From: a virus | Length of the DNA stretch: 41,164 bases | IMG/VR virus record: IMGVR_UViG_3300030339_000011 | Coordinates: 64,001 to 105,164 of that record | Direction: 5' to 3' (one strand) | Shown here: positions 1-41,164 of the stretch, piece after piece | How the letters are laid out: each line of letters starts with the position of its first letter | Position numbering within the stretch: position 1 is the stretch's first letter | Position numbers and translations under genes: made by a program | The notes under the pieces: model-generated | The model's input: the letters and a program-made list of their open reading frames with translations, nothing else | Told to the model about the DNA's origin: nothing | Databases searched by the model: none

Positions 1-1440
1 ACAATAGGTAATCAATATTTAATAACAGATTATCAGACAGTATATGTAATTCCTAAAACAACTGAGTTAAGTTCAGGAACAACAGAACCTTTATTAGTTA
101 CAGCAAGTGGTATTAATTCATTAAAACCAGAAGCATATTCAGCATTATATCCTCAGGATATTATTTATTATAATTATACTAATAATCAAAGTATGGTATC
201 TGGTTGTACTAAAGGATATATTTATAGAAGGATAGACACAATTCAGGTTAATGACATACCTTTTGATTTTAGAAAGGTAAAGTTCAGAAGATTTCAATTG
301 AATGTTACTAACATTTGGAATAATAGTACGACATACAATAAGAATGATGTTGTTTTAAGTGGTGGAACAACTAAGATTTATATTTGTATGAATAATCTTG
401 TGACTGGAATTGATCCATCCATTGATTCAATTTGGAAATTATTTGAATGGGGTAATTTAAGTTACACAAGTCCATATAAAAATAGTTGGGCTTTGTTCAG
501 TGTTAATATTCCATGTTCGACTGGATATACAGATTATAATATGTTTTGGGATTATTCATCGAGTTTCAATATTTCAATTGAACAGTCATCAACAAATATA
601 ATATCAAACAATAATTCAGTCACACTTGGATCTGGTTTTTATAATAATACTATAGGAAACAATTTTTATGAGAACACAATAGGAAATAGTTTTAATACTA
701 ATACAATAGGAGATAGTTTTTATAATAATTCTATTTCATATGCATTTAATAAAAATAAATTAGGAAACAGTTTCGCTATTAATTCAATAGGAGGAAGTTT
801 TTCTGATAATACAATAGGAAATAGTTTTAATTTTAATGTAATAGGTGATAGTTTTACTTATAATTCAATTGAACGTAATTGTCAATTTAATTTTATAGGA
901 TATGGACTCACTAATAATATTATAGATATCAATTTTGGATATAATATAATAGGAAACGCTTTCACTTTAAATGTGGTAGGAGGAAATTTTGGTACTAACA
1001 CGATAGGAAACAATTCTTCTTTGAATGTAATAGGAGGAAATTTTGGTAATAATAAAATAGGAACTAATTTTGGATATAATTCAATAGGAAGTAATTTTGG
1101 TGCTAATACAATAGGAACTAATTTTATGTATAATACAATAAAAAGTGGATTTGGTACTAATATAATAGGAACTGATTTTGGACATAATTCAATATCAAAT
1201 TATTTTGGTATTAATACAGTAGGAAATTATTTTACAAATAATTCAATAATAGAGACATTTAGTGGTAATACAATAGGAAGTAATTTTGCTCACAATTTTA
1301 TTCAATGTGGTGTTACTGGAACAAATTTTTTATCATCTACTTATGTTTATAATTCATATACAAAAGAAATATTTAGTAATTCTTCATCACAGTTAAAGTT
1401 AATATATGATAAGACTGTTATTGTGAGTGCAAATGCTTAA
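1..1440 (+). CDS. Tail-fibre / receptor-binding-like protein of the nonapeptide-repeat family, 5'-partial (runs off window start)
   Basis: Frame 1 is open from nt 1. Upstream residues (..[34 protein letters not shown]..) and the PGC/GCxKGYIYRRIDT..NDIPFDFRKVKFRRFQ core align with ORFs 3977, 13378 and 30781. About 75 tandem 9-aa xIGxxFxxN repeats follow. Conserved C-terminal tail STYVYNSYTKE..KLIYDK..V..ANA. A hairpin terminator lies downstream. Confidence 0.8.
   Translation, partial: TIGNQYLITDYQTVYVIPKTTELSSGTTEPLLVTASGINSLKPEAYSALYPQDIIYYNYTNNQSMVSGCTKGYIYRRIDTIQVNDIPFDFRKVKFRRFQLNVTNIWNNSTTYNKNDVVLSGGTTKIYICMNNLVTGIDPSIDSIWKLFEWGNLSYTSPYKNSWALFSVNIPCSTGYTDYNMFWDYSSSFNISIEQSSTNIISNNNSVTLGSGFYNNTIGNNFYENTIGNSFNTNTIGDSFYNNSISYAFNKNKLGNSFAINSIGGSFSDNTIGNSFNFNVIGDSFTYNSIERNCQFNFIGYGLTNNIIDINFGYNIIGNAFTLNVVGGNFGTNTIGNNSSLNVIGGNFGNNKIGTNFGYNSIGSNFGANTIGTNFMYNTIKSGFGTNIIGTDFGHNSISNYFGINTVGNYFTNNSIIETFSGNTIGSNFAHNFIQCGVTGTNFLSSTYVYNSYTKEIFSNSSSQLKLIYDKTVIVSANA
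610..1310 (+). repeat. Degenerate 27-nt tandem repeat encoding ~25 copies of a 9-aa xIGxxFxxN unit
   Basis: Period-9 residue pattern in the translation (TIGNNFYEN, TIGNSFNTN, TIGDSFYNN, ...). It produces spurious I/N/K-rich antisense ORFs. Confidence 0.75.
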
Positions 1441-1454
1441 CTCATAAAATACCT

Positions 1455-1496
1455 AAAAAAACTCAGTTAAAATATTTTAACTGAGTTTTTTATTTT
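1455..1496. terminator. Intrinsic-terminator-like hairpin (AAAAAAACTCAGTTAAAATATTTTAACTGAGTTTTTT)
   Basis: Perfect inverted repeat with A-run before and T-run after. It sits immediately 3' of the fibre gene. The same stem sequence recurs at 3906, 5724 and 16052. Confidence 0.7.
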
Positions 1497-1513
1497 CAAT
1501 TGTTAATTTTATT

Positions 1514-1541
1514 TAATTTATATATAGAAATAAAAATATAA
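1514..1541 (+). promoter_or_regulatory. Repeated promoter-like motif TTAATTTATATATAGAAATAAAAATA just upstream of ATG
   Basis: Near-identical motif (TTAATATATA[C/G]AA[A/T]AAAAA) precedes the fibre genes at 3977, 13378, 30781, with relatives at 16160 and 18077. Resembles AT-rich phage late promoters (inference). Confidence 0.35.
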
Positions 1542-3503
1542 ATGGATGAAATAATATATTTAGCTAATCAAAACTGGGTAACTGATATAGTAGGAAATTT
1601 AACAGATGGTAACACAATTCAATATAACACTGAACAAGTTGTATCAGGTTCTATTATATTAGACAAGAATATTAAAGTATATGATATATCAACAGCGTCA
1701 GGATTAACAGTAACTGTAAATACAGGAAATGTTGATATGAGTAAATATGTTCAATTATATTTAAAAATTAAACTTAACGATTATGTGTCATTAAGTTTTC
1801 CAAATAATTTTTTATTTGACAATTTAGAATATCCAACAGAAGTAGGTGAATATATGTATACAATGTCATCATCAGATAATGGCATTACTTGGAGGCTAGG
1901 ACTTATTTATAAAAATATCGCTACTGTTGGAATTGATGAAAATGGATTTGAGATAATAGGTTCAGTTATAAGATATGTTGATGGAGATAATGGATTAGAT
2001 ACTAATGATGGATTATCATGGACAAATTCGTATAAGAATATTCAAACAGCTATTGATTTGTCAAATTCTGGTGATGCAATTTTTGTTAAAGGATCTGAAA
2101 GTGGAATTACTTATTTACCTACTACATTAAGAACAATTGGAGATGCCAGATCTGCATCATTTCTTCTTAAGACTGGAATAAATATATTCGGAGGATTTAT
2201 TGGTACTGAAAGTTCTCTATATGAGCGTGATATGGTATCTTACAAAGAAATATTAAGATTACCATCTGGAAATATAGATTTATTTGTTCCTGTACCAAAA
2301 AATAAAAGTATAATGTCTGGTAATTTATTAGGTTCTCAGATAACTTCTTCATATACTACTCTTTATTGTAGTTCAGGTATAAAATCAGTTGTAAACGGAT
2401 TTCAAATATCGGATTCTTTCAATGACTCAATACCATATTTATGTGCAGGAATTCATTCTTCAGGTACATTAATATTATCAAATTGTCAAATAATTAATAA
2501 TATTGAATCTTACGATTACTGGTATTCATCATGGAGTGGTGTTTATGGAGCAAATCTTAATAACTGCTTAGTATCTTTTAATTCATCAATTGGAAATATA
2601 AATGGTGGAGTAGGAGTTATAAATTCATCAATTAGTAATTCTATAATTTCAAGTAATGTTAATACTGGAACAGTTAATTCTGATATGGGAGACCGATATG
2701 GATATAGTGGATCAGCAGGAGCAATAAATTCATCACTAACGAACTGCTTTATAAGTAATAATTCTACAGTTGGAAGTGTTTCAGCAGGTTTTTTATCATC
2801 ATTTTCAAATTCTGATATAAATAAAAACATTAGCACTGCTGCTAAAGGAACAACACTTTTTATTTCGAATTTAGTAAATTGCTCTATTAACTCTAATGAA
2901 TCTCTTAACTATTTAAGTTACTCAGCAGGATCATATAATTCAAATTTGATCAGTTCAATTGTATATAATAATTATTCAAATGGTAATGTAGGAGGAGTAA
3001 GTGGTGGAACATTAATATCATGCTCAATTTTTAACAACTACGGAGCAAGTCTAGTTGGAGGAGCAGAATCTGCTAATCTTATAAATTGTTCAGTTGTCAG
3101 AAATTCAGGAGGTGGTACAAATAACTGTGTATTAAAGAATACTGTAGTTTGGGGAAATAAATCAATAGCTGGAACTCAAAATAATGTAGTTAATACAAAT
3201 TCAAGTATTGAAGAATATTCTGCATTTGAAAATGACGAACGACCAGGTATTGGAAATATATCAATTTCTACTAATAATAGTGGAGATACTAATAGTCCTT
3301 ATTTTGATATAATATCTTTAAATTCAGGAGTAGTAGATGATGTATTAGTTTGTAATCTTAATATTTCAGAACAATCTTTTTTAATAGACAACGGAATAAA
3401 TAGCGATAATACTTCTGGTTATGGATCTGTTTTTGATGTAAAATCAAATAATAGAATTAGTGGAACTACTATTGATATTGGAGCTTATGAATTTCAAAAA
3501 TAA
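1542..3503 (+). CDS. Right-handed beta-helix (pectate-lyase fold) tailspike/fibre protein with shared N-terminal adaptor peptide
   Basis: N-terminus MDEIIYLANQNWV matches the I-x-LAS-E/Q-EWV motif of four other fibre genes. RYVDGDNGLDTNDGLSWTNSYKNIQTAIDLSNSGDAIFVKG is the typical N-terminal cap of pectin-lyase-like beta-helix proteins. Repeated NC..S.I.N / GG.G motifs. C-terminus TIDIGAYEFQK is the DIGAYE ending common to parallel beta-helix proteins. Confidence 0.7.
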   Translation: MDEIIYLANQNWVTDIVGNLTDGNTIQYNTEQVVSGSIILDKNIKVYDISTASGLTVTVNTGNVDMSKYVQLYLKIKLNDYVSLSFPNNFLFDNLEYPTEVGEYMYTMSSSDNGITWRLGLIYKNIATVGIDENGFEIIGSVIRYVDGDNGLDTNDGLSWTNSYKNIQTAIDLSNSGDAIFVKGSESGITYLPTTLRTIGDARSASFLLKTGINIFGGFIGTESSLYERDMVSYKEILRLPSGNIDLFVPVPKNKSIMSGNLLGSQITSSYTTLYCSSGIKSVVNGFQISDSFNDSIPYLCAGIHSSGTLILSNCQIINNIESYDYWYSSWSGVYGANLNNCLVSFNSSIGNINGGVGVINSSISNSIISSNVNTGTVNSDMGDRYGYSGSAGAINSSLTNCFISNNSTVGSVSAGFLSSFSNSDINKNISTAAKGTTLFISNLVNCSINSNESLNYLSYSAGSYNSNLISSIVYNNYSNGNVGGVSGGTLISCSIFNNYGASLVGGAESANLINCSVVRNSGGGTNNCVLKNTVVWGNKSIAGTQNNVVNTNSSIEEYSAFENDERPGIGNISISTNNSGDTNSPYFDIISLNSGVVDDVLVCNLNISEQSFLIDNGINSDNTSGYGSVFDVKSNNRISGTTIDIGAYEFQK

Positions 3504-3512
3504 ATAATAATT

Positions 3513-3905
3513 ATGAATATATTTAAAAGAACGTATGTAAAAATGATAGATAAAGTTACTATCGAAAAAGCACCAAAAAGTAAAGATGGAATAGTTGGAT
3601 TTAATAACAATTCTGATTTATGTATTGAAAATGGTTACAAAGAATTGAGATTTTCATCTGGAAGTACTGGTTGGAAAATTTACACTGATATGGGTGATTA
3701 TATTCAAGAAGGATTATATGAATATGATTCTTTATCATATGAATCACAAGTATCAGGACTTATTAATTCTGAATATACATATGATCAGCAATTAGCAATT
3801 CAACGAAAAAAATTAGCTGGAATAGATGAAGCAATTTTTAATCAATTTAATGTATTTTGTGAGATATGTAAAAAAAGTATAAAACTTAAAATCATAGGAA
3901 ATTAA
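3513..3905 (+). CDS. Hypothetical protein, paralogue of ORF 17675 (shared IENGYKE motif); candidate fibre-associated/assembly factor
   Basis: 130-aa ORF 9 nt downstream of the beta-helix gene. SDLCIENGYKELRF matches TYSIENGYKEVIYV in ORF 17675, which likewise follows fibre-module genes. Terminator follows. Confidence 0.55.
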   Translation: MNIFKRTYVKMIDKVTIEKAPKSKDGIVGFNNNSDLCIENGYKELRFSSGSTGWKIYTDMGDYIQEGLYEYDSLSYESQVSGLINSEYTYDQQLAIQRKKLAGIDEAIFNQFNVFCEICKKSIKLKIIGN

Positions 3906-3940
3906 TAAAAAAACTCAGTTAATTTAACTGAGTTTTTTAT
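3906..3940 (+). terminator. Intrinsic-terminator-like hairpin (AAAAAACTCAGTTAATTTAACTGAGTTTTTT)
   Basis: Perfect palindrome plus T-run. Same stem as at 1455, 5724 and 16052. Confidence 0.7.
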
Positions 3941-3946
3941 TTATTG

Positions 3947-3976
3947 TTTTTTAATATATACAAATAAAAAAAATTA
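3947..3976 (+). promoter_or_regulatory. Promoter-like motif TTTTTTAATATATACAAATAAAAAAAATTA abutting the ATG
   Basis: Same motif as at 1514, 13344 and 30745. No Shine-Dalgarno sequence. Confidence 0.35.
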
Positions 3977-5722
3977 ATGGTAAATATACAGTTAGCGAGT
4001 GAAGAATGGGTTGAAGGAAGATTATCTGGAACAACAGGTGGATCAACAGGCACCTCTGGTACATCAGGTCAAAATGGGACTAGTGGAACAGCAGGTAAAT
4101 CTGGAACATCTGGACAGAATGGATCAACTGGAAACACAGGAAGTTCCGGTAATTCAGGAACGTCAGGAACTTCAGGACAGAATGGTTCAGTTGGATATGG
4201 AAGTTCTGGACAAAATGGTACATCAGGAACATCAGGTATTAGTATAAGTTCTAGTGGAGGTACAAATTCAGTTACAAATGTCACATATAGTGGATTAGTA
4301 ACATTAATTAATAATAGTGGATTAACTACTAATCAAGCATATTTAATTACTGATTATCAAACTATACATAGAATACCTGAAACAACTATTATAAATTCAG
4401 GAACAACAGAACCTTTATTAGTAACTGCAAGTAGTGTTAATACATTAAAGCCTGAGACGTATTCAAGATTATATCCGAATGATATAATATATTATGATTT
4501 CAATAATAATCAAAGTATGATGCCTGGATGTGCAAAAGGATATATTTATAGAAGAGTTGATACATTAAAAAATAATGATATTCCATTTGACTTCAGACAA
4601 GTAAAATTTAGAAGATGGCAATTGAATGTTACAAACATTTGGAATTCAGGATCAACATATATGAGAAGTGATGTTGTTTTAATCAGTGGGACAACACAAA
4701 TTTATATATGTTTAATTGATAATGTAATTGGTGTGAATCCATCAACACAAACAAATCAAATTATTTGGAAACGTTTTGAATGGGCTAATTTAAGTTATTC
4801 TAGTCCAAATATAACAAATTGGTATCTTTATTTTAGTATTCCAACATCCACTTTATATACTGATTATCTGATGTTTAATACATATGATAGTACAATTTAT
4901 TCTAATAGAATAAAACAAGATTACATTGGAGATGGAGATATACTTAATTGTAATAATACTGTATTTTTTGGAAATAATATTAACTGCAATACAATTGAAT
5001 CATATTTTAGTTATAATAGTATTGGAGCTAGTTTTTTTAATAATACAATAGGAGGAAATTTTGAACACAATAGTATCGGAGTTAATTTTACATTTAATAC
5101 AATTGAAAGTAATATTATGAATAATAGTATTGGAGCTAGTTTTTATAATAATACAATAAGAAGCATGTTTCAATATAATACTATTTCAGATGTGTTTTTT
5201 TATAATAGTATTGGAGAATATTTTATTCATAATTATATTGGTGAAGCGTTTTCTCGTAATACTATTGAATCATATTTTAGTTATAATAGTATTGGATATG
5301 CTGCTCTATGTAATACTATTGGAAATGGCTCGCAAAATAATAGGATTGGTTCTAATTTTCAAAATAATAATACAGGAAATTCTTTTGGTGGATATTTTAA
5401 TGGTAATATTATTGGGAATTATTTTCAATTTAATACTATTGGAAATGGATTTGACATCAATAACATTGGAAATGTTTTTAGCTATAATACTATTGGTAAC
5501 GCGTTTAATCGTAATGTAATTGGTAGCAATTTTAAGATGAATAATGTTTGTGATAATTTCAATATTGGTAATTATGATGTTGGTATTAACAATTATCATT
5601 TATCAGATTTTACAGCATCTACATATATTTATAATAGTTACACAAAAGATTTATATGTTGATTCATCTGTGATTCAAAAGTTAGCATACGATAGAAATAC
5701 TATTGTTAATGCAAATGCATAA
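3977..5722 (+). CDS. Tail-fibre-like protein: shared N-terminal adaptor, Gly-X-Y collagen-like linker, conserved core, 9-aa repeat solenoid, conserved C-terminal tail
   Basis: N-terminus MVNIQLASEEWV. About 20 G-X-Y triplets (GTSGTSGQNG..). Core YLITDYQTIH..EPLLVTAS..LYPNDIIYYDF..PGCAKGYIYRRVDT..DIPFDFRQVKFRRWQ. About 22 nonapeptide repeats. C-terminus STYIYNSYTKDL..KLAYDRNTIVNANA. Confidence 0.85.
   Translation: MVNIQLASEEWVEGRLSGTTGGSTGTSGTSGQNGTSGTAGKSGTSGQNGSTGNTGSSGNSGTSGTSGQNGSVGYGSSGQNGTSGTSGISISSSGGTNSVTNVTYSGLVTLINNSGLTTNQAYLITDYQTIHRIPETTIINSGTTEPLLVTASSVNTLKPETYSRLYPNDIIYYDFNNNQSMMPGCAKGYIYRRVDTLKNNDIPFDFRQVKFRRWQLNVTNIWNSGSTYMRSDVVLISGTTQIYICLIDNVIGVNPSTQTNQIIWKRFEWANLSYSSPNITNWYLYFSIPTSTLYTDYLMFNTYDSTIYSNRIKQDYIGDGDILNCNNTVFFGNNINCNTIESYFSYNSIGASFFNNTIGGNFEHNSIGVNFTFNTIESNIMNNSIGASFYNNTIRSMFQYNTISDVFFYNSIGEYFIHNYIGEAFSRNTIESYFSYNSIGYAALCNTIGNGSQNNRIGSNFQNNNTGNSFGGYFNGNIIGNYFQFNTIGNGFDINNIGNVFSYNTIGNAFNRNVIGSNFKMNNVCDNFNIGNYDVGINNYHLSDFTASTYIYNSYTKDLYVDSSVIQKLAYDRNTIVNANA
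4025..4240 (+). repeat. Gly-X-Y (collagen-like, proline-free) triplet-repeat coding segment
   Basis: Translation is [50 protein letters not shown].. Its reverse strand yields a spurious P-rich ORF (4069..4284). Confidence 0.75.
4920..5540 (+). repeat. 27-nt degenerate tandem repeat (~22 nonapeptide units)
   Basis: Period-9 IG..F..N pattern in the translation. Confidence 0.7.
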
Positions 5723-5723
5723 A

Positions 5724-5759
5724 ATAAAAAACTCAGTTAATTTAACTGAGTTTTTTTAT
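5724..5759. terminator. Bidirectional hairpin terminator between convergent genes
   Basis: AAAAAACTCAGTTAATTTAACTGAGTTTTTTT. A-run and T-run flank the stem, so it reads as a terminator on both strands. It sits between the + gene ending at 5722 and the - array ending at 5756. Confidence 0.7.
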
Positions 5760-6212
5760 TTCAATACTATTAATTTTTTATATGAACTTGGAAGTAGAGA
5801 TGACCAATCAGCTTCTCTAATTTCTAAATTTTTCTTACTTCTTATTAGTTCAGGATATCTAAATCCTTGTGAATTTTTTTTTGGTGAATACTTATTTAGT
5901 TGTTTATAATCATTTATAATTTCAGTTATAAATTTTTCAATTTGTATATAATTATTTATATAATTATTTTCAAAGAATTTCCAAACATATTCATAATGAA
6001 AGTAAATAATTTTATATTTAATATTTAAACTAAATAAGCATATTCCATTAACTTGATTTGGCGATGTTATTTTTATATTATATAACTTAAACAATTTAAG
6101 TTTTCTAATATATTGTTCGTCATAGAAATAAAAAACGTAATCATTCCATTCTTTATCTACTACTGGATAGCAATATAAAATTTTGCTAATCAACCAATTT
6201 GATAATTCTTCT

Positions 6213-6220
<8 letters not shown>
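5756..6220 (-). CDS. Member of the 13-gene tandem paralogue array (MSKEELSxW..CYP..FYDE..IRKLKL.K..N..G.CLF family), last in the operon
   Basis: 154 aa. N-terminus MSKEELSNWLISKILYCYPVV..FYFYDEQYIRKLKLFKL..GICLF. Its start overlaps the upstream neighbour by 8 nt. Confidence 0.75.
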
Positions 6221-8857
<2,637 letters not shown>

Positions 8858-8861
8858 ATTA

Positions 8862-9781
<920 letters not shown>

Positions 9782-10180
9782 TTATAATCTTGATTTTATA
9801 ATACTATTTTCATATATATTTTTAATCATACCAGGTAAAGGATTATAATCGAATAAAATTGGATGATCTTTTAGTAGTTTTTTTATTAGTTTTTGAATAT
9901 CATAGTAGTCATATGAATAGTTTTTTTCAAAGAACTTCCACAATTCTTCACTCAGCCATAAAATTCTAAATTTATTATCCTGATTAAATAAAAATGTTCC
10001 TTCAACATTATTAATTGAAATTAACTCTTCTGTATTATTTAATTTAAACAATTTAAGTTTTCTTATATATTTTTCGTCATAAACTAAGAATACACTATCT
10101 GGATATAATTCTACTTTAACTTGATAGCAGGAATTATATTTATTCCAGAACCAATCATATAAATCTTTTTTATACATCAT
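9782..10180 (-). CDS. Array paralogue (MMYKKDLYDWFWNKYNSCYQVK..LVYDEKYIRKLKLFKLNN)
   Basis: 132 aa. Confidence 0.7.
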   Translation of the reverse strand: MMYKKDLYDWFWNKYNSCYQVKVELYPDSVFLVYDEKYIRKLKLFKLNNTEELISINNVEGTFLFNQDNKFRILWLSEELWKFFEKNYSYDYYDIQKLIKKLLKDHPILFDYNPLPGMIKNIYENSIIKSRL

Positions 10181-10579
10181 TTAAATATAAACTTATTTTC
10201 TTGTAATTTTTCAATGATATATTAGCTGTTGATGAATTCATTGTTGGTAAATACATATTTAAATTAGTAATATTTTTTAGTATATCTTTCATGAATTTCT
10301 GATTATCATAGTAATCATCGGAATAGTATCTGAATAAAAAAGTCCAAATATCATCATTACAACGAAATTTTAATTTTTTAAAATCTTGTTGAAATATACA
10401 AGTTCCGTTAATTTCATTTGTAATTTTTATGTCTTGATTATTTATTTTGCCTAATTTAATTTTTCTAATGAATTGTTCATCATATATCCAAAAAATTATA
10501 CTTGGATAATCCTCATGTTTAACTTTATAGCATTTTTTTAATGTCTCCAATATAAAATCACTTAATTCTTCTTTTGTCA

Positions 10580-10580
<1 letters not shown>
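10170..10580 (-). CDS. Array paralogue ([57 protein letters not shown])
   Basis: 136 aa. Confidence 0.75.
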
Positions 10581-11354
<774 letters not shown>

Positions 11355-11487
11355 ATGATAATATTTAATTTACAAAGATACAAAAATAAATCTGATTAAT
11401 AAACTTTTTTATAATATAATCATACAATATTTTGAGCATAGTTCGTTTTCTGTGTTTAATTTTTAAATCATATTAAAAAATTAGTTG

Positions 11488-12008
<521 letters not shown>

Positions 12009-12062
12009 ATATTATTAACTAATAATTGAAAAACTTTTTTATAAACATCTCATATAATAAAT

Positions 12063-12278
12063 ATGACAAAAACAATTGAATTATTAGAGAAAGAGATTAA
12101 GTTATTAACTGAAGCCAGAGATGGAATTGGAAAAGCATTTAATGTTTTGAAAAGAGATAATATAGAAGATGATCATCTCAGAGAATTGTATAATGAATTT
12201 GATTATAAATTAAAAGATTATCAAAATTCAATTGATGATATTAAAGAGAACAATTTAAGATCTTGCGTATCTAATTAA
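12063..12278 (+). CDS. Hypothetical small coiled-coil protein
   Basis: 71-aa charged helical ORF. TATAAT-like box directly upstream of the ATG. Followed by a GC-rich structured 3' region and a hairpin. Confidence 0.5.
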   Translation: MTKTIELLEKEIKLLTEARDGIGKAFNVLKRDNIEDDHLRELYNEFDYKLKDYQNSIDDIKENNLRSCVSN

Positions 12279-12334
12279 AAATATTCACGGTTACATGAAA
12301 CCTCGATAATCATGTGACTTCCTCGCCAGGGACA

Positions 12335-12365
12335 AAAGCTATCATGTAAAAGTGATAGCTTTTTA
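12335..12365 (+). terminator. Hairpin plus T-run (AAAGCTATCA-8 nt-TGATAGCTTTTT)
   Basis: Perfect 9-10 bp inverted repeat at the end of the unusually GC-rich 12279-12334 segment. Confidence 0.5.
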
Positions 12366-12388
12366 GGCATTTATTAAAACTAAAAAAC

Positions 12389-12607
12389 ATGAAATTAAAA
12401 TTTGAAATTGATTTAGAAGACGTTGATCAGGTACTTAATTCAATTGATCCAAGACTTATTGAAAGGTATCTTCGCAATAAAAAATTAGAAAACTGTTTAA
12501 ATCCTACTGAACTACCTCCACTTGAATTAAACCCTATATTTTGTACAGATGATTATAATATAGATTTTCCTTTAAACTCATATCAAAACACATACGTTAA
12601 TATATAA
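12389..12607 (+). CDS. Hypothetical protein, paralogue of ORF 12612
   Basis: MKLKFEIDLEDVDQVLNSIDPRLIERYLRNKKLEN aligns with MNLNVNIDIDDILNSIDVKDLEQYIRRRKLEE of the next ORF. Confidence 0.6.
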   Translation: MKLKFEIDLEDVDQVLNSIDPRLIERYLRNKKLENCLNPTELPPLELNPIFCTDDYNIDFPLNSYQNTYVNI

Positions 12608-12611
12608 TAAA

Positions 12612-12872
12612 ATGAACTTAAATGTAAACATTGACATAGATGATATATTGAATTCAATTGATGTAAAGGATCTTGAACAATATATTCGTAGAAGAAAACT
12701 TGAAGAAATAAATAATTCAAATTCTGTTATTATTAATTCAGCATCTACAACTATACCACTTAATCTACCTAATAAAATTAAGTTAGATAATTTGGATTTT
12801 AATTTGGATTTATTTGATGATGAACCATGTGATGAATTTGATTTTGATGATGATGAAAGTTTTAAATTATAA
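12612..12872 (+). CDS. Hypothetical acidic protein, paralogue of ORF 12389
   Basis: Shared N-terminal motif with 12389. Acidic C-terminus (DDEPCDEFDFDDDE). The antisense ORF 12578..12922 is low-complexity and rejected. Confidence 0.6.
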   Translation: MNLNVNIDIDDILNSIDVKDLEQYIRRRKLEEINNSNSVIINSASTTIPLNLPNKIKLDNLDFNLDLFDDEPCDEFDFDDDESFKL

Positions 12873-12882
12873 TAATTATAAA

Positions 12883-12933
12883 ATGGTATGCAATAAATAC
12901 CTTTTATAGGGATATAATGCATACCATTTTTTT
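12883..12933. terminator. Hairpin (ATGGTATGCA-loop-TGCATACCAT) plus T-run between convergent genes
   Basis: 10-bp perfect inverted repeat followed by TTTTTTT, located between 12872 (+ gene end) and 12950 (- gene end). Confidence 0.55.
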
Positions 12934-12949
12934 GTAAAACAATTTAAAA

Positions 12950-13306
12950 TTATCCTAATGAATCTATACTAATTATAATATCTTTATAAGTGGTAACTAC
13001 AATTCTATATTGATCATATTCATAAGGTTTAAATTTCAATTCATCGTCCTTAGTACCTACAAATATATGATATTTTCTAGGAAGTATTATTTCTCCGCTA
13101 TCTTTCAACTCATCAGTACCGTTATCAAAATTTATAATGCTATTTACATTTAGATTAATTAAATAATTAAATTCATCTGTCTGTTTAATAGGAGCAACAT
13201 TGTTACCATACTGATTGACCCCTACTCTTGGGTTTTTATATATTCCATTCATATAAGTATATATATTTATACCATAAACTCCTTTTAAAAAATTGACAAT
13301 TATCAA
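12950..13306 (-). CDS. Hypothetical protein (lone minus-strand gene)
   Basis: 118-aa ORF that is not low-complexity, flanked by the hairpin at 12883. No recognisable motif. Confidence 0.5.
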   Translation of the reverse strand: MIIVNFLKGVYGINIYTYMNGIYKNPRVGVNQYGNNVAPIKQTDEFNYLINLNVNSIINFDNGTDELKDSGEIILPRKYHIFVGTKDDELKFKPYEYDQYRIVVTTYKDIIISIDSLG

Positions 13307-13343
13307 TAGTTAAATCTTCTTAAAAAATTATTTTTATTTCTAA

Positions 13344-13377
13344 TTTTTAATATATAGAATAAATAATTTTTTAATAT
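13344..13377 (+). promoter_or_regulatory. Promoter-like motif TTTTTAATATATAGAATAAATAATTTTTTAATAT abutting the ATG
   Basis: Same motif family as 1514, 3947 and 30745. Confidence 0.35.
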
Positions 13378-16035
13378 ATGATAAATATTCAATTAGCTAG
13401 TGAAGAGTGGGTTAATAGTCAATTGACTGGATCCACAGGTGGAGGTTCTGGCGGAACATCAGTTATAGATTTAACTTATAATGATTTACTAAATTTAATT
13501 AACTCGAATAGTTTAATTCCTAACCAAGCATATTTGATTACTGATTATCAAACAGTACATCAGATAACAAACACAAGTGATATTAATTACGGTATAAATG
13601 AACCGTTATTGGTAATATCAAGTAGTTTTAATACATTAAATGTTGAGGCTCATTCAAGTTTATATCCTCAGGATATAATATATTATAATTATAGAAATGA
13701 TTCTAATATGGTACCTGGCTGTCAATATGGATATATTTATAGAAGAATAGATACGATTCAAGATAATGATATATCATTTGATTTTAGACAAGTTAAATTT
13801 AGAAGATGGCAGATAATTGTAAATAATGTTTGGAATTCAGGAACAACATATCAAAAAAATGATGTTGTTTTATACAATGGATCAATTTATATTTGTTTAT
13901 ATAATAATACTATTGGAGATAATAATTTTTCATATAATTGGAATCAATTTAAATGGAATAACTTGTCTTATGTGAGTCCAACTGAAAATGTATGGAGCAT
14001 TGGGAATTCAAACATTTCATGTAGTACAGGTTACACTGACTATAATATGTGGTCTGATATTAATAATTATAATTATTCTCATTCTAATAAGATAGAACAA
14101 CATAATAGTAATACCAATAATGGTGATATTATAAGCAATAAAAATACTATAATTTTTGGAAGTTATTTTCAATATAATAAAATTATTGGAAATAATTTTA
14201 TTAATAATAGCATAGGTGGTTATTTTCAAAATAATATAATTGGAAATTATTTTAATAATAATAGTGTTGGTGATTTTTTTCAAAATAATAATATTGGTGA
14301 TTATATTTTTGATAATATTATTGGAAATAATTTTATTTTTAATAATATTATAAATCAATATTATAATAATAATATTGGTATGGATTTTCAAAATAATACA
14401 ATAGAAAATAGTTTCAATCAGAATAGTATTAGCTATAATTTTATTTTTAATAATATTGGAAAAAGTTTTCAAAATAATAGTATTGGATATTATTTTGTAT
14501 CAAATACAACTGGAAATTATTTTGGAGATAATAATATCAAAAGCTATTTTTCAGATAATATAATTGGAAATAATTTTGGTAGTAATAAAAACAGAGATTA
14601 TTTTCAATATAATAATATAAAAAATGAGTATCGTAATAATACCACAGATACTAATTTTAATAATAATACAATTGGAGATTCATTTTATAATAATACAATT
14701 GGAACTACTTTTTATCAAAATAATATTAATCACCAGTTTAGTTATAATATAATTGGTAATGATAGTAAAGATAATATTATTGATCATGATTGTCAATATA
14801 ATACAATAGGAAATAGTTTTCATGATAATATAATAGGCAACATGTGCAGTAATAATATATTTGGAAATGGTAATAATAGTAATATCATTAAAAACTCATG
14901 TTCTCGTAACACATTTGGTATTAATAATGTTAATAATACGATTGAAAGTTATAGTATGAATAATACATTTGATGGTAATTGTAGTAATAATGTTATTGAA
15001 TATCAATGTAGCTTTAATATATTTTCTGGTAGTTGCTTTAATAATTCAATTGGAAGCAACTCTTCAAATATTACTATATTAAATGGACAAGGTAATATAT
15101 TTGGTATTCAATGTAATACGATTAATATAGGCAATAATAGTAAATATAATACATTTAAAAATTATTGTCAATTTGATACAATTGGTACTGATTTTTGGAA
15201 TAATACAATTGAAAACAATTTTGTGCGTAACAAAATTGGAAATTATTGTCAGTATAATATATTTGGTGGAATTATTGTAGATAGTATTTTAGGTAATTAT
15301 TTTAGTTATAATACATTTGGTAGTCAGGCTAAATGTAATCTAGGTGATAATTATTCCAATAATATTTTTAATAGTTCATGTAATTTGTCATTAGGAGGAT
15401 CAGGATTTTCTAATAATATATTTGGTAGTCAATGTAATTTGTCAATTGGAGATAATTGTTATGATAATGTATTTGGAAATCAATGTAATTTGACAATAGG
15501 AAGTCAATTTTCAAATAATAATTTTGGTAGTCAGATTAACGGTTCTATTTCTGATAATTGTTATAATAATACATTTGTTGGACAATGCAATTTTACAATC
15601 GGTAGTAATTTTCAAAATAATACAATTGGAAGTCAATGTAATTTAACAACATTAGACAATTTTCAATATAATACATTCGGTAGTGGCTGTGAATTTACAG
15701 TAGGAAATAATTTTAAAAATAATACTATTAATAATTATTCTCAATCTAATACAGTTGGAGAAGATTTTAAGAATAATATTGTTGGTAGTAATTTTTCTGA
15801 GAATACTATTGGTGATAGTTTTAATAATAACACAATTGGTAGTAGTTTTCAAAATATTATAATTGGTAGTAATTTTAATATGAATACTGTATGTGACAAT
15901 TTTAATTATTTTAATTTAGATTTAACATCATCAACGTATATTTATAATACTTACACAAAAGAATTATTTGTTAATTCAAACGGAGAGCAAAAATTAATTT
16001 ATGATAAAATGGTTATTGTAGATGCAAATTTATAA
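13378..16035 (+). CDS. Large tail-fibre-like protein (885 aa): shared N-terminal adaptor, conserved core, ~65 nonapeptide repeats, conserved C-terminal tail
   Basis: MINIQLASEEWV N-terminus and short GGGSGG linker. Core [56 protein letters not shown]. Very long xIGxxFxxN / NC..G repeat region. C-terminus STYIYNTYTKELFV..KLIYDKMVIVDANL. Confidence 0.85.
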   Translation: MINIQLASEEWVNSQLTGSTGGGSGGTSVIDLTYNDLLNLINSNSLIPNQAYLITDYQTVHQITNTSDINYGINEPLLVISSSFNTLNVEAHSSLYPQDIIYYNYRNDSNMVPGCQYGYIYRRIDTIQDNDISFDFRQVKFRRWQIIVNNVWNSGTTYQKNDVVLYNGSIYICLYNNTIGDNNFSYNWNQFKWNNLSYVSPTENVWSIGNSNISCSTGYTDYNMWSDINNYNYSHSNKIEQHNSNTNNGDIISNKNTIIFGSYFQYNKIIGNNFINNSIGGYFQNNIIGNYFNNNSVGDFFQNNNIGDYIFDNIIGNNFIFNNIINQYYNNNIGMDFQNNTIENSFNQNSISYNFIFNNIGKSFQNNSIGYYFVSNTTGNYFGDNNIKSYFSDNIIGNNFGSNKNRDYFQYNNIKNEYRNNTTDTNFNNNTIGDSFYNNTIGTTFYQNNINHQFSYNIIGNDSKDNIIDHDCQYNTIGNSFHDNIIGNMCSNNIFGNGNNSNIIKNSCSRNTFGINNVNNTIESYSMNNTFDGNCSNNVIEYQCSFNIFSGSCFNNSIGSNSSNITILNGQGNIFGIQCNTINIGNNSKYNTFKNYCQFDTIGTDFWNNTIENNFVRNKIGNYCQYNIFGGIIVDSILGNYFSYNTFGSQAKCNLGDNYSNNIFNSSCNLSLGGSGFSNNIFGSQCNLSIGDNCYDNVFGNQCNLTIGSQFSNNNFGSQINGSISDNCYNNTFVGQCNFTIGSNFQNNTIGSQCNLTTLDNFQYNTFGSGCEFTVGNNFKNNTINNYSQSNTVGEDFKNNIVGSNFSENTIGDSFNNNTIGSSFQNIIIGSNFNMNTVCDNFNYFNLDLTSSTYIYNTYTKELFVNSNGEQKLIYDKMVIVDANL
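14130..15910 (+). repeat. About 1.8 kb of degenerate 27-nt tandem repeats (~65 nonapeptide units)
   Basis: Period-9 pattern in the translation. In the second half the repeat changes flavour (..NCxxxxFG.QCN.. units). Confidence 0.7.
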
Positions 16036-16051
16036 AATATAAAAATAGATA

Positions 16052-16090
16052 AGAAACTCAGTTAATAATAGTTAATTGAGTTTTTTTTTA
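16052..16090 (+). terminator. Hairpin terminator, AACTCAGTTAA family, with one G-U wobble
   Basis: AAACTCAGTTAATAATAGTTAATTGAGTTTTTTTTT, 3' of the 885-aa fibre gene. Confidence 0.65.
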
Positions 16091-16116
16091 TCATTATAGA
16101 CTTATTTTGCTTTGAG

Positions 16117-16150
16117 TTTTTTATATATACTATTATAAACAAAAAAAAAT
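16117..16150 (+). promoter_or_regulatory. Promoter-like motif TTTTTTATATATACTATTATAAACAAAAAAAAATA
   Basis: TATATATAC.A..AAAAA core similar to the fibre-gene motif, 10 nt upstream of the 16160 ATG. Confidence 0.3.
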
Positions 16151-16159
16151 ATAACAAAA

Positions 16160-16489
16160 ATGACAAATTTAATATCCCTAAGTGAAGGAGTTTGGATGCC
16201 AAAAGATCGAGTATTTCCAACAGAAGATCAGAAAAAAATATTATCAAGTACAAATTCTGGAGATACTGCAGCTAAAAATGATATATTAGCATTAATCGCA
16301 TCTGGAAACACTGCAAATCCTTCTGATGTAAGCAAAGCAATATTAGCATATAATTTGAAAAAACCAGCATTAGTAAATCCAACTGATGTGTATAAATTTA
16401 TCGCATCTGCAGTAACGATCGAAGGTGATACAGTAACTGGATTTATAAATTATATGATGAATGGCGTTATAAATAAAATAACATTTTAA
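16160..16489 (+). CDS. Hypothetical protein with internal short repeat (A.IASGNTANPSDV / ALVNPTDV)
   Basis: 109-aa ORF, the first gene after the terminator/promoter pair, immediately upstream of fibre-module genes. Confidence 0.55.
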   Translation: MTNLISLSEGVWMPKDRVFPTEDQKKILSSTNSGDTAAKNDILALIASGNTANPSDVSKAILAYNLKKPALVNPTDVYKFIASAVTIEGDTVTGFINYMMNGVINKITF

Positions 16490-16492
16490 TCT

Positions 16493-16909
16493 ATGGCTTC
16501 AGATATAATACATTTAGCAAGTGAAGAATGGGTTAGTGATATTTTCAGTGGATTAACTGTTGCAATTGGTAGTGGAGTCACAATCAATACTGTATATAAA
16601 TATAAAAAAATAAATTCTCCTACTGGAAATTTAAATTTAGATAATTGGACTGAAACATATATTGGAACAATATCGAGTGGAAACACAATAACTGTTATTC
16701 TTCCTACTCCAGCAAATGGGTTAGTTAATGAATCAATTTTAATATTCAAAACAGGAAGCTCAGTACCTACAATTTATCAACCGACTGGAGTTGTTTGGCG
16801 TGGAAATATTCCTATTTTAGGAATCAATTCTACTTGGACAATTGTTTATGAACAGGTATTTACAGAAACTGCTTTTGAAATTTATGCAGTAGCAATTAAA
16901 AACATTTAA
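16493..16909 (+). CDS. Short protein carrying the shared fibre N-terminal adaptor peptide (candidate anchor/adaptor subunit of a split receptor-binding protein)
   Basis: MASDIIHLASEEWVSDIFSGLT matches the N-termini of ORFs 1542, 3977, 13378 and 18077. Only 138 aa, directly followed by the LamG lectin gene. Confidence 0.65.
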   Translation: MASDIIHLASEEWVSDIFSGLTVAIGSGVTINTVYKYKKINSPTGNLNLDNWTETYIGTISSGNTITVILPTPANGLVNESILIFKTGSSVPTIYQPTGVVWRGNIPILGINSTWTIVYEQVFTETAFEIYAVAIKNI

Positions 16910-16910
16910 T

Positions 16911-17654
16911 ATGAAATATTATAGCGGAGAATTATTTAACCCAGAAGAAATTATACCATTTAAAGGTGTAGATAATTTATGGGCATCAGCAGATATTATA
17001 ACTGGTATCACTACAACTGGAATAACAGTTTTAGATTTGGATGCAGGAAATCTAGCATCTTATCCTAAATCTGGAAATATTTGGTATGATTTAACAGGAA
17101 GAGAAAATAATGCGTATCTAAATACTGGAAATGAATTTCAAACAATAGGAGGAGGTAGCATGAGGTTTGACGGAACACAAGGAATGGGTGTTGGTGTCTC
17201 ACCAGATTTTAGTTCATTAAATACCAACATAACATTAGATTCTGTTATTTATTGTGATAATTTAAATGATAATAGACAAATATGTTCAAAAGGGTTTGGA
17301 TATCAATATAGATTCAGAGTACAGAATAATGGAAGTTTATGGATTTATTGTACAAATAATGGAGAGATGTCTGGTGGTCATATATATTTAAATACCTGGA
17401 CATATGTAGCAGCAGTATTAAGTGATACTGGATTCAGAATTTATATAAATGGTGAATTAGTAAATTCAAATTCTGTTCCATATAATCCAGCAACACCATT
17501 TTCAGATACATCTGGACATTATGTTGGAGCATACAATTCAATGCAAGAGCATTTTTCTGGGTATATTGCAACTCAAAGAAGATATAATAGAGCATTAAAT
17601 GATAGTGAAATTATGAATAATTTTACTGCTATAAGATCCAGATTTGGAATATAA
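16911..17654 (+). CDS. Concanavalin-A-like lectin / laminin-G (LamG_3-type) domain protein
   Basis: SGNIWYDLTGRENNAYLNTG..MRFDG.. then TWTYVAAVLSDTGFRIYINGELV.. then FSGYIATQRRYNRALNDSEIMNNF. This is the canonical LamG signature (WxhVA.., LY.NG.., F.G.I..V.IYNRALS..EI). Confidence 0.75.
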   Translation: MKYYSGELFNPEEIIPFKGVDNLWASADIITGITTTGITVLDLDAGNLASYPKSGNIWYDLTGRENNAYLNTGNEFQTIGGGSMRFDGTQGMGVGVSPDFSSLNTNITLDSVIYCDNLNDNRQICSKGFGYQYRFRVQNNGSLWIYCTNNGEMSGGHIYLNTWTYVAAVLSDTGFRIYINGELVNSNSVPYNPATPFSDTSGHYVGAYNSMQEHFSGYIATQRRYNRALNDSEIMNNFTAIRSRFGI

Positions 17655-17674
17655 TATAAAAATTAATTGATAAT

Positions 17675-18034
17675 ATGAAAGCAAAATTAATAGAAGGAAA
17701 AATAGAATTTTTTACACAACCAAATTGGCTGTTAGGAGATTCAACAACATATTCAATTGAAAACGGATATAAAGAAGTTATATATGTAACAGGAACAACA
17801 ACTGTTTATGAAGATGATTTAAATGTTTTTGTTGGAATGCCAACTCACATTGATAATAATGATGAGATAAAATTTAAAAGAAGTATGGCGTATAAAGATA
17901 GAAGTGATTCATATTATATGGCATATCAAAAATATCTGGCTCTTAATAATATAGATAAAGCTAATCAATCAAAAGATTTATGGCTTTCTGAAATAAATAA
18001 AATAGATCTTGAATTTCCTTATGTTACTGAATAA
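17675..18034 (+). CDS. Hypothetical protein, paralogue of ORF 3513 (IENGYKE motif)
   Basis: TYSIENGYKEVIYV matches SDLCIENGYKELRF of 3513. Both lie downstream of fibre-module genes. Confidence 0.55.
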   Translation: MKAKLIEGKIEFFTQPNWLLGDSTTYSIENGYKEVIYVTGTTTVYEDDLNVFVGMPTHIDNNDEIKFKRSMAYKDRSDSYYMAYQKYLALNNIDKANQSKDLWLSEINKIDLEFPYVTE

Positions 18035-18070
18035 ATTTATATTCAAAAATAAAGAAAATAAAAAAAAATA
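18035..18070 (+). promoter_or_regulatory. AT-rich promoter-like motif (TTTATATTCAAAAATAAAGAAAATAAAAAAAATA)
   Basis: Related to the fibre-gene upstream motif. No Shine-Dalgarno sequence. Confidence 0.3.
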
Positions 18071-18076
18071 TTAATT

Positions 18077-21000
18077 ATGAGTGAAATAATATATTTAGCT
18101 AGTCAGGAATGGGTTAGAGGATTTGAAAGCGGATTAACTGGAAGTAGTTCTGCAAGTTATTGGGAAAAAGTACCACCAACTATTGGAACTACAACTGAAT
18201 TTCCTCTTTGGTGGTATAGTGGGGATTATAATATATATGGAAAAGATTATTATAATTTTGACGCTGTAACAGCAGGTATTAGAGGAAACCAAGGAGTTTA
18301 TTTTAATAACGGATTTTCAACTTATTTTGGAACTTCAACACCAGGTAGTACATCTACTAAATTTTATGCTGCACTTTTAGATAATCAATTATCTACTATT
18401 TCATATAATGAATGGTCTGGATATAATGGATTTTCAATAAGACTAACTCGTGAAGCGACTTCAGGTGAAACATTATTATCTGATGGAGAAATAATTTCAT
18501 CTGGATTCACAGATATAGACGGAAATGTATATAGTTGTGTTAAAATTGGTACTCAAATTTGGACTAGAGAAAATTTAAGAGTTATAAATGGATATGATTA
18601 TGCATCATCTGCAACAACTTCATTAGTAACTTTGGATGATCATGATTGGTGGTATAATACTAGTACTCAATATCCTGCTTATGCTGAATATCCAATTGAA
18701 AATATTATAGAAGATTATGCAATATTTAATTTACCTTTTACCATGCCTAGTGGATATACTCAAAATGATATAAATGTTATATACGGTAGAATATATTGCT
18801 TATTTGCAGCTAACACATTAATACAAAATAATCCAGATGGTTGGAGAGTACCTTTAAATTCTGATTTTGAAACAATGACGTCTTATATGATAAGTGTCAA
18901 TCCAAATATAACAATAGATAATGTTGGCGATGCATTAAAGTCAATAAGACATGCAGATTATGAAGCAATAAAACCTATTAATAGTACTGGATATGTAATA
19001 GTAGATTGTAATTTAGTTGTAAGTGGTGGTACAATGAGTGGAGATGGATCAAAAATAACAAATATATCAGCAACTAATGTAGTTGGAATTCCAACTAATT
19101 ATGCTCCATCTGATGGTGCTCAATATTTAACTGTTGAAGGAAAAAATGTTGATTCTGGAATAAATGGAGAGGAATTACAAACTGTATATGATTTAGCAAA
19201 ATCTATAAATCCGAGTTCAAATAATCCTATAAACATAATTATATATCCTGGATATTACGGAATGCCTAATGGACTTAGTTTAGATACTCCTTATATAAAT
19301 TTAATATCAGCAACAGGAGAATTAGATGTTAAAATTGAATTTGCTGGCGCTATTGTTATTTCAGATAATATTAAATTGACAGGTATATTTTTTGGAGGTA
19401 GTGGATTAAAACTCACTGGAAATTTTCCAGGGTTATGGATTGAAAATTGTTCAGGAATGATAGATGGGGGTAATATTTTAACGTATCCAGATACTAATTT
19501 ATCTGGAACTTTTAAAGATATAAATTTAGTTAATGGTAATGGATTTGGTTATATACAAGAAGCATCTGGATATTTTGAAAATATATATCATAAAGGTGGA
19601 AATTTATTTTATGATACTAAAATTATATCTGGTATATTCAAAAATTGTAATGCTGCAAACGGATTTGGTGTAGGAGGAGCTGTCATATCATCTGGTGCGA
19701 CATTTGAAAATTGTACATGTGATGATGCTGGATTTGGAGGAGGAGGAGGTTGTATTATATCATCTGGAACTACTTTTATTAATTGCAATTCTGGTGATAA
19801 TTCATTTGGTAATAGTGGAATAGAAGTGTCTGGTACATTTATTAATTGTAATGCTGGAAATTCTTCATTTGGTGCTCATTGTATGACATCTGGAACATTT
19901 GTGAATTGTACAGCAAAAGGTAATACTGGATCTTTTGGTGATTCTAAACAAGGTGGAACATTAACAGGTAGTTTATATAATTGTAGATTGACTACGCCAG
20001 GTACATTTGGACTTCCTTCAAGTGGAGGTACTATTCTGTTATGTATTGACGGTTATGGAGCAGTAATAGGAGCAGGAGATTTTGCTCCATCAGATGGAAA
20101 TCAATATTTAACAGTTAAAGGAATCAGTAGTGATCCTGGAACAAATGGAGCTGAGTTACAGAATGTTTATAATATAGCTAAGGCTTTAAATCCAACAATA
20201 ATTAGTCCAATTAATATAATTATTTATCCTGGTTATTATGGAATGACATCATTAATTAGTTTAGATACTCCTTATATAAATTTAATTTCTTCAACAGGGG
20301 AATTAGATATTGAAATTGGTTATAGTGGTATATTAATTATCACAGATAATATTAAATTAATTGGTATAAATTTTACAGGTATGGGATTAGAAATAAGAGG
20401 AAATTTTCCTGGATTAAGGATTGAAAATTGTTCAGGACAAATTAAAGGTAGCACAATTGATAATAGTACTATTTTATCTGGAACATTTAAAAATTTAAAA
20501 TTAACAAATAACACATTTGGATCAGGTGTTTCTGACTTTCCTGGTCATTTTGAAAATATAACATCAGACGGTGCGTTGTTTAATGGAGAGAATGGAGATT
20601 TATCTGGAAGATTTATAAATTGTACTGCTGAAACTGGATTTTCTTCAACATCTTTATCTGGTACATTTATTAATTGTAATTCTGGAGATTTCTCATTTGG
20701 AACAAATGAAGTTGGAGCAAATGTATCTGGAACATTTATAAATTGTACTGCTGGAAATACTTCATTTGGAATTGATGGTATTGCATCTGGAACATTTATA
20801 AATTGTACAGCAAAAAGTAAATCTTTTGGTGACTCTACACGAGGTGGAGCATTAACAGGAAGTTTATATAATTGTAGATTGACTACTCCAGGTACATTTG
20901 AAATACCTTCAAGTGGAGGTACAATTATATTATGTATTGACGGTTATGGAAAAATAATTGGGGGAGGTGATTTTGCTCCAACAATAGGAACTCAATTTTT

Positions 21001-22084
21001 AACAGTAAAAGGTGGAAATAGTAATCCTGGAATAAATGGAAATGAATTGCAAAATGTGTATAATATAGCGAAAGCTATAGTACCAGCACCAGATAGTCCA
21101 GTTAATATTATTATATATCCTGGATATTATAGTTTTCTAACTGATAGTCTTAATTTAGATACTCAAAATATAAATTTAGTTTCATCTACTGGAAATATCG
21201 ATGTAAATATTGGTGGTTCTGGTGTTATAATTACTAATAATAAAATAAAAATAAATGGTATTAACTTTATTGACGGTGGCTTAAAACTAACAGGAAATTT
21301 TCCAGAATTATATATTGAAAATTGCTCTGGACAAATTCAAGCTGATACTACTAATGGTGATGTTACTGCATCTGGAACATTTAAGAATATAAATATTACA
21401 ATGGGATCTGGGTTTTCAGGTATTTTTAATTGCTCAGGTATTTTCAAAAACATATTCAGTTCTAATAATTTGCCATTATTTTCAAGTTCAATTGATACAT
21501 TATCTGGAACATTTACAGATGTAAATTCTGTATTAATTTTTCAAGTAAATAATTTAACTGGTACATTTTTAAATTGTAAAGGGAATAACGGTAGTTTTAA
21601 TGGAATTTGCTCTGGTACTTTTACTAATTGTGAAGGATTATCTTCTTCATTTACTACGATAAATGGAGGTACTTATAATAATTGTGTAGGACAGTTTGTT
21701 GAAATATCAGGAGGAAAATTATATTATTGTAAGAAAAATGATGGTTCTTACCCTACTCCTATTAATGGTGGTGAAATTCATCTTTGTATTGACGGAAATG
21801 GAATTACTGTTGATTCATCAATTATACCTCAAAGTTTATCTTTAAGTAAAATTGGAGCAAATAGCACACCAAGTCCTCAAAGATTTCAATGGATAACAGA
21901 TAAAACAATATCAAGAGTATTATTAACAACTAACTGTTCAGGAGTAACTGTTTCAATTAGTGATATTACTTACGATGAAATAACATTAGTTGGAGTAACT
22001 TTACCTGCTTTAACTGACTTAGTTATTTTAGATATTGCAATACAAACTGGATATGACAATGCTAATGCGATTATAATTTTCTAA
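18077..22084 (+). CDS. Giant 1335-aa fibre/adhesin-like protein: shared N-terminal adaptor, FISUMP-like domain, three ~300-aa internal repeats rich in beta-helix NC..G..SFG units
   Basis: MSEIIYLASQEWV N-terminus. DGNVYSCVKIGTQIWTRENL followed about 100 aa later by PDGWRVPLNSDFETM matches the two signature blocks of the Fibrobacter succinogenes major paralogous (FISUMP) domain as I recall them. Three repeats each begin (D)FAPSDG.QYLTV.G...PG.NG.ELQ.VY..AK...P....PINIIIYPGYYG..LDTPYINLIS.TGELD. Many SGTFINC.AGN.SFG units. Confidence 0.8.
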   Translation: MSEIIYLASQEWVRGFESGLTGSSSASYWEKVPPTIGTTTEFPLWWYSGDYNIYGKDYYNFDAVTAGIRGNQGVYFNNGFSTYFGTSTPGSTSTKFYAALLDNQLSTISYNEWSGYNGFSIRLTREATSGETLLSDGEIISSGFTDIDGNVYSCVKIGTQIWTRENLRVINGYDYASSATTSLVTLDDHDWWYNTSTQYPAYAEYPIENIIEDYAIFNLPFTMPSGYTQNDINVIYGRIYCLFAANTLIQNNPDGWRVPLNSDFETMTSYMISVNPNITIDNVGDALKSIRHADYEAIKPINSTGYVIVDCNLVVSGGTMSGDGSKITNISATNVVGIPTNYAPSDGAQYLTVEGKNVDSGINGEELQTVYDLAKSINPSSNNPINIIIYPGYYGMPNGLSLDTPYINLISATGELDVKIEFAGAIVISDNIKLTGIFFGGSGLKLTGNFPGLWIENCSGMIDGGNILTYPDTNLSGTFKDINLVNGNGFGYIQEASGYFENIYHKGGNLFYDTKIISGIFKNCNAANGFGVGGAVISSGATFENCTCDDAGFGGGGGCIISSGTTFINCNSGDNSFGNSGIEVSGTFINCNAGNSSFGAHCMTSGTFVNCTAKGNTGSFGDSKQGGTLTGSLYNCRLTTPGTFGLPSSGGTILLCIDGYGAVIGAGDFAPSDGNQYLTVKGISSDPGTNGAELQNVYNIAKALNPTIISPINIIIYPGYYGMTSLISLDTPYINLISSTGELDIEIGYSGILIITDNIKLIGINFTGMGLEIRGNFPGLRIENCSGQIKGSTIDNSTILSGTFKNLKLTNNTFGSGVSDFPGHFENITSDGALFNGENGDLSGRFINCTAETGFSSTSLSGTFINCNSGDFSFGTNEVGANVSGTFINCTAGNTSFGIDGIASGTFINCTAKSKSFGDSTRGGALTGSLYNCRLTTPGTFEIPSSGGTIILCIDGYGKIIGGGDFAPTIGTQFLTVKGGNSNPGINGNELQNVYNIAKAIVPAPDSPVNIIIYPGYYSFLTDSLNLDTQNINLVSSTGNIDVNIGGSGVIITNNKIKINGINFIDGGLKLTGNFPELYIENCSGQIQADTTNGDVTASGTFKNINITMGSGFSGIFNCSGIFKNIFSSNNLPLFSSSIDTLSGTFTDVNSVLIFQVNNLTGTFLNCKGNNGSFNGICSGTFTNCEGLSSSFTTINGGTYNNCVGQFVEISGGKLYYCKKNDGSYPTPINGGEIHLCIDGNGITVDSSIIPQSLSLSKIGANSTPSPQRFQWITDKTISRVLLTTNCSGVTVSISDITYDEITLVGVTLPALTDLVILDIAIQTGYDNANAIIIF
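19080..21800 (+). repeat. Three tandem ~0.9 kb intragenic repeats (units starting near 19100, 20081, 20971)
   Basis: Protein-level repeat with clear nucleotide similarity (e.g. ..tttgctccatcagatgg.. / ..tttgctccaacaatagg.. ; ..atatatcctggatattat..). Confidence 0.7.
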
Positions 22085-22098
22085 AAAACAAATAAAAT

Positions 22099-22365
22099 AT
22101 GATACAAATAACAGACACAATAGAGTTTGATGAATCTAAAGATTTAGAATTTCAATCATCTGGATTTACGATATGGTTTCAAACTGAATGCTTAAGTAAA
22201 ATAAATTTTAAGAATGATGAATCAAAAACTTGTTCAACATTTGATAAATTTGGAAGACCATCGACTTGGATATTTGGTAATATAACAGTAGAGGCTGAAT
22301 ATTATCCAATTGTTGGAAATCAAGATTTTAATTTTAAAAAATATCTAGTTTATGGGAATATTTAA
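22099..22365 (+). CDS. Small MIQIT-protein, cassette component (paralogue of 25875)
   Basis: MIQITDTIEFDESKDLEFQSS aligns with MIQITGTTEFDETKLLSMQSS. The first ~35 nt of the two genes are nearly identical. It overlaps the downstream tailspike-like gene by 14 nt. Confidence 0.65.
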   Translation: MIQITDTIEFDESKDLEFQSSGFTIWFQTECLSKINFKNDESKTCSTFDKFGRPSTWIFGNITVEAEYYPIVGNQDFNFKKYLVYGNI

Positions 22366-23929
22366 AAGATACTATAATCCAGTTACAAATACTGTTCTCA
22401 CTGATGCAAACACCACATTTGTATGTTCAATAACTGGCAACAACAATAATCCAGGAACAAGAGAATTTCCAATTGCGACATTGACAAAATTTACATCATT
22501 ATATGATGATAATGCTCGTAATATATTATATAGAGGAGAAACTATTGAAAATCCAGCATCATTTTTTCATGGATATTTAATAGGAGATGGAGAAGATGCA
22601 TATTTAAATGGTAGTTGGACATGTAATTATTATGGATCAAGCATTTTTTATGGTATAAAAATATTACAATTCACTGGACTTGGAGGTATAATAAATTCAA
22701 GTATAAACACAATGTTAATGAGTTCATCAATAGTTGAGAGTAACTTTATTAACAATTACAATAGCTTAGTAGAAGGAGGTTCAAATAATGGAATAAGTAA
22801 TGGATTGAATATTAAAAATAATACAGTATTAAATTTTAAAAATTATTGTAAAATATCAGGTGTCAATTTATTAAATTTCATATTTGTTATTGAAGTAGAT
22901 TTATATAATTATACATCAGTATCAAATATATCAAATTTTCAAATTTTCAAATATTGTTTATTTAGAAAAACAATAATTTGGAAATGGAAAGGTATTATAG
23001 TTCCTATTAACTATGGTACTTATGGTAATATATTGAATGATTATATGACAGATGTAATTTCAGCATGGTATATTTTTTCTAATACCATTGTAGATGCAAC
23101 GGAAAAAGCATACTGTCAGACTATGTTTCCAAATGAAATTACGTCTCCTTTATTTTACATAGATATTAATGGACAAACATGTAAGGTAGTTGAGGATAGA
23201 CCATCTATTGAAGGAAGCAAAAAAATATTTAATAGATACACAAATGACAATCCTATTGATTATTCTTTGTTTTTGAATTCTGAAAACATTGCTTTAACTA
23301 TGAGCGATCAAAAAAACTATGTTGGATGTTACAAAGCAAATGCTGATGTGATAACATTTAACAATGTATTAAATGTGAATTCTGATGGTTCTGACGACTT
23401 AGTTACAATTCCTGATATGCTAGTTTTTAATGGCAATAGTAATTTTACTGTTAGTTCCGCTGATTCAGTTCAGATAAGAAATAGAATTCGTTCTAATGTA
23501 TTTACTTTTAAACGTGGTTTTTCTTTAGCTGGAATGCAAGGACAAGTTAAATCTGGATTAGAAAGTAGATTCTCTTTTGGTAAATTTCAAGCATATAATG
23601 TGACAGATTCTCCATCTTTACCTCAAGAATCATTAGAGATTATTCCATATGACAGTATGACAGAACCTTCATCATTTCCGAGATTTTCAGTTATGTTTAA
23701 TGGTGTGTGTCAAATGTGGTATAACTCAACAACAAATTTACCTATTTTATTTAATGATCTTTTATCATTTGGAATAGTGACTGATAAAAATTTAACTGAG
23801 TACGGAAATTGGGCTGTTACAAATGCTGATTATGAAAGTTTTTTATTAAGCTCATTACCTGGTATAAAACTAAATAACATAAAAATCTATTATGCTAAAG
23901 TAGAAATAAATCTTAATTATTATTTATAA
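22352..23929 (+). CDS. Tailspike-like protein, cassette copy 1 (paralogue of 24135 and 26144)
   Basis: MGIFKRYYNPVTNTVLTDANTTFVC..NPGTREFPIATLTKF (beta-helix cap-like G.T..P..T..KA). Conserved FKYCLFRKT..WKW, NVNSDGSDDLVT..RNR.RSNV, and EIIPYDS..YGNWAVTNAD.ESF blocks shared with 24135 and 26144. Confidence 0.8.
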   Translation: MGIFKRYYNPVTNTVLTDANTTFVCSITGNNNNPGTREFPIATLTKFTSLYDDNARNILYRGETIENPASFFHGYLIGDGEDAYLNGSWTCNYYGSSIFYGIKILQFTGLGGIINSSINTMLMSSSIVESNFINNYNSLVEGGSNNGISNGLNIKNNTVLNFKNYCKISGVNLLNFIFVIEVDLYNYTSVSNISNFQIFKYCLFRKTIIWKWKGIIVPINYGTYGNILNDYMTDVISAWYIFSNTIVDATEKAYCQTMFPNEITSPLFYIDINGQTCKVVEDRPSIEGSKKIFNRYTNDNPIDYSLFLNSENIALTMSDQKNYVGCYKANADVITFNNVLNVNSDGSDDLVTIPDMLVFNGNSNFTVSSADSVQIRNRIRSNVFTFKRGFSLAGMQGQVKSGLESRFSFGKFQAYNVTDSPSLPQESLEIIPYDSMTEPSSFPRFSVMFNGVCQMWYNSTTNLPILFNDLLSFGIVTDKNLTEYGNWAVTNADYESFLLSSLPGIKLNNIKIYYAKVEINLNYYL

Positions 23930-24111
23930 TGGAACGTATTAATAACATATCAATAGATTTTATTTCTTGCACTCAATTTGTTAGCGGTATGCCTGCAGAA
24001 ATATCACTTATCAACATAACAGTTGAAACATTAGTACCAGGTGATATAACATTTTTTGGTATAAGTACAGATCCTGCATTACCAAGTATAATAGAATATC
24101 AATTTAATTAA
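23929..24111 (+). CDS. Micro-protein ending ..SIIEYQFN (cassette component)
   Basis: 60-aa ORF whose ATG overlaps the upstream stop (TAATG). The C-terminal FFGISTDPALPSIIEYQFN is conserved with ORFs 25636 and 27880. Confidence 0.6.
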   Translation: MERINNISIDFISCTQFVSGMPAEISLINITVETLVPGDITFFGISTDPALPSIIEYQFN

Positions 24112-24134
24112 AAATAATAAAAAATATATAATTT

Positions 24135-25646
24135 ATGGGAATATTTAGAATATACTATCATCCAAAAAGTAACATTGTACTAACAAATACAAACACTAAA
24201 TTTGTTAGTACAATAGTTGGATTAAACACTAATCCAGGAACAAGAGAGTTGCCATATGCCACTTTAACCAAGGCTATATCCGCTATGGGTACAGCATCAT
24301 CAATTGTTTTAAGCGGTCCTACAATAGAAAATATATCATCATATGTTGATATAATAGGTGATAATGTATCTGCTGATATTAATGGAATATGTAATGGAAG
24401 TTATACCGCAAATTTATATAATCTTAGAGTATTAGAAGTTACAGGCAATTATGGAGAAGTAAAAAATTGTTTCGTTACTAGAAAAGGATTAGGTTCATAT
24501 GGACAAAATAGTTTTAATTTTGTAGAATCATCATCACGAGCTGCATCTTATTCTAATGGTGATTCTAATACAACATTTTTAAATTTTGATAATTGGACAG
24601 ATTCAACTGGTATGATACAGGATTCTAATATATATGTATCAATGATTGATTTATTTCCAAGAGTAGCATTAAGTTGTTATCCAATATTCAAATATTGTTT
24701 ATTTAGAAAAACAACTGTTTGGAAATGGAATGGAGAAATAATTCCAGATACTGATAATATAAATTCAATACCTGAGTTGTTATCATCATTAACTAATTAT
24801 GCTACTAATACATTATCTGGCACATCTCAAACTTATATGAGGTTATTAATAGACACATCATTTTATTCAGATATATCTATAGGACAAACTAATAAGATTG
24901 TAGATGATTCTATATATCCAATATTTAATAGGTATAATGTTGATGGATCTATATCTGATTATACTCTTAATGTTAATGGAAATAATATTGCTCTTTATAT
25001 GGCTAATCCTACATTACTTGATCATCAGTATGTTGGTTGTTACAAACCTAATATATCTGGTGAGTTTAGTAGTAATCCATTAGTGTTTGGTGATATAAAC
25101 AATGTTAATTCAGATGGTAGTGACGATTTAGTAACAACACCAGATTTATTGATTAGCAACGGAAAAGTTGGATTCTACGCTTCACAAGATTCTATTCAAA
25201 CTAGAAATAGAACAAGAAGTAACGTATTATCATATGCAAGAGGTATGAAACCTGGAGGTGGTCAAGCTCAACTAAAAAGTGGGTTAATAGATAGATTTTA
25301 TTTTGGAAAGAATAGAACATTTACAACATCATCAGTTCCTTGTGAAAGTGTTGAAATTATACCTTATGATTCTTTAACACAAATTAGTTCTTATCCAAGA
25401 TATTCAACACCATTTAATGATATCTGTCAAATTTGGTATCACATAGATGCGAATGTTCCTGTTCTATTTAATGAATTGTCTGAATTAGGTGTAATTTCAG
25501 ATATAAATTTAACTGAATATGGAAATTGGGCAGTAACAAATGCTGATAATGAATCATTTGATTTAAATTTTATAACAGGAGTTACATTAAGACCCCAAGT
25601 TATAGTTTATATTAAAATAGAATTAAATTTAAATTATGCGGAATAA
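24135..25646 (+). CDS. Tailspike-like protein, cassette copy 2
   Basis: MGIFRIYYHPKSNIVLTNTNTKFVSTIVGLNTNPGTRELPYATLTKA. Same conserved blocks as 22352. The first 30 nt are almost identical to 22352. Confidence 0.8.
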   Translation: MGIFRIYYHPKSNIVLTNTNTKFVSTIVGLNTNPGTRELPYATLTKAISAMGTASSIVLSGPTIENISSYVDIIGDNVSADINGICNGSYTANLYNLRVLEVTGNYGEVKNCFVTRKGLGSYGQNSFNFVESSSRAASYSNGDSNTTFLNFDNWTDSTGMIQDSNIYVSMIDLFPRVALSCYPIFKYCLFRKTTVWKWNGEIIPDTDNINSIPELLSSLTNYATNTLSGTSQTYMRLLIDTSFYSDISIGQTNKIVDDSIYPIFNRYNVDGSISDYTLNVNGNNIALYMANPTLLDHQYVGCYKPNISGEFSSNPLVFGDINNVNSDGSDDLVTTPDLLISNGKVGFYASQDSIQTRNRTRSNVLSYARGMKPGGGQAQLKSGLIDRFYFGKNRTFTTSSVPCESVEIIPYDSLTQISSYPRYSTPFNDICQIWYHIDANVPVLFNELSELGVISDINLTEYGNWAVTNADNESFDLNFITGVTLRPQVIVYIKIELNLNYAE

Positions 25647-25857
25647 TAACCTTTCATTGAATTTTTTAGGATTATCAACTAATGCTGCACATGATCATGA
25701 ATTGGGTTTTTTAGGATTATCAACTAGTATTATACATAAACCTGAAATGATGTTTTTAGGTATAAGTGTAGATAAACCTATTATTTGTACTCTTAGTACA
25801 TTTGGACCTAGTTGTGATGTGGCTCCACCAAGTATAATAGAATATCAATTTAATTAA
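25636..25857 (+). CDS. Micro-protein ending ..PPSIIEYQFN with internal FLG(L/I)S(T/V) triple repeat
   Basis: 73-aa ORF overlapping the upstream gene by 11 nt. Its 3' 34 nt are identical to the end of ORF 23929. Confidence 0.6.
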   Translation: MRNNNLSLNFLGLSTNAAHDHELGFLGLSTSIIHKPEMMFLGISVDKPIICTLSTFGPSCDVAPPSIIEYQFN

Positions 25858-25874
25858 AAAAAATATAAAAAAAA

Positions 25875-26141
25875 ATGATACAAATAACAGGCACAACAGA
25901 GTTTGATGAAACCAAACTACTATCTATGCAAAGTTCAGAATTTAAAGAATGGTATAATAAGAATGTTAATATTTTAATTAATGATAAACTAATTCCAGAT
26001 TCTTTAGATATATTTAATAGACCAATTTCTTATACCGTTATATTTGATAAATTTACAATAACAATTTATCCTCAATATATTTATAGTGATCAAAGTAGTT
26101 GGGCTTGCTCAGATTTACAAATAAAAATAAAAATTAATTAA
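25875..26141 (+). CDS. Small MIQIT-protein, second copy
   Basis: Paralogue of 22099, directly upstream of tailspike-like copy 3 (stop and start 3 nt apart). Confidence 0.65.
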   Translation: MIQITGTTEFDETKLLSMQSSEFKEWYNKNVNILINDKLIPDSLDIFNRPISYTVIFDKFTITIYPQYIYSDQSSWACSDLQIKIKIN

Positions 26142-26143
26142 TT

Positions 26144-27856
26144 ATGACAAATTTATTTAAAACACGTTTCGTTCCAAATGATGATGGTACAGATTCAGTC
26201 ACACAAATAACTAATATAAATACTGTATTTGTACATACTTATATTGGAGATGATTTTTCAGGAGATGGTACTCGTGAATATCCATATAAATCTATATTTA
26301 AGGCTAATCAAAAAATTGGAGTAACATATATAATTTTTAGAGGTGTAATAAATGAATATTTTCAATTAAATAATAAAAATTTAATTGGAGATGATATTAA
26401 TCAACAATTATTATTCTTAAATTATAATCCAGTTATATATGAAGGACCATTTTGCAATAATATGACAGTAGATTCCGTGAGTGGATCAGTTAATAGTAGA
26501 GCTTGGTCTCATTCAATAATAAAATCATATAATGTTTCATCATTAAATAATTTTAGTTATTTATTAGTTGAGAATATCGCTCGTGGTTCTTCTAATGATG
26601 GTAGAAGAGACAGGAATATATTACAATCTACTTTTTTAGGAAACGAAATAGGTAGTTGTACAATAAAAAATTGTATTCAAGTATCTGAATATAATTGGAT
26701 TAATACAAGTAATGGAACAAATAAATATGTTGTATTCCCATCAACTTGTATATTTAAATATAATAATATTCCATTAATACAGCCTGAATGGACTAATGAT
26801 TCAAAAACAAATATACAGATAATTAGAAATCTATATTTAGAATCTGGAATGAGCCAGCAAAACTTAGATTCTCTTTTTATGATAGATTCTTTTGGAAATG
26901 AAACTTGTAGAATTATAAAAGAATCAAGAAATGGCGGAACATCAGGCAACATTTTCAATATGTATAATACTGATGGTAGTATATTAGATTATTCTTTAAA
27001 TCCGCAGTCGAATAATGAAGCGTTATATGCATCTGACTTAGGTGGATATGTAGGATGTTTTGGTCCTGCTAATCCTATATTACCTACAGATTTAGATGTT
27101 CAAATTAATGTTAATTCTGATGGTTCTGATGATGTAGTTAATGCAGCTACTTTACTCAGAGGTAATGTTGATAATACTTTTGATTTTAATACAGCATCTG
27201 ATCAAATATGGAATAGAATGAGAAGTCATACCACAATATCTATACCTAACGGTGTTAAATTTAAAGGTAGTCAATCAATGGAAGATGATGGTAGTGCATT
27301 TGGTTATTACTTCGGTAAAAAACAAAATCTATTGGATATTACTATATTAACAACTGGAAGTACTTTAGAAGCCGATACATTATACAAAGTGTGTAATACA
27401 ATTAAGGACGTATTTTCAGCAGTATTATATAATGGTACTCAATATTTACCAGATTATTTTTTCAAAACAGGAACTGATGTTCTAAACTATTCATTGTTAA
27501 ATGAAGGATCTGGTACAATAGTACGTAAAGTGTTGAGCATTCCATTTGAATCAGAAGAAATTATACCTTATGACGACATTAATACTCCTTCTGTTAGCTT
27601 TCCTAAATTTAGCTGTCCTTTTTTCGGAATTGTGTTAATGTTATTTCATAAAATAGGAGATAGAATAGATTTACCTGTGTTATTTAGTGAAATAACAAGT
27701 GATAAAATATCGTATTATAGTGATTATGCAATTACAACTGCAGACAATGAATTTGTTATTTTATCTGCTGATTCTGTTAATTATTATTATAAAATTCCAG
27801 CTATTAAATTTTTTAGAATTGAACTAAATGCTCATTTTGATGAAGATTACGCTTAA
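26144..27856 (+). CDS. Tailspike-like protein, cassette copy 3 (most divergent)
   Basis: ..DGTREYPYKSIFKA.., VNSDGSDDVVNAATLL.., EEIIPYDDINTPSVSFPKFS..DYAITTADNEF share the family blocks. Confidence 0.75.
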   Translation: MTNLFKTRFVPNDDGTDSVTQITNINTVFVHTYIGDDFSGDGTREYPYKSIFKANQKIGVTYIIFRGVINEYFQLNNKNLIGDDINQQLLFLNYNPVIYEGPFCNNMTVDSVSGSVNSRAWSHSIIKSYNVSSLNNFSYLLVENIARGSSNDGRRDRNILQSTFLGNEIGSCTIKNCIQVSEYNWINTSNGTNKYVVFPSTCIFKYNNIPLIQPEWTNDSKTNIQIIRNLYLESGMSQQNLDSLFMIDSFGNETCRIIKESRNGGTSGNIFNMYNTDGSILDYSLNPQSNNEALYASDLGGYVGCFGPANPILPTDLDVQINVNSDGSDDVVNAATLLRGNVDNTFDFNTASDQIWNRMRSHTTISIPNGVKFKGSQSMEDDGSAFGYYFGKKQNLLDITILTTGSTLEADTLYKVCNTIKDVFSAVLYNGTQYLPDYFFKTGTDVLNYSLLNEGSGTIVRKVLSIPFESEEIIPYDDINTPSVSFPKFSCPFFGIVLMLFHKIGDRIDLPVLFSEITSDKISYYSDYAITTADNEFVILSADSVNYYYKIPAIKFFRIELNAHFDEDYA

Positions 27857-27879
27857 TAAAAATAAAATAAAATAAAATA

Positions 27880-28086
27880 ATGACTAAAATAAACAATTTG
27901 AATATATCGTTAGACATGGGTGTTATTCAACCATTAAATAAAGTAGTTGGTAAATTACATACGATGAGTATTAAGTTAGATTATGGTGTTATACCACCTA
28001 AGAATTTTTATAGAGGAAGAATTAATATATTAGGAATTGGATTAACTAATGCAGAACAGAGTGTAATAGAATATCAATTCAATTAA
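27880..28086 (+). CDS. Micro-protein ending ..QSVIEYQFN
   Basis: 68-aa ORF. ILGIGLT..SVIEYQFN is conserved with 23929 and 25636. Hairpin terminator follows. Confidence 0.6.
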   Translation: MTKINNLNISLDMGVIQPLNKVVGKLHTMSIKLDYGVIPPKNFYRGRINILGIGLTNAEQSVIEYQFN

Positions 28087-28090
28087 CATA

Positions 28091-28122
28091 AAAAGAGTAG
28101 ATTTAAAATCTACTCTTTTTTA
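28091..28122 (+). terminator. Hairpin terminator (AAAGAGTAGAT-5 nt-ATCTACTCTTT-TTT)
   Basis: Perfect 11-bp inverted repeat plus T-run after the tailspike cassette block. Confidence 0.65.
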
Positions 28123-28154
28123 TTTTTAATATAAAAAATTAATATATATAATAT

Positions 28155-28442
28155 ATGATTACAAAATTTAAAATATATGAATCAATAAATGAAGGAGAGC
28201 CAGAGAAAGGTGACTTTGTAATTGTTGATATCGAAGATGATACATATTATCAAAAAGGAACAATTGACTTAGTGAATAATGGTATTCATAGATTAATTGA
28301 TATACTATATGAAGCTAACTCTACTTCATATGTTATTGATTTTTCAGGTACTTGGTTCGTAAATAGAAAAAATATAATATATTGGGCAAAAAATTCAAAA
28401 GAATTAGAACCTTTACTACAATCAAACAAATTTAATATATGA
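28155..28442 (+). CDS. Small protein ending ..NKFNI (1 of 3 tandem paralogues), xGDxVxV SH3/KOW-like N-terminus
   Basis: MITKFKIYESINEGEPEKGDFVIVD aligns with ORF 28762. Stop and start overlap (ATGA). Confidence 0.65.
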   Translation: MITKFKIYESINEGEPEKGDFVIVDIEDDTYYQKGTIDLVNNGIHRLIDILYEANSTSYVIDFSGTWFVNRKNIIYWAKNSKELEPLLQSNKFNI

Positions 28443-28765
28443 AATACATAAAACAATTTGAAAGGTTATCTAAATATAAAGTTGGAGATTATATAGTAAT
28501 TGAATATAATTGGAATAGTGGAAATGATATACTATATAATTTGAAAGGATTTATTGATAGCACAATAGGAGTTTTATATGGTGAAGAATACGATAAAAAA
28601 AACTTAGTTATAAGATATGATAATGTACCAGAAGAATTAGTTCAGTTTTTCACAAAGATTGATAGTGGATATATAAAACCATTTTATCATTCTCAAATGG
28701 TTGGTTATTCTGAAAAAAAAGAAGATTTAGAATATTTAATAAATGCAAATAAATTTAATATATGA
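28439..28765 (+). CDS. Small protein ending ..NKFNI (2 of 3)
   Basis: KVGDYIVIEYNW.. and C-terminus LINANKFNI. ATGA overlaps on both sides. Confidence 0.65.
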   Translation: MKYIKQFERLSKYKVGDYIVIEYNWNSGNDILYNLKGFIDSTIGVLYGEEYDKKNLVIRYDNVPEELVQFFTKIDSGYIKPFYHSQMVGYSEKKEDLEYLINANKFNI

Positions 28766-29094
28766 TAACAGGATTTAAACTATACGAATCTTTTAATGAA
28801 GGAGAACCAGAAGTTGGTGATTATGTAATTTGTAATACCAAATATAGTCCTGATTTGAATTTATATCTTAGTAATCAAATAGGAAAAATAATAGGAATTG
28901 ATAATGAAGATAATAGAGTAGAACCTTATCAAGTACATTTCATTAACGTTCCAGATTCTTTAAGAAAATATAAAAATGTTAGAGATTATAAATATTCAAA
29001 TACAATACCATTTTCAAGATTTGAAATAATCAATTGGTCCAAGAACAAAGAAGAATTAAAGAATATATTTGATACTAACAAATTCAACATTTAA
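28762..29094 (+). CDS. Small protein ending ..NKFNI (3 of 3)
   Basis: MITGFKLYESFNEGEPEVGDYVICN.., C-terminus FDTNKFNI. Confidence 0.65.
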   Translation: MITGFKLYESFNEGEPEVGDYVICNTKYSPDLNLYLSNQIGKIIGIDNEDNRVEPYQVHFINVPDSLRKYKNVRDYKYSNTIPFSRFEIINWSKNKEELKNIFDTNKFNI

Positions 29095-29211
29095 TTAAAC
29101 TTTTAAATAAAATAGAGATATAAATTAATGTAGTTAATTTGTGATGATATAAAACATCACGAACTTTGACAAAGCCAAGAAAGCATAGTTGTTCATAAGA
29201 AACAACAAATT

Positions 29212-29243
29212 AAAGAGAGATAATAATTTATCTCTCTTTTTTT
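29212..29243 (+). terminator. Hairpin terminator (AAAGAGAGATA-6 nt-TATCTCTCTTT-TTTT) ending an ORF-free 190-nt region
   Basis: Perfect inverted repeat plus T-run. The upstream 29095-29211 has no ORF but does have a second hairpin (GTGATG-8 nt-CATCAC at 29141-29162). Confidence 0.55.
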
Positions 29244-29281
29244 ATAAATATGTTTTCATATTTGAAATTTAATTAGTATAT

Positions 29282-29653
29282 TTGCACAAAATATATATTA
29301 TGAAGAATTTTTTATTAGTTATGAAGAAAATTTTAGTATTTGTTAAGAAGCAACCAGTTTATGTTTTAATGACTTGGGTTTGTTGTTTAATATCAATTAT
29401 ATTAAATATAATTGCAACATTCACAAATAATAATACAATAAGATTAATTGCATGGCTATTTATCATTATTCAGTTTTCTTTTATATTGATTCAGTTGAAA
29501 GTTTATAAATTTGACAGGGACATAATGAGTGAAGAAAACACTCTTAATATATATAATATTGGAGATATGAATAAATATAAATCAGAATATAATAATAAGT
29601 TAAATTTACTTCAGAGAATAAAAGTTAAGTTTTCTAATAAAAAAATTAAATGA
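29282..29653 (+). CDS. Small membrane protein (two predicted TM helices)
   Basis: Hydrophobic stretches VYVLMTWVCCLISIILNIIATF and IRLIAWLFIIIQFSFILIQL. ATGA overlap with the next gene. Confidence 0.6.
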   Translation: MHKIYIMKNFLLVMKKILVFVKKQPVYVLMTWVCCLISIILNIIATFTNNNTIRLIAWLFIIIQFSFILIQLKVYKFDRDIMSEENTLNIYNIGDMNKYKSEYNNKLNLLQRIKVKFSNKKIK

Positions 29654-30261
29654 TGAAACAAATTGAAGAATATACTGATATAGTTATATTACCTACTATT
29701 GGTAAGTCTTATGTGCATACTGACATAAATAATAATTATTTTGCATCAAAGAGATATCTTGATGTTAAAAATAATAATTTTAATATGTATGTTTTAGATG
29801 ATGAATCTGATGTAGTACCAGGTGATTGGATTTATTCATATTATCCAAGCACAGCCAATATAATAGCAAAGGTTCTAAGATTAGATATAATAGGAAATCA
29901 TGTCGAATATATAGTAGATATTAGAGGTAAAGAGTTTTATTGGGGTAAAGATGATTCAAGTAAAATTATTGGTAGTAGTGATAAAAATATTATAACTAAA
30001 AATAGTATAGTTGAATTAAATCATTTATTTATGTCTGTTTATTTTTTAAGTATTAAAGAAAATAAGAAGAAAGAAGAAGAAAAAATAAAAAAAGAAATTG
30101 ACATAAAAATTTCAAATAAAAATATTGATATCGAATCTGAAAATAATATTCTTAAATATTCTACTACTGATGTATATTATATCATAAAAGATTTGATTAA
30201 TTCATCTCATTACAAGCAAGTAGAATATTTAAGTAAATTTAAAACTGACAATAATATTTGA
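29650..30261 (+). CDS. Hypothetical protein with K/E-rich helical C-terminal half
   Basis: 203-aa ORF, translationally coupled to both neighbours. Confidence 0.55.
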   Translation: MMKQIEEYTDIVILPTIGKSYVHTDINNNYFASKRYLDVKNNNFNMYVLDDESDVVPGDWIYSYYPSTANIIAKVLRLDIIGNHVEYIVDIRGKEFYWGKDDSSKIIGSSDKNIITKNSIVELNHLFMSVYFLSIKENKKKEEEKIKKEIDIKISNKNIDIESENNILKYSTTDVYYIIKDLINSSHYKQVEYLSKFKTDNNI

Positions 30262-30262
30262 T

Positions 30263-30694
30263 ATGTCAACAGATGATTTAAGAAATTGGTTATTAGACAA
30301 ATTGTTGTCATGTTATCCAGTGGTTAGTGAAAATTTATATCATCAAATTTATTGGTATTATGATGAATCTTATATAAGGAAAAATAAATTATTAAAATTG
30401 AATAATATTTCTAATGATGATTTATTAAATCATAAAATAAATGGAGAATGTTTATTCATTCAAGATACAGACAATAAATTCATTTGGTGTGATCATAAAT
30501 ATATTTGGAATTTTTTAGAATCGAATTATAATGAAAATGAGTATAAGATAAATATATTAATTGAGAAAATATTAATCAATAAGAAGGAATTTAATGATTA
30601 TAATTATTTTGGTTATTATGATCATGAGATGAATAAAATTCTATTATTAAAATCATTCAAAGAATTAAAAATAATTGATTATTCAATTAGATAA
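30263..30694 (+). CDS. Second dispersed member of the MSKEELS array family
   Basis: MSTDDLRNWLLDKLLSCYPVV..IYWYYDESYIRKNKLLKLNN..GECLFIQDTDNKFIWCDHKYIWNFLESNY matches the family core, about 19 kb away from the array. Confidence 0.7.
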   Translation: MSTDDLRNWLLDKLLSCYPVVSENLYHQIYWYYDESYIRKNKLLKLNNISNDDLLNHKINGECLFIQDTDNKFIWCDHKYIWNFLESNYNENEYKINILIEKILINKKEFNDYNYFGYYDHEMNKILLLKSFKELKIIDYSIR

Positions 30695-30727
30695 AAAAGA
30701 GAGCAAATAATTTGCTCTCTTTTTTTA
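30694..30727 (+). terminator. Hairpin terminator (AAGAGAGCAAA-TAA-TTTGCTCTCTT-TTTTTT)
   Basis: Near-identical sequence recurs at 32675. Confidence 0.65.
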
Positions 30728-30744
30728 TTCATTTTTTCAATTTT

Positions 30745-32673
<1,929 letters not shown>

Positions 32674-32674
32674 C

Positions 32675-32712
32675 AAAAAAAAAGAGAGCAAATTAATTTG
32701 CTCTCTTTTTTT
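32675..32712. terminator. Bidirectional hairpin terminator (perfect 12-bp palindrome AGAGAGCAAATT/AATTTGCTCTCT flanked by A- and T-runs)
   Basis: Lies between the + fibre gene (ends 32673) and the minus-strand block. Near-identical to 30694. Confidence 0.65.
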
Positions 32713-32736
32713 AATCATTTTTATTTCGAAAAAAAG

Positions 32737-32868
32737 TCAATATCCTTCTTCTTCTTCATTATGATTATTTTTATTATTGTGATCCTCTTTTGTAAGGGAC
32801 CACAAATAAATAAACATTACAATACTACTTACTTCTTGTAATTTTTTTAAATTAAATTCATTGTTCAT
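32737..32868 (-). CDS. Possible 43-aa micro-protein with one hydrophobic helix (below the 60-aa ORF-track cutoff)
   Basis: ATG..TGA ORF MNNEFNLKKLQEVSSIVMFIYLWSLTKEDHNNKNNHNEEEEGY fills the gap between the terminator and ORF 32870 and abuts it, in keeping with the otherwise gap-free minus-strand operon. Confidence 0.3.
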   Translation of the reverse strand: MNNEFNLKKLQEVSSIVMFIYLWSLTKEDHNNKNNHNEEEEGY

Positions 32869-32869
32869 T

Positions 32870-33169
32870 TTATTGTTCTATTAGTTTATCCATTAATTCA
32901 TATGATTTATTAAAGTCTTCAAATATATCATCTATGTCTTCACCAGTTGAAATTCCATCAAGGAAGAACTCAGTTTCAATATTATACTTATAAGATAAAT
33001 GTTTAACAGTTGATACAAAGTCTGGACTATTTGAATATGCAATACCATCTGATTTATCTTTCAAATTTCTAACTAAAAATTCAGCATTTATTACTTCAGT
33101 TAAAGGATGACGTTGTTTATCACACAAATCTTCGATTGTTACTCCACAATATATTTTTAGTTTTTTCAT
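32870..33169 (-). CDS. Hypothetical protein
   Basis: 99-aa acidic ORF with a 4-nt overlap with the upstream gene. Confidence 0.55.
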   Translation of the reverse strand: MKKLKIYCGVTIEDLCDKQRHPLTEVINAEFLVRNLKDKSDGIAYSNSPDFVSTVKHLSYKYNIETEFFLDGISTGEDIDDIFEDFNKSYELMDKLIEQ

Positions 33170-33684
33170 ACTTTTTCTGTTCGTTTAATTTTAAATTTCT
33201 TTAAAAAGTTTCTTCTTTCAAAGTACTCCATGTTTGAAACTTCAGTGTAACATTTCTTTTGTACTTCTTCTGTTAATGTTTTAATATTAATTTTCTTTAT
33301 TTCTTCTGATTTTTCAATTGATTTATTAAACAATTTTTCAGAAAAACTAGAAAGTATTCTATTGATTTGTCTATGTAAAGGTTGATCTAATTTTATATTA
33401 ACTGGGTCAATATAATTATAAGGAGTAGTACGATCATTATAATTACGTTCACGATTATAATCCTCAAAAATAATTTTAATTTTCATTGGATCAATAGAAG
33501 GAGGATTATTTTTTATTTTCATTTTTAACTCGTAAATTTCATTACGTAGTTTTGTTTCTTCCTCCTGATATAATTTTTTTTGTTCTTTTAGTGATAAATC
33601 AAATTCTTTTTTAGCAACATAATAAGGTTCTTTTAGTGCTTCTAAATCTTTGTTTTTTATTAAAACACAATCGTTTTCATTCAT
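33166..33684 (-). CDS. Hypothetical coiled-coil protein
   Basis: 172-aa K/E-rich ORF, operon-coupled. Confidence 0.55.
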   Translation of the reverse strand: MNENDCVLIKNKDLEALKEPYYVAKKEFDLSLKEQKKLYQEEETKLRNEIYELKMKIKNNPPSIDPMKIKIIFEDYNRERNYNDRTTPYNYIDPVNIKLDQPLHRQINRILSSFSEKLFNKSIEKSEEIKKINIKTLTEEVQKKCYTEVSNMEYFERRNFLKKFKIKRTEKV

Positions 33685-33687
33685 AAT

Positions 33688-34104
33688 TTATATAATTTTA
33701 AGTGCTTCTTTAAGTCCATATTCAAAGGCTTCTTCATATTTTCTATAAAGTGAAAATTCAAAATCTTTGTGATGATACCAGCACCATTCTTTTTCAGTTA
33801 AGTCCAATGGATTACCAATAAATTTATCGATACTAAAGCAAAATTTAGGAGCTGTTGTACAATCAGTATCAATCTCTAAAAAAATCTGTTTTTGTTTTCT
33901 TAGCCAAGATTGTAGTTCTGATTGTGTAGGTCTTGCATATATATTTGGATGTTCAAATCTACTTTCAAATATTGAGTCTTCTTTGTTTTCTTCGCTGAAA
34001 ATGCAATCAGTAAGGTCTTCGAAATAATATTTACTTGGTATGTTATAGCCTTTTTTCTTTGCTAAATTTGCGGTCTCAAATGTTATTAATTCTTCTTTTT
34101 CCAT
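33688..34104 (-). CDS. Hypothetical protein
   Basis: 138-aa ORF, not low-complexity, W/C-containing. Confidence 0.55.
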   Translation of the reverse strand: MEKEELITFETANLAKKKGYNIPSKYYFEDLTDCIFSEENKEDSIFESRFEHPNIYARPTQSELQSWLRKQKQIFLEIDTDCTTAPKFCFSIDKFIGNPLDLTEKEWCWYHHKDFEFSLYRKYEEAFEYGLKEALKII

Positions 34105-34109
34105 TATTT

Positions 34110-34340
34110 TTATATTAAATCTTTTTCGTGTATTGTATATATACTATATCCAGTTTCATCATCATATGGAATATAATATTCTTTTTCATAAGTAGGTAAT
34201 TTTATCAATTCTTTTTCATCAAAATATATTATATTATTTTTGATGTGATAATTGACAGTTATGATATCAAGTCTATTTTTTACTTTTTCAAAAACTCCAT
34301 TTTTAACCATTTCAGATGTAAAAATTTTTCCTTTCCGCAT
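34110..34340 (-). CDS. Hypothetical small protein
   Basis: 76-aa ORF. Confidence 0.5.
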   Translation of the reverse strand: MRKGKIFTSEMVKNGVFEKVKNRLDIITVNYHIKNNIIYFDEKELIKLPTYEKEYYIPYDDETGYSIYTIHEKDLI

Positions 34341-34342
34341 AT

Positions 34343-34510
34343 TTATTTTAAATTGTATGTATGATTTCCAGAATTAATTAATCTAACAACTTGAATTAAT
34401 GAATAACTCATAAATCTCATAAAAGGTATCACATAACCTCTATCGTCTTTTAAATCAACTTTATTATTAATAATATAATTGATGTCTAACAAACTTGTTA
34501 TTTTTTGCAT
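34343..34510 (-). CDS. Possible 55-aa ORF filling the 34341-34497 gap
   Basis: ATG at 34510 overlaps the stop of ORF 34498..34746. MQKITSLLDINYIINNKVDLKDDRGYVIPFMRFMSYSLIQVVRLINSGNHTYNLK. Below the ORF-track size cutoff. Confidence 0.3.
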   Translation of the reverse strand: MQKITSLLDINYIINNKVDLKDDRGYVIPFMRFMSYSLIQVVRLINSGNHTYNLK

Positions 34511-34746
34511 ATATTTTCTATTTCTTTAATTTTACTTAAAAATGCTTGTTCAGCGTTCAATCCAGAATTTTTCATGAAAATAAATAAATCTTTATTTTCA
34601 TCTGTGATATATTTATCTGGAATTTTATATTTGTTTTTGAATTTAATCCAATCACTATTAGATTTAATATAATTATCAAATGCATCAACTGATTTTTTAT
34701 AATTGAAATTTATAGGGAAAACAGAATTTACTTTTTTTGCTTTCAT
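34498..34746 (-). CDS. Hypothetical small protein
   Basis: 82-aa ORF, first gene after the 128-nt AT-rich intergenic region 34747-34874. Confidence 0.5.
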   Translation of the reverse strand: MKAKKVNSVFPINFNYKKSVDAFDNYIKSNSDWIKFKNKYKIPDKYITDENKDLFIFMKNSGLNAEQAFLSKIKEIENICKK

Positions 34747-34874
34747 ATTATAAAGATTTGATAATTTATACTAGATAAAAAACGATTTTGATATATTACG
34801 AAGATAGTAAATAGTTATCATATAAAGAAAAATAAATAGTTAAATATTTCTATTTATCTATTTATTTAATATTT

Positions 34875-35078
34875 TTATAACTCATAAACTAATCCATCAA
34901 TAACCTCAACTCGAACCTTACAGTTCATCCCTCTCACTCCATTGATAGTTGGAATGATTGCTAATATATCATCTGACACATCTTCATTTGATAATATTTC
35001 TAACTCATATCCACTCCAAAGAGCATTGTACTCTCCATTTTTAATATCTACATTTCTTTTTGATAAACTGTTTTTCAT
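34875..35078 (-). CDS. Small protein, paralogue of 35088 (shared ..I.NG.YNA.WS...L.ILSN.. pattern)
   Basis: MKNSLSKRNVDIKNGEYNALWSGYELEILSNEDV aligns with MAASKTKVKIDDGIYNAIWISDNLTILSNDNK. Confidence 0.6.
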   Translation of the reverse strand: MKNSLSKRNVDIKNGEYNALWSGYELEILSNEDVSDDILAIIPTINGVRGMNCKVRVEVIDGLVYEL

Positions 35079-35087
35079 ATTTATTTT

Positions 35088-35285
35088 TTATTTATAGTAA
35101 AAACTCACAATACCTTTTATTATCTCAACTTTTTCTTTTTGAAGATTATCACCAATTATTCTCATAATAGATTTAATTGTAACTAATTCTTTATTATCAT
35201 TAGATAATATAGTTAAATTATCTGATATCCAAATAGCATTATAAATACCATCGTCTATTTTAACTTTTGTTTTTGATGCTGCCAT
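35088..35285 (-). CDS. Small protein, paralogue of 34875
   Basis: See 34875. Confidence 0.6.
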   Translation of the reverse strand: MAASKTKVKIDDGIYNAIWISDNLTILSNDNKELVTIKSIMRIIGDNLQKEKVEIIKGIVSFYYK

Positions 35286-35287
35286 TA

Positions 35288-35470
35288 TTATTTTATTTTA
35301 GAAAACACATTTCTATTATAACCAATACATAAATTCATATATTCGCCAAACCACCAAAATTCAAAATTGTGCTCAAAATGTTTATCTTCTACGTTTAGAT
35401 GTTTTAGCCAAATCAATTCATTATCTTCTGTCAATAATGGAAACCATGCAAATGTTTTATCTTTTTTCAT
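35288..35470 (-). CDS. Hypothetical W-rich micro-protein
   Basis: 60-aa ORF MKKDKTFAWFPLL..WLKHLN..FEFWWFGEY. Confidence 0.45.
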   Translation of the reverse strand: MKKDKTFAWFPLLTEDNELIWLKHLNVEDKHFEHNFEFWWFGEYMNLCIGYNRNVFSKIK

Positions 35471-35594
35471 TTAATTTATTTAATTTTTCTTTCCTATCTT
35501 TATTACGGAAATGTTTATTCATTTTCCTTGTAAATTCTTCTAAGATTTTTTTATCAATATCTGGAACTCCATTTATTTTTTTACTAATCAGCAT
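35457..35594 (-). CDS. Possible 45-aa basic micro-protein
   Basis: MLISKKINGVPDIDKKILEEFTRKMNKHFRNKDRKEKLNKLNEKR. Its start overlaps the stop of the next small ORF (ATGCTGA) and its end overlaps the start of 35288..35470, so it fits the coupling pattern. Below the size cutoff. Confidence 0.3.
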   Translation of the reverse strand: MLISKKINGVPDIDKKILEEFTRKMNKHFRNKDRKEKLNKLNEKR

Positions 35595-35707
35595 AACTTA
35601 TCATTTAGTTTTTGTAATTTATTTTTTCTGATATTATTGACAAATTTCTTGTGAAGTTTAATTGCCAATTCTCTTAATAATTTTATTTGATCTGTAGTTT
35701 CTGACAT
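35588..35707 (-). CDS. Possible 39-aa micro-protein
   Basis: MSETTDQIKLLRELAIKLHKKFVNNIRKNKLQKLNDKLC. Begins 3 nt after the stop of ORF 35710..35958. Confidence 0.3.
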   Translation of the reverse strand: MSETTDQIKLLRELAIKLHKKFVNNIRKNKLQKLNDKLC

Positions 35708-35709
35708 TA

Positions 35710-35958
35710 TTATATGTTATTCAAAGTTTCTATTTTTTGTTTTATTAATTCTCTATAATGATATTTATTTGCTTTTTTATACATTTTAATTCCATAATCA
35801 CTTCTCTTATACCATTTAATAAATTGATTTTGTGTTGGTATTTTCTCTTCATAATAATTTTCAGAATGAAAATCTTGAATACAGAAGAAATATGCTAAAT
35901 CATCTAATAAAGTTGAAACATTATAATCCCATATTCCAAATTGTTTATCAATTACCAT
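35710..35958 (-). CDS. Hypothetical small protein
   Basis: 82-aa ORF. The antisense ORF 35832..36239 (+) is an S/L-rich artefact. Confidence 0.5.
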   Translation of the reverse strand: MVIDKQFGIWDYNVSTLLDDLAYFFCIQDFHSENYYEEKIPTQNQFIKWYKRSDYGIKMYKKANKYHYRELIKQKIETLNNI

Positions 35959-35959
35959 A

Positions 35960-36256
35960 TTATTTCATATATGAAAACCTAAACAATCCTTTTTCATTAA
36001 TGGTAAATGATTCAATTATTTTCATATCTTCATCTGATTTTTTAGTTTCATATGACCATTTACCGCCATCATCAAATACAAATTCATTTTCTGTTGTTGA
36101 ATCTAATCTTTCAGTTAGACGATCATTTTCTTTGCTAATTTTAAGAAGTTCTTTAAAATACTCATCTCTAACTTCTGGTGTTGTGAAGATCGTTTCATCT
36201 GGGGTTTGTTCATCTCCATATCTATATGATATTTCGTAAATTTTATATACTTTCAT
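35960..36256 (-). CDS. Hypothetical acidic protein
   Basis: 98-aa ORF coupled to the 8-gene array upstream. Confidence 0.55.
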   Translation of the reverse strand: MKVYKIYEISYRYGDEQTPDETIFTTPEVRDEYFKELLKISKENDRLTERLDSTTENEFVFDDGGKWSYETKKSDEDMKIIESFTINEKGLFRFSYMK

Positions 36257-36494
36257 ATTCTTTAAGTTTATCTATTTTTTGTTTTCTTTCAGTTTTAATA
36301 TCTAATTTGAATCGTTTAATTTTATATCTCAAATCGGAATTTCCTACTAATGATAAGTAATATTTATTAAATTTTACACTGAAATGAATTTGTTTAATTT
36401 TATATTTTTTACCAAATTCTAATATTGTATTGTTATTATTAATTACAACTACATCATCACCAATTTTCAAATATTCAATTTTTATTTTTGACAT
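36243..36494 (-). CDS. SH3/KOW-like mini-protein, member of the 8-gene tandem array (KIGD.VV.....L.L.KKY.I.... DLK..R..K(L/I)..L C-terminus)
   Basis: MSKIKIEYLKIGDDVVVINNNNTILEFGKKYKIKQIHF..FKLDIKTERKQKIDKLKEYESI. Confidence 0.7.
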   Translation of the reverse strand: MSKIKIEYLKIGDDVVVINNNNTILEFGKKYKIKQIHFSVKFNKYYLSLVGNSDLRYKIKRFKLDIKTERKQKIDKLKEYESI

Positions 36495-36733
36495 AAGATT
36501 TCAATTTTTTTCTTTCTTGATGTTTTTAAATCAAAATCAAATCTATAACTGAAATATTTTTGTTCACCAGACTCTATGAATGTTAAATAATGATTATGTT
36601 CAGGAATATTATCTAATGATTCTCTATGAAAAACTCCACTAATTGTATATTTTTTAGTCAGAATTAAATTGTTATTACTATCATCAATAACAATAACTTT
36701 ATCTCCAATTTTAAAAGATTTTATTTTTTGCAT
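36482..36733 (-). CDS. SH3/KOW-like mini-protein array member
   Basis: MQKIKSFKIGDKVIVIDDSNNNLILTKKYTISGVF..FDFDLKTSRKKKIEILCQK. Confidence 0.7.
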   Translation of the reverse strand: MQKIKSFKIGDKVIVIDDSNNNLILTKKYTISGVFHRESLDNIPEHNHYLTFIESGEQKYFSYRFDFDLKTSRKKKIEILCQK

Positions 36734-36966
36734 AGTTGTTTAAGTTTTTTATTTCTTGATGTTTTCAAATCATATTTAAATCTATACGGAAAATATATAA
36801 TTAATGCAGTTTCTTTAAGTCTTACACAAAAATTATAGTCATCAAAATCAGAGTTATTATAAATAATTTCACTAATTGTATATTTTTTATTTAATGTCAA
36901 TAAAGAATGAGTGACATCAGTAGCAATTACTTTATCACCAATTTTTGATGTTTTGAGGTTAATCAT
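36721..36966 (-). CDS. SH3/KOW-like mini-protein array member
   Basis: MINLKTSKIGDKVIATDVTHSLLTLNKKYTISEII..FKYDLKTSRNKKLKQLCKK. Confidence 0.7.
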   Translation of the reverse strand: MINLKTSKIGDKVIATDVTHSLLTLNKKYTISEIIYNNSDFDDYNFCVRLKETALIIYFPYRFKYDLKTSRNKKLKQLCKK

Positions 36967-37195
36967 TTGATATTTTATTTAATTTTTCCTTTCGGATGTA
37001 GTTTAAATCAATATCAAATCTAAAATCATAATATAACTTATTACCAGTCTCAATCAATCTAATTCGGTCATTACATGAATTATCACAAACATCAATATAA
37101 CTAATTGTGTATTTTTTATTTAATATTAATTCAGAAAAATTAACATTGACTGCAATTACTTTATTTCCTATTTTTAATTTTTTAATGTCAATCAT
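36959..37195 (-). CDS. SH3/KOW-like mini-protein array member
   Basis: MIDIKKLKIGNKVIAVNVNFSELILNKKYTISYID..FDIDLNYIRKEKLNKISND. Confidence 0.7.
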   Translation of the reverse strand: MIDIKKLKIGNKVIAVNVNFSELILNKKYTISYIDVCDNSCNDRIRLIETGNKLYYDFRFDIDLNYIRKEKLNKISND

Positions 37196-37436
37196 GATTT
37201 GATATTTTATTTAATTTTTCCATCCTGATTGATTTAATATCAGAATTAAATCTATCTATTAAATATCTAGTATCTCTCATTTTGAAAAGTTTAAATTGAT
37301 ATACATTAAATTCTTCTATGTGAACAATTTCTTTGATTTTATATATTTTACCAATTTCTAAATTGCTCATATCAGTAGAAACTGCAACAACTTCAGAATT
37401 GACTTGTATATTTTTAATATCAATTGGTTTTAGCAT
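37188..37436 (-). CDS. SH3/KOW-like mini-protein array member
   Basis: ..IDIKNIQVNSEVVAVSTDMSNLEIGKIYKIKEIVH..FNSDIKSIRMEKLNKISNHD. Confidence 0.7.
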   Translation of the reverse strand: MLKPIDIKNIQVNSEVVAVSTDMSNLEIGKIYKIKEIVHIEEFNVYQFKLFKMRDTRYLIDRFNSDIKSIRMEKLNKISNHD

Positions 37437-37675
37437 TTATTTATTTTTTCTAATTTATTTTTTCTAATATCATTCAAATCAATATCAAATCTACTAATTA
37501 AAAATCCTTCATCTCCCATATGATATAATTTAAAATAGTATTGCTCTATACTATGAAAATAATCAATTTCTTTAATATAATATTTTTTATTTAATTCTAA
37601 ACTAGTGTTACCTATATTAACTGCAATAACAGTATCATTAATATGAATATTTTTAATGTCTATATTTTGTATCAT
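37430..37675 (-). CDS. SH3/KOW-like mini-protein array member
   Basis: ..IDIKNIHINDTVIAVNIGNTSLELNKKYYIKEIDY..FDIDLNDIRKNKLEKINKC. Confidence 0.7.
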   Translation of the reverse strand: MIQNIDIKNIHINDTVIAVNIGNTSLELNKKYYIKEIDYFHSIEQYYFKLYHMGDEGFLISRFDIDLNDIRKNKLEKINKC

Positions 37676-37860
37676 TTATTTAGTTTTTCTAATTTATGCT
37701 TTCTAATTTCAGATGCTGTTATAAAATTAGGAATATAATTAAACATACCTGGAATTTCTTGAGTGAAAAAGAAATTAGGATCATCAAGTACATAAGAATC
37801 AAATGTAACAATCTTATTATCGTCATATCTGTACCTTAATACATCTCCTTTTCTTAACAT
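37672..37860 (-). CDS. Divergent short member of the mini-protein array
   Basis: MLRKGDVLRY..ITASEIRKHKLEKLNK keeps the GD and RK.KLEKL(N/S)K signature. Confidence 0.6.
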   Translation of the reverse strand: MLRKGDVLRYRYDDNKIVTFDSYVLDDPNFFFTQEIPGMFNYIPNFITASEIRKHKLEKLNK

Positions 37861-38048
37861 TTACTCAGTTTTTTAAGTTTCTGTTTTCTAAATTCTGATA
37901 ATGTAATGCAATTATCTACATAATGAAAATATTCATCTTCATATATAAAAAAATAATGGGATAATATATTATTAGCACTATATTTTTTAAATGTAAAAAC
38001 TTCATTGCTAAATGACTTATCAATAATTTTATCTCCTAAATTGAACAT
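37854..38048 (-). CDS. Divergent short member of the mini-protein array, first intact gene
   Basis: MFNLGDKIIDKS..ITLSEFRKQKLKKLSKC. Confidence 0.6.
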   Translation of the reverse strand: MFNLGDKIIDKSFSNEVFTFKKYSANNILSHYFFIYEDEYFHYVDNCITLSEFRKQKLKKLSKC

Positions 38049-38277
38049 TACTCAGTTTTTTAAGTTTCTGTTTTCTTTTTTTATTCTTCAGCATTAAACA
38101 GTAATATTTTAAAGTCTGTACTGCATTCAGAACAATTTTACTTTCAGTTTTCATTACAGTTTTTAATATTTAAAAGCTTCTGTTTTCTTAACATCATATT
38201 AATCTTAAATTTTATTTCAGATTCTGTAGATTTAGATAGTTGCCTAATATGAACATATGGTTTATTATAGTTTATAA
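38049..38277 (-). pseudogene. Decayed remnants of further array members
   Basis: The 27-nt tail-coding segment TTACTCAGTTTTTTAAGTTTCTGTTTTC (encoding RKQKLKKLS on the - strand) recurs at 38049-38076 without an intact ORF. A third copy (AAGCTTCTGTTTTCTTAACAT, encoding MLRKQKL..) sits at 38170-38193. Only short broken frames remain. Confidence 0.45.
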
Positions 38278-38649
38278 TCATAATATTATATTTAGTTCAG
38301 ATAAAATTTGCTCTTTTGTTGCCCATTTTTTCAATCCTAAAATAGTGCAAATATCTTCTTTTGTAGCCAAATCTAATGATGGATATTCATTTTTGTTAAA
38401 TACCTTATAACCCCTTATTTTCAATTCATTTAACATTTCATCATCAGTCAAGTCATATAATATCTCTGAATCATAATCACTCAATTCTAAATCTATTTCT
38501 GTATATAAAATACTTCTATCTTTAACGTAAATATCAGATTCTTTGCGTTTTTTCAATTCATATTCTATATCATCAGTGCCTAATGATTTTAAAATTTTTT
38601 GCTTATGATTAAATAAATCAAGTTCAAATCTAATCCAACAATAATTCAT
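38278..38649 (-). CDS. Hypothetical acidic protein
   Basis: 123-aa D/E-rich ORF. Confidence 0.55.
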   Translation of the reverse strand: MNYCWIRFELDLFNHKQKILKSLGTDDIEYELKKRKESDIYVKDRSILYTEIDLELSDYDSEILYDLTDDEMLNELKIRGYKVFNKNEYPSLDLATKEDICTILGLKKWATKEQILSELNIIL

Positions 38650-38663
38650 ATTTTTAATATTTT

Positions 38664-38873
38664 TTATGGTTCATAAATACCATAACCATTAATATAACAC
38701 TTCTTTTTAATAGTTGTTAATTTTACCTTTATTGCATCATCATTTAAAGGCTTAATTGATATTATAATTAAGCCGTCATCAAATGATGATGCTGATGAAA
38801 TTGTTTCTTTATTATGTACAACACTGTGCATATAAACATATTCAGGAATATTTAAACTATTAGTTGTTATCAT
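38664..38873 (-). CDS. Soluble paralogue of the C-terminal half of membrane protein 38877 (..NIPEYVY.. ..KKKCYINGYGIYEP)
   Basis: Shares the NIPEYVY and K.KC.INGYG.Y(D/E)P motifs with ORF 38877. Confidence 0.55.
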   Translation of the reverse strand: MITTNSLNIPEYVYMHSVVHNKETISSASSFDDGLIIISIKPLNDDAIKVKLTTIKKKCYINGYGIYEP

Positions 38874-38876
38874 ATA

Positions 38877-39263
38877 TTAAGAGTTATTAGGATCATAATA
38901 TCCATAACCATTTATATTACATTTTTCCTTTATGTTGGTTATTTTTATTTTTTCAGACTTATCTGATAAAGGCTCTGTTGAATAATATTCATTTTTATAA
39001 ACATATTCAGGAATATTTTTTCTGAATTCTTCATATTTATTATCATAATGATGTTTTAAAAAATAAAAAACCAAACAAGATAATACAGGAATAATAAGCA
39101 TTGACAATTGAATAATAATTGAATCTGTGATATAATTCATTGAATTTAATTGAATATGTTTAAAATCAAGAATATATGTGACAATAATCGCAAACAATGA
39201 CATCAATTGAAAAGTTTCAATAACTTTTAAATACATCTTTAAATCTTCTTTTTTGATTTTCAT
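38877..39263 (-). CDS. Small membrane protein (2 predicted TM helices) with C-terminal KC.INGYG.Y.P motif
   Basis: Hydrophobic helices FQLMSLFAIIVTYILDF and IIIQLSMLIIPVLSCLVFYFL. C-terminal EKCNINGYGYYDPNNS. Confidence 0.6.
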   Translation of the reverse strand: MKIKKEDLKMYLKVIETFQLMSLFAIIVTYILDFKHIQLNSMNYITDSIIIQLSMLIIPVLSCLVFYFLKHHYDNKYEEFRKNIPEYVYKNEYYSTEPLSDKSEKIKITNIKEKCNINGYGYYDPNNS

Positions 39264-39268
39264 AATTT

Positions 39269-39628
39269 TTATTTTAACAATTTCAATTTTAATAATCTTG
39301 AATATTTACTAATTTCTTTATTGTATTCTTTTTTCTCACGTAGAGTAATATAATCTTTATATAATAAATCTTTATAATAAGATATTTTATTCTTATATAA
39401 ATCTATACGTCTTAATGTTTTTATTTTTTTATAAAACAAAAAACATATTATATTAAAAATAAGAAATATAAAAATCCATTTTTCAGATAAATTATTATCA
39501 TATAACATATCACCTAATACAAATTTAGATGGATTAGTTAAGGCAGACAATATAGCAACAATAAAAAAAAGAATCATTATACCAGAACCTATTACAGAAA
39601 AAATAGTACAAAGATGAAATATTGTCAT
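39269..39628 (-). CDS. Small membrane protein (2 predicted TM helices)
   Basis: IFSVIGSGIMILFFIVAILSAL and WIFIFLIFNIICFLFY, followed by a basic cytoplasmic tail. Confidence 0.6.
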   Translation of the reverse strand: MTIFHLCTIFSVIGSGIMILFFIVAILSALTNPSKFVLGDMLYDNNLSEKWIFIFLIFNIICFLFYKKIKTLRRIDLYKNKISYYKDLLYKDYITLREKKEYNKEISKYSRLLKLKLLK

Positions 39629-39631
39629 AAA

Positions 39632-39973
39632 TTAAGCATTCATAACTTTCATAATATCTCTTAATACTGCAGCTTCTTCGTAATTTTCAATTTTAACTGC
39701 ATCTAACATTTCTTTCTCAATGTGATTAACTTTAGAGAACTCAGTAGAATTAGTCCAAGATTTACCACGACTATCTTGAACATCTCCACATCCACATTTT
39801 ACCTGACGATATTTTGCAACACCTCCAATATTAATACACTGTGCTCCACATGTTGGACAATACATAGCATCCATAACAATGTATTTTTTACCTTCAATCC
39901 GTAATTGACTTTTAATGTTAGTTGTATTTGATAAAGATACTACTTCATCACCAATGTTAAATTCTTTTTTCAT
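39632..39973 (-). CDS. SH3/KOW-like N-terminus plus C4 zinc ribbon plus UVR-type (UvrB/UvrC) motif protein
   Basis: NIGDEVVSLSN..KKYIV (same module as the array mini-proteins). YCPTCG..17 aa..CGCG. C-terminal ..ENYEEAAVLRDIMKVM matches the UVR-domain signature (FE.AA.LRD.I). Confidence 0.65.
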   Translation of the reverse strand: MKKEFNIGDEVVSLSNTTNIKSQLRIEGKKYIVMDAMYCPTCGAQCINIGGVAKYRQVKCGCGDVQDSRGKSWTNSTEFSKVNHIEKEMLDAVKIENYEEAAVLRDIMKVMNA

Positions 39974-39987
39974 ATTTTAAATTTTTT

Positions 39988-40323
39988 TTAAATTATATTA
40001 ATGTCTCTTAATAATGATGATAATTCGTAATTTTCTGTTTTTATTGATTCTGATAGTGCTTCTTTAATATTATCAACGTTCGCAAAATGAAAAGAATCTG
40101 TCCAATATTTACCTTTACTCAATGAAATATTTCCACAACTACATTCAGATTTTTCAAGAGTTGTAAATACTCCAATATTAATTGATTGAATTCCACACTT
40201 AGAACAATATGTATAATCAAGAACAGTATACACTGTTCCTTTCACTCTATTTTGACACAAATTATTTAATGGATTTGTTAATGCAACAACTTTATCTCCT
40301 ATGCTATGTCTAACTATATTCAT
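39988..40323 (-). CDS. Paralogue of 39632: SH3/KOW-like plus C4 zinc ribbon plus degenerate UVR-type motif
   Basis: SIGDKVVALTN..YCSKCG..CSCG..ENYELSSLLRDINII. Confidence 0.65.
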   Translation of the reverse strand: MNIVRHSIGDKVVALTNPLNNLCQNRVKGTVYTVLDYTYCSKCGIQSINIGVFTTLEKSECSCGNISLSKGKYWTDSFHFANVDNIKEALSESIKTENYELSSLLRDINII

Positions 40324-40334
40324 ATTAATTAATA

Positions 40335-41164
40335 TTAATTAATATTAGATATATTCAATCTTTGATCCAAAGATTCAATTCCCCATTTAGATAAAATTTG
40401 TATTCCTCCAACAACGTATCTAAAAACAATAGGATCCTTTGGTTCTACTGCATTTCTTGAGTCATAATATCCTTTAGTATTATCAAAAACCAAATTTTCA
40501 AGAATGAAATGAGATTTAGGAGCAGCAATAAATAGTTCATTACTACCAATTTTAACTATTTTTAACCCTCCTGTATCATATACATATGATTTTATTTTTA
40601 TCGGACACATTTTTGCGATATCAAATTCACTATAATCTGGACTATCAAACATATTATTATTTATCCAATTTTTTGCTTCTTCAGGTACTCCACGCCAATA
40701 TGATGATATGACATACTTATAATAATTTTCATATGAATCAGATTTCTTTAATGATTTTGCTGATTCAATTTCAATTAAATTCTGTTCTGGAACATCATTT
40801 TTATAATTTGAAACTGGTGCATAAATCAAATTATATTTATCACAAATTTTATCAAATTCTTCAATTGGTAAGAATTTTAGATCTATATAAGTTTGTTTAT
40901 AATGCTGAATAATTTTTGCTTCTTTTTCAGTCATATCAATAAATGCAATTTTTTTATCAGTTTCAACAACTTCAGTAGTATTGACAAAGCCTAATCTTTT
41001 AAGCCTCAGTACTTTATCTAAAAGTGAAGTTTTTATAGTATTCTCACTTAATATAGTTCTTGCTCTTTCTAATAATCTATCTTGAGCGGTGTCTATGGCT
41101 TCATGAATTTGTAATACAATTTTATTTTGTTCTGCAATTTCATGCTGTAATGTAATTTCTTGTT
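40335..41164 (-). CDS. Hypothetical protein, 5'-partial (frame stays open to the window end, upstream of the ATG at 40934)
   Basis: The ORF track starts at M (40934), but the same frame has no stop through 41164 (..LQHEIAEQNKIVLQIHEAIDTAQDRLLERARTILSEN.. coiled-coil-like), so the true start probably lies beyond the window. Confidence 0.55.
   Translation of the reverse strand, partial: QEITLQHEIAEQNKIVLQIHEAIDTAQDRLLERARTILSENTIKTSLLDKVLRLKRLGFVNTTEVVETDKKIAFIDMTEKEAKIIQHYKQTYIDLKFLPIEEFDKICDKYNLIYAPVSNYKNDVPEQNLIEIESAKSLKKSDSYENYYKYVISSYWRGVPEEAKNWINNNMFDSPDYSEFDIAKMCPIKIKSYVYDTGGLKIVKIGSNELFIAAPKSHFILENLVFDNTKGYYDSRNAVEPKDPIVFRYVVGGIQILSKWGIESLDQRLNISNIN

Follow-up and report, generated by a model that had tools for sequence, protein, structure and literature searches.

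The window analysed here is a stretch of 41,164 nucleotides (positions 64,001 to 105,164 of the IMG/VR virus record IMGVR_UViG_3300030339_000011) from an uncultured huge phage, the lineage of which is represented by contigs of up to 243 kb; the related contigs are likewise catalogued as IMG/VR viral genomes. The window is very AT-rich, with a GC content of approximately 25%. Its pivotal features are fibre-like genes which begin with the same short peptide, together with their neighbours and presumed transcription signals. ORFs are named by their first nucleotide in the window.

1-1440, plus strand: 3' part of a 596-aa collagen-like and nonapeptide fibre gene; the frame is open from base 1, with ORF 193-1440 within it
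1456-1491, no strand: palindromic hairpin with T-runs, bidirectional terminator-like, cassette boundary; further copies at 3908-3938 and 5726-5756, a variant at 16053-16084
1521-1534, plus strand: promoter-like box TATATA[GC]AA(A)TAAA before the ATG; further copies at 3955-3968, 13351-13363 and 30754-30766
1542-3503, plus strand: motif gene of subtype B, MDEIIYLANQNWVTDIVGNLT at nt 1542-1604; 630-aa body, unrelated to the other bodies
3513-3905, plus strand: 130-aa gene sharing a cassette with 1542; IENGYKE patch also present in ORF 17675
3977-5722, plus strand: motif gene of subtype A, MVNIQLASEEWVEGRLSGTTGG at nt 3977-4042; collagen-like G-X-Y stalk, conserved fibre body, period-9 solenoid
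13378-16035, plus strand: motif gene of subtype A, MINIQLASEEWVNSQLTGSTGG at nt 13378-13443; fibre body, CBM_5_12 match, long period-9 solenoid
16493-16909, plus strand: 138-aa motif gene of subtype B, MASDIIHLASEEWVSDIFSGLT at nt 16493-16558; small conserved domain, heads a conserved triad with the LamG gene
16911-17654, plus strand: LamG/ConA-like lectin-fold protein lacking the motif (Pfam Laminin_G_3, 1.1e-19), candidate cargo of the 138-aa protein
17675-18034, plus strand: 119-aa gene, third of the triad; phrog_2432, to which PHROGs assigns no function
18077-22084, plus strand: motif gene of subtype B, MSEIIYLASQEWVRGFESGLT at nt 18077-18139; FISUMP domain and three repeats of about 300-330 aa
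30693-30725, no strand: second hairpin type, bracketing the ORF 30781 cassette; partner copy at 32677-32712
30781-32673, plus strand: paralogous nonapeptide fibre with the alternative anchor T4_gp9_10_N (aa 3-51), a Gly/Ser/Thr-rich stalk and the same body, assigned by Pfam PF07880 and body homology

Motif genes and their neighbourhood

The original prediction of five motif genes proved an undercount. The genome contains at least eight, five in the window and three just upstream, one of the latter being the 596-aa gene. The window edge truncates this gene, whose start (MINIQLVSEEWVEGRLSGTTGG) falls outside on the upstream side; L011 has it complete (8109-9899). The downstream parts, which had been described as entirely different, include the expected solenoid, FISUMP and three large repeats, with LamG on the neighbouring ORF 16911. 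However, ORFs 3977 and 13378 are paralogs, which leaves four architectures among the five genes, and the beta-helix of ORF 1542 was not confirmed in the architecture check. The C-terminus of the latter matches 'choice-of-anchor Q' with an E-value of 3e-5, just below the curated cutoff. In the solenoid regions the period-9 autocorrelation reaches 0.28-0.41, compared to a background of about 0.07-0.1, and the three repeats of ORF 18077 are pairwise 39-56% identical. ORF 3977 carries its collagen-like stalk (aa 28-81) right after the motif, which is the sole conserved element before residue 28. Over 19 distinct carriers gathered from all sources, about seven architectures occur: nonapeptide solenoid, 1542-type, 138-aa, FISUMP with repeats, FISUMP only, FISUMP with solenoid, and P0012-type.

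The gene order of a 134-138-aa protein, a LamG protein and a 118-119-aa protein is kept in a divergent relative, with synteny in L016 and L018, and it is this conserved triad that makes the 138-aa product of ORF 16493 a candidate stand-alone adaptor for the LamG protein. PHROG matches of ORF 16911 sit within virion proteins of 900-1350 aa. The ortholog of ORF 3513 in L018 comes after a 1542-like remnant; the product of ORF 3513, we infer, is possibly a fibre assembly factor.

Terminator-like hairpin half-sites are strongly overrepresented (8 observed, 0.29 expected), and one promoter-like box lies ahead of each independently transcribed fibre gene. ORFs 1542, 3977, and 13378 are each equipped with a promoter-like box and terminators; 16493 and 18077, in contrast, are located inside an apparent operon.

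The N-terminal motif and its distribution

Translated in six frames, the window contains the pattern I-x-L-A-[SN]-x-x-W-V at exactly five places, in each case at residues 4-14 of one of the ORFs 1542-3503, 3977-5722, 13378-16035, 16493-16909, and 18077-22084. The regular expression LA[SN].[EN]WV likewise yields five matches in six frames, 5/5 on the plus strand and 5-9 residues past the ATG. Not a single motif match appeared in 300 composition-matched windows simulated by a second-order Markov model, in which a looser pattern averaged 0.44 matches. That five ORFs begin with the same motif, as originally predicted, is hence confirmed, and the concern that it might be a general feature or a codon-bias artefact is answered by its absence from all other window ORFs, about 80 in number. 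The motif is exclusively N-terminal and confined to fibre-like genes.

The full N-terminus follows the consensus M-x(2-4)-I-[QYH]-L-A-S-[EQ]-E-W-V-x4-G-x-T of about 20 residues, in two interchangeable subtypes, A and B. In 19/19 carriers it begins at residue 4-6 and is present once, with I, W, and V invariant; similarity among the carriers ends near residue 22, and nothing significant follows. Residues 1-22 of the five motif proteins have no family match in Pfam and NCBIfam (E<=0.1) or PHROGs (E<=0.01), and a PDB sequence search returned only chance nanobody 'EWVS' matches. Two single-chain AF2 runs of AlphaFold gave pLDDT values of 37 and 32 and thereby no usable structure of the peptide.

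A sister strain carries five motif genes at the syntenic site (L008) with a different set of bodies, and in a more distant relative (L016/L018) the orthologs keep the motif with the subtype switched. A profile search against 1.84 billion representative proteins gave 10 matches at E<=1e-3, nine of them at protein residues 1-30. Those N-terminal matches that could be placed belong to this lineage. The tenth, P0006, stems from an unrelated phage-like contig with 60% GC and contains the core GLASQNWV as approximately ten internal tandem 20-aa repeats; the protein is fibre-like, and its flanking genes carry classic tail-fibre motifs. Judging from these comparisons, the peptide belongs to a single phage group, within which it persists as one body is exchanged for another.

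Alternative N-termini on the fibre body

The 'classic' N-terminus of ORF 30781, from which at least two attachment modules had been predicted, was identified as PF07880, T4_gp9_10_N (E 4.5e-8; 33.8 bits at a gathering cutoff of 25; residues 3-51), the match spanning only the first 51 or so positions of the family. The prediction of at least two such modules is confirmed. The ortholog at L018:3837-5609 scores 28.6 bits. This T4 gp9/gp10 N-terminal domain is found at exactly the place that the motif takes on the other fibres, and the two have no detectable similarity.

Two isolated phages have the conserved domain of the fibre body in common with this phage, at 38-42% identity. The tail fiber of Clostridium phage phiCT453A (tblastn E 2e-12), whose gene adjoins baseplate J and XkdU, has similar short repeats but an N-terminus annotated in its record as DUF3751; in gp99 of Sphingomonas jumbo phage PAU (tblastn E 2e-19), located downstream of the tail sheath gene, the domain lies near the C-terminus of a 1049-aa protein. 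By homology, the nonapeptide-solenoid body is a true phage tail-fibre module. Other lineages have homologous bodies behind other short N-terminal modules and G/S linkers. A clean anchor swap is given by P0011 and P0014, which are 84% identical from residue 25/39 on and have unrelated N-termini.

These comparisons support the view that the motif peptide behaves as an exchangeable N-terminal module, and its position, the same as that of documented baseplate anchors on homologous fibre bodies, lends indirect support to an attachment function. The predicted virion-attachment module hence stands in part: exchangeability (P0011/P0014, ORF 30781, phiCT453A) and protein-level conservation agree with it, but neither a docking partner nor a T4gp10-like branching domain was found among the window proteins by Pfam, PHROGs, and NCBIfam, except for the N-terminal gp9/10 segment on ORF 30781.

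A putative docking peptide and competing explanations

On balance, we consider it probable that the motif is a virion-docking peptide, specific to this lineage, on which a receptor-binding repertoire organised in cassettes relies. In each such insulated cassette, a fibre or spike gene would be preceded by a late-type promoter box and enclosed by terminator hairpins on both sides, and its product would consist of the peptide, a linker that is flexible or collagen-like, and a receptor-binding body at the distal end. Once trimerised, the N-terminal peptides would plug into a common type of socket on the baseplate or a primary fibre, encoded outside the window. If all peptides fit one socket type, any peptide-bearing body could therefore be mounted, and strains would gain, lose, and shuffle bodies while the plug stays constant. 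ORF 30781 would have a different plug of the T4 gp9/gp10 type, probably mounted directly in the baseplate. We infer physical docking and the socket, and likewise the trimeric state and the presence of the proteins in virions.

The closest known counterparts are found in anchor-branch Klebsiella phages (KP32, KP34, Menlow, and PhiK64-1 groups), whose secondary receptor-binding proteins (RBPs) dock through conserved peptides of 7-29 aa, and on the tailspikes of SP6, K1-5, and K1E, with N-terminal peptides of 7/11 residues (PMC6872550). Docking peptides were experimentally found to be needed for virion incorporation (PMC13352976). As with our motif, a short N-terminal peptide is conserved in a phage-group-specific manner on RBPs that are otherwise unrelated in sequence; there, it docks interchangeable RBPs to the virion, which permits modular swapping, and this is the analogy we draw. 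The peptide sequences, however, are unrelated to the motif. Furthermore, in those systems the docking partner can be recognised, either as a T4gp10-like branching domain or as an adaptor protein, and each peptide type mounts one to a few RBPs; here, one peptide is used by at least eight genes of one genome. Hosts and phages are unrelated as well, our lineage being uncultured, with about 25% GC and contigs over 240 kb.

A further parallel is offered by the hyperbranched fibre complexes of CBA120 (TSP1-4), RaK2/PhiK64-1 (gp526-534), and PhiKp24, large myophages whose many clustered RBPs are assembled via conserved N-terminal parts (PMC10253068; bioRxiv 10.1101/2022.03.15.484430), as we propose for this phage. 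In those phages the N-terminal parts are folded domains (D1, XD/gp10-like) with their own site each in a defined hierarchy; in CBA120 and RaK2, N-terminal domain and site are individual to every fibre (PMC10253068). In contrast, a single peptide of unstructured length, about 20 aa, is essentially identical on all members here. A common-plug design is already known in other phages; new are the peptide sequence and the unusually large number of users.

Among the alternatives, an unlikely one is that the peptide is a self-association element, i.e., an N-terminal trimerisation nucleus or cap and generic fibre building block with no partner to plug into. P0006, with the same core repeated inside a fibre-like protein, fits such a generic self-associating element better than a heterotypic plug, and immediately behind the motif of ORF 3977 and the 596-aa gene comes a collagen-like region, a structure in need of an element for registration or nucleation. 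On the other hand, the motif is single and at the extreme N-terminus in all 19 lineage proteins, it also occurs on the 138-aa protein and on unrelated bodies with no obvious need for the same nucleus, and homologous bodies that lack it carry baseplate-type anchors in its place (T4_gp9_10_N measured, DUF3751 annotated) rather than other oligomerisation motifs. Self-association and docking are not mutually exclusive.

We regard it as quite doubtful that the peptide is a recognition tag for a shared assembly factor instead of the virion, either a fibre chaperone, e.g., small proteins of the 3513/17675 type, or a GT25 glycosyltransferase. Small conserved genes do follow some motif genes (3513 after 1542; 17675 after 16493/16911), a GT25 gene is located between motif genes upstream of the window, and in megaphage LR756504.1 another one adjoins a fibre homolog. 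However, the majority of motif genes, namely 3977, 13378, 18077, and the upstream three, lack a small gene as neighbour, ORF 30781 carries the body but not the tag, and the fibre chaperones known so far act on C-terminal domains.

Conservation at the nucleic-acid level, as a 5' segment that serves translation initiation or supplies the homology for cassettes to recombine or undergo gene conversion, is very improbable. Promoter boxes and hairpins do recur between cassettes, and the 27 nt 5' of some motif-gene ATGs are 85-93% identical, but a patch of 27 nt is short for homologous recombination. The test for gene conversion that had been suggested was negative for the core, and the mean column identity of the nucleotide alignment is only 62%. 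An exception is given by ORF 3977 and the upstream 596-aa gene, which are near-identical over the first 70 aa or so, with a nucleotide identity of 0.96 in the nine post-core codons. In the eight genes of this genome, the nine core codons vary at synonymous sites (ATA/ATT, TTA/TTG, GCT/GCG/GCA, GAA/GAG, GTT/GTA) while the amino acids are fixed, and hence selection acts on the peptide; relatives with divergent DNA still keep it. At the level of sequence, peptide-level selection and module swapping are established. Chance or a compositional artefact, for which nothing speaks besides the low GC content, is refuted by the simulations, the placement of all five matches at gene starts, and the motif-free remaining ORFs.

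The Mu G-segment and the P1 C-segment combine one constant 5' exon and a site-specific invertase with alternative 3' segments that have no promoter and lie between inverted repeats. As here, a constant N-terminal part is joined to alternative distal parts, which there changes host range. We nevertheless rejected an invertible segment or shufflon, since each gene has its own ATG and core codons differ between copies; no recombinase was found among the ORFs scanned, which took in part of the small ORFs. The motif genes are all complete and begin with a start codon of their own, ORFs 1542, 3977, and 13378 being moreover equipped with a promoter-like box and terminators, and therefore all would be expressible at once.

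If the docking interpretation holds, the at least eight RBPs might compete for one limited class of identical sockets, such that each virion receives a random mix of fibres. We think this combinatorial display improbable; if true, it would amount to population-level hedging of host range. Alternatively, one scaffold with many equivalent sockets would display all RBPs at once. Either arrangement would depart from every characterised branched system, where each fibre has a dedicated site, and we know of no characterised precedent for eight fibres with one identical peptide. An independent parallel is found at locus L036, where three adjacent genes with three different bodies have one N-terminal module in common, which is not the motif.

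An N-terminal motif and its carriers

The shared N-terminal motif that the original prediction placed on several fibre genes is confirmed and extended by our analysis. The peptide comprises about 20 residues with the motif I-x-L-A-[SN]-x-x-W-V, and exists in two subtypes, A and B. In a six-frame translation of the window, L-A-[SN]-x-[EN]-W-V occurs five times, always on the plus strand, in the five ORFs predicted to carry it; each match begins 5-9 residues past the ATG.

Motif ORFs in the window
1542-3503, plus strand, ORF 1542
3977-5722, plus strand, ORF 3977
13378-16035, plus strand, ORF 13378
16493-16909, plus strand, ORF 16493
18077-22084, plus strand, ORF 18077

In 300 second-order Markov simulations of the window, which has a GC content of about 25% over its full length, the strict pattern was never matched, and a much looser pattern was matched 0.44 times on average. 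A listing of all non-nested ORFs revealed no further gene with the motif, so it is not a general feature of unrelated proteins of this genome. Other gene families of the window have conserved termini of their own, because their members are paralogs.

For the genome as a whole, five genes proved too low a number. The reading frame of ORF 193-1440 is open from base 1 of the window, and overlapping metagenome contigs identify this ORF as the 3' part of a 596-aa gene beginning MINIQLVSEEWVEGRLSGTTGG. Just upstream of the window follow two more motif genes, of 508 and 525 aa, together with a gene for a GT25 glycosyltransferase. Thus, at least eight motif genes are located within approximately 33 kb.

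The IMG/VR contig L008 derives from a sister strain and is syntenic with the window, having the same 150-aa gene at the flank and the same array of small paralogs. Its five motif genes, however, are different ones, of 283, 300, 441, 400-411, and 811 aa. In the more distant relative L016/L018, the motif is retained on the orthologs of 16493, with the peptide of the other subtype, and of 18077, with FISUMP absent and one repeat instead of three. P0010 (480 aa) is a lone motif gene at a separate locus. A search of 1.84 billion representative proteins with a 29-position profile gave 10 matches at E<=1e-3, nine of them within residues 1-30. All placeable matches (fragments of window genes, L008, P0003, and P0010) belong to this lineage, and P0012 bears the motif on yet another body. 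The 19 distinct carriers gathered never vary at I, W, and V and hardly ever at L, A, and S; in all of them, the motif starts at residue 4-6. A specific DNA pattern of the motif recovered from IMG/VR only L008 and two chance matches in non-coding frames (L007 and L009), while a peptide-pattern scan of metagenomes matched 34 stretches, at least two of which were confirmed, the confirmation using the first sequence. Nucleotide and protein searches with the locus, ORF 18077, ORF 1542, and ORF 26144 gave no matches among GenBank phages.

Two loci display disrupted copies. In ENA contig k141_773381 (L002/L011, compared with window 13378 and 12950), an 885-aa motif gene is split into ORFs of 33 and 833 aa and the neighbouring gene is shorter, which is either a strain-level disruption or an assembly error. 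A decayed cassette lies at L018 2215-2532, where a 1542-like gene has shrunk to its C-terminal ~105 aa but its 131-aa companion gene still comes next.

Fibre bodies and the kind of virus

The architectures described for these genes were borne out for the period-9 repeats of the solenoids, the three large repeats of 18077, and the LamG and FISUMP domains, along with Collagen and CBM_5_12; the beta-helix ascribed to 1542 finds its sole support in a sub-threshold choice-of-anchor-Q C-terminus. The nonapeptide fibres combine a period-9 solenoid with a conserved body, LITDYQT...EPLLVTA...YPxDIIYY...GYIYRRxDT...FDFRxVKFRRW. By tblastn, this body matches the tail fibre of Clostridium phage phiCT453A, whose gene directly follows baseplate J and XkdU, gp99 of the Sphingomonas jumbo phage PAU, in a stretch that follows the tail sheath gene, and an uncultured phage of 636 kb (26.6% GC in the region sampled). 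Further homologs reside on contigs binned with Bacteroidales, Paludibacter, Lentimicrobiaceae, and Ignavibacteriota genomes.

Contigs bearing window genes reach 243 kb, and the flank downstream of the window holds a long array of 60-100-aa genes, as typical of phage early regions. Together with the tail-fibre homologs, these features mark the virus as an uncultured large tailed phage. A giant eukaryotic virus, to which low GC, collagen-like genes, GT25, LRR genes, and paralog arrays might point, was rejected on the basis of a T4_gp9_10_N domain and the phiCT453A and PAU tail-fibre homologs. A Shine-Dalgarno sequence was found in none of 22 upstream regions inspected, which together with the FISUMP domains suggests a host among the Bacteroidota.

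A probable anchor peptide

All-against-all BLAST revealed the N-terminus as the only part that 1542 and 16493 have in common with other proteins, and 18077 has nothing but its FISUMP region in common with L008 proteins. Without their first 22 residues, no pair of 16493, 1542, and 18077 scored above shuffled controls (z 1.6, 1.2, and -0.2), and a profile-profile comparison aligned only 14 columns. An extended N-terminal domain common to 16493 and 1542, for which BLAST aligned 66 residues, was rejected on the z of 1.6 that remains without those 22. At the nucleotide level, the motif starts have a mean column identity of 62%, and the nine core codons differ synonymously among eight genes of the same genome under fixed amino acids. 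This indicates selection on the peptide and speaks against the recent gene conversion that a nucleotide alignment had been proposed to detect. An exception is given by 3977 and the upstream 596-aa gene, which are near-identical over their first ~70 aa, including motif and collagen stalk.

Several observations concern what stands in the place of the motif on related bodies. In ORF 30781, a paralogous nonapeptide fibre, residues 3-51 match Pfam T4_gp9_10_N above threshold, followed by a Gly/Ser/Thr-rich stalk and the same fibre body; in T4, this domain is part of the baseplate proteins gp9 and gp10. The record of phiCT453A annotates DUF3751 ahead of the body, and other lineages present assorted short N-terminal modules with a Gly/Ser linker, e.g., MGLSTTYTKAEIDYLLQNLG or MPTFIKTGLWE...LIKDNSGG. 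The database proteins P0011, with the motif, and P0014, with a different 38-aa N-terminus, share 84% identity over 139 residues from residue 25/39 on, a clean N-terminal module swap. In 3977, a Pfam Collagen match starts at residue 28, with the motif as the sole conserved element before it. On a Lentimicrobiaceae MAG contig (L036 348-3404), three neighbouring genes, 410, 359, and 196 aa long, have an N-terminal module in common, MKISHKSSKKDRI.AEI..., that differs from the motif and precedes three different bodies, one of them a nonapeptide fibre; this is an independent instance of one N-terminus on several bodies. From sequence comparison, an anchor is the best-supported interpretation and the most likely role of the peptide.

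An alternative, that the peptide is a self-associating element of the fibre, is kept alive by P0006 (537 aa; L027 1612-3225, on an unrelated phage-like contig of 60% GC), in which the motif core recurs in about 10 internal tandem 20-aa repeats, VTNGLASQNWVEAFHYVDKS, and whose neighbouring genes encode classic tail-fibre motifs. Fibres may use the core more generally as a building block. The motif may also resemble the 'LAT..E' repeat of Phage_fiber_2 and 'ATTAFV'-type motifs, a likeness with no Pfam match in support and nothing relevant in a literature string search. As to the anchor, searches of Pfam, PHROGs, and NCBIfam revealed no docking partner in the window. AlphaFold2 gave no usable model, with a pLDDT of 37 for 16493 (four-sequence alignment) and 32 for 1542 (single sequence), and PDB sequences yielded nothing meaningful for the motif profile, P0006, ORF 1542, or ORF 18077.

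If the peptide is an anchor, trimeric fibres or spikes would offer their N-termini to one common class of socket that the baseplate or a primary fibre would bear; bodies would be swapped between strains with the plug unchanged, and ORF 30781 would be mounted by a separate gp9/gp10-type anchor. The 138-aa product of 16493 might be a plug plus a small domain and carry the LamG protein, which lacks the motif. This proposal draws solely on the triad [134-138 aa][LamG][118-119 aa] (16493, 16911, and 17675 in the window), kept in a divergent relative, and on PHROG matches to LamG-like domains within large virion proteins. A read-through or frameshift fusion of 16493 and LamG was rejected, as the two genes share a frame in the relative and lie in different frames in the window.

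Modular receptor-binding proteins (RBPs) with conserved N-terminal anchors are a well-established principle; the finding thus extends current understanding rather than overturning it, and the motif peptide represents this design principle in a different sequence. The closest known systems are the 'conserved peptide' on secondary RBPs of Klebsiella phages and the 7/11-residue peptides of SP6, K1-5, and K1E (PMC6872550), whose docking role is now experimentally demonstrated (PMC13352976). Their sequences are unrelated to ours, and no recognisable partner was found among the window proteins. The hyperbranched complexes of CBA120 and RaK2 are close too, but there every fibre attaches at a site of its own through a folded N-terminal domain of its own (PMC10253068). 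Different from all of these, one short peptide recurs in essentially identical form on at least eight genes. An invertible-segment system was rejected because every motif gene is complete with its own start codon.

Were the plug universal, one clade of uncultured huge phages, probably on Bacteroidota, would follow a simple rule: peptide, linker, and any body make a mounted RBP. A motif search alone would then list every RBP in these genomes, cassette exchange would make strain-level host-range turnover visible, and about 20 aa would provide a minimal tag for grafting foreign binding domains. At least eight RBPs on one tag also raise a question absent from known branched systems, i.e., many equivalent sockets or mosaic virions.

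Cassettes and neighbouring gene families

The cassettes 1542+3513, 3977, and 13378 are each bracketed by identical palindromic hairpins with T-runs, whose half-site occurs eight times where 0.29 are expected by chance. A box, TATATA[GC]AA(A)TAAA, is found only four times on the plus strand, each copy shortly before the start codon of a fibre gene that is transcribed independently.

Putative control elements recognised in the window sequence
1456-1491, 3908-3938, 5726-5756, and 16053-16084, palindromic hairpin family with flanking A/T runs
30693-30725 and 32677-32712, second hairpin type, bracketing 30781
28090-28120 and 29212-29239, further palindromes
1521-1534, 3955-3968, 13351-13363, and 30754-30766, plus strand, box TATATA[GC]AA(A)TAAA

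These near-identical perfect palindromes look like bidirectional terminators and could be recombination substrates for cassette exchange. The box is a candidate late promoter and loosely resembles T4 TATAAATA. A single operon, ending at hairpin 28090-28120, appears to comprise ORFs 16160 to 27880. As judged from its layout, the gene organisation fits exchangeable cassettes.

Further gene families in and around the window
5756-11354 (minus strand), 11556-12008 (plus), and 30263-30694 (plus); L008 1237-3634; L028-L030: array of 13 paralogs
22099-28086: triplicated cassette, [88 aa MIQIT...] + [503-570 aa, GDGTREYP-type N-cap] + [60-73 aa, end IIEYQFN]
28155-29094; L011 458-1290; L026; L028: MKYIKKFE/MITKFKIYE genes
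L011 5745-6359 (upstream of the window); L008 6146-6760; L021 13567-14199: GT25-family glycosyltransferase gene among collagen-like fibre genes

The 13 tandem paralogs (116-168 aa, N-terminus [ST][18 protein letters not shown]) lie between fibre cassettes. No family match was found for them; their copy number varies by strain (five in L008), and they also surround the lone motif gene P0010. The proteins of the triplicated cassette may be further RBPs without the motif. Its 88-aa gene is missing before the second copy, and the third has 49% identity in the distant relative L016. Many small genes, LRR proteins among them, begin with MKYIKKFE or MITKFKIYE, end in ...NKFNI/L, and overlap at an ATATGA stop/start; they are a second example of conserved protein termini in the genome, unrelated to the motif. 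As the GT25 family includes collagen galactosyltransferases, glycosylation of the fibres is possible. In the 636-kb phage (LR756504.1), the fibre homolog is followed by a gene that looks like GT25, as judged on N-terminal similarity only. The early-gene-like region contains eight tandem paralogs of 62-83 aa (...KIGDKVI...KKL.KL..), at 36243-38048 on the minus strand.

Follow-up and report, generated by a model that had tools for sequence, protein, structure and literature searches.

A putative modular phage tail fibre combining a permuted FISUMP module with three tandem β-helix repeats

Results

The gene described here is located on the plus strand at 18077..22084 of the window, by which we mean the whole stretch of 41,164 nucleotides that was analysed. 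It is a complete ORF with an ATG start and encodes a protein of 1335 aa, a putative modular tail fibre or receptor-binding protein. The phage DNA is very AT-rich (GC 24.7%). An identical protein is encoded on an independent JGI contig (P0001) from a second sample, and the homologues of aa 1-341 include one near-identical, unannotated 228-aa fragment. The start codon is backed by the N-terminal motif MSEIIYLASQEWVRGFESGLTG (aa 1-24; 18077..18148, plus strand), since near-identical motifs open four other ORFs of the window (at 1542, 3977, 13378 and 16493). All of these ORFs are fibre-like, and the motif may serve them jointly for docking or assembly. The string LASQEWV at the N-terminus was considered as a FISUMP 'PS..EW..L' motif and rejected because the same motif starts these four non-FISUMP fibre genes.

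The original prediction had assigned a FISUMP-like domain to the N-terminal part of the protein, and profile searches bore this out. In the whole-protein search the N-terminal third matched PF09603 with 43.2 bits (E 6.6e-11; curated gathering score 33.9 bits) and the TIGR02145 profile was matched with 54.6 bits (E 2.2e-14; cut-off 41.65 bits); aa 130-341 alone scored 47.1 bits with PF09603. PF09603 is likewise present in every one of the 103 more distant homologues that a database search gave for aa 1-341. Because the scores exceed both curated cut-offs and the homologues bear the same family, the likeness extends beyond the two short motifs on which it had been based. These two blocks, proposed to lie about 100 aa apart, are DGNVYSCVKIGTQIWTRENL (aa 148-167; nt 18518-18577) and, 105 aa after it, PDGWRVPLNSDFETM (aa 253-267; nt 18833-18877). 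Both sit on invariant or near-invariant columns of an alignment made with 77 FISUMP proteins; over its 79 sequences D146, G149, N150, Y152, I157, G158, W162 and L167 of the hairpin block are invariant and G237, Y240, P253, G255, W256 and P259 of the PxGW block are near-invariant. The FISUMP family (TIGR02145, PF09603), which occurs in Fibrobacter, Bacteroidota and other bacteria, has the same hairpin block, DGNxYxxVKIGxQxW..NL, and the same YGxxY...PxGWxVP..x(F/W)..(M/L) block.

In bacteria FISUMP is a colinear domain of 176-187 residues in a secreted protein of 220-260 aa, whereas in the window protein, which lacks a lipoprotein signal, its parts are permuted and belong to a phage fibre. Piece 1 (aa 46-128; 18212..18460, plus strand) represents the C-terminal third of FISUMP (TIGR02145 positions 100-173 of 176; aa 52-128 correspond to positions 160-235 of our own HMM). 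Scanned alone it scored 23.8 bits, and aa 20-168 share 38% identity with IMG/VR phage FISUMP proteins. Piece 2 (aa 141-205; 18497..18691, plus strand; own HMM 35-93) comprises the N-terminal β-hairpin block DGNVYSCVKIGTQIWTRENL and the next segment. Piece 3 (aa 230-325; 18764..19051, plus strand), which reads YGRIY...NPDGWRVPLNSDFETM...NSTGY, is the middle of the domain (TIGR02145 positions 44-116; own HMM 97-188). From the N to the C terminus, the C-terminal third is followed by the N-terminal hairpin and then by the middle, and the pieces amount to ~1.2 domain equivalents with an overlap at positions 160-188 of our HMM. No colinear full-length domain (~175-190 residues) was found; the best single stretch covers PF09603 positions 1-110 of 187 (aa 155-290).

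The canonical Cys ahead of P-x-G-W is replaced by Asn in piece 3, and the window protein has NPDGW and IRL where the family has the Cys pair CPxGW ... SVRC. In bacterial homologues 'RC' is intact in 62 of 64 and 'CPxGW' in 42 of 70. The features of an extracytoplasmic FISUMP protein are absent: neither a signal peptide, a lipobox nor the conserved Cys pair was detected and the N-terminus is the fibre motif. The predicted FISUMP-like domain is a genuine module of this family, but one with permuted pieces and without the Cys pair and the lipoprotein signal.

The AlphaFold model of aa 1-341 placed strands at 139-163 with pLDDT 84-89 and aa 139-300 with pLDDT 70-89. Residues 1-135 were left unplaced (pLDDT <50), because the alignment built for the prediction covered only the second FISUMP segment, and the folding of the permuted pieces as one domain is for this reason only putative. 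A Foldseek search of the PDB with this N-terminal model, in which aa 1-135 are unmodelled, gave no match below E=1, nor did a PDB sequence search with the N-terminus give any match. The region might instead be a degenerate relic, left over from a recombined tandem array, that has lost its lectin-like fold and only separates the anchor from the β-helices as a spacer or shaft. The non-canonical order, the low score of piece 1 on its own, the unmodelled N-terminal residues, the lost cysteines and the overlap of the pieces would all suit such an origin. However, the C-part-then-hairpin order is kept in ~20 phage proteins, in which the C-part scores 73-125 bits, and the window protein retains the invariant motif residues and has a stretch, aa 139-300, that was modelled with pLDDT 70-89. 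A relic thus appears decidedly unlikely.

These ~20 other phage proteins with permuted, cysteine-free FISUMP modules come from different contigs. The set includes, from uncultured phages, proteins of IMG/VR loci L009-L019, L021 and L023 (~500 aa), the homologues P0002, P0003 and P0174, and RPMD05_88 of Rhodobacteraceae phage LS06-2018-MD05. They share with the window protein the order of the pieces, the loss of Cys and the REAT(A/S)GE(L/T)LL linker, and P0002 and P0003 also have the same β-helix module (50% identity). The window protein differs from them in its first piece, which is truncated N-terminally, in the continuation of the domain, which runs on beyond the hairpin through a second middle segment, and in the number of β-helix modules, three versus one or none. 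A short linker with the sequence GDGSKITNISATNVVG (aa 320-338; 19034..19090, plus strand) weakly resembles phage-fibre and Chlorovirus glycoprotein repeats. Its region scored 17.1 bits with Chlorovi_GP_rpt, which is under the cut-off, and P0003 matches Phage_fiber_rpt with 24.2 bits at the equivalent position.

The rest of the protein consists mainly of the three tandem repeats of ~300 aa that had been predicted, namely R1 (aa 341-667, 327 aa with one extra rung; 19097..20077), R2 (aa 668-964, 297 aa; 20078..20968) and R3 (aa 965-1241, 277 aa; 20969..21799), all on the plus strand. Of the three copies, R3 has diverged most. At the nucleotide level the repeat families begin at 19098, 20079 and ~20970, with spacings of 981 and ~891-894 nt. 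Pairwise identities are 62, 47 and 50% for protein and 74, 61 and 64% for DNA. The repeats contain 17 SGTFxNC-type rung motifs spaced by 18-25 aa inside each repeat, and the model of R2, the copy used for modelling, is a pectin-lyase-like, three-sided right-handed β-helix of ~10 rungs with an N-terminal cap. The predicted β-helix-like turns are supported by these motifs and this model, but not by curated β-helix profiles (Pfam Beta_helix, Pectate_lyase_3, NosD, DUF1565 and similar), none of which matched even at E<=10. The repeats had no match among NCBIfam, PHROG or PDB sequences, and the hits obtained when each repeat and the C-terminal 94 aa were scanned against Pfam, NCBIfam and PHROG (LD_SV2, CMV_UL148C, pentapeptide and HalA) were discarded as noise. 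The C-terminal extension itself (aa 1242-1335; 21800..22081, plus strand), of unassigned fold, gave nothing beyond noise in these libraries and in a PDB sequence search.

The repeat unit defines a family of 824 cluster representatives (E<=1e-3; clusters at 50% identity), members of which combine it with Mtd_N, Phage_fiber_rpt or collagen. In 97% of the members the closing motif lies <=15 aa from the C-terminus, and the C-terminal extension is missing from the same percentage. Three modules were found in this protein only, and two modules in two other members. No sequence similarity was detectable to the β-helices of the phage tailspikes and fibres Det7 gp208 (6f7k), phi29 gp12 (3gq7), CBA120 TSP2 (5w6p), Acinetobacter gp49 (6c72) and cyanophage Pam1 (7eea). 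Unlike in these, the SGTFxNCxxGxxSFG rungs of the window protein are highly regular and carry a Cys/Asn ladder, and three complete domains are arranged serially on one chain without recognisable catalytic residues. The A-module of the mannuronan C5-epimerase AlgE4 (2pyg) shares 13% identity with it; AlgE4 is a bacterial secreted enzyme, and its catalytic residues were not seen to be kept here.

Depolymerase tailspikes are known from phages such as P22, CBA120 and phages of Klebsiella and Acinetobacter. It is conceivable, although unlikely, that capsule, EPS or O-antigen is digested by at least one β-helix module acting as a polysaccharide lyase, hydrolase or epimerase. The residues conserved in the repeat family are the structural Gly, Phe, Cys, Asn and Ser of the rungs, and no conserved Asp/Glu pair was found inside the rungs across the family. 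Since it is structural residues and not acidic pairs that are conserved, binding seems likelier than catalysis, and the modules presumably lack enzymatic activity. The missing conservation of acidic residues across a diverse family is compatible with enzyme activity in individual members.

The placement on a virus-borne fibre agrees with the surroundings of P0003, the closest homologue, whose gene is immediately followed by that of a tail sheath. Its contig carries T4 portal, terminase, gp19 tube and baseplate genes, the tube and baseplate genes being downstream of P0003, and has a 9-aa-repeat fibre gene in common with the window. The source phage is probably related to a T4-like myovirus from another metagenome. 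Other members of the repeat family are encoded on a crAss-like contig and on another phage-like contig. In the window the gene lies among other fibre-like genes, and the PHROGs matched by neighbouring ORFs are those of tail fibres and of a virion structural protein. Within the 41 kb none of the hallmark virion genes, such as those for capsid, portal, terminase, sheath and tube, could be recognised; the phage origin and tail location rest on the homologues and the neighbouring fibre-like genes. The protein itself matched no PHROG family, and tblastn with the whole protein and with family member P0115 found no match in 50,697 deposited phage genomes.

The lack of such virion genes, the absence of the window's own contig from the IMG/VR matches and the occurrence of rung motifs on contigs binned into bacterial MAGs could be taken to mean that the window is non-viral and the protein an adhesin on the surface of some AT-rich bacterial cell, or that it is a non-structural viral protein. 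This is very improbable. The protein has a fibre-type N-terminal motif and neither a signal peptide nor a lipobox, its closest homologues belong to a tail cluster of T4-like type in which the adjacent fibre genes are conserved too, and the crAss-like and phage-like contigs as well as the PHROG matches of adjacent ORFs argue against it. MAG bins, moreover, often contain phage contigs. The MAG contigs matched by the degenerate rung-motif scan belong to Bacteroidota, Ignavibacteriaceae, Sumerlaeota, Hydrogenedentota, Verrucomicrobiia and Syntrophales, a mixture from which no host can be named. There are weak hints of a Bacteroidota or Fibrobacter host, and no tRNA was found in the window.

FISUMP was predicted to be unusual on a virus. 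It is indeed rare in phages, yet it has been reported before: modules are present in six phage genomes among those deposited and in at least 15 loci of IMG/VR, and Fib_succ_major/DUF1566 domains have been published as one class of DGR targets, Bacteroides phages included (PMC5758913, PMC8143477), designated class 'd' by Wu et al. 2018 (PMC5758913). Nothing was found in the literature under the name 'FISUMP'. A module made hypervariable by mutagenic retrohoming, as in the Bacteroides 'Bacuni' phages and Legionella LdtA, was considered. TvpA (2y3c) and TaqVP (5vf4) are variable proteins of DGRs that have a C-type-lectin fold; the window, by contrast, showed neither a reverse transcriptase nor a template/variable repeat pair, so there is no sign of a DGR target. 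None of 873 window self-alignments was a repeat pair with adenine-biased mismatches, the FISUMP-coding region (nt 18077-19100) is not repeated elsewhere in the window, and Pfam scans of ORFs >=100 aa outside 34.1-38.3 kb revealed no reverse transcriptase. The identical protein in a second sample also argues against hypervariability. The DGR reading is largely refuted for this window and hardly tenable.

Discussion

The reading that we favour, with a probability of about 0.7, is that the gene product is a long modular tail fibre, or a receptor-binding protein of the tailspike type, from an uncultured phage with very AT-rich DNA. The N-terminal motif of ~24 aa probably docks the five fibre-like proteins at a common site of the virion or starts their oligomerisation. 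The permuted, Cys-free FISUMP module, putatively of the C-type-lectin/FGE-like fold family, would probably act as an accessory ligand- or glycan-binding module, joined to the β-helices by the short fibre-repeat-like linker. The three complete right-handed parallel β-helix domains probably arose by tandem duplication of a module that is single in relatives, where it makes up the C-terminal, distal tip of the fibre. They would either triple the length of the spike or supply the fibre with as many as three binding surfaces that have diverged. A 94-aa C-terminal domain particular to the window protein follows them. The N-terminus of a fibre is usually its virion-proximal end; a lectin-like module near it is in an odd position for a receptor-binding domain, which counts against this explanation.

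A bolder reading, which we find possible but rather doubtful, is that the Cys-free permuted FISUMP represents a phage-specific receptor-binding lineage of the C-type-lectin fold, captured from among the surface proteins of FCB-group hosts, adapted to folding in the cytoplasm and independent of DGRs, and that the triplicated, diverged distal β-helix head confers several receptor specificities on one fibre. If true, host range would be widened through multiplication of domains and not through multiple fibres or mutagenesis.

The receptor-binding protein proposed here is unusual in its construction but of a known rather than a new kind, and the results do not overturn the current understanding of phage fibres. 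Permuted, cysteine-free FISUMP/CLec modules are a recurrent feature of phage fibres and occur there independently of DGR systems. The large family of fibre-tip β-helices (>800 cluster representatives at 50% identity) is undescribed in Pfam, NCBIfam and PHROGs and is useful for the annotation of receptor-binding proteins of uncultured T4-like and crAss-like phages. With its three modules, the fibre illustrates how receptor-binding domains are multiplied in nature, and it could be used for the study or engineering of host range.

A FISUMP module in permuted order on a probable tail fibre

The ORF at 18077-22084 (+) is intact and encodes a 1335-aa protein. An independent JGI metagenome contig encodes an identical protein (P0001) and a fragment from an ENA assembly (P0009) is 99% identical, so the gene is not an assembly artefact. 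The original prediction described a FISUMP-like domain (Fibrobacter succinogenes major paralogous domain) followed by three tandem repeats, and this observation was confirmed as a whole. Aligned with 77 FISUMP proteins, the two FISUMP-like motifs (aa 148-167 and aa 253-267) fall on invariant or near-invariant columns. The likeness extends beyond these motifs, the protein scoring above the curated cut-offs of both PF09603 (43.2 vs 33.9 bits) and TIGR02145 (54.6 vs 41.65 bits). PF09603 was found in all 103 more distant database homologues of aa 1-341; the remaining one of the 104, the near-identical P0009 fragment, carries no annotation.

Judged by the order of its segments, the module is a non-canonical one. 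In fragment scans, aa 46-128 matched TIGR02145 at positions 100-173 of 176, its C-terminal third, and aa 155-290 matched Pfam positions 1-110 of 187. A custom HMM built from 77 bacterial-type homologues gave the segment order 160-235, 35-93 and 97-188 (HMM positions), which reads as a single domain turn, circularly permuted with a small overlap. The same order, C-terminal part before the hairpin, was found in the closest homologues P0002 and P0003, in the homologue P0174 and in a 209-aa protein of Rhodobacteraceae phage LS06-2018-MD05 which adjoins virion structural genes. It recurs in ~500-aa proteins of 13 IMG/VR viral loci, which are 38% identical to aa 20-168 of the window protein and share its linker REAT(A/S)GE(L/T)LL. 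The permuted phage versions have lost the cysteine pair of the family: the 'SVRC' cysteine, present in 62 of 64 motifs of the bacterial homologues, is replaced by Leu, Tyr or Met in phage proteins, and the 'CPxGW' cysteine by Ala, Pro or Asn. Folding of virion proteins in the reducing cytoplasm may be one plausible rationale for this loss.

The interpretation that went with the original prediction was supported in part. The FISUMP profile match and the tandem repeats stood, whereas the module proved permuted and the occurrence of FISUMP on a virus, which had been considered unusual, is not unprecedented. The domain is indeed rare in deposited phage genomes (a canonical multi-FISUMP query hit 6 of 50,697 records, those examined being small stand-alone genes) but it recurs, canonical as well as permuted, across IMG/VR contigs. 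On such contigs, small canonical-order proteins (266 aa; three in tandem in L020) lie a few kb from permuted ~500-aa fibre-like proteins (7614-8414 and 9563-11140 in L009; 4490-6589 in L020), and the permuted gene has CHAP-domain and DUF6734 genes at its flanks.

Published target domains of diversity-generating retroelements (DGRs) include a class of Fib_succ_major/DUF1566 motifs (PMC5758913, PMC4159848, PMC11661182), with examples in Bacteroides uniformis phages (PMC8143477). The window contains neither an adenine-biased repeat pair nor a repeat of the FISUMP-coding region, and Pfam scans of its ORFs (≥100 aa, outside 34.1-38.3 kb) detected no reverse transcriptase. Within the sequence at hand, this excludes the protein as a DGR target.

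The triplicated beta-helix module

The three DNA repeat families begin at 19098, 20079 and about 20970, with pairwise identities of 74, 61 and 64%; the corresponding protein repeats (aa 341-667, 668-964 and 965-1241) are 62, 47 and 50% identical. They carry 17 SGTFxNC-like rung motifs spaced by 18-25 aa inside each repeat. Modelling of one unit (aa 655-964) with 61 family sequences confidently predicted short strands after an N-terminal helix (pLDDT 92.3, pTM 0.89).

Neither curated sequence models (Pfam, NCBIfam, PHROGs) nor a PDB sequence search matched the module. Exhaustive phmmer searching retrieved 824 cluster representatives at E≤1e-3 (541 at E≤1e-10), all unnamed or 'hypothetical'. Among family members, the partner domains of the module are Mtd_N, phage fibre repeats, collagen and FISUMP. 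In 97% of members, no more than 15 aa separate the closing motif GGxIxLCIDG from the C-terminus. One module was found in 154 family proteins and two full ones in 2 (plus two weak cases); only the window protein has three. The module is common in metagenomic phages and was absent from deposited phages at the sensitivity of tblastn. The 140-kb crAss-like contig L005 (Crass_capsid gene at 3858-5435) encodes two paralogues (10001-11299 and 17672-18739); further members occur in another phage-like contig. Since the positions conserved family-wide are Gly, Phe, Cys, Asn and Ser rung residues, and no conserved acidic pair occurs within the rungs across the family, we tentatively regard binding or a structural function as likelier than a depolymerase.

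Genomic surroundings and host

The closest homologue, P0003 (766 aa), consists of the permuted FISUMP, a fibre repeat and one beta-helix module. Its gene immediately precedes the tail sheath gene, and the contig (35 kb, 28% GC) also has T4-type genes for portal, large terminase, gp19 tube and baseplate. This T4-like contig (L001) also carries, two genes upstream, a 45-47% identical copy (8015-9247) of the 9-aa-repeat fibre gene of the window.

The window (24.7% GC) looks like a fibre-gene-rich part of a larger, poorly sampled phage genome. It has no tRNA genes; capsid, portal, terminase and sheath genes were not recognised, and almost none of its ORFs match Pfam or PHROG. Fibre-like genes are dense, encoding collagen-like, 9-aa-repeat, LamG and CBM5/12 proteins and three 503-570-aa paralogues. 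The N-terminal motif M..II(Y/Q/H)LA(S/N)xxWV....G.T opens five plus-strand ORFs (1542-1610, 3977-4045, 13378-13446, 16493-16561 and, in the FISUMP fibre gene, 18077-18148), with 78-84% DNA identity over 33-58 nt; it is probably an attachment (docking) or assembly motif of a set of alternative fibres. Four fibre-like proteins (193-1440, 3977-5722, 13378-16035 and 30781-32673) are built of 9-aa repeats of the type NNxIGxxF, encoded by dozens of 27-nt repeats. They share the C-terminal end IYDKxxIV(D/S/N)AN(A/L); two contain collagen-like G-x-S/T triplets and one a CBM5/12 module. A GC-poor hairpin, AAAAAACTCAGTTAA..TTAACTGAGTTTTTT, recurs 3' of three fibre genes (1454-1500, 3888-3951 and 5713-5776), probably as a common intrinsic terminator.

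Two genes upstream of the FISUMP fibre gene, a 247-aa Laminin_G_3 (concanavalin-like lectin) protein (16911-17654) matches PHROG 8510 'virion structural protein'. Directly downstream, the 503-570-aa paralogues (22352-23929, 24135-25646 and 26144-27856) are probably further tailspike-like proteins. They share a C-terminal region and the N-terminus MGIF(K/R)xYY...NPGTRE(F/L)P(I/Y)ATL, a typical beta-helix start with a weak DUF1565 match. Elsewhere, 13 small paralogous genes (115-168 aa) stand head-to-tail at 5756-11354 (-) with a period of about 400-500 nt. Two extra copies (31-44% identity) lie at 11556-12008 and 30263-30694 (+), and none of these paralogues matches a Pfam family. Five copies of a ~102-nt repeat (36387-37666, spacing about 230-470 nt) sit in a region of few long ORFs (34.1-38.3 kb).

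Several weak hints point to a Bacteroidota host: the FCB-biased distribution of FISUMP, the crAss-like relative and the terminase of the P0003 contig, whose best match is Flavobacterium myophage vB_FspM_immuto (29.8% identity). A further weak hint is that rung motifs matched on MAG contigs of Flavobacterium, Lutibacter, Paludibacteraceae and Sphingobacteriia, mixed with matches in Sumerlaeota, Hydrogenedentota and Verrucomicrobiia bins. As to the ligand, bacterial FISUMP has been described only as 'putatively' binding cellulose or resembling cohesin (PMC4704652).

In its architecture the gene is a new variant, probably of a phage tail fibre or tailspike, and no new kind of system. Its novelty lies in the combination of a permuted, cysteine-free FISUMP fused to a tail fibre without a DGR and a three-fold tandem fibre-tip domain, whose family has no entry in the curated model libraries searched. 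Annotation and host-range biology are the fields for which it holds moderate interest.

What the first reader, a model, noticed from the sequence alone, without database searches (positions are those of the whole stretch)
22099..28086. Triplicated tailspike cassette (MIQIT mini-gene, ~500-570-aa spike, micro-ORF ending IEYQFN) with nucleotide-identical junctions
Seen in sequence: three paralogous 503-570-aa proteins (22352, 24135, 26144) share an N-terminal beta-helix-cap-like segment (..NPGTRE.P.ATLTK.), a central NVNSDGSDDLVT..RNR.RSN block and a C-terminal EIIPYDS..YGNWAVTNAD.ESF block. Copies 1 and 3 are preceded by paralogous 88-aa MIQIT.TEFDE.K genes. Each spike is followed by a 60-73-aa ORF that is divergent except for a conserved hhGIS(T/V)D...S(I/V)IEYQFN-COOH end. 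At DNA level the boundaries are nearly identical: 24081-24115 matches 25827-25860 (34 nt identical across the IEYQFN end, stop and spacer). ATGATACAAATAACAG.CACAA.AGAGTTTGATGAA is shared at 22099 and 25875. ATGGGAATATTTA.A..ATACTAT.ATCC is shared at 22352 and 24135. Conserved junctions with divergent interiors suggest cassette duplication and exchange by homologous recombination at the junctions. That would generate receptor-binding or depolymerase diversity. The conserved-C-terminus micro-proteins may be spike-specific chaperones or strand-donating adaptor peptides (inference).
Basis: partly seen in the sequence, partly recalled or inferred. Interest (0 to 1): 0.75.

Follow-up and report, generated by a model that had tools for sequence, protein, structure and literature searches.

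The report
Three stacked phage tailspike gene cassettes
A large uncultured phage carries three diverged copies of an unannotated host-recognition module (a small gene, a beta-helix spike and a repeat-containing micro-gene) that seem to have been stacked by recombination at the module's ends, a familiar way of widening host range carried out here by undescribed proteins.

Summary
Window 22099-28086 holds three paralogous spike genes (525, 503 and 570 aa). Each is followed by a 60-73-aa ORF ending in IEYQFN. Copies 1 and 3 are preceded by an 88-aa MIQIT gene, and copy 2 keeps only a 22-nt relic of one.

All three gene families are real and under purifying selection (dN/dS 0.17-0.53). The mini-spike-micro cassette, always placed after a fibre gene with a conserved C-terminal domain, recurs in about 25 loci. 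These include siphovirus-type temperate phages, a crAss-type phage and this roughly 240-kb phage.

This is not a local triplication. The three spikes fall in three clades, and close relatives carry one or two cassettes in a different order. The first 48 nt of the mini gene and the last roughly 36 nt of the micro gene follow the phage lineage, while the interior follows the cassette type. That supports recombination at the cassette ends.

The role of the micro-protein is unresolved. It contains 3-4 tandem beta-strand units and no autonomous fold is predicted. I rate this a new variant of a known kind (multi-RBP modular exchange) with moderate interest.

The parts
18077..22084 (+). Upstream fibre gene (1335 aa). 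It has a FISUMP/Fib_succ_major N-terminal domain and three internal repeats of about 300 aa. Its last ~85 aa (nt ~21827-22081) form a C-terminal domain (...TLVGVTLPA.T.L.I.DI.I..GY.NANAIIIF) that is conserved upstream of the cassette in every relative.
   Evidence: domain hits; conserved C-terminal domain on otherwise variable proteins of 153-1335 aa.
22083..22146 (+). Left cassette junction: A-rich spacer plus the first 48 nt of mini1. This segment is specific to the phage lineage and marks a recombination breakpoint.
   Evidence: Codons 1-16 are 83-92% identical (nt) to minis of the same lineage, including B-type ones, but 44-67% to A-type minis elsewhere.
22099..22365 (+). mini1, 88 aa, A-type mini-protein with a mosaic 5' end. 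It overlaps the spike1 start by 14 nt.
   Evidence: family of at least 70 clusters, all 85-100 aa; dN/dS 0.53 vs L006.
22352..23929 (+). spike1, 525 aa, A-type. Closest relatives are in siphovirus-type temperate phages (57-59% identity).
23929..24111 (+). micro1, 60 aa, with three beta-strand units and the IEYQFN tail. Its start codon overlaps the spike1 stop codon.
24081..24124 (+). Junction repeat, copy 1: micro1 tail, stop codon and A-rich spacer.
   Evidence: family D3; 34-nt exact run; P about 0.009.
24113..24134 (+). Relic of the 3' end of a deleted A-type mini gene, immediately upstream of spike2.
   Evidence: sequence; 24105-24134 aligns to the 3' end of L006 mini-A; 34/40 match to 22330-22369.
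24135..25646 (+). spike2, 503 aa, A-type, with no mini gene of its own. Its ortholog in L006 is 78% identical.
   Evidence: (dN/dS 0.19).
25636..25857 (+). micro2, 73 aa, with four units, including a 45-nt tandem duplication at 25663-25760. It overlaps the spike2 end by 11 nt.
   Evidence: D5; TRF period 45, 2.2 copies.
25827..25870 (+). Junction repeat, copy 2: micro2 tail, stop codon and spacer.
25875..26141 (+). mini3, 88 aa, B-type mini-protein.
   Evidence: (dN/dS 0.24).
26144..27856 (+). spike3, 570 aa, B-type. This is the resident cassette, shared with the syntenic sibling phage L027.
27880..28086 (+). micro3, 68 aa, B-type (I.LDMG.I.P / DYGVIPPKNF / LGIGL units plus the IEYQFN tail).
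   Evidence: dN/dS 0.17-0.33.
28090..28120 (.). 14-bp hairpin followed by a T-run, an intrinsic-terminator-like site that closes the fibre-to-micro3 transcription unit.

Best explanation
The region is the host-recognition end of the tail-fibre operon of a very AT-rich uncultured phage of roughly 240 kb. It contains three diverged copies of a portable module made of a mini-protein (about 85 aa), a spike (500-700 aa) and a micro-protein (about 60-80 aa). In relatives this module is normally present once, directly after a fibre gene with a conserved C-terminal domain and directly before the lysis genes. The spike is a right-handed parallel beta-helix protein. The body of the helix is hypervariable and most likely binds, and possibly cleaves, a surface polysaccharide (inferred). 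Its N-terminal cap and its C-terminal half of about 300 aa, which is specific to this family, are conserved and most likely serve assembly (inferred). The array was built by recombination rather than by local triplication. A resident B-type cassette, shared with the sibling phage, was joined by two A-type cassettes from different clades. The crossovers lie in the first ~48 nt of the mini gene and in the last ~36 nt of the micro gene plus the A-rich spacer. In the process one A-type mini gene was deleted down to 22 nt. The micro-protein is a string of 3-4 amphipathic beta-strand units with a conserved h-h-x-Y-Q-h-N C-terminus. It most likely works bound to its cognate spike, as a folding helper or a retained adaptor (inferred, not shown). 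Carrying three spikes would give the phage three glycan specificities (inferred).
Against: No experiment or co-fold shows that the spike is part of the virion, that it is enzymatically active, or that it binds mini or micro. It lacks the N-terminal anchor domain of classical tailspikes, since the beta-helix starts near residue 20. It models well as a monomer, and its oligomeric state is unknown. The micro-protein model is poor. Lineage-specific ends could reflect selection for a shared docking partner rather than crossovers, or both. The tree is a neighbour-joining tree without support values, and the margin separating spike1 from spike2 is modest (54-59% vs 50%).
Confidence: 0.62

Rival explanations
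1. Local tandem triplication followed by divergence: one ancestral cassette was copied twice in this genome and the copies then drifted apart.
For: Tandem paralogy is rampant in this genome: 41 of 70 ORFs belong to paralog families, including a 15-member array. Direct repeats sit at the unit boundaries.
Against: Each spike is closer to spikes in other phages than to its neighbours: spike1 57-59%, spike2 81% and spike3 65-69%, against 33-50% among themselves. The A and B types occur separately in many unrelated phages. The sibling phage has only B, and L006 has B followed by A.
Confidence: 0.1
2. The 'spikes' are not virion proteins. They are soluble beta-helix polysaccharide-degrading enzymes expressed late and released at lysis, and the small ORFs are folding or export helpers.
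For: The cassette lies directly upstream of the holin and endolysin genes in most relatives. The fold matches monomeric carbohydrate esterases and lyases best. There is an enzyme-like DUF1565-type N-terminal cap and no anchor domain. GH136 beta-helix enzymes, which from my own knowledge (not checked here) need a dedicated co-encoded chaperone, appear among the weak hits.
Against: The cassette is always linked to, and co-transcribed with, a fibre gene that has a conserved C-terminal domain. Phage tail fibres and spikes are also among the top structural hits (9rkv, 6c72). The module moves between three tail types as a unit together with the fibre C-terminal domain.
Confidence: 0.15
3. The conserved junctions reflect function rather than recombination. 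The mini N-terminus and the micro C-terminal tail would be docking peptides for a lineage-specific virion partner, and the nearby A-rich spacers would be expression signals, so selection keeps them alike.
For: Both ends track the phage lineage rather than the cassette type. All three micro tails in this genome read IEYQFN. Docking peptides of secondary RBPs are documented in branched RBP systems (abstract of PMC13352976, listed).
Against: The identity extends to synonymous sites (9 of 9 codons, P about 0.009) and into the non-coding spacer, which protein-level selection does not explain. Actual rearrangements between relatives break at these points. The two explanations are compatible and may both be true.
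Confidence: 0.3
4. The micro-ORFs and mini-ORFs are chance ORFs in AT-rich DNA rather than genes.
For: They are short, have no database annotation, and the micro-protein has no confident fold.
Against: They are conserved in position, length and motifs in about 25 loci spanning GC contents from about 25% to 40%. dN/dS is 0.17-0.53. Profile searches find 16 and 70 clusters respectively in the database. Their starts are tightly coupled to the neighbouring genes.
Confidence: 0.02

Closest known systems
Multi-tailspike (branched RBP) systems: Ackermannviridae TSP1-4 (CBA120), Klebsiella KP32-type dual RBPs, RaK2/phiK64-1/phiKp24 hyperbranched fibres
   Same: Several beta-helix receptor-binding proteins are encoded in tandem in one phage, the modules are acquired or exchanged by recombination, and conserved ends flank variable specificity parts (abstracts of PMC11414711, PMC13352976 and PMC9700779, listed). 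CBA120 TSP1 and TSP4 appear among the structural hits.
   Different: There is no N-terminal anchor or branching domain on the spike, and no Pfam hit to the TSP1/gp66 or T4 gp10-like domains. The layout is inverted: the C-terminal half is conserved and the N-proximal beta-helix is variable. Each spike comes with two dedicated small genes, which those systems lack.
Tail-fibre plus downstream chaperone pairs (T4 gp37/gp38 and gp57A, lambda/Mu/P2 Tfa, Alteromonas phage V22/A5 fibre-chaperone modules)
   Same: A small gene immediately downstream of the RBP gene travels with it as a unit between unrelated phage families (PMC10579305 abstract). The micro type co-varies with the spike type.
   Different: The micro-protein is much smaller (59-94 aa), is made of 3-4 tandem units of 15-18 aa, and has no sequence similarity to any Pfam, PHROG, NCBIfam or PDB entry. 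A second small gene lies upstream. A chaperone function has not been shown.
Monomeric pectin-lyase-fold carbohydrate enzymes (CE8 pectin methylesterases, PL1/PL9 pectate lyases, DUF1565 proteins)
   Different: Sequence identity is 11-16%. The DUF1565 score is below the gathering threshold (16.4 vs 20.3 bits). The helix is short, catalytic residues were not verified, and an extra C-terminal half of about 300 aa is unique to this family.
Agrobacterium phage 7-7-1 tail fibre (PDB 9rkv)
   Different: Only the beta-helix aligns (13-15% identity). The global superposition is poor (rmsd 8.7-17.6) and nothing matches the C-terminal half.

Membership tests
Phage tailspike / depolymerase RBP (right-handed beta-helix) | Right-handed parallel beta-helix domain | tested here: met
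Phage tailspike / depolymerase RBP (right-handed beta-helix) | N-terminal particle-binding (anchor) domain preceding the beta-helix | tested here: not met
   Beta-helix strands start at about residue 21, directly after a 20-residue leader. No anchor-domain Pfam or PHROG hit.
Phage tailspike / depolymerase RBP (right-handed beta-helix) | Gene located in the tail or structural module | tested here: met
   It follows collagen-like, Laminin_G_3 and fibre genes in the window. In L032/L034 it lies between the tail module and the holin/endolysin genes: in L034 it is downstream of the tape-measure gene, in L032 the tape-measure gene lies beyond the lysis genes.
Phage tailspike / depolymerase RBP (right-handed beta-helix) | Homotrimeric, virion-attached, cleaves or binds a surface glycan | not testable with these tools
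No proteomic or biochemical data exist.
Pfam DUF1565 (PF07602) | Score at or above the gathering threshold | tested here: not met
   Spike2 scores 16.4 bits against a cut-off of 20.3, over residues 28-60 only. Spike1 and spike3 have no hit.
Tail-fibre assembly chaperones (Tfa, gp38, gp57A and similar) | Gene immediately downstream of, and co-inherited with, the RBP gene | tested here: met
   The micro-ORF starts between -11 and +23 nt from the spike stop in the window and holds the same position in about 25 loci.
Tail-fibre assembly chaperones (Tfa, gp38, gp57A and similar) | Sequence or profile similarity to a known chaperone family | tested here: not met
   No Pfam, PHROG or NCBIfam hit for micro or mini. 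No PDB sequence hit for the mini profile. The micro model is too poor for a fold search.
Tail-fibre assembly chaperones (Tfa, gp38, gp57A and similar) | Required for folding or oligomerisation of the RBP | not testable with these tools
   This needs co-expression experiments or multimer prediction.
Intramolecular-chaperone RBPs (Peptidase_S74 C-terminal domain) | C-terminal S74 autoproteolytic chaperone domain | tested here: not met
   No Pfam hit on any spike. The C-terminal half has no PDB relative.
Branched RBP complexes (Ackermannviridae, KP32-type) | Branching or docking domains (TSP1/gp66 N-terminal, T4 gp10-like) on the RBPs | tested here: not met
   No such Pfam or PHROG hits. BFVD lists a TSP1/Gp66 protein only at E 0.17 through the beta-helix.
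Invertible or diversity-generating tail-fibre switches (Mu Gin / P1 Cin shufflons, DGR) | Inverted repeats flanking alternative fibre ends, or a template/variable repeat pair with a reverse transcriptase | tested here: not met
   All cassettes lie in direct orientation. The best inverted repeats are 34 nt at 74%, at chance level. No invertase or RT appeared among the ORFs scanned, although not every window ORF was scanned.
Crassvirales | crAss-type major capsid protein | tested here: inconclusive
   The relative L004 has PF23898 Crass_capsid 4.5 kb downstream of its cassette. No capsid gene was seen in the window or in the 10 kb upstream, and a genome of roughly 240 kb would be atypical.

The most novel reading that the evidence does not exclude
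The cassette may be a split, portable receptor-binding module whose virion-docking determinants sit on the two small proteins rather than on the spike. The first ~16 residues of the mini-protein and the C-terminal h-h-x-Y-Q-h-N tail of the micro-protein stay with the phage lineage. The interior (mini body, spike, micro repeats) is swapped as a unit between siphovirus-type, crAss-type and jumbo phages. The micro-protein would be a retained adaptor: its variable beta-strand repeats grip the cognate spike and its constant tail donates a strand to a common socket, for example the conserved fibre C-terminal domain. That would allow several different spikes to be mounted on one fibre.
Probability: 0.2. 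Interest if true: 0.7.

Novelty: new variant of a known kind. Interest (0 to 1): 0.5.

Why it matters
Phages that stack several receptor-binding proteins, and exchange them by recombination at conserved ends, are well known, so the principle here is not new. The parts are new. The spike family has a C-terminal half with no solved relative. Two families of dedicated small proteins accompany it, one of them a tandem-repeat micro-protein of 59-94 aa. An associated fibre C-terminal domain completes the set. None of these has any annotation in Pfam, PHROGs, NCBIfam, the PDB or 50,697 deposited phage genomes. The module crosses three tail architectures. If the small proteins prove to be the adaptors, it would be a compact plug-in system of interest for host-range engineering. 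It would also help in annotating receptor-binding genes in soil and peat phages, probably of Bacteroidota (the host is inferred). The window also gives a clean natural example of cassette accretion with mapped breakpoints.

Tried and rejected
1. A nucleotide search of the region against GenBank phages in distant mode found nothing. tblastn searches with spike2 and spike3 also found nothing.
2. Pfam, PHROGs and NCBIfam gave only sub-threshold cap-motif hits on the cassette proteins. Rfam found nothing on either strand, and there are no tRNAs.
3. I tested whether the mini-protein is a free-standing copy of the fibre C-terminal domain, an idea prompted by a 98-aa ORF in L008/L036 that joins a mini-like N-terminus to a fibre-like C-terminus. 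hhalign gave a probability of 2.5%, so I rejected it.
4. I tested whether the micro-protein is related to part of the spike or is fused to it somewhere. hhalign gave a probability of 1%, and there were no fusions among about 190 family proteins.
6. The micro-protein alone gave pLDDT 51, too poor for a fold search. AFDB50 was unavailable.
7. A scan of 185,579 species genomes to identify hosts found only one 3-kb MAG contig labelled Negativicutes, which is uninformative.
8. The pseudo-threefold 'cap' idea for the micro-protein (three repeats matched to a trimer) is weakened because the number of units varies between 3 and 4 or more.
9. The sigma-70 promoter scan is uninformative in this AT-rich DNA: 99 sites found against 106 expected.


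Full report
**1. Observation**

The window is very AT-rich, at about 20-30% GC.

| Gene | Coordinates | Length (aa) |
|---|---|---|
| mini1 | 22099-22365 | 88 |
| spike1 | 22352-23929 | 525 |
| micro1 | 23929-24111 | 60 |
| spike2 | 24135-25646 | 503 |
| micro2 | 25636-25857 | 73 |
| mini3 | 25875-26141 | 88 |
| spike3 | 26144-27856 | 570 |
| micro3 | 27880-28086 | 68 |

- The spikes align along their whole length. Spike2 and spike3 are 46% and 32% identical to spike1, and the quoted motifs are present.
- The longest exact run between the two A-type units is 34 nt, at 24081-24114 against 25827-25860.
- Genes are tightly coupled. mini1 overlaps spike1 by 14 nt, the spike1 stop overlaps the micro1 start, and spike2 overlaps micro2 by 11 nt.
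- The only strong terminator-like hairpin in the stretch lies directly after micro3, at 28090-28120. The fibre gene through micro3 is therefore probably one transcription unit.

**2. Are the junctions more alike than chance?**

- At positions where the spikes share an amino acid, they share the codon 52-58% of the time.
- Given the window's codon usage, nine identical residues (PSIIEYQFN) would all use identical codons with P of about 0.009.
- In 100-nt bins, identity between the two A-type units is 0.76 at the 5' boundary and 0.82 at the 3' boundary, against 0.38-0.68 inside.
- The spike-start junction (34/40) is no better than interior conserved motifs such as IFKYCLFRKT or EYGNWAVTNAD (33-36/40).
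- So the micro-tail junction stands out clearly, and the other junctions only modestly.

**3. What the genes are**

- None of the eight proteins has a significant hit in Pfam, PHROGs or NCBIfam. The only signals are sub-threshold matches to the beta-helix cap motif on spike2: DUF1565 in Pfam and the LIC10774 surface-protein family in NCBIfam.
- The surroundings are a virion and fibre module. It includes collagen-like fibre paralogs, a Laminin_G_3 protein, a CBM5/12 protein, and a 1335-aa protein with a FISUMP/Fib_succ_major domain directly upstream.
- The spike family is small and wholly unannotated. It has 37 clusters in the 5.8-billion-protein database and 77 representatives at E<=1e-30 among 1.84 billion. 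Weaker hits there match only the generic N-terminal cap, so the C-terminal half belongs to this family alone.
- No relative exists in 50,697 deposited phage genomes. Only one turned up in 185,579 species genomes.

**4. Structure**

- With a 37-sequence alignment, AlphaFold2 gives a confident model of spike2 (pLDDT 87, pTM 0.79). Residues ~20-200 form a beta-solenoid, followed by a helical hairpin and a mixed C-terminal domain.
- Foldseek against the PDB finds nothing at E<=0.001. The best hit is the Agrobacterium phage 7-7-1 tail fibre at E 0.011, covering the beta-helix only. BFVD hits are equally partial.
- The refutation condition 'no beta-helix' therefore fails. The C-terminal ~300 residues have no recognisable relative.
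- Conservation is inverted relative to classical tailspikes. The helix body (residues ~60-160) is the most variable part, at 19-31% identity among the window paralogs. The cap, the last rung and the C-terminal half are conserved.
- The conserved NVNSDGSDD loop resembles an EF-hand or dockerin-type calcium loop. This is my reading of the sequence and was not tested.

**5. The cassette in relatives**

- Identical contigs from peat and bog metagenomes reach 126.5-243 kb.
- A divergent relative with a crAss-type capsid gene (L004) has one cassette: an 85-aa mini overlapping the spike start, a 606-aa spike and a 60-aa micro.
- Twenty-one IMG/VR loci and further contigs show the same three genes in the same order, normally once. 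The cassette follows a protein of 153-1335 aa whose last ~85 residues are conserved (...TLVGV.LPA.TEL.INDLTI.AG..NANAIIIF), and it precedes holin-like and endolysin genes.
- L032 and L034 are siphovirus-type temperate elements with a tape-measure gene and an integrase. L034 is flanked by host genes. Both carry the same four-part arrangement.
- The module therefore occurs in three tail architectures.
- Two subtypes exist. Type A comprises window cassettes 1 and 2. Type B comprises window cassette 3. Mini, spike and micro types co-vary.

**6. The small genes are real**

- Against relatives about 80% identical in DNA, dN/dS is 0.17-0.37 for the micros, 0.24-0.53 for the minis and 0.19-0.29 for the spikes.
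- Profile searches recover 16 micro clusters and 70 mini clusters. All are stand-alone and unnamed, and none is a fusion.
- The micro-proteins consist of 3-4 tandem units of about 15-18 residues with alternating hydrophobic residues and a G-(L/I)-S or G-V-I-P-P turn. They end in a conserved h-h-x-Y-Q-h-N C-terminus.
- micro2 carries a 45-nt tandem duplication that is visible in the DNA. P0039 has one more unit than P0043.
- On its own, micro3 gives a poor model (pLDDT 51, pTM 0.29) with a disordered tail. This is compatible with folding on a partner, but also with a shallow alignment.
The mini-protein is not related to the fibre C-terminal domain, and the micro-protein is not related to the spike.

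**7. How the array arose**

- Tandem paralogy is common in this genome: 41 of 70 ORFs belong to paralog families. Even so, the three spikes are not local copies of each other.
- In a tree of 88 family members they fall in three clades.

| Window spike | Closest relatives elsewhere | Identity to spike1 | Identity to spike2 |
|---|---|---|---|
| spike1 | 57-59% to a group that includes the siphovirus-type phages | - | 50% |
| spike2 | 81% to L006 | 50% | - |
| spike3 | 65-69% to other B-type spikes | 33% | 34% |

- Gene order differs among close relatives.

| Source | Gene order |
|---|---|
| L027 (235.6-kb syntenic sibling) | fibre-[B]-KFNI genes |
| L006 | fibre-[B]-[mini-A + spike2-like + micro]-other genes |
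| Window | fibre-[A1]-[A2 without mini]-[B]-KFNI genes |

- Window 24105-24134 aligns to the 3' end of L006's mini-A. The 22 nt upstream of spike2 are therefore the relic of a deleted mini gene.
- Both cassette ends are mosaic.
  - Codons 1-16 of the A-type mini1 are 83-92% identical in DNA to the minis of this lineage, including the B-type ones, but 44-67% to A-type minis elsewhere.
  - For codons 31-88 the pattern reverses: 43-45% to B-type and 58-71% to A-type.
  - The last 36 nt of micro2 are 92% identical to the non-orthologous micro1 but 78% to its own ortholog in L006. For the body the figures are 49% and 72%.
- These are the marks of crossovers or gene conversion at the cassette ends, possibly reinforced by selection on lineage-specific docking ends.

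**8. Mechanism**

Shown:
- a conserved, co-transcribed fibre-mini-spike-micro module;
- a beta-helix spike whose helix body is variable;
- three diverged cassettes joined at mosaic ends.

Inferred:
- the spikes are distal receptor-binding or depolymerase subunits, each specific for a different glycan;
- the conserved C-terminal half and the small proteins mediate assembly;
- the micro-protein acts bound to its spike, as a chaperone or a retained adaptor;
- mini1 may serve both A-type spikes, since cassette 2 has lost its own mini gene while spike2 remains under purifying selection.

The host is probably a member of the Bacteroidota. The pointers are a crAss-type relative, Arm-DNA-bind_5 and Phage_int_SAM_5 integrase domains in L034, and a FISUMP domain. 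This rests on my own knowledge of where those families occur and was not tested.

**9. Comparison and verdict**

- The closest known systems are the multi-tailspike branched RBP complexes and the fibre-plus-chaperone pairs that move between phages.
- This module works like them, but it fails the membership tests that depend on known anchor, branching or chaperone domains. Its layout also differs: there is no N-terminal anchor, the C-terminal half is conserved, and two flanking small genes accompany each spike.
- I classify it as a new variant of a known kind, of moderate interest.

Noticed in passing
window 5756-11354 (- strand), plus 11556-12008 (+) and 30263-30694 (+): A 15-member family of paralogous genes of about 115-170 aa. 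Thirteen of them form a head-to-tail array on the minus strand with overlapping starts and stops. None of the members was scanned against the family libraries except 30263-30694, which has no Pfam hit. The sibling phage L027 has a shorter array.
   Followed up: partly
window 36243-37675 (- strand): Six tandem paralogs of about 81-83 aa with overlapping starts and stops. Smaller paralog pairs lie at 34875-35285, 38664-39263 and 39632-40323. In all, 41 of 70 ORFs in the window belong to paralog families.
   Followed up: partly
window 28155-29094 (+): Three tandem paralogs (95, 108 and 110 aa) that all end in ...NKFNI, directly after the cassette terminator. They are conserved in the sibling phage (L027, L014), have no Pfam hit, and are followed by a second strong hairpin terminator at 29212-29239.
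   Followed up: partly
window 18077-22084 (+), internal repeats at about 19100-21400: The upstream 1335-aa fibre protein contains three tandem repeats of about 300 aa (70-76% nt identity). Each begins with a beta-helix-cap-like motif (FAPSDG.QYLTVKG...P.NIIIYPGYYG), so the protein may carry three more beta-helix modules in a single chain. The sibling's ortholog is 710 aa with two repeats.
   Followed up: partly
window 193-1440, 3977-5722, 13378-16035, 30781-32673 (+): Four paralogous fibre-like proteins. Three have collagen or tail-fibre family matches (3977-5722 and 30781-32673) or a CBM5/12 domain (13378-16035); 193-1440 has no hit of its own. The phage therefore encodes many putative host-recognition proteins besides the three spikes.
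   Followed up: partly
last ~85 codons of the gene upstream of the cassette in all loci (window ~21827-22081): A conserved C-terminal domain (P..L.L.K.GANG...P..F.W....TIS.V.L.SNCS.ISV.IG...Y...TLVGV.LPA.TEL.INDLTI.AG..NANAIIIF) sits on proteins whose N-terminal parts vary from 153 to 1335 aa. It has no PDB or Pfam relative and may be the platform to which the cassette proteins attach.
   Followed up: partly
L008 5452-5748 and L036 637-933: An extra 98-aa ORF joins a mini-like N-terminal segment (I.F....L..QS.EFQ.W..EN) to a segment resembling the fibre C-terminal domain. This hints that the mini N-terminus is a separable module.
   Followed up: partly
spike residues around NVNSDGSDD (window ~23390-23416, 25107-25133, 27110-27136): An EF-hand or dockerin-like N-x-N-x-D-G-x-D-D loop is almost invariant across the family and may be a calcium site in the C-terminal domain.
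   Followed up: no
contig lengths reported for P0040 and L027: The sibling phage's micro gene is on record on a 711-kb contig, while the contig fetched is 235.6 kb. 711 kb is close to three times 235.6 kb, so it may be an assembly concatemer of a circularly permuted genome rather than a megaphage.
   Followed up: no
L004 12010-14235: In the crAss-type relative, the cassette is followed by a 741-aa protein with a long run of NCAIYNNNAT.GGGV repeats, which looks beta-helix-like. This would be a second putative receptor-binding protein, of a different family.
   Followed up: no
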